A stretch of DNA of 32,098 nt from Nemertoderma westbladi (lineage: Eukaryota; Animalia; Xenacoelomorpha): contig JAUCBJ010007466.1 in the NCBI GenBank assembly GCA_032718475.1, positions 1 through 32,098 on the forward strand. The letters are read 5' to 3'. The notes under the pieces are model-generated. The model was not told the origin of the DNA. It saw only the letters and a program-made list of their open reading frames with translations, and made no database searches. Shown piece by piece: positions 1 through 32,098 of this stretch. Position numbers and translations under genes: made by a program. Every line of letters starts with the position of its first letter. The first letter of the stretch is position 1.

Positions 1-57
1 TCTAGAAGACATTCTAATTTGGCGGGTTAAACTGCCAAAGGTCTGAAAGCGCGAACA
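1..57 (+). repeat. 3' end (U5) of an upstream A-family LTR copy, head-to-tail with the next LTR
   Basis: Matches 1099-1155 and 14436-14492 with about 4 substitutions and ends in ...GCGCGAACA. After one G, the sequence continues into LTR sequence homologous to 13836 onward. Confidence 0.8.
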
Positions 58-58
58 G

Positions 59-1155
59 TGTTTTAGTGGACATAAAAAGCCATTTCTTCTGTATGTGTAC
101 TTTAGCGGACATAACTAGCAATTCTATGTCGCAATACGCTAAATCCTCTTGAAACAGTGTAGTTACTATGACGACAGCTAACAGCTGATCTGTACACGTG
201 TAGCTTTTCCCTTGTTCTCTGTCGTTTCTTTGTTCGGTCAACCAATCAGAGCGATTCTCCTATTATTTGTACAGAAACCTCCGGGAAATCGCGCAATGCA
301 TTATGGGTCAATGTTTACCTTTTTCCACAGCCCAGAAGACCGGCTTTGGAATCTCTGTGTTTTCAGGCTTTAGCCCAACATTAGTAGGCTTAATCACAGA
401 AACGTATATCTGTTATCTTACTTACTTAACAAATCAATCATAACTACTCACCTAATCATATTGTCAACTACAAACACCGCAATTTTACTGCTATTTACTG
501 TCGGTTATTCATTATATCAGTTGATGGAATATTATTATATTGGATAATATCGATAAATTAATCATAAAACCCTCAATCTTCTTGATATACTGAAGGTAAG
601 AGAGACTGGTTACATATAACGATTGCGACTTACATTAAAGTGGTTTTGAAGTGAATCTAATGCTATTTCATAGGAACTACATGTATCGGTCGTTGTTCTC
701 TTTATATGTGACTAAATTAGTGAAGGTCGGCAGATCGGTGTGCAGCATTGTGCAGTAGTGTGTATGATTGTTATTGATAACAAAGCATCTCCTAAAGAAT
801 GCGCTATATACGTGAATCCATAGCCATCCCGTTGTGTCTAGTGCAAGTCATAACTCTGTTTACATATTTAGAGCGCCACATCCTAAAGGAACTGTTAATA
901 TTTCCCGAAAGTGAATAATATTTGTCAGAGATTATATATTACGATCAGTCAAATAATACAGTAGGCCTACACCGCAATAAGGTTAGGCTTCCGAATCCAG
1001 TCTCCCGGGTATATCCAGTGGGTGAATGGTCGCGCATAGACTGGCTTCGGCTAATGTAGTGTATCAAATACTCGTCATAGGCTAAAGTCGATTTATTATC
1101 TAGAAGACATCCAAATTTGGCAGGTTAAACTGCTAAAGGTCTGAAAGCGCGAACA
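59..1155 (+). repeat. 5' LTR of element A (lacks the first ~96 bp of the full LTR)
   Basis: Aligns to 13836-14492 with about 8 substitutions by eye, plus a 440-bp deletion in the 3' copy. Ends ...GAACA. CCAAT box at 242. Confidence 0.9.
405..416 (+). promoter_or_regulatory. Candidate self-primer segment in LTR A (TATATCTGTTAT)
   Basis: Exact reverse complement of 1156-1167. The homologous site in LTR D (31041-31051) complements D's own post-LTR sequence. Confidence 0.7.
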
Positions 1156-1167
1156 ATAACAGATATA
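1156..1167 (+). promoter_or_regulatory. Non-tRNA primer-binding site of element A (ATAACAGATATA)
   Basis: Starts at the first base after the LTR terminal CA, has no TGG, and is complementary to 405-416. Confidence 0.7.
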
Positions 1168-1486
1168 ACTTCAATAAATACAGTTTAATATTGTTCTGGT
1201 AAGAACAATAACAGTTATTGCTTCTGTATTGCAGTAGGCAATAAAGCTGAAGTACCGGTCAACCGGTACCCAGTAGGCCTGACTACCTAACCACCCGGAC
1301 CGGTACTTACAGCCGTACAGGTACAGCAGTATTATTTCGATTGTGATATATTGTATATTGTAGGCTGTTAGGGGATTAGGGATTGATCACCCCTTATTCC
1401 TTTGTATGGTTTACTTATTTCTGTCAGTTTTATTTATTTGTAGGCTAATATTGAGCAGAAGACATGTAAGCCTGCTCAGATTGTAC

Positions 1487-1945
1487 AGATAATTTGTAGG
1501 CTGGACTGTTGTCTGACTGTTGTTAAGTCTGAAGGGACTGTAGTGTGTGTAGAGCGTATGTCCGAAAAAGTACTATTTAGGAAAGTAGGGGCTTCCAGTG
1601 CTGTGAGGTAAACCCCCTCGAAAGAATAAGTCGTACTACTCGGTTAGAACGCATACTAACTAACCATTTCAGAGTCTGCATATACTGTAGTTTGTTTAGG
1701 CTTGATAGTAGTCTGCCAGCGTTTGGTCTGTATTTTGTTTGTGTAGTCTGTACGGGTAGCGTAATATTTCTTATTTAGATAATTTGTAGGCTGGATTGTT
1801 GTCTGGCTGTTGTTAGGTCTGAAGAGATTGTGGTGTGTGTAGAGTGTTTGTTTTTTGTAGTTTGTTTAGGCTTGATAGTAGTCTGTCAGCATTTGGTCTG
1901 CATTTTGTTTGAGTAGCCTGTACGCGTAGCGTAATATTTATTATT
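1487..1945 (+). repeat. Diverged local direct duplication in the A leader
   Basis: AGATAATTTGTAGGCTGGA... occurs at 1487 and 1777; TGTAGTTTGTTTAGGCTTGATAGTAGTCTG... occurs at ~1686 and ~1856. Confidence 0.8.
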
Positions 1946-2143
1946 CAGAGTTTATGCGATTATTCGCAACATTCATATCCCCAAGTTTATTCCTACAGTA
2001 ATTGTGCTTGTTATATATACCGTTATAGTTAAACTAACCCCGGTACTACATCAGGGCTGCTTGGCGTAGGTAAAGACTGGAGATTTTGTGCTCCGGTCAC
2101 TCCGGCAGATACCGTGGTTCTCTTAGCTGTACAAGTATTTTTA

Positions 2144-2950
2144 ACTGCTGATTATTTGTTATACAAGTACTTGTACCTAATCTAGGGTTTAGTGTACAGT
2201 GCTTTCTGAAGGTAATTAGTGTGTAGGCAGTATATTTGTGTTGTAAAGTGGTTAATAGGCACGTTGGCTCTGGTAGGCCGCGGTAATTAACTTCTAGGTA
2301 GGAACACTCTGTGAAACATAACGTAGTACTTATAGCGATACGGCTATAAGTCGTCAGACGGTGGTATTTTTCCTATCTGGACAACGCAGTATATTTACTA
2401 CTGCTTATTATTTTCAAATACCGTAGTATCCTGTCCGTTGCAATAACCAGATATTCTAACCCTTTGTTAGGCTGGTTTGTAGATTTCTTGTAAAATTACC
2501 CTAAAAATTCGTACGTGTAATTTTTGTGATTATTTAGAGATTGTAATCTCACCCCGCAATTACGTAATTCGTAGATAAGTAACTTAGGCAAGTAGAAATT
2601 ATTTGTTTAGTGTCCAACAAGTAGCACTGCACTGCGAGCGCACAGCTTCTGTGTAGTGACTCCTTCCCAAAAATAATAACATCTATTTCAATATAGTAAC
2701 AAAACCCATTATACGGGTATATATATATTATAAATCAACTCAAACAGATTTATAAAATAGTAGGCCTGTCATACAACAATTAGGTCTTAATATCAGTTGG
2801 ACTACTGCTTAAATAACGGTAATAAAGTAACGCAAAGTAACCAAGCAACCCCTAAAATTCAGAAATTCAATTATTCTAAAATAATTGACATACCGGTATT
2901 TACAATAGGCTTATTATATTTATTTCAATAAATTTAGGCTGAACTTATAT
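2144..2950 (+). repeat. ~810-bp direct repeat, copy 1 (A leader)
   Basis: Colinear and highly similar to 4562-5370. Confidence 0.9.
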
Positions 2951-3389
2951 ACCCGGTACCGGTATTGTTACGGTATATGGCGCTGTATCCACATTATTAG
3001 CCATTATGCAGTATAATATATTAGTCCGTTATACTGTACGCAATATTAGTCCGTTGTACTGTACGCAATATTAGTCCGTTGTGCAGCATAATATTTTAGA
3101 TAAGATATAGTAGCGAGGTGATATTTAGATAGGGAAACCAAAACGCCCATATATTTGAATCCATCCATTTTGTATAATATGTAGCCCTACCTACGTAATT
3201 TTGTATTAGGATATATGTAGTTAGTTCCAGGGTAGCAAGTTTAGTCGGACCCTGGATTTTGTGCTTGCTGATATTAGCATCAATAGGGCTAGCATAGGGA
3301 CGCTGTCCTGGCCATTCAGCAACCAGGGACATGATCCATTACCATATATGGTAATAATTTGAGGGCAATAGGGCTACAATCCGGCCTCC

Positions 3390-3500
3390 TTATTGGACTA
3401 ACTGCTTCCAGGTTGGCCTAATGCTAGCGCGGACTGGAGAGCCAATAGGAGAGCGATTGAGTCACCCTATTGCATCACCCCACTCGGATCACCTATAAAT
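3390..3500 (+). promoter_or_regulatory. Candidate internal Pol II promoter in the A leader
   Basis: ATTGG at 3392, CCAAT at 3442 in a context (CCAATAGGAGAGCGATT) resembling the LTR's CCAATCAGAGCGATT, and TATAAA at 3494. Confidence 0.4.
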
Positions 3501-4561
3501 TGGCGGTGTGCCGGTAGAGCTGTACCTATTCCACCAACCTTACTGCCTTATAATTCGTATTTCTGCAATTTGCTATTTTCGATAATTTCTCAAAATGATT
3601 TGCTAGTGCGATTATTCTTGATTGTGTTTCTCAATTAATCCTATCGATTACTGCTAATTACAACCGGAACTATGATTTCTACCTTTTGTTAATGGTTCTA
3701 TGTGATTCCTTTCTACGCAATAATCCTAAGGGATTTCTGAGACTGTCAGACTTTGTGATTTGCAATGCGCCGCTATGGTAGCTATTAGCATAATGGAGGG
3801 CTAAGGTGCCAGTAGGCGGTGGGCACATTGGGGGGTTGAGCGACTAAGGGAGAGCGGAGGATTCAAAGGCGGGCAACGCTGGCGGGGGGTCACCGTTGCG
3901 GTCGGGTAGTTCACACTGTGGTATGCAGACCAATCGCCGGTACAGTAATTAGGGGGCTGATAATCCAGGTTTCGTCTCTAGTTAGTATTAGGGGGCAGGA
4001 ATCGGGTTAGTTAGGAATCCTATGTGTACTCGGGAGAGGCCTGCACGTATCACAGCGTTGAGTGTGGAGTACGAATAGTGAATCACACAACTGTGGGCTA
4101 TACAGTAGTTAACTGCATAATTGCGAACTGTGATTGCTGACGCTGATTGGTGTGTTATTGAAGTGTGCCTATGATTATGAATGTTTAGGTAGGCGCCCCT
4201 TTCTCTTTGATTGATTTCTATTTCTTAGTTACAACAAATAATTACTGATTAGGTCAAAGTAATTCGGCAATTTAGGCTATTACTAGCGAAACCTGTTGCG
4301 TAATAAATTAGAATTACGCATTCTGGAACTCTTAGTAATTAGTACGCTGTTACATATTTGTGACTGTAATTGATTAGTAAAAATTAAGAATTAGTACGCA
4401 GCATAGCGGAGAGTAGCTAAGGTAATAATTAGAGTACTGTAAACTATTCACGCTGAGCGGTTATTTGCATTAGCGGGCAATCAGCTAGATCGCACTATTC
4501 GGTACACACAATACGCTAGTAATTCTACTACTAATACTAATACTAATATTCTAATACTAAT

Positions 4562-5370
4562 ACTGCTGATTATTTGTTGTATAAGTACTTGTACCTAATT
4601 TAGGGTTTAGTGTACAGTGCTGTACGAGTGTATTAGTGTGTAGGCAGTATATTTGTGTTATAAAGTGGTTAATAGGCACGTTGGTTCTGGTAGACCGCGG
4701 TAATTAACTTCTAGGTAGGAACACTCCGTGATACATAACGTAGTACTTATATATGACATGAGATATAAGTCGTCAGACGGTGGTATTTTTTCTATCTGGA
4801 CAACGCAATATATTTACTACTGCTTGTTATTTTCAAATACCGTAGTACCCTGTTCGTTGTAATAACCAGATATTCTAACCCTTTGTTAGGCTGGTTTGTA
4901 GACTTCTTGTAAAATTACCCTAAAAATTCGTACGTGTAATTTTTGTGTTTATTTAGAGATTGTAATCTCACCCCGAATTGTATGTAATTTGTAGTATTAA
5001 GTAACTTAGGTAAATTAGAATTATTTGTTTTAGTGTCCAACAAGTAGCACTTCACTGAGAGCATACAGCTTCTGTGCAGTGACTCCTTCCCAGAAATAAT
5101 AACATTTATTTCAAATATCGACAAAACCCATTATAGGAGTATATATATTATAAATCAACTCAAACGATTTATAAATAGTAGGCCTGTCTTACAACAATTA
5201 GGTCTTAATATCAGTTGGACTACTGCTTAAATAACGGTAATCAAGTAAAGTAAAGTAACCAAGTAACCCCAAAAATTCAGAAATTCAATTATTCTAAAAT
5301 AATTGACATACCGGTATTTACGATAGGCTTATTATATTTATTTCTATAAATCTAGGCTGAAATTATACCG
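4562..5370 (+). repeat. ~810-bp direct repeat, copy 2 (A leader)
   Basis: Colinear with 2144-2950. Preceded by a (CTAATA)n microsatellite and followed by shorter TACCGGTATT-containing subrepeats to ~5560. Confidence 0.9.
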
Positions 5371-5691
5371 GTATTCTGTAATTAATTCTAGTCCATAATT
5401 ATACTTATATATACTATAAGTGTAAGCTGTATTGCGGTATTCACGATAGGCCTATTATATATTTATATATATTTGTGCTGAAATTATATACCGGTATTCT
5501 GTGACAAACCTAGTCTGTAATAATACTTATATATATACTATAAGCATACCGGTATTCTAATACATTGTATATATATCACGTTACACTGAGTAACAGTATC
5601 GGTAATTAATTACTAGGCTAACAGTGATACTGAATTACTAGACTTGCTTTAACTGTAATATAGCAGTAGGCATTCAACTGTGCAAACAAAC

Positions 5692-7641
5692 ATGTCTGAC
5701 ACAAAGCAAAACCTGTCAGACAGTCTCCTAGATACGACCATCTGTGACCCAGACAGGAGTGTGGAACGTGTGAGACCGAAGTTCAACTCACCTCCTACTG
5801 TAAGAAAGATCATCCCTCCAGTAGTAGTAGTATCAGACCCTAGGCTAGTCCAACACCGTAGGTCTATCATAGGCACTCGAGCTCAAGTCAAGCGAGACCA
5901 AGAAGCAGCGGAACAGCAGCAACACTCGAGCCGAGAACTTATTTCTCAGCGGTCCGACAGCTCCAGTAGTGCAGATACTGTAGAGCTGACACCCGAGTGC
6001 AGAGCAAAGATGGCGGATGCGGTTTATTCGGATCCCCTTCTCATCCTTCCTGCAGCCGTACTCACTAGGGTATTGATTGCGGTGGAGGAACACCAGATTG
6101 ATTGGTCGAGAAGTAAGCGATCGACCAAGGATAGTTATGCGGGATACACAAGGGAAGAACTGAAGTCTATTGTCGAGTCGCAATGGAACTTCCCTGGACC
6201 CGGACTCCCGTTTGACTTGTCTGAGGCTGCCTGGGAAGACATACACAGGATGGGAGTGACAAAGGAAACCAGCGATCCAGCTGAGTGGAAGAGGTCAGCA
6301 GCAGGATACGTACAGGGATTCTTCAGCTCTATGGAGCGATTAGAGGAACAACTGTTTCGACAACCCCAAGGACCTCAAGAGCAGGGAGAGCTGCTTTATC
6401 AAGTTAGAGAAAGAATTCTAAGAATCAGACTAATCTTATCGGCCTTTGAAGAAGCTTCAAAAAGAAGATAAGACACGTCGTTGCATGTTGCCGTAAAGAC
6501 TTGGTTTCAACGGGTGAGCCTCCAGGTTCAAGGAACGGCCCAGTGGAAAGCTCAGCTGGCTGAACGCTCAACCCATGGAGAATCAACAGACGCTACCTTT
6601 TCCCAAGTGGAAAGCGAAGCGACTGCAGAGAAACCGCATAAGAGGGATGCTATTGACATCTATCTGTCAGACTATCAACGCTTTGTAGGTGATGAAGAGT
6701 TGAGGAGAAGGCTGGATGGACTTAGCCCTAATAGTGAAGGAGCCAAGCTTGTGTTGGACGCAATCGATGCGGATATGAGAGCTGCGAACCAAGCTAAATT
6801 TGATGAACGCCTCCGCATCGCTAGAGTCCAAGAAGAACAAGTAAAGAAAAAACGTATAGAAGACAGAAAGATAGCAGCAGCGGCAGCAGCAGAGGCAGAA
6901 GCAGAAAGAAACGTGGCAGAAGTGGAAAGAAAAGCGGCAGAGGCAGCGACAGAGGCAAAAGTGGCAGCAGGAAGAAAAGCGGCAGAAGCGGAAAGAAAGC
7001 GAGCAGTGGCAGAAGCAGAATGAAGAGCATCTGAAGAGACCACCCAACTAGAGTTGGAAAATATTCAAGAGAATCAAGACTGCATAAATAAACAGTTAAC
7101 AGCTAGTCAAATGCAGATGATGAGTCGATCTACTCCCAAAAGACAGGGATATACATCATCTGAGGAAGGCGATACCACCGATACTGAAGGCGGAGGAAAT
7201 AGATCTCGTCTAAGCAGACGTAGAAGAATATCCCACCATCAGAAATTGCCTGATTTGCCCCCAGCTGTTAGAAGGCAACTAACTAACACAAACTTAGGTA
7301 GTACAGAACCCACAGACCAAATAATTAAAATAGAAAGACTCCCTACTATAGTAGATGAGCCTGAAATAATTAGGCCTGTTCTCGAAGCCACCCCTTCGGT
7401 GATAGAGACACCTGTACTCCCTGAACCTACCTCTAAATTCCCTCTGCACAGCACTAAGCTACCTGTGCCCCACAGAACCACCCTTGAAAATGTTCATGTC
7501 CTGGACTCCGAGCGAAATATTAATGATTTGTCGCCCGTTGTCCCTCGTCCGCCCGCTACAACGTTGGCGCCTCCCGCTTCGGCGGTCGAGTGGGTAGATG
7601 AGGGACGAAGGGGGAGATGGGTCTCCTGCTCGGGCAGCTGA
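5692..7641 (+). pseudogene. gag: N-terminal extension of Pao Gag (acidic, Ala/Glu coiled-coil and Pro-rich parts), broken by stops
   Basis: ORFs 5680-6471, 6481-7023 and 7054-7641 share one frame and are separated only by single stops (TAA 6469, TGA 7021). First ATG is at 5692. A frameshift at ~7600 leads into the Gag core. Confidence 0.7.
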
Positions 7642-9134
7642 GGGAACACCATTCCCGCTCCTCTCAGCAAGTCCAGGAGATGGAGGGGACTGTGCAGCAG
7701 TTAAAGGGAACAATTAGAGAGAGTAGGTTAGAGTTGCAAGAAGTGCAGCAAAGTATCGCGTTAGAACGCGATAAATTAGTAAATACACAAAAGGGTATAC
7801 CACCACCCCCTGTAACAATGTGTCAACCTGTTAGGTCTGAAGTATTTCATGCGCAAGGTGTGGAGCCTACACGCATCTATACTGCTAGTGAAGTGGAAAC
7901 TCCTATAGTAAACCCTATTAAGGGTAATTATAAACCTATTGATAATGATATTCCATATAGACCTGATCATAATCCGAGAAATTTATATACCGATAACTCG
8001 ATATTAAATAACACGATGGCCCAAGAAAGTTTTACGCGTCAAATGGCTAGAACCGAAGCCCGTCAAGCGGTAAAGGTGGGAGAGATCGTCAAGTTCAATG
8101 GAGATGAGATGAAATGGTTACCTTTTAATGAATATTACAAAGATAACATACAGAACTCTGTGCTATCAAATGGAGAGAAACTTAGATTCCTCATCGAGTG
8201 CTTGGAAGGATCTCCCAAGTTAATGGCGTTAAAGTTTATTGGACATCCCGATGGATTAAGACAAGTTTGGGATACCCTAAACATCAGGTATGGTAATAGG
8301 AATAACATAGCTAGGTATTTGTATGCAAAATTGGTAGCGCCCCGAAAATTCATTAGCAGCGGGATTATAGAGTTTTCCGATGAGATTCAGGAGATCTGTA
8401 GACAATTAGATTGGCTAGGTAAGTCTCATGAATATCAGAGTTCTATGGTTATTGGAGCTGTAGCCTCTACTTTACCGAAGGGTGGAGTAGGTACACGCTG
8501 GGATAAGAAAGTGTTATATATGATGGAACAGCAACGACGAGACCCTACCATGGCTGATCTCATGTCATTCTTAGATGGAGAAGTGAAATTACAGCTCCTA
8601 AAGCAGTCCAGAGAGAAGACACCGGGAAACAAGGTAAGTGAGAAACCCGTTTCTAGGAGAAAGGTAACACCAGTGTGTTATACCGACGATGGCGAAAGCC
8701 AGGCTTCTCAAGGAGAGGACAGCGGGAAAGACACTGAAAGATCTTATTATGTCAACAAAACGCCCAAAGACGTAAGTAAATGCAGGTCTCGAACCAATGA
8801 CAGGAGAGAACAGGTAAGAAAAACCCCTCCTACGTCTCCTAAGAGAATTCAGGTAAGAAAGCCCGAAGAAAGAACGAGTGTGCACAACGTTACTCAAAAT
8901 AAGGTAAGTAACATCAAACCGAAATGTGCGCTGTGTGACGGGCCCCACCGTTTGAATGTGTGTGATGAATTCCTGAGGAAATCACTCAAGGATAGACGTG
9001 AAGTCATGTGGGATAAGCGGTTGTGTTATAATTGCCTCAGACGAGGACACCAACGGCGAACCTGTTACTCCGACGCAAGGTGTGCAAAGTGCGGCGCAAA
9101 ACATCATATCTTGTTGCACACTGAATTCGAATGA
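7617..9134 (+). pseudogene. gag: BEL/Pao Gag core (DUF1759-like capsid region plus three zinc knuckles)
   Basis: Motifs KFNGDEMKWLPF and EKLRFLIECLEG...WDTLNIRYG. Knuckles CALCDGPHRLNVC, CYNCLRRGHQRRTC and CAKCGAKHHILLH; the triple knuckle is typical of Pao. Confidence 0.92.
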
Positions 9135-9185
9135 AACAGCCCGAGTCAGGTAAGTGATTCCGAACTACATGTCCAATTCAGTGAT

Positions 9186-9866
9186 GTGAACGACACTGAC
9201 CAATGTTCTGAGATGGAAGGATTCTATACGGACGAATTCTCCGACGAAGACGAATCCTGTTACATGATAAATACCGCAGTGTATCGAGCACTTACGTATG
9301 AAAAGGACACTGACAGCGAGCTCCCCCTAACTACTTCTGACCGACAACCATCTTGGAAAGCACCAACTTCCAATGTAGGAATCCGAGAATTTCCTGTAGT
9401 ACAGTTGAGGGTCCACGGACCTAAAAGGAGTTATATAGTGAACGCCCTCCTTGACTCCGGTAGCACAGGAACATTCATCGACAAAGAACTAGCCGAAGAC
9501 ATCTTTGCTGGACAACCCAAGTTCCGAACTAAGTTAAACATGTCAGGAATTATGCAGGTTTGGAAATCTACAGTAATAGCGGATTATTATGTAGGTGCGT
9601 TGTCCACCCCCCAGGATGAACTAGGAGAACACAGTATAAGGTCAGTAAAAATGATGGCGATAAAGAACTTCGCTACCAGCCAAGTAGAACCTTATAACTG
9701 GGATGAGGACGATTCCACCCAGCAGCTTAATATACCTAGATTCAACACCGATTACCCTGGAGTGCAAATACTCATCGGCCAAAATGCGCATGAGGCGCTT
9801 GAGAATTGGAGAAACGGCCTGCTCAACCGCAACCATTACAAGCCTATACGGGAAGAACTAGAGTAG
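9186..9866 (+). pseudogene. Pao aspartic protease
   Basis: VNALLDSGSTGTFI catalytic motif and VQILIGQN. Same frame as gag after a single TGA at 9132. Frameshift at ~9800. Confidence 0.9.
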
Positions 9867-10663
9867 GTTGGTACTTTACTGGCCCTTCCCGTAGAACTCT
9901 AATGGAAAGGTTACCAAAAGAACAGGTATATCAAGTAAGTGAATGGGAAGTGGAGAGCAGTGAAGTTGACGACCCAACTGAGGGAACACCATACTCCTCA
10001 GATAATGACGATATTAACTCCAATGTAGATCAATGGAGATATTGCCCCGAGACGATTAATCTAGCCGACATCGCTTCCAGAGGAGCAACTCCTCAAGAAC
10101 TGACAGATACTCCAGACTGGTTAGGTGGACCCGACTTCCTAAGTAAAGAAGATGAATGGCCTCCCCATCTTACCACGGCTGAGATTAGACAAGCCAAGGG
10201 AGCGGAGAAAGTCAAACCTAAAACCCGGACGAGTAAATCAAGGTTATTTAAACCCGTGATAGATCTGTCTGTACTACCCATTGCCAGGGACGACGCTCTG
10301 GATCTAAACTCCCCCACTGCGAACCGATCTGTTGTGGAGATCAGAGAGAGAGACTGGAGATCTGGAACACCAGACGTCTCGCCGGGACTCTCACCTCCCC
10401 TGCCGGGAGCGATGGACCACTATAGATCCTGGAATCGGCTTTGTAAGGCCATTGTGTATTTGAAGCGATGTTTCTATCGTCACTATTCCAGGACGAAGAG
10501 GAAACCTGGAATTGTCTTCGAGACACAGCAGCTCAATCGCCCAGTTGGTCGTTTATGTTTACTGGAAAGAGGCCGAGAACTGTCCGGAAACTATGGAAGG
10601 CAAGATACTCTTCCCACGACCACCTCCCTAATCCAACAAACATCTAGGGACTCCCCAACGTAA
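9806..10663 (+). pseudogene. pol: Fused Pao pol remnant: post-protease motif, post-RNase H region and integrase C-terminal tip
   Basis: TRVGWYFTGP; QWRYCP..NLADIASRG..WLGGPDFL; SWNRLCKAIVYLKR; RPVGRLCLLE. No YxDD RT motif, RNase H core or DDE core. Confidence 0.85.
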
Positions 10664-11218
10664 CAGCGTCTGGAGTGGGTGTGTGACTATATTATTTTAT
10701 ATTTGTTTTTATTATTTTATATTTATGTATGTATTATTATGTAATTTTATTATAATCGTTTTCTTTAATTTTATTTAGTAGAATGTTATTTTAGCGATTA
10801 TTTAGTAGATTAGTGCAATATATATTAGTGTTTATTACTTAATTACTTATATATTATATATTTCGTGCGACGGCGAGAAATAATTATTTTTTCTCTTTCC
10901 TTACTGCCCGTATTACATTATAAATACGTGACTACAGTAAGATGAAATGTCCGTACTTATTAAAGTACAATAAAGCTCCTACTATATTCAAGTATTATTG
11001 GTAAGTAGAGTATTAGGAATGCAAAATTCAGATCCTCGTGTCTCGGCTAAACCAAGCTCTGGGTATACCTTGGAAACGACTTGCCTCTTCTCACTGACAT
11101 TGCTTCGTGCGATATTGCTCTCATACCGTATATTAAATAATACATATAGTAGCGTGATGTCTCTTTAACAGTAGCGTATAACGCAAAATAAACCTGTTAA
11201 ACCCTTTGACCATCTGTA

Positions 11219-11495
11219 ATTCTAGTCGATTAAGATATCGCGGCACCCACCGATATACTTGAAAGACAAAATCCTAGAATCAGTGGTTAACGTCCCCAGA
11301 CAAGTTCTGGAATAAACTGGTGCCCATCCTAAATATTAATTATTAATATTTATAAAATCTGTCAAATTTTAGATCCTTTAAAATTCTAGTCAATTAAGAT
11401 ATCGTAGCACTTACCGATACTCTTAAAATAACAAATTTCCTAGAATCAAGGATCCCAGTCCCCAGATATGTTCTGGAATAAAATTGTGCCTATTT
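11219..11495 (+). repeat. Two diverged ~110-bp direct repeats in the A 3' region
   Basis: ATTCTAGTC.ATTAAGATATCG...TCCTAGAATCA...GTCCCCAGA...GTTCTGGAATAAA at ~11219 and ~11383. Confidence 0.75.
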
Positions 11496-12313
11496 AATAT
11501 TAAATAATAAAATTTACGGGAATAAATTTAAATTCATATTGTAATGAATTTGATAAATTGTCATTTTTATACAATTTATAACATTCCCAAAATTCCATCA
11601 ATTAATAGATCATGGGAGCGGAGATTCACCTTATTAAGTGTATTAGTGTGCGAGAATCTCCAATATATAGTCAATAGTCGATAAAATTCATAAAATCATG
11701 TATAAAGAGGAATATTGACAATTAAAGAATTACTATTAAATAGCATCCCAGATCTGTATGCATGAGAATTACCCTAATTCTACTGCTAGCTTTCCATAAT
11801 GTCACCATGGCAACAACCACGATAGAATTAGAAGTGAGTTAAAAGAACAATAAAGCTTGCCCAGCCCATTGAATAGCATAAGGAATAAATAGCACACTGC
11901 TAGTATCCCAGGATACCCAATAATAACGTGGCATTCTGGAAGGCACTGACTAACGGACAAATGGCCTGAATGTGTGCGATTTGTGACAGTTGTGTGGAAT
12001 TTGTGCGTTTATAGGTGAATGTTACTACTAAAGTGTGTTTACAGTAGCGAGTCGCAATTGTGAAAGTAGCCCTAACTCTCCAGTAAGAACCTGAAGTAAA
12101 TCTAAGCCTTTGGGACGGACGGTGGAGTGACTCGCGCTGGTTGTTGTGGTCATTGTGCAGCTACGACGTTGGTGATAGGCACATCGGCGAAAGTACACCA
12201 GCGCTGAGGATCTTGCGCTGTCCGGGGGCCGAGAGGGGTAGGCAGCGACGCCCGCTAGCCTAAATATAAACTCATTATAATATTGATAAACTCATATAGC
12301 AGATACGACTGAG

Positions 12314-13661
12314 TTGATAGAAGATGATCTTGGTATCAGGGAGCGATATATTCTACCTTTACAAGCGTTTGTTGATAGCTTGATACGCTGCGACGCTGGT
12401 CCAACTACTACAGAGGACGATGGTTGTTATATCGAACCGCCAATGTCCCAGGAGCAACTTACGCGTGAATTGGACTATAGAAAATTCACTGCTCACTATA
12501 CGCATCGTAATGGTACGTATATGGACTTCTTAACTACTGGTCATCCTATCGATTTGCACGATACGGACGATATCGACACTGAAAGGGAAATTGTACTATT
12601 TAAATATCCTACCCAGCGGAGTCGGAACGATAAACTGAAAATCGAATGCGAAAATTCTATTCGAAATCGACTCGAAAGAGAAGACGTTAAAGAACCGGAT
12701 AAACGCAGTAACTCCAACGTATATTTGGAATTCTTGAGAGAAACGTTGTAAAACCGAATAAATATCACCCGCGTTTCCCTTACAAGACGTGCGTCTTTGG
12801 TATTATTGCGATGAATGCCCAAGACCCAACCAACAAACGGAAAGACATAAACATCCATAGAGACGTTGCTTTAAACGCGGTTACTCGCTATATTTACGGG
12901 AGTTTCGAGCGAAACTTGTTCGATGTATCACCTATGCTCGCTCGATTCAAACAATCCTTAAATAAACCTATGATCAGAGTTCCGGAATACTCGGTCAGAC
13001 CTCCTCATTCCCTAGTTAGACCTCAGACTCTTGATCCTAATAGTATCACGGATCCTCCCGAACTGTACTCACTGTTCAAAGATCTAGTGTTACCCGAACA
13101 GTTAGTCAGTGGCACTCCGGTTGTGGGCTCCCTAAATATTCGCCCATCTTACCTAGTCGGATTTGGACGCGGACATCTAATATCGTCATTCAACCGTATC
13201 ATCGTCCCTGTTTAACCCGATACAACCTGTCACCGAGGCGGAGGAGAGAGTTGTACGAAACGCGTTGGACACTATTCGTCAAAAGGGCGGAAAATAAACC
13301 CACAATTGTTTAGAGAAACGTAAATTGCAGCAGCAAGTCCAAGCGGTAAACGAATTAACTTTATCTCAGTTCGATCAGGAAATTCAGAATCTCTAAGAAA
13401 ATATCGAACTTGGACGACCCTATTCTCTGCAAGAGTTTTGGACGAACGCATCCAACGATAAGCGGAGGAAAATCAGCTCGAGGAGAAGCATATCGAAATG
13501 GACGAGACATCGACCGTAACCCTAAACCTTCAGATGCAATTGTATTGCACCCTTTACCCAAGTGTTATAGCCCTCCTAGTAAAGTGGCTCGCCCCAAAGA
13601 GAAAAGGACTCTTGCTAGCCTCAAAAAACTGCGTAAACGCCGTCCGCGCATGAAAAACTAA
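12314..13661 (+). pseudogene. Fragmented accessory 3' ORF of element A, unknown function
   Basis: Three consecutive + strand ORFs (145, 134 and 83 aa) in a coding-like composition island between pol and the purine tract. No motif recognised. Confidence 0.5.
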
Positions 13662-13731
13662 CTGTTTAGAGTATTTCTATATTTTAGAAACTGTGATTTT
13701 TTATATTTTATAGACTTAAATCCCATTTTCT

Positions 13732-13739
13732 GGGAGCGG
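13732..13739 (+). promoter_or_regulatory. Polypurine tract of A (GGGAGCGG)
   Basis: Directly abuts TGTAAAAG, the LTR start also seen at 30558. Confidence 0.75.
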
Positions 13740-14492
13740 TGTAAAAGCTTTTGCGGAATTAGCCGGTTATTTTCCCCGCAAAGTACTCTGTAGTTGGTTT
13801 AACGGGCATAAAAAGCCATTTCCTTACTGTACCGGTGTTTTAGTGGACATAAAAAGCCATTTCTTCTGTATGTCTACTTTAGCGGACATAACTAGCAATT
13901 CTATGTAGCAATACGCTAAATCCTCTTGAAACAGTGTAGTTACTATGACGACAGCCAACAGCTGATCTGTACACGTGTGGCTTTTCCCTTGTTCTCTGTC
14001 GTTTCTTTGTTCGGTCAACCAATCAGAGCGATTCTCCTGTTATTTGTACAGAAACCTCCGGGAAATCGCGCAATGCATTATGGGTCAATGTTTACCTTTT
14101 TCCACAGCCCAGAAGACCGGCTTTGGAATCTCTGTGTTTTCAGGCTTTAGCCCAACATTAGTAGGCTTAATCACAGAAACGTATATCTGTTATCTTACTT
14201 ACTTAACAAATCAATCATAACTACTCACCTGTTAATATTTCCCGAAAGTGAATAATATTTGTCAGAGATTATATATTACGATCAGTCGAATAATACAGTA
14301 GGCCTACACCGCAATAAGGTTAGGCTTCCGAATCCAGTCTCCCGGGTATATCCAGTGGGTGAATGGTCGCGCATAGGCTGGCTTCGGCTAATGTAGTGTA
14401 TCCAATACTCGTCATAGGCTAAAGTCGATTTATTATCTAGAAGACATCCAAATTTGGCAGGTTAAACTGCTAAAGGTCTGAAAGCGCGAACA
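13740..14492 (+). repeat. 3' LTR of element A, with a 440-bp internal deletion
   Basis: TGT...ACA termini. Lacks the equivalent of 454-893 (CT microhomology at the junction). Homology to the other LTRs stops after GCGAACA; the 3' flank is CAATG. Confidence 0.9.
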
Positions 14493-14587
14493 CAATGTAA
14501 GTTTGTTCTCAAAGCAGATTTGTCATATGTTTAGCTTTACAACAATGTTTGTAAAACCACTCCCCTGGCCTCCCTCTATTTACCCCC

Positions 14588-15105
14588 TATTTGTCTCAGC
14601 CTACAACCCAGCCCTCTCTATATAAAGAAGAATGTATGAAGGAGGTTGTTATTATATCTTGTCCCCACGATTAATTAATGAACTACTGTACTTATTTGTC
14701 TCAGCATACAACCCAGCCTTCTCTATATAAAGAAGAATGTGTGAAGGAGATTGTTACTATATCTTGTCCCCACGATTAATAATTAAAATGAAGTACGTAT
14801 TTGTCTCAGCCTACAACCCAGCCCTCTCTATATAAAGAAGAATGTGTGAAGGAGATTGTTAGTATATATTGTCCCCACGATTAATAATTAATGAAGTACG
14901 TATTTGTCTCAGCCTACAACCCAGCCCTCTCTATATAAAGAAGAATGTGTGAAGGAGATTGTTACTACAGTATATCTTGTCCCACGATTAATTAATGAAG
15001 TACGTATTTGTCTCAGCATACAACCCAGCCCTCTCTATATAAAGAAGAATGTGTGAAGGAGATTGTTCTATATCTTTTCCCCACGAATAATTAATGAAGT
15101 ACGTA
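14588..15105 (+). repeat. Tandem array of five ~104-bp units
   Basis: TATTTGTCTCAGC.TACAACCCAGCC.TCTCTATATAAAGAAGAATG... starts at 14588, 14693, 14798, 14901 and 15005. Confidence 0.95.
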
Positions 15106-15253
15106 ATTAACATACCATTGCAGATTGTGTAATAATGCAATATATTGTTACAGGACAAACAGGGAAAACGTGAAAGTATAATATCTAGTTGTTTAGTGCG
15201 TGGGGATATTGGTTTTGTATTGTTGAGGACATTAATTATTTGTGTTTGTCGAA

Positions 15254-15364
15254 TTATTAAATTAATAATTGCTAATAACATTTATTTAATAATTAAATTA
15301 ATATTATTTGCTAATAACATTTATTTAATAATTAAATTAATAATTGCTAATAACCTTTATTTAA
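15254..15364 (+). repeat. AT-rich minisatellite, three ~36-39-bp units
   Basis: ATTAAATTAATA(TT)ATT(T)GCTAATAACATTTATTTAAT repeated. Confidence 0.85.
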
Positions 15365-15466
15365 CAGAGGTATCCTTCCCTATAAATCTCTCTCTATTTC
15401 TCTATTTCCCAATTCCCCATACGACTGCTTCTCAGTCGAGCGAATTCTATACAGAGCAAAAATCAG

Positions 15467-15710
15467 AGTGAAAAATCAATACCTAATGGGGCTCGAACCC
15501 GGCACCTAGGTTTCAAACTTGTGGTTATCTTCAGCGGGGTGTGTGCGTCCTAAAATATCTGAGCTACCAGGACCGGATGAAGAATTCGCCATGGAGTGGG
15601 ATATCATACTTAGTCCAAATCACTCAAAGGAAAGAGCAACGTTATTCCCGGAACTTTGAAACCTAGGTACCGGATTCGAGCCCCTATAAGGTCGGTTAAT
15701 ATTTTTCACT
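15467..15710. mobile_element. Inverted pair of tRNA-derived (SINE-head-like) units
   Basis: 15488-15517 and 15655-15684 are reverse complements with 2 mismatches and include the B box GGTTCGAGCCC. A-box-like TAGCTCAG on the minus strand at ~15559-15566. Outer inverted repeat AGTGAAAAAT/ATTTTTCACT. Confidence 0.6.
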
Positions 15711-16667
15711 ATGGAGAGCATTATCTTATTATCATTATTATATTGCCCTAATAAATTATATTATTAATTCACCATCACTCACTCTACAACATTTAATTTA
15801 TTATTATGTAAAGTTATTTTTACACAAGCGCGAAATCGCTCAAAAGTCCGCGCTAACTAACGCATGAAGTGTCTCCTTGAATGAATGGCTTACTAACAAT
15901 CTTACTACCAAAAACATTCACCACACGATAGATGAATTGAACTCGGTACTTAGAGATTCCAAGTCCAACGCACGACCAACTTCGCCACTATGCTGTATTA
16001 TACCTTATTACTAAAACCTAACTGGTACTCGAGAGGTGATCGATGAATTCTAGAGGTGTAACTACGCTGACCTAATAATAAGACTATAACATGGCCAAAA
16101 CAACGACAAACAAATGACAGCATGTCCTGGAATATAGTGTCGTTATTCAAGTACATGAACCCCCCCCCCCAAAATTTTTCTACATATCGTAATGAGATTG
16201 CATGAAATTGACCATGTACTCGAATAACGGCACTATATTCCAGGACATGCTGTACTGGTACTGGTGTGAAAAAAGTGCAAAGCTCTCCTGAAAACGTATC
16301 CCCCACATATAGAAAAAGTGAAATTAAAATTGCAACTTTCACATTTTTTGAAAATTGTTCAGCACTTGAAATTTTATAGTTCTGCAAAAAATTCAATATA
16401 TGGTATATGGCAAATTATGGTAGCTATGGTGTTTTTATGGAGATTGTGAATTATATACTAGCTAGTAATAGAAAAAGTTTAAAACTGTTTTTTTTTATAA
16501 ATTGCGTATGTATACTGTATGTGTTGTTGATTGGTTAACAAGCCTAAATAATTATCCTAGATAACAGCTGGATCTCATTCAGGGACACTTTGCTGAATTT
16601 AGATTAAAAACTGTTCTAGAACATTAACCAAAATCAAAAAAGCACTAAAAAGTTGCTATCATTAACC

Positions 16668-16865
16668 GGCCAATTCGGTGATTCGGTCCCGTACAATTCG
16701 GTCCTAGGACAATTCGGTCCTTGGACAATTCGGTCCTAGGACAATTCGGTTCAGGACAATTCGGTCCCATTTATTTAGTGTTTTTGGACCGAATTGTCCG
16801 GGACCGAATTGTCCGGACCGAATTGTCCGGGACGTAATTGTGCGGGACCGAATTGTCCTACATCC
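16668..16865. mobile_element. Foldback/MITE-like element with modular inverted arms
   Basis: About 6-7 copies of GGACAATTCGGTCC, a short AT-rich spacer, then 5 copies of the reverse complement GGACCGAATTGTCC. Confidence 0.85.
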
Positions 16866-17902
16866 AAAATATGCTTGTCTCTGAAGTCCTTTGAGGACAT
16901 TTTAGAGCGGTAGTTTTAGAGAATTTTAAATTTAGAGCTAAAAACGATACTTTTTGGGCACGTTTGTATATAAAATAGGCCTTTATTTTTTATTTCTCGC
17001 AAAATTTAAGTCAAAATTCCTCAATAACATTGGATGTAAACATAAAATGAACCGGTTTACAAATTTGAACTCAATAAATTCAAAACTGTTCAAGAAATAG
17101 TCGTTTAGACAAAAGGAGGCCAGATGCAGCCATTTTGGGACTTTAAAAAAAAACTGGATTAGCCATTCTTAAAATAACAACCAGACGATGCTTGGAAGCA
17201 CTACGCTCAATTTACTCAACTTTAAGCCGTGGAAATATCACATTTTTATATTGTAAATAATGGTTAGTTAACAATCAAAGGAAGGCCTTATGAAGGCTTA
17301 GTTAGTTGTTAGCTAATTAGCAGACATGTTATAGTCATGTTAAATCTGTAGTTTCGCAATGTTAACTATAGGGGGGCCTACTTAATTAAAATAATATAAA
17401 GAATCGTAAAATCGTCCAAATTACATTTCGCATCTGATCAATGAGAGGAAAATGTATGATATGGAACAACGACTTACGACTATCAGTATAATACAGTATG
17501 TATTATAATTGAGGTGCATCGGTGACGCATGAGTTCACAATCCGCGAGCTGGGAAACCATAAGCCATCGGCCGAGCTACGACAAATGCAACATTTGTCGC
17601 CGGGAAACTATCAACCACAAGCTCATATGAATTCGGTTTCTTGAAATTCATCCCGAAACATTCTCTCTCGTTCTCTCAACTTTAGGAAACCAATGTTCAT
17701 CCACTGTAGTTTCTCCAGTCACTCAAGCTTCACTTAAAAACGAACTAAATCAACTTAATCAAATTAATATTGATTGTGCTAATTGTATAGTAAAGTTTGA
17801 GCAACCCAAATTCCATATTAATAGATAGTCGGGCAGAATCACGGAAATCGAGCAACCGTAATACATACAGTAATTGTTATCATACTACAACAACAACTAA
17901 TA

Positions 17903-18495
17903 TGTGACGGGATCAGAGATCCCGACCGGGTTAGAAATGTATGCGTCACCGTTCTGCTGGGGATCGTGCTACTAGCTTTGTCCGAGGCCGTTTGGGAAAA
18001 ACAGTGAAAGTTTCTATTGTCTCTCGATATTAATTAATATGGATGATAATAGCACGCCAGTAGATAATAAGCAGAAAATAAAGATTGATTGTTACCGGTA
18101 TGGCGGTGGCGGTCATTAACTATGACCAGTCTGCACTGACTGAACTGAATAACACAACTGACCGGTAAACCAGTAATGTAAGATCATATATGATTAACAC
18201 ATTGAATATTGGTTTACCTCCTACTCTACTTTGGCCCTTTACCCAATGGATGCTTTCCTGTTCCCTATCACGTGCTTCCCCCCCCCCCCCACTATGGGCT
18301 AATATACTACTTGTCACTTTGGCACTCCCTGGGAGTGTTTCACCTTTCTCTGTGGCTTTGGGGCTTGTGTCGCCCCCCCCCGATGTTGGTTATGATACGA
18401 GATTAATATTGGTAATCTCGTATCCCCAACATATTGCTAAAATACCACTAGTCCCATATTCTGGTGGTAATGAAGTGGAATTGAATCCGCTTACA
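17903..18495 (-). repeat. Putative 3' LTR of element B
   Basis: Minus strand reads GGGGGGGAA|TGTAAG at 18504-18490. CCAAT at 18212, TATATG at 18190, and Inr TCAGTT with +1 at 18159 (31 nt spacing). The left end (...GTCACA at 17903) is inferred from one copy only. Confidence 0.65.
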
Positions 18496-18504
18496 TTCCC
18501 CCCC
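18496..18504 (-). promoter_or_regulatory. Polypurine tract of B (GGGGGGGAA)
   Basis: Abuts TGT at the inferred LTR start. Confidence 0.7.
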
Positions 18505-19132
18505 ATGCTATCTTCCCGGTGAGAAGATAGCATCAACCTTAAGTGCGCTTCAATTCCGCTGGGAACCCAATCTACTATCGGGTGTGGGGTGGAGTTCTTT
18601 TCTCGGGGTTGGCTTTCCAGGCCGCCCCCCTGGGTATGTTATTGCTACCCCTCCCCTCCTTGGTGCAATCGTGAGCTATGTTGCACCAAGATATCTGACG
18701 TCTCTGTTCGAGACAATTGTGGACTCTCTTTCCATACTTAAATTGCACTCCACGCACGTTTCTACGCACGTCAACACCTCCTCTCCATACTTCCCTCATA
18801 CTCCTATACTCAACCCACGCCTGTTTCACTTCACTCACCTCTGACGAGCCTCACCCTCCCCTTTTTGTGCCGTTGCTCTCAAGAAGTGTGATTCGTCTAG
18901 TGTCCCGTCCTCCTGTCATAGTCAATTGGTCCCCAGTCCCAGTAGCTAGTTGGAAAAAGGTTATATATGACTATAGTACTTAGTTTGATTATACTCATTC
19001 TAATTATATTCTAGTTATATTGATACTTACATACGTACATACTAATTGCACTTAATTATTTTGCACTTAGGAGTTCGTATTCTTTTCACATGTGGTGCCT
19101 TCCAGGCACGCCCACATCTCCCCCTCTGCGTC

Positions 19133-21260
19133 CTAGTTCGCTCTTCCCGTCTTCTGGAACCATCTTAGTTCTTTCCCTCTATCATTGTCCTGTCTGGGCC
19201 GCTTCCTTCCCTCTGGCTTGTCCTCTCTGAGACTCCTCAATCTCGTCGTTACCGCATTGATAATTCCTGTTGTCAATTCTTTGGGTGCTGGTGTTATTAA
19301 CTCCCGGTAACGCTTTGCAGGTGGCCCTTCCGAATGCCCCTCCTGCTTCCCCCTGGTAGTGTCCCACAAGATCATTTTCATGGTTTGCGGCACGTTTTCC
19401 GCCAGAAAATCCCTGAACTCGCCTCAGTTTTCTGGCATCCACCTGCCAAGTACCTCTGCGTATTGATGACTCCTCCATACAACGCCGCTGTCGCTACCTC
19501 CTGGTATGTGAATGGCAGTCTCCTCTTGATTATCTCCAGATGGGCTTCCTGGTTGATGTTGAAGAAACCCCACCAGAACTCCTGGGCCTTCATTCTCTGT
19601 TGCGTCATAATGCCAACGTCGGCCCACTCCTCGGAGATCTTAAACTTCTCCTCGTCGTCCATCCAGTTGCTCTGGCGCCCATAGTGCCCTCGGAAGTTAC
19701 ACTTTGAGCAGTGGTTGTGCAGCCTCGGACACGCTCCCATCCTCTGGCTCGACTCGTGGCAGTAGAGGCAACTCGTCCCCTTCTGAAATCGATACAAACA
19801 GCTCTTTTCCTGTTGAGTCAGCCTCCCGCAGTAATCACAGCCATGTATCAACGCATCCCGCCCCAAGTCGTCTTTTGCCCCGAGCGGTCTCCTTTGTCTG
19901 TGGAGCCGTTGGTAGGCAAACTTCTGGACATTAACGTCTCTATCCATATCTATGTTCTTCTCCCACCTTGGCATTGTCTCCCCAAACACTACCCGTGGTG
20001 CCATTCCTGGTTGCTCGCCCAACCTGATGATGCTCCCCGCGAAATCCATCGCCAGATCCTCGTGCACACAGGTCCACTTGCCGGGCTTATCCCAGAAGGC
20101 CTTCGCCCTGCTGGCCGTCACCACCCTCCCGCCCACCCAGTCCGTATTTGAGTGGCCGATCCTCTCGATGGGCGGCATCTCTCCGAACTCATCGTCATCT
20201 TCCTCCCTCGTTGGGAGTGGATCCAGACCCAGTATCCCGGTTGACCCACTATGTCCCTTTCCGCCTTGGCTTCTACCCGTAACTTTCCATCCTTCCTGTT
20301 CCCTTGGTCTCTTTCTTACAGAATCGCCCTCAGAGCCCGCTGGCATGGGCATCACTTGCAATCCTGATGTCAACTGTTTCGGCGATTCTTCCGTCCATCC
20401 TAGCTCCTCCGCCAGATACTCGCCCGAGCTCCCTGATCCCCACCTCAGCTCGTCCAAGTTCTGGGTCTCGAACCCATAATCCTCTCCCCTAATCTCCGCC
20501 TCTCTCTCATCTTCCTCCCTCCTTTCTCGCCTGGCATCTTCTTCCAGTCGCTTCTCCTCAAGTCTATCCGCTTCCAGCTTCTCCCATCTCTTGTATGGTG
20601 TATCCACCTCTCTGTCTACTAGGTGCCGGCTGTTGTAGTACACCGACTCGCCCTTCAGCCCCGGGTGGTCTACCAGACCTTCGAAGGCCGCCTTAAAGGC
20701 TCTTCTGTAGTTTAGAGGTGATCCTGATAGCAGAAATGCTGTCGGCTCTTTTCCGATCACCACAGCCATGAATAGGTTTAGTAAACCTATCATTATCCAA
20801 TCCTCCTGTAGGATATATCTCTTCTGATATATCTTTATCGCTCCTCTCTGGAACTGATACACCTCCTGTTTCCCTGGCCTTGCTCCCCACTTCAGTGAGT
20901 TCGCCAGCTCCGCTCCGTACTCCTCCCGGAACTTACCCCAGTCCTTCGGCTTGTGGCAGACGAGCCCCATGAGCTGACCCATTGCCACTGCTCCGCAATG
21001 TCCTGTGTTCTCTATCAACCCCAACCCGTCTGGCCCTGTCATGGCCATATAGACTACTTGCATGTCCAGGAGGTCCGACGATTCTCTCCACATCGTCGCG
21101 GATCGCCGATCCTACCTTCACCGTTGTCTTCTCTCTTACTAGGTCTTGCACGCCCTTGGCAACCGGTTTAACTTAGGCCCGCTCATCTTGCCGTATGTTC
21201 CTAGATCGAATAGGAATATGTCTCCATTTGGTGCAGCCAAATGCAGTAGTATGGTTCTAG
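19133..21260 (-). pseudogene. Accessory 3' ORF of B: DEDDy/WRN-like exonuclease remnant, charged linker, triple zinc knuckle and unnamed motif
   Basis: 571-aa ORF 19378-21093 with frameshifted upstream pieces (LLHLAAPNGDIFLFDL; VQDLVREKTTVKVGSAIRDDVERI) and a downstream piece 19133-19393. Contains YQKRYILQED, CDYC, CLYC and CSKCNFRGH. Confidence 0.7.
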
Positions 21261-22244
21261 CGTATTACGGCTTGAACCGCTCCTTCCAGGTTGATGTTTG
21301 GTTTCCTTTTGGCATCCTTGCCAATTCCCCTAAGGAAATCCCCTTAGGCCCTCTTATACGCTACCAACTTCTTGGTATTATACCAGCTGGAGCTGTAACT
21401 GAGCAGCCTATCCGTCGGGTTGTCGCATGGTTCTTCTGATTTTGGTGGCACCTTCTTGATCTCCCTCACCATCTGGCTGTATATATCTTCCCCTTCTGAA
21501 TCTTCCCCCACTTCTTCTGGTACTACTTCCTCTGAGCCTGGGTCCACCTTCCTCATTGGTGGCCAGGCTGATCTATCATTCAGGAAGAGTTGCCCGTGCT
21601 GCCACAACACTTCCTTCTTCAAGAAAGTGTGACGTGCCACGCCCCTCGATAATAAATCTGCTGGGTTGTCGTTGGTAGGGCAGTAATGCTACCTATCTAG
21701 GTCGGTCGTCGCCCTTATCTCGTCTACCCTATTCGCGACGAATATAGGGTATCTCATCTTCTCGTTATGTAGCCACCCTAGCACTACCATGGAGTCCATC
21801 CAGTAGTGTGTCTCCACTATGTTGGGTATAGTGTCCATCAAGTAGGCTGTGGCCCTTACTCCTAACCTCGCAGCTGTCAACTCGAGTTTCGGGACTGACG
21901 CTGAATCTGGTGGTGTCGACTTCGCTTTACTAAATGCAAGTCTGGGCTTGTGAGCCCCCTTTCGCTGTACCAGATAAATTGCCGCTCCGTATGCTTCCAA
22001 AGATGCATCAGAGAACATGTGTAGGTCCAGGTCCGTCATGTCCCCGTCCGGGAAATACACGCGTGGCATGCTGTACGTCCCCATCTGTTCTAAACTTCCC
22101 GTCCACTTATTCCACTCTTTGCTTACTTCTTCCGGGACCTCCATATCCCACTCGTCCTTCAATTTGTATACTTTCTTTGGTATCTGCTTCCCCATGACTA
22201 ACAATGGGGATGCTAGGCCTAAGGGATCGTATATCCTTGCTATG
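21261..22244 (-). pseudogene. pol: Pao pol of B: RT-RNase H connection, RNase H (Peptidase_A17 family region) and downstream segment
   Basis: IARIYDPLGLASP; LHMFSDASLEAYGAAIY; SVPKLELTAA; WMDSMVVLGW; FVANRVDEI; HYCPTNDNPADLLSRG; SSWYNTKKLVAY. Contains premature stops. Confidence 0.92.
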
Positions 22245-23745
22245 TAGTATACATAGCCCCTCTTCGTGTGGATCTCTGCGCCCTCATGGCTTAGTTGATA
22301 GTTTAAAGCTCATCTATCCCATCATAGTAGACATGTACCGTACAACAAGAGTCCCACAAGAAATGAAAACAAATAAGTTGGTGCCAGTTCCCAAGAAGGG
22401 CAACCTAACACTCTATGGTTCTTTTCAGGGAATCTCATTGATCTCGATTGCTGCAAAACTATACAATAGAATTCTATTAAATCGCATCAGGGATCCCATT
22501 GAGAGACTGCTACGTGGAAATCAGAATGGGTTCCGTAAAGGTCGTGGGACCATGGAGCCCATTTTGGCACTTAGAAGGATAATTGAAGAGTTATCAAAAA
22601 AGAAAGACAGGCATCTGGCTGTTATCTTTGTTGACTTCTTCAAGGCCTTTGATTCAGTCTCTCGCTCACGTATGTTCAGCATACTTTCATTATATGGGAT
22701 TCCTGATGAAATTATTGCAGCAATCAGATCAGTATACGATGGTTCGACAACATTTATGTCTACTGTTGACGGTGACACAGAACCATTTGAAGTGTTATGG
22801 GGCGTCCTCCAAGGAGACACACTTGCACCATTCTTGTTCATTATTGTGGTTGACTATGTTCTACGCATGTCCTTAGATCATCATAATGATGATGGGGTGA
22901 TGATAACTCCACCTACTGGCTCCAGAAGTCGAGGAAATCCTGCCAAGTACCTAACTGATCTAGACTTTGCTGATGACTTAGGAGTACTCTCAGAATCATT
23001 AGAGGGAGCCCAACGGCTCCTCAGCTCATTAGAACATGCTGCTTCTAGTGTTGGTCTTTTTATTAACTCCAGAAAGACCAAAATTCTGACAGTTAACTTT
23101 CAAAGTCCTCAGCAAGTCTCTGATCGAATGAGCATAAGCTCAAAGGATGGTATGCTTGAGCATGTGGACGACTTCTGTTACCTGGGATCATGGATCCGGA
23201 AGTCAGGTGAGGACCTTCGAATACGTAAGGGAAAGGCATGGGCAGCCTTGAATAGTCTTTCCAGGATTTGGAAGTCACCTAGAATTAATCGGAAACTTAA
23301 GGTCCGATTATTTAGAGCAGCAGTAGTTCCAGTACTCCTCTACGGGAGTCCATGCTGGGCTCTAACTGCTGAGGACACCAAATCTCTGGATGGCACATTC
23401 ACAAGAATGCTACGCCGGGTACATTGTGTCAAGTACAATGCACACATCTCCAACCAGACACTATATGACATTGGAGGTGTCTCATTGGTTCCCCCAAGCT
23501 TGACACTAGAACAAAATCGCCTCCGCTTTGCAGGACATTGCTTTCGCCGTGAGCACCAGCCAGTGCATAATCTTGTACTTTGGCAGCCACATGGAGTGAA
23601 TAAGCATGGTGGACAGCCCATGACTTTCTTGAGACGCATCTTAAAGGACACTGGCCTTAAAGATGCGGATGATCTAGCAAATGTCATGGGTGATAGGGAG
23701 TTGTGGCGGTGCAATTTTGTTGACAAGCCGGCACAGCATTCTTAA
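22204..23745 (+). CDS. LINE reverse transcriptase (RTE-like), no endonuclease; first ~14 codons come from the antisense strand of B pol
   Basis: PVPKKG; GISLISIAAKLYNRIL; QNGFRKGR; FVDFFKAFDSV; GVLQGDTLAPFLF; DFADD; FCYLGS; LRFAGHCFR; DRELWR. 513 aa with no stop. Confidence 0.9.
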   Translation: MGMLGLRDRISLLCSIHSPSSCGSLRPHGLVDSLKLIYPIIVDMYRTTRVPQEMKTNKLVPVPKKGNLTLYGSFQGISLISIAAKLYNRILLNRIRDPIERLLRGNQNGFRKGRGTMEPILALRRIIEELSKKKDRHLAVIFVDFFKAFDSVSRSRMFSILSLYGIPDEIIAAIRSVYDGSTTFMSTVDGDTEPFEVLWGVLQGDTLAPFLFIIVVDYVLRMSLDHHNDDGVMITPPTGSRSRGNPAKYLTDLDFADDLGVLSESLEGAQRLLSSLEHAASSVGLFINSRKTKILTVNFQSPQQVSDRMSISSKDGMLEHVDDFCYLGSWIRKSGEDLRIRKGKAWAALNSLSRIWKSPRINRKLKVRLFRAAVVPVLLYGSPCWALTAEDTKSLDGTFTRMLRRVHCVKYNAHISNQTLYDIGGVSLVPPSLTLEQNRLRFAGHCFRREHQPVHNLVLWQPHGVNKHGGQPMTFLRRILKDTGLKDADDLANVMGDRELWRCNFVDKPAQHS

Positions 23746-23787
23746 AAATGCAGCTGCAATGCAGCATGCCGATCCTAGTAGTAGTAG
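22245..23787 (+). mobile_element. 5'-truncated RTE-type non-LTR retrotransposon (LINE)
   Basis: RT ORF, ~30-bp 3' UTR and (TAG)4 tail. Removing it rejoins B pol (minus strand ...SIIARIYDPLG). At most a 2-bp TG duplication. Confidence 0.9.
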
Positions 23788-24389
23788 TGATACTCCAACT
23801 CATCCGTCTCCCGGTTCCACACGATCCCCAGCGCCTTCTGCTGAGACTCCACTCTCTTGTTCGCCATGTCCTTTCCCTTGGCTGTTGTTGGGTTGTCCAT
23901 GGTTCACTCTGGCCGCCTATCTTCTATGGCTCTCATGAACTCCTCTAAGCTGGACTGGAACTTAGTCAGGTTGAATCGGGATCCTTTCAGGATGTCGCGA
24001 ACTTCGCGCCCTGTCTCCAGTATTTCTTCAACCTTATTTCCAGATTCCATCCCATCGTCTACATAGAATCCGCGTTGAATCATGTCGATCGCTTTGGCAC
24101 TATACTTTCCCTCTTTCCCCTCTACCGTATCTCTTACATCCATAGTCGTCGTAAATGAGGACGACTTGGCCCCCATGTTCTGCACCACCATTTTGTACAT
24201 TGGTATCGCCGATGGTTCCTCGTCGCCGTTGTACCATAGGAAGCGCTGGCTGTCACTGTCCTCCTCTGTCACATGGACTTGGTTGAACATGCCTTCAATG
24301 TCGCATGTGAAGGCATGTTTCCCATTCCTAAATCTCAACAAGACCTCTATCCCCGAGTTGTAGATATTGGGGCTATTGAAGAGATACCA
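23788..24389 (-). pseudogene. pol: Pao reverse transcriptase fragment of B
   Basis: SPNIYNSGIEVLLRFR; CDIEGMFNQV; QRFLW; MGAKSS; FYVDD; FNLTKFQSS. Confidence 0.92.
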
Positions 24390-25890
24390 TATTCCTACTA
24401 TATGGAAGAGACAGTAACAATACCTGCAATATCCTACTGTAAAGTTTGTAAATCAAATCATAAATCCGACCTTCTCACCAAAACAGTAAACTCTAAGTAA
24501 GCGAATATATTGCAGTATTGATCTCTTATAACCGGTGAGGCAGAAAACAGTCTACGAGCAGACAAACTTCGATGAAACAAAATCCCGCGCAGCGAATCCT
24601 AAAATCAGGCTGACTCACTGACGGACTAAGAGGCTCGTACACTTTGCCGCGGTGTGATTTATATGGTTGGGCGAAAGAGACGCTAGCTAGGTACAGAGGC
24701 AGATATTTGGAGATGTCTAACTAGCGGGCAAAACACAGTACGGACAAAAGTTAATTTTATATATTTTGAGGTGTAAATAATTTCTAACGCGCGTGTTAAT
24801 TCTGAACGGTCAAAAACAGTTTTGCTCCTTCACATATATAATTACTGGGTACGGTGTGCATTTTACGAATATTCTAGTTTTGCAACTTGTAGGTCCAATA
24901 CTCACGAATGATAAGGTTCCTTCCCCTCTTGCGTATTTCCAGGACTCAAATTCAGGCATAAGGTTAATACTACGCCCAGAATTCGGCAATTTTAGGTACC
25001 AGGTCCCTGATACTAAGAAGAGATGTGTTAGTTTACTACTGTAGGCGTACAGTTACTAATAGCTATCCTGGCTCTTATCTAGAATTTTAGTCACCCAGGT
25101 AGTCCGGGTAACTTCCTATTAGGGCGTTGGCGGGGACACGGTAGATGTTAGTATCCCTAATAGCCTCGATTTATTTGCGCCTAGCTGTAAACTGCCCTAC
25201 CGCCTGAACGATACAATCCCAATTCAGGTGAAAACACAGCAACCCTCCTAGCCTACAAGTTCTAATGCAATGGACACTGTCGTACTACAAATAGTCGCAC
25301 ACACACCTGTACTTAGCAAGAGTTAGGCGTACAGTTTGCTGCACCCTACCAATTTGTATGCTTCGTACCGGTGTGCCTACGTCCTATCTGCGTACTAGTA
25401 TCTGCCTGCTCTCTCTCCCTCCCCGTAGGAATATGAAGGTCTACTGTGGGTTTTTTCCTGAATCAAGACAGTACAGTCCCTAAGATGTAATTTTAGGCTC
25501 ACAGCGTGCCACTACTTCTACCTTATGATCTTTTGGTCTTATACTTAGGTAGCAAGGCGTCGAACGCTGTCTAACCTTTCAGGCGATGGGCGAATAACTC
25601 AAGATGGTATTGCGGGTTGTCTCTCGTCTACATTCCTGTGATGTTCCCGTTCATTGCTGCGGCCCGATCTCTAGCTGGCCATCCTGTCCCTTAGGTTTGT
25701 TCACCGTAGTGAATCATGGTAAAACAGATAGAAAAGGCAGATTAGCGATAATTCTAACTTTATTACAGAAGATATAATTATAATACAATGTAATCTGAAA
25801 TAAACTAAGCACGACAGAATATTGATAAGATAATCTGAGAAGTAGTATAGATTGAGATATAAGATAGATAACTAATGAACAAATCGCACC

Positions 25891-26037
25891 TTTATATAGC
25901 AAATTTGTGCCGCAATCAATCGAGAAAATTCTCGATTGTTCTATAGGTTCTAACAGGGTTTTAAAGATAGCTATTGGTCCAGCTAATATATAACTTGCAC
26001 GACATTGGTTACAATCAAATAACTACAGTCTCATTGG
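25891..26037 (-). promoter_or_regulatory. LTR C promoter: three CCAAT boxes ~30 bp apart plus a TATA box
   Basis: Plus-strand ATTGG at 25973, 26004 and 26033; minus-strand TATATAAA at 25898-25891. Confidence 0.7.
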
Positions 26038-26105
26038 TACAGACAAATGCAATTAATTTGTAGCGGTTAATTTAAATGAGTTGAAATTCTGCACAAAAAA
26101 TAATT

Positions 26106-26181
26106 CGCACTTACTAGGATTCGAACTCAATACCTACTACACATATAATTTCCAACGCTCTACCGACTGAGCTACTGAACC
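26106..26181 (-). other. tRNA-like sequence (Pol III A and B boxes) inside the U3 of LTR C
   Basis: Minus strand GGTTCAGTAGCTCAGTCGGTAGAGC...GAGTTCGAATCC. Perfect D arm (GCTC/GAGC); no acceptor or anticodon stem. Confidence 0.65.
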
Positions 26182-26549
26182 ACTTGACCGATAGGTGTAC
26201 AATAGATATAACAAATACAAATGAGGATTCAAAGCAATCTTTTACAAAGTTAATTCGAATAAAATAAAATTTTGAAAATCCATGGCATTTAGGGAATATA
26301 ATTCTATACCGCTCCATGAAAACAGGATATTATCGTGCATAAAATATACGGTTTTCACCAATAATCAATCAAACTATAGAGTACTTAGGGCGTACTTACA
26401 TATTTACAATTAAATTTCAAATAATACTTCCTTTCTACGTAATGATTCGATACAAAAATAATTACAAATTCAAACTTTACGTATTTAAGGCTTTACTAAG
26501 TAAGTACAATATAAATCTAAATTAAATTCACCAATATAAATCTATTGCA

Positions 26550-27060
26550 TCTCAAATATTGCATAAATTCAAATAATTACAAATACTTTCGTACCTAAAT
26601 GTAGATTGCATAAGTTTGGAATAATTACAAATATGAGTCTTTCTAAGCACAAACTTTCTGACTATAAAACTTTCTAAATACAAAATATAACAATTTACAA
26701 ATAAAACTATAAGAAAGGCCCACGAGTCTTCCATCTACTCTTACTTTCTGTTTCACTGTAAATACTGCCTATAAAATGTAAATTGCATAATATTCGGAAC
26801 AATATAAATTGCATAAGTTCGGAATAATATAAATCGCATAAGTTCGGAATAATCACAAATATAAAATATAAATTCTTACTAAATATAAATCTTTACTAAA
26901 TATAAATATAAACTGCATAAGTTTAGAATAATATAAACTGCTTTGCATCTCAAATATGAAACATAAATCTTTCAAATATAAGTTCCTTCTAAATATAAAC
27001 TCTCTAAATTTCATAAATTCGGAACAATACAAATTGCTTAAGTTCGGAATAAACACAAAT
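26550..27060. repeat. AT-rich degenerate repeat array in the 3' UTR of C
   Basis: At least 7 variants of ATTGCATAAGTTCGGAATAAT. Confidence 0.75.
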
Positions 27061-27135
27061 ATAAATATAAATTCAAATAAATCACAAATTCACAAGAAAG
27101 GCTCACGAGTCTTCCGTCCACCCTTGCCCTCCCTT

Positions 27136-28944
27136 TTATCGCTTAGTGGATCGAGCCCTGCCGCGTCCTCGAAAACTGCGCACAGGTGACTTTGCTCGCG
27201 ATATGGGACTAATGGGGCGAGTCACTGGTTTACTTGGGACGTTGAGAGACGGTGCGACTATTTCCTCGCAAATTCGTCTATTTGGCATCCCAAAACCTCG
27301 ACCGATTCCTCGTGACCGATTAGTTGTCACTACAGTTGGTAGAACGTCTGGGAACGCGCGAGAAGCGGACGACGCAGACCCAAGAGTAGCTTGCGCCCCC
27401 TTTTGATCAGCTGGTGTATGTCCCGATCCTCCTATTGGTTCTCTAGGAAGCGATACCGTATCCCGAGTAATTCGAATAGTCGGCTCAACTCCCTTGCGTT
27501 CTTCTATATTAATAATTTTCTTTAATTGTTGGCCCACTTTCTGGACCCGTATGATCCTACCCTGTCCGTCCTCGAGGGTGACGTGCAGACGGCGCAACCG
27601 GAGTGGCTGGTTTATTTGTCGCCTCTAGGACCTCCTCTTCCTCGAATACGCTCGCTCGTATACGTTTATGGTAAAACGCGGCTCGGTACGCCCATGCGAC
27701 GGTTAACCAAGCTCCTTTGTTCCGCTTTTCAGTTCGGAAACGATCGAATTCACCATACGTAATGCGATTAACGACTTTCTGAAAATTCCACGTGTTTTTG
27801 TTATCCGGGTGAATCTGTAGTAGATACTCGCGCACTACTCGGAATCCGCTGTCGTGGGGCAAAATATCGACAACCTCGATAAGTTCGTCATATTGGGGCA
27901 TAGCGGAGATGTATCCTTCCGACATCATCGTCTCAGGATTTACCGCCCAAAATCCGAGATGCGCTCTCATCGGAAACCGTCTTCTTTGTGCCGATACACA
28001 TTCGTCGGCTAAATCTTCCCACTCATCAAATAACTTCCTCACGAGTTTTACAGATTCGTGTTCATAAGGTATGTCTCTTAGTTGGCATTCAGATGCTCGA
28101 TGTCCTTTTATATTGCAGTAAGTACATTGAGCCATAAATCTCCAGCAAGTATAAAAGGTATGAGACCCTTGATCCCCACACCATCCACAGATTAGCTGAG
28201 TCGTAGTAATGTGCTTTCCACTGCACTTTGTCATATGATGTCCAGCGACGCCACATTTACTACACATCGTATTGGCAGGGTACCACACTCGTTCGTATAT
28301 AAGATCTCCAATCGGTCGAGCGCTTCCTCCCATACTATAATCGTAATCATCTGGGTCTATGGGTTGGTAGGTTTCTGAAGGTTGTATGCAAACTATAGCA
28401 TCTGTTGCTTCAAGTTGTCGAATCTCCGTCTGAGATTTCTTCGGGAGGTTCCTTTCTATCTCAAGAAGTTCTTCTAAAGGATCGTCAGTGATCGTAGTAG
28501 TTACTTCGAAATCATCACCAAGGTGACCGATAGGCGCGTGCGTCTGCCGTGATTCATCCATAATCTCCACGATACGTTCTCCTTCATAGGGTAACAATGT
28601 AAACATAGATGGTCTTTCGATAAGAGATCCCGCACAGCGAAGATACACGTCTCGAAATATGCTAAATCCTGCTCGAGTAAAGGCATTGCTGTCTTTGCGA
28701 GCTTCGCTGTACTTTCTGATAATTCCTTTATACCAAATATAGTGTAGTCTTTTGCTCCAAATCGTTCGAATGAAGCTGCCGCCTCCTCTTGGATATCATA
28801 TCCCCATCTCGGCTCTCCTTGTATCCCTTTTTTCATAATTAGAGGTGTAGTTACATAATCATTACTACTAGAGGGAATACAACAGAGTTTATTGTTAGTT
28901 GTGAGGAGACGTGAGAGTTTTCGTCTGCCCTTTTGGCTCGACAA
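27136..28944 (-). pseudogene. Accessory 3' ORF of C (frameshifted): triple CCHC-type knuckle, unnamed motif and basic tail
   Basis: Overlapping ORFs 28501-28944, 27557-28648 and 27136-27597. CSKCGVAGHHMTKC, CGWCGDQGSHTFYTC and CTYCNIKGHRASEC, then EDLAD...QRRR...LGFW. Confidence 0.75.
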
Positions 28945-29498
28945 CGCTCTAACCTCCTACCCATAGCCTAAGATCTAGGGTTTCTTTAATGACACGCTGC
29001 TTCTTATCTAAAATTTTTTGCCGAAATAAAAACGAATTTGGGCTAAACTGGCTGTGAGTCTAAAATACTCACTTTTTGATCCCAAACTATTATCAGAAAA
29101 TAAGCAGTCAAGAATTAGTAATAAATATAGGGGAGTTTATTTATTGACGTAACTTATTGAAACAAGACCGTGTAAAATTTAATTAAAATTTTAAGAAAGG
29201 CTCGCAAGTCTTCCTCTCTTGTTTCTCTAATTTTAAGTTCCACCCGACTGTACCCTGAAATCTATTCACTGGAGAAAATTTTAAAAAATTTTCAAATCCA
29301 AATGGATTGTCTAAATTTTCGAAAATGTCTCAATATTGTGAGTTCCAAGTAGAATTCCATTTCTTATACCTACAAATCCCGCTCCTATGTGACACATAAG
29401 GGTACCACCCTCAATGTTCACATATAAAGACAATGGAATTCTACCGCTGTCCTTACTACGGTGTACAGGTACGTGGAAATCTATTTGTAAACTCCTAA

Positions 29499-30557
29499 TT
29501 ATTTACTAGTATTAGGTGGAGATTTGTAGTCTCCAGACTCGTTACGAGTCTCTTCAAGAAGTACGAGACGTTGAGTCGGTCTGTCAACTGTACGACCGTC
29601 AATTGTCCGTACCGTCACAGTTCTTGTCACTCCATCCATAGATGGATGTGTGGCTAAAATTACACCTGTTATCCAGAAGCGTCTTTTTAGATTCACTTCC
29701 GCTAACAGCACGTGATCTCCCGGCTTTAATGCGCGGGTGTTATTATACCAAATTGTTCTGGCAGAAATAGAGGGCAAATAATGGTTTTGCCATATTTCCC
29801 AGAATTTGTTAGCTAGTAGTTGCGTGATTTTCCACGCTTTTCTACCGTAGCTATCGCTTTCTATTGGAATAGAAATAGGCATCAAAGTGGTCGGTGCCTG
29901 CATAAGCAGGTGCGCCGGTGTCAAAGCAAACTGAGATTGTTTGTCATCGGGTACTAATACTATTGGTCTAGTATTTAGTATTGCCTCGATTTCAACAAAC
30001 AGTGTTGTCAGTTGGTCGTCTGTCAATATGTGGTTTACTGGAATGACCTTTGCCATGGCTGTCTTTATAGATCTAATCAATCTCTCCCAGACTCCGCCTC
30101 TCCAAGGACTATCTGGAGGATTAAACTTCCAAACAATCTTGTGAGGTTGTAGTTCGTTCGAGATTTGATCATGATCTAACTTCTTAAAGGCTCTAGCAAT
30201 CTCATTTCGAGCACCAACAAAGTTTGTCCCTTGGTCTGAGTACAAGCATTTTACTAGTCCGCGTCTAGCGATAAATCGCCGCAATGCTAGTATAAACGCG
30301 TTGGTGGAAAGATCCATCACACGTTCAATATGAACTGCCCTACTGGACATACATGCGAAAATCAGTCCCCAGCGTTTTACTAGTATACGTCCACGTTTCG
30401 TATGTATGGGACCAAAGCAATCAATTCCAGTCTCTGTAAAAGGTGGTCTGAATGCTTGAAGTCGTGCTTGTGGTAGTTCACTCATTTCTTGGGTACCTAT
30501 TCTAGAATGTACCTTTTTACAAATAATACACGTACGTGTCACTGAACTTAACGCTTT
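29499..30557 (-). CDS. pol: Pao integrase (zinc finger C-terminal half, DDE core, DUF5641-like C-terminus), 5' part displaced by D
   Basis: CIICKK; MSELPQARL; GIDCFGP; SRAVHIE; FIARRG; SDQGTNFVGA; PWRGGVWERLI; LNTRP; LTPAHLL; FWEIWQNHYL; DGVTRTVTV; RPTQRLVLL. The first ~15 aa of the listed ORF are antisense LTR D. Confidence 0.95.
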   Translation of the reverse strand, partial: KALSSVTRTCIICKKVHSRIGTQEMSELPQARLQAFRPPFTETGIDCFGPIHTKRGRILVKRWGLIFACMSSRAVHIERVMDLSTNAFILALRRFIARRGLVKCLYSDQGTNFVGARNEIARAFKKLDHDQISNELQPHKIVWKFNPPDSPWRGGVWERLIRSIKTAMAKVIPVNHILTDDQLTTLFVEIEAILNTRPIVLVPDDKQSQFALTPAHLLMQAPTTLMPISIPIESDSYGRKAWKITQLLANKFWEIWQNHYLPSISARTIWYNNTRALKPGDHVLLAEVNLKRRFWITGVILATHPSMDGVTRTVTVRTIDGRTVDRPTQRLVLLEETRNESGDYKSPPNTSK

Positions 30558-31819
30558 TGTAAAAGCTTCTGTGGGATATAACTGGCCCCTTTTGCTTCGC
30601 AATCCAGTTTCCCCCCAGGCGCTGGAATACTCTAAAAAGGTTCTCTAACTGTATATATATTCCCCTCGCCCGCAAGGTACCGTTACAGGTGTTTTAACGG
30701 ACATAAAAGTCATTCTGCTATATACGTGTTTTGGCGGACATGGTAAGGCAAAAAACCTGTAATGCACCAACTACCTTTCACAGCTTAGCCGTGATGATTC
30801 ATATTACGACATCTAACAGCTGGTTGCTGACATGGAAACATCCATTGGACGCATAGTTCTTTGTTTGGCTTGAGCCAATCAGAGCGATTTTTCCTGTCGA
30901 CGTGTAGCTTTTCAGCCGATCATAAGGAGAGTGTTCAGTCTTACTGTTTTTTCTTGATACTTTGTTGTTATTGCTGTCTAAGCCAGAAACACCGGCTTTT
31001 TGGGAAGAACTCTAGTAAACTGCTTAAATTATCGAGAGTATAAACTGTTACCTAACTAACGAACCTAACTTAAATCACTCAATAACTCACTGATTAACGT
31101 ACTCACTTAATTTAATTGCATTAATCATATTGTCTGTACTGTTATTTTACCGTCAGTTATTAATTGTACCTATTTGTTGATGGAAATATTGCTCTTTGGA
31201 TAATACGGATAAATCACCCAAATTCCCAATTTTCTTGATACACTACAGGTTAGAGAGACCGGCTATACATAACAATTGCGATTTATATTAATGTGGTGTG
31301 TATTGAATCCAATGTTATTTAGCAGACCCTACGTGAGTCAATCGCTGCTCTCTTTATGTGTGATCAAATATACTGACGGTCGGCAGAATAGTGTGTATGA
31401 TTGTGATTGGTAACAAAGTATTTCCTAAAGAATACGCTTTATACTTCAATCATAAGCAGTAACGTTGCGTTTTAGTATAAGTCTTAGTTCTGTTTAAATA
31501 GATAAAGTGCCACGTCCTAAAGGAACTGTTAATATTTCCCGAAAGCCAATAATATCTGTCAGAGATTAATTATTAACGATCTATCGAATAATACAGTAGG
31601 TATACACTGCAACCTTACACTGCAATAATAAAATTTAAGCATCCGAATTCAGTCTCCCGGGTGTAGATCCATCGGGTGAATGATCGCGCATGGGCTGATT
31701 TCGGCTAGTGTTTTGCGTATTAGCATAAATATTGTCGTATGCTAAAGTGGTTTTAATTAACTAAAAGACATATAAATTTTGGCAGGTTAAACTGCTAAAG
31801 GTCTTCAAAAGCGCGAACA
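30558..31819 (+). repeat. 5' LTR of element D
   Basis: TGTAAAAGCTT...GCGCGAACA, the same termini as 13740-14492. 5' flank is GCTTT. Confidence 0.88.
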
Positions 31820-31830
31820 GTAACAGTTTA
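31820..31830 (+). promoter_or_regulatory. Non-tRNA primer-binding site of element D (GTAACAGTTTA)
   Basis: Immediately follows the LTR CA and is the exact reverse complement of 31041-31051 (TAAACTGTTAC). Confidence 0.7.
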
Positions 31831-32098
31831 CTTGTATTGCAGTGTAGGTATTAAATACAGTTTAATACTGTTCTGGCGAACAGTAACAGTTTACAATCTT
31901 ATTGCAGTAGGCAATAAGGTTGCAAAATACCGTAGTGACTGGTAAAACTGAACCGGTGCTTCTGTAGGTCAGTAGGCCTAACTGTCATCACCGGTACCGG
32001 TACTGCTGTACAAGTACATTTAGTATTATTCGATTTTGATTATTGTATACCGGTAGGTCTCGATATTAAATCGGGGACGCCTGGTTTTTATTGGGATT

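Follow-up and report, generated by a model that had tools for sequence, protein, structure and literature searches.

A non-autonomous BEL/Pao element of Nemertoderma westbladi with a candidate LTR-encoded primer for reverse transcription

BEL/Pao elements are one of the main groups of LTR retrotransposons in animals. The ICTV description of the family, Belpaoviridae, gives them an 18-nt primer-binding site (PBS) that matches a tRNA in complement, together with priming by that host tRNA, which is described by assumption, and it calls their replication poorly understood (PMC8742986). Self-priming is described for the Tf1/sushi group and predicted for Tcn1 and the copia TAR elements in the accessible text of PMC6317226. 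The accessible parts of three BEL/Pao papers (PMC554778, PMC3118150, PMC6238403) make no mention of a PBS or a tRNA, and BEL/Pao self-priming does not appear in the available portions of PMC3601003, PMC6934838, PMC5445492, PMC8220671 and PMC4558846. A literature search, made mostly at the level of titles and abstracts, returned neither BEL/Pao self-priming nor priming from a splice joint; subscription papers, Repbase reports or supplements could hold a prior note.

Element A, from Nemertoderma westbladi, shares with Tf1 and Tf2 of Schizosaccharomyces pombe, and with the Tf1/sushi and Tcn1 chromoviruses of the Ty3/gypsy group, the absence of a tRNA site and the presence of 11–12 nt beside the 5′ LTR that are complementary to its own LTR, as far as the accessible text of PMC10085805 describes these systems. 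According to the same partial source, Tf1 also has a U5 stem closing beside the PBS, as predicted for A. The element differs from Tf1 in belonging to BEL/Pao and in the location of the pairing partner, which lies ~740–770 nt from the LTR end and holds only a putative position at the RNA 5′ end. Moreover, the third (leader-to-LTR) duplex of the Tf1 pretzel is not predicted in A, the leader of A contains a second copy of the LTR end and PBS, and in its BEL/Pao relatives two exons must be brought together at a predicted splice joint before the partner exists. The plant Ty1/copia TAR lineage (Houba, Osr-1) is likewise predicted to self-prime, and its definition, at least 10 bp beginning 0–5 nt after the LTR, also describes A and the sister LTR termed B; A belongs to another superfamily and another kingdom, and the TAR lineage has no splice-joint form in the accessible text of PMC6317226. 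Fungal GalEa copia elements and bivalve TRIMs similarly combine the absence of a tRNA site with a hairpin just after the 5′ LTR, although the available parts of PMC5445492 and PMC6934838 give no LTR complement to their site, which in A is exact and co-varying. With its DUF1759 gag, triple zinc knuckle, protease, LTR of near 1.2 kb and purine tract before the 3′ LTR, A resembles Belpaoviridae; unlike the tRNA PBS of the ICTV description (PMC8742986), however, A, B and 17 of 18 relatives lack a TGG site.

Organisation and family placement of element A

The window analysed here, meaning the whole stretch of 32,098 nt, is the forward strand (1–32,098) of contig JAUCBJ010007466.1 from assembly GCA_032718475.1 of N. 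westbladi. Within it, A reads as a non-autonomous derivative of a BEL/Pao retrotransposon without RT and integrase (Table 1). Its LTRs have TG..CA ends and a purine tract ahead of the 3′ LTR, as expected for BEL/Pao, and the purine-rich run is a probable polypurine tract of the BEL/Pao type. The true start of the LTR is probably the first nucleotide after this run in the 3′ copy (13740), and the first ~95 nt of the 5′ copy have probably been replaced by the end of a neighbouring LTR. At window position 57/58 this LTR end meets the 5′ LTR of A ~95 nt inside its presumed start, an arrangement of nested or tandem insertions of the same family. Based on the agreement of the two LTRs, the 440-nt deletion aside, the insertion of A is young.

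Between the LTRs of A, integrase, RT and the bulk of RNase H are missing, and BEL/Pao polyproteins match across gag, protease and the post-RNase H region (tblastn). The coding order is that of BEL/Pao, with a DUF1759 gag bearing a triple Cys-His box followed by a protease, and these proteins support the BEL/Pao identity proposed in an earlier note on this DNA. The picture of A given there has to be corrected, as the end of another LTR breaks into the 5′ LTR close to its start, and the element has neither RT nor integrase. Neither the gypsy-type gag-pol nor the chromodomain integrase of the Tf1/sushi chromoviruses was found in A, whose coding remnants are BEL/Pao. In a gag-protease tree, a quick and weak one with no gypsy outgroup, A sits in the company of BEL/Pao-type proteins, its long branch lying outside the main clade of splice-joint elements. 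The tRNA-complementary PBS of the ICTV description is lacking both from A, where the first TGG after the 5′ LTR stands at +42, and from B (~+54). On the strength of its proteins we class A as BEL/Pao, one that departs from the described tRNA-PBS trait.

Searches with the gag of A yielded distant homologues alone, most of them at about 30% identity and none comparable in length, and its LTR-end pattern was found in no stretch of the metagenome or viral contigs; a closely related element with its DNA was not obtained. The family is abundant in its host, with 10,026 contigs from one run aligning to positions 1–1500. A non-coding leader of 4.5 kb separates the PBS from gag and contains an 820-nt direct repeat (2144–2958 and 4562–5373, 91%) without TG..CA ends. 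The LTR of A also has a donor-like site at 593–601, weaker in B, and acceptor-like sites lie at ~5660–5670 ahead of the gag ATG at 5692; splicing between them could rid the mRNA of A of both its PBS and its 4.5-kb leader. Extra ORFs at 12290–13215 of A are unrelated to those of two other BEL/Pao elements in the window.

Table 1 Coordinates of the features of element A, sister LTR B and the relatives
Feature	Position	Strand	Remarks
3′ end of another LTR of the same family	1..57	+	93% identity to 1099–1155; abuts the 5′ LTR of A
5′ LTR of A	58..1155	+	650/658 aligned bases identical to the 3′ LTR; CA end
CCAAT-containing block	242..256	+	kept in both A and B; lies ~160 nt upstream of the partner site
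Predicted self-primer segment of A	405..416	+	complement of the PBS; cut predicted at 416/417
Predicted U5 stem	1030..1152	+	1030–1042 with 1138–1152, closing just before the PBS; inner hairpin 1116–1123:1130–1137
Putative PBS of A	1156..1167	+	flush with the LTR end, no TGG; complement of 405–416
Leader hairpin with second copy of the LTR-end/PBS motif	1189..1214	+	predicted, P 0.99 in A; 5′ arm also matches the real LTR–PBS junction
BEL/Pao gag, broken (stops and frame change)	5659..9134	+	DUF1759, triple zinc knuckle; PF03564 E 9e-12, above cut-off
Aspartic protease, with remains of the post-RNase H region	9135..10663	+	PF13650 E 0.003, below cut-off; tblastn with BEL/Pao polyproteins
Purine-rich run before TG	13732..13739	+	same layout ahead of the LTRs of relatives
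3′ LTR of A	13740..14492	+	440-nt internal deletion; second copy of the partner site at 14182–14193
5′ LTR of B (start approximate)	30651..31819	+	72% identity to A over 952 columns; inside the integrase gene of another BEL/Pao element
Partner segment of B	31041..31051	+	homologous to 405–416; overlaps TATAAA at 31039
Putative PBS of B	31820..31830	+	11/11 pairs with 31041–31051; 1/5000 shuffles reaches 11
Second copy of LTR end and PBS in B	31876..31894	+	19 nt identical to the first; B hairpin region 31866–31894
Relatives with a predicted splice-joint match	5′ LTRs		L004, L006, L007, L018, L020, L021, L025, L030, L034, L035, L040, L044, L049, L051, L054, L059, L061

Complementarity between the putative primer-binding site and the LTR in A and B

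The LTR segment at 405–416 is the exact reverse complement of the 12 nt directly following the 5′ LTR (1156–1167), forming 12 of 12 Watson–Crick pairs with an energy of −11.8 kcal/mol. The duplex measures exactly 12 bp with mismatches in the flanking pairs on both sides, places T416 opposite A1156 and stops sharply at 405. Its boundary is fixed by two further copies of the LTR end (1–57 and 14436–14492), which share the same last 57 nt up to 1155 and then diverge. When the LTR was dinucleotide-shuffled 5000 times, one shuffle gave a match of 12 bp or longer, and out of 4445 start positions in 1156–5600 position 1156 alone reaches 12. The earlier note had reported this exact complement, its termination at the LTR boundary and the lack of a TGG tRNA-type PBS; all three are confirmed. 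The TGG at +42 in A and ~+54 in B was rejected as a PBS, being too distant from the LTR end and followed by differing letters, and ARAGORN found no tRNA gene within the window. In both elements the nucleotides directly following the 5′ LTR are complementary to the own LTR over more than the at least 10 nt typical of Tf1-type self-priming, with 12 bp for A and 11 bp for B. The resemblance to the ATAAC start of the Tf1 PBS, also raised in the earlier note, is real for A, whose PBS opens with the same five letters as in the accessible text of PMC11042837, and is not conserved, as that of B starts with GTAAC.

Comparison of A with B revealed that four of the 11 pairs in B differ from A on both sides; three of these are clustered and possibly stem from one event, leaving at least two independent events. 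The two PBSs differ at 5 of 12 positions within one host, tracking the LTR segment, and the duplex energies are −11.8 and −12.1 kcal/mol for the cognate combinations against −6.1 and −5.7 kcal/mol for the crossed ones. We scanned B for variants in four host runs, representing three samples at most, with low cover after 31827, in the far half of its PBS, and contigs too short to phase site and PBS; the 28 variants at 40% or above all lie between the site and the PBS of B, none within either. Host contigs diverge straight after 31052, and one host contig carries a B-type PBS that would lengthen the match to the site of B to 13 bp. The distance from the partner to the LTR end is 739–768 nt in A and B. 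In both, the PBS is flush with ACA, and the predicted primer would end in AT in A and in AC in B, each before a C. A and B probably represent an intron-less, contiguous form of a design in which the LTR encodes the primer.

Folds were predicted on 900-nt RNAs and are weak evidence in either direction. The U5 stem has pair probabilities of 0.94–0.98 in A, whereas in B the inner hairpin is present and the outer stem is only partly formed. Of the duplexes of the Tf1 pretzel, the upstream stem is predicted in A and partly in B; the leader is predicted to fold on itself. An alternative leader-to-U5 pairing of 8 bp (1125–1132 with 1181–1188; in B 31787 with 31858) is conserved and absent from the predicted fold. 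The leader hairpin shows co-variation, T1191/A1208 of A corresponding to C31868/G31883 of B, and the site, the PBS, the hairpin arm and the second copy change together at four positions between A and B. According to the fold model, the duplex of A forms with a probability of 0.85–1.0 if the RNA starts at 405, and of 0.01 or less for starts at 300 or 350. The site of B is predicted to pair with the second copy, and the real PBS has a probability of 0.0 even with the second copy removed.

Matches to predicted splice joints in distant relatives

To collect relatives, we used an alignment of 44 BEL/Pao polyproteins, which yielded 68 metagenome loci, corresponding to the best 80 of 629 confirmed stretches in 8 of 64 parts of the collection; the same alignment detected no relative among the viral contigs. 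Forty of the 68 loci were examined for LTR pairs, leaving out 28 short or pol-only loci. An LTR repeat was present in 19 and no pair in 21, and in one of the 19 (L017) the repeat lies in pol, so that 18 usable 5′ LTRs resulted. The median integrase identity among these 18 loci is 48% (top 67%), indicating distinct families.

Only one of the 18, L012, has a TGG site (56–80), a canonical TGG-type PBS next to a short LTR. In the other 17 the PBS matches, over 10–15 bases, the exon–exon joint that would result from excision of a predicted intron from the LTR of the same element, a pattern first recognised by eye and a count obtained with thresholds relaxed after inspection of four misses (16 of 18) and with the start of L051 corrected (17 of 18). 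The self-complementarity proposed in the earlier note is kept by two-sided changes in B and, in 17 of 18 relatives, found instead of a TGG site. The introns, predicted from sequence alone, span 71–426 nt and have consensus-type donors, and each match comprises 4–10 nt of exon 1 and 4–7 nt of exon 2. The unspliced LTRs of the same relatives give 5–9 bp, and the joints of other elements mostly 2–4 and at most 9. The 17 relatives carry 17 different sites, each matching its own joint only.

A strict scan requiring a match of at least 11 returned 13 of 36 regions, 12 at an LTR-like end and one spurious, as compared to 0 of 36 reverse-complement controls; the spurious one was in L030, whose real match came with the relaxed thresholds. 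In four of the non-TGG elements an LTR pair sets the LTR end; when every GT-AG combination was tried on them, the best gave 11, 15, 11 and 12 bp, a length equalled in 4, 0, 2 and 0 of 150 shuffles, respectively, and the best joints use consensus-like donors and pyrimidine-rich acceptors, with one tie in L049. In the remaining 13 of the 17 the LTR end was deduced from the joint match itself. On shuffled sequences the relaxed scan produced any match in 83 of 2000 cases, with 0–4 of 100 per locus reaching the observed length. Applied to the whole window on both strands, it gave five matches of at least 11, none at an LTR end, which we regard as background.

The match starts directly after ACA in nine loci and 3 nt after ACA in five; in the others it starts 2–4 nt after a TA-ended LTR (two loci) or after TAAA (one locus). 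In 16 of 17 relatives the last two letters of the predicted primer are AC or AT, as in A and B, and the next base is C in 12 of 17. The partner lies 127–369 nt into the LTR, and acceptor and PBS are 54–248 nt apart; in the 3 of 16 relatives that show a TATA box, the partner lies 142–228 nt downstream thereof. In L004 and L040 both LTRs end in TA instead of CA. A truncated LTR in L031 (1–145), whose donor lies off the contig, shows 5 nt after its acceptor that match the letters right after ACA.

For A, the best splice joint reaches 11 and uses a non-consensus donor inside the site, and for B it reaches 12 with a GC donor in weak context that is not shared with A; the contiguous matches are 12 and 11, respectively. 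We therefore rejected both joints, since the PBS of neither element matches a joint convincingly better than the unspliced LTR. In the gag-protease tree, 16 loci group with proteins of fish, echinoderms, cnidarians, oyster and schistosome, whereas L044 stands outside together with L012. As L012 with its TGG site is sister to the junction-type L044, the PBS type appears to switch within BEL/Pao. A derivation of A by intron loss from the main junction clade is not supported by this weak tree, and the contiguous form of A and B is either independently derived or from an unsampled lineage. Given the long branch of A outside that clade, the relatives support the principle and not close kinship.

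Candidate priming routes and alternative explanations

The pairing of the PBS of A with its own LTR makes it likely that minus-strand DNA synthesis is primed by an LTR-encoded RNA and not by a host tRNA. In Tf1, as worked out in papers by Levin and by Lin, an RNase H cut of an RNA duplex reportedly frees the primer. By analogy, the LTR segment of A, acting in cis or supplied by a second RNA of LTR origin, would anneal to the PBS. A would borrow its RT from an autonomous helper element, whose RNase H would cut at the duplex end between 416 and 417, and the new 3′-OH would be extended into U5. If plus-strand synthesis then recopied the primer into the PBS, site and PBS would stay matched.

A partner at the very 5′ end of the RNA, as known from Tf1, and one placed within R after a longer 5′ stretch are about equally probable. 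A terminal primer is favoured by the fold, in which the duplex forms from 405 and not from 300 or 350, and by the sharp stop of complementarity at the same position. An internal one is favoured by the CCAAT block upstream of the site in A and by the relatives, in which the distances from the LTR start and from TATA make an internal partner probable. Several observations stand against an LTR-encoded primer altogether: the folds modelled for B leave the site and the real PBS unpaired with one another, the duplex of A is lost from starts at 300 or 350, the distance from partner to LTR end in A and B far exceeds that from acceptor to PBS in the relatives, and the site may be promoter DNA absent from the RNA 5′ end, as it overlaps TATAAA in B and starts with TATAT in A.

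The last point leads to the reading that the segment is a TATA box transcribed only in the 3′ U3, the pairing then joining the ends of the genomic RNA for circularisation, as an aid to strand transfer or as a primer from the U3 of a second RNA. The earlier note had entered this as a caveat, and it stands, with TATAAA at 31039 in B and TATAT at 405 in A each following a G and an initiator-like TCA ~31 nt downstream in A. We nevertheless consider it improbable: the version in A is not a canonical TATA, yet its PBS changed along with the segment, and the next TCA in B is spaced at ~38 nt. A CCAAT box usually lies 60–100 nt from the start site, and the ~160 nt found here are beyond this range. In addition, the partner in the relatives spans a splice joint and must hence be transcribed in R. 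Just as improbable is that a host RNA, a tRNA half or another small RNA, acts as primer and the LTR–PBS pairing only hides or regulates the PBS. Such a role would agree with the ICTV view of the family as tRNA-primed (PMC8742986), with half-tRNA priming as known in copia lineages from the accessible text of PMC6317226, with the TGG site of L012, and with the alternative folds suggested by the leader hairpin and the second motif copy. However, within one host the PBS changes between A and B together with the LTR segment, and a fixed host RNA would not co-change with 17 sites that each match their own joint only.

Very unlikely, in our view, is an origin of the LTRs from a Tf1/sushi-type gypsy element with ordinary chromovirus self-priming, into which the BEL/Pao gag-protease would be nested as a fragment. 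The 4.5-kb non-coding leader ahead of gag and the nest of insertions in the window would fit this origin, and A retains no RT for a tree; yet no other LTR pair flanks gag, no gypsy coding remnant was found between the LTRs of A, the purine run before the 3′ LTR is laid out as in BEL/Pao relatives, and the PBS start, ACA and then GT or AT, is common to them as well. Least probable of all is chance or a one-off inverted duplication: although the sequence is AT-rich and only two full LTR types are at hand, this is largely refuted by the shuffles (1 of 5000 for A and B each), the same position in both and the two-sided changes.

Beyond the LTR-encoded primer of A itself, we lean slightly towards a broader model, in which the tRNA primer of much of aquatic BEL/Pao would have been replaced by a spliceosome-assembled LTR RNA. 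Removal of an intron in R would create the 10–15 nt partner of the PBS, and splicing would both license reverse transcription and separate the primer-donor RNA from the intron-keeping template RNA; A and B would be an intron-less, contiguous form controlled by a decoy PBS copy and the leader hairpin. As an intron of the junction form can persist only if the 3′ R of the template stays unspliced, the primer would have to come from a genome spliced only at its 5′ end or from a separate short LTR transcript. This splice-joint form is the more surprising part, compared with contiguous self-priming. If these readings are true, a third superfamily of LTR elements joins those with self-priming, and splicing assembles the primer in the majority of the relatives examined. 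We did not find such a connection of the spliceosome with the initiation of reverse transcription in the accessible print literature. They would also account for BEL/Pao elements without a detectable PBS, imply an escape of BEL/Pao elements from control by tRNA fragments and provide a simple rule for annotation.

The window contains further elements beside A and B. Two other BEL/Pao elements each carry an extra post-pol ORF (19381–21111 and 27560–28795, both on the minus strand) with zinc-knuckle-like motifs, the two being weakly alike (24%, E 0.003). A non-LTR-type RT gene (22198–23745, plus strand) interrupts a BEL/Pao element on the minus strand, separating its RT from its RNase H, and a tRNA-like stretch at ~26110–26180 (minus strand), uncalled by ARAGORN, is possibly the head of a SINE. 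Directly after the 3′ LTR of A, five tandem copies of a 105-nt unit (14588–15109) were observed, and small MITE-like inverted-repeat elements occupy 15488–15684, 16117–16253 and 16681–16875.
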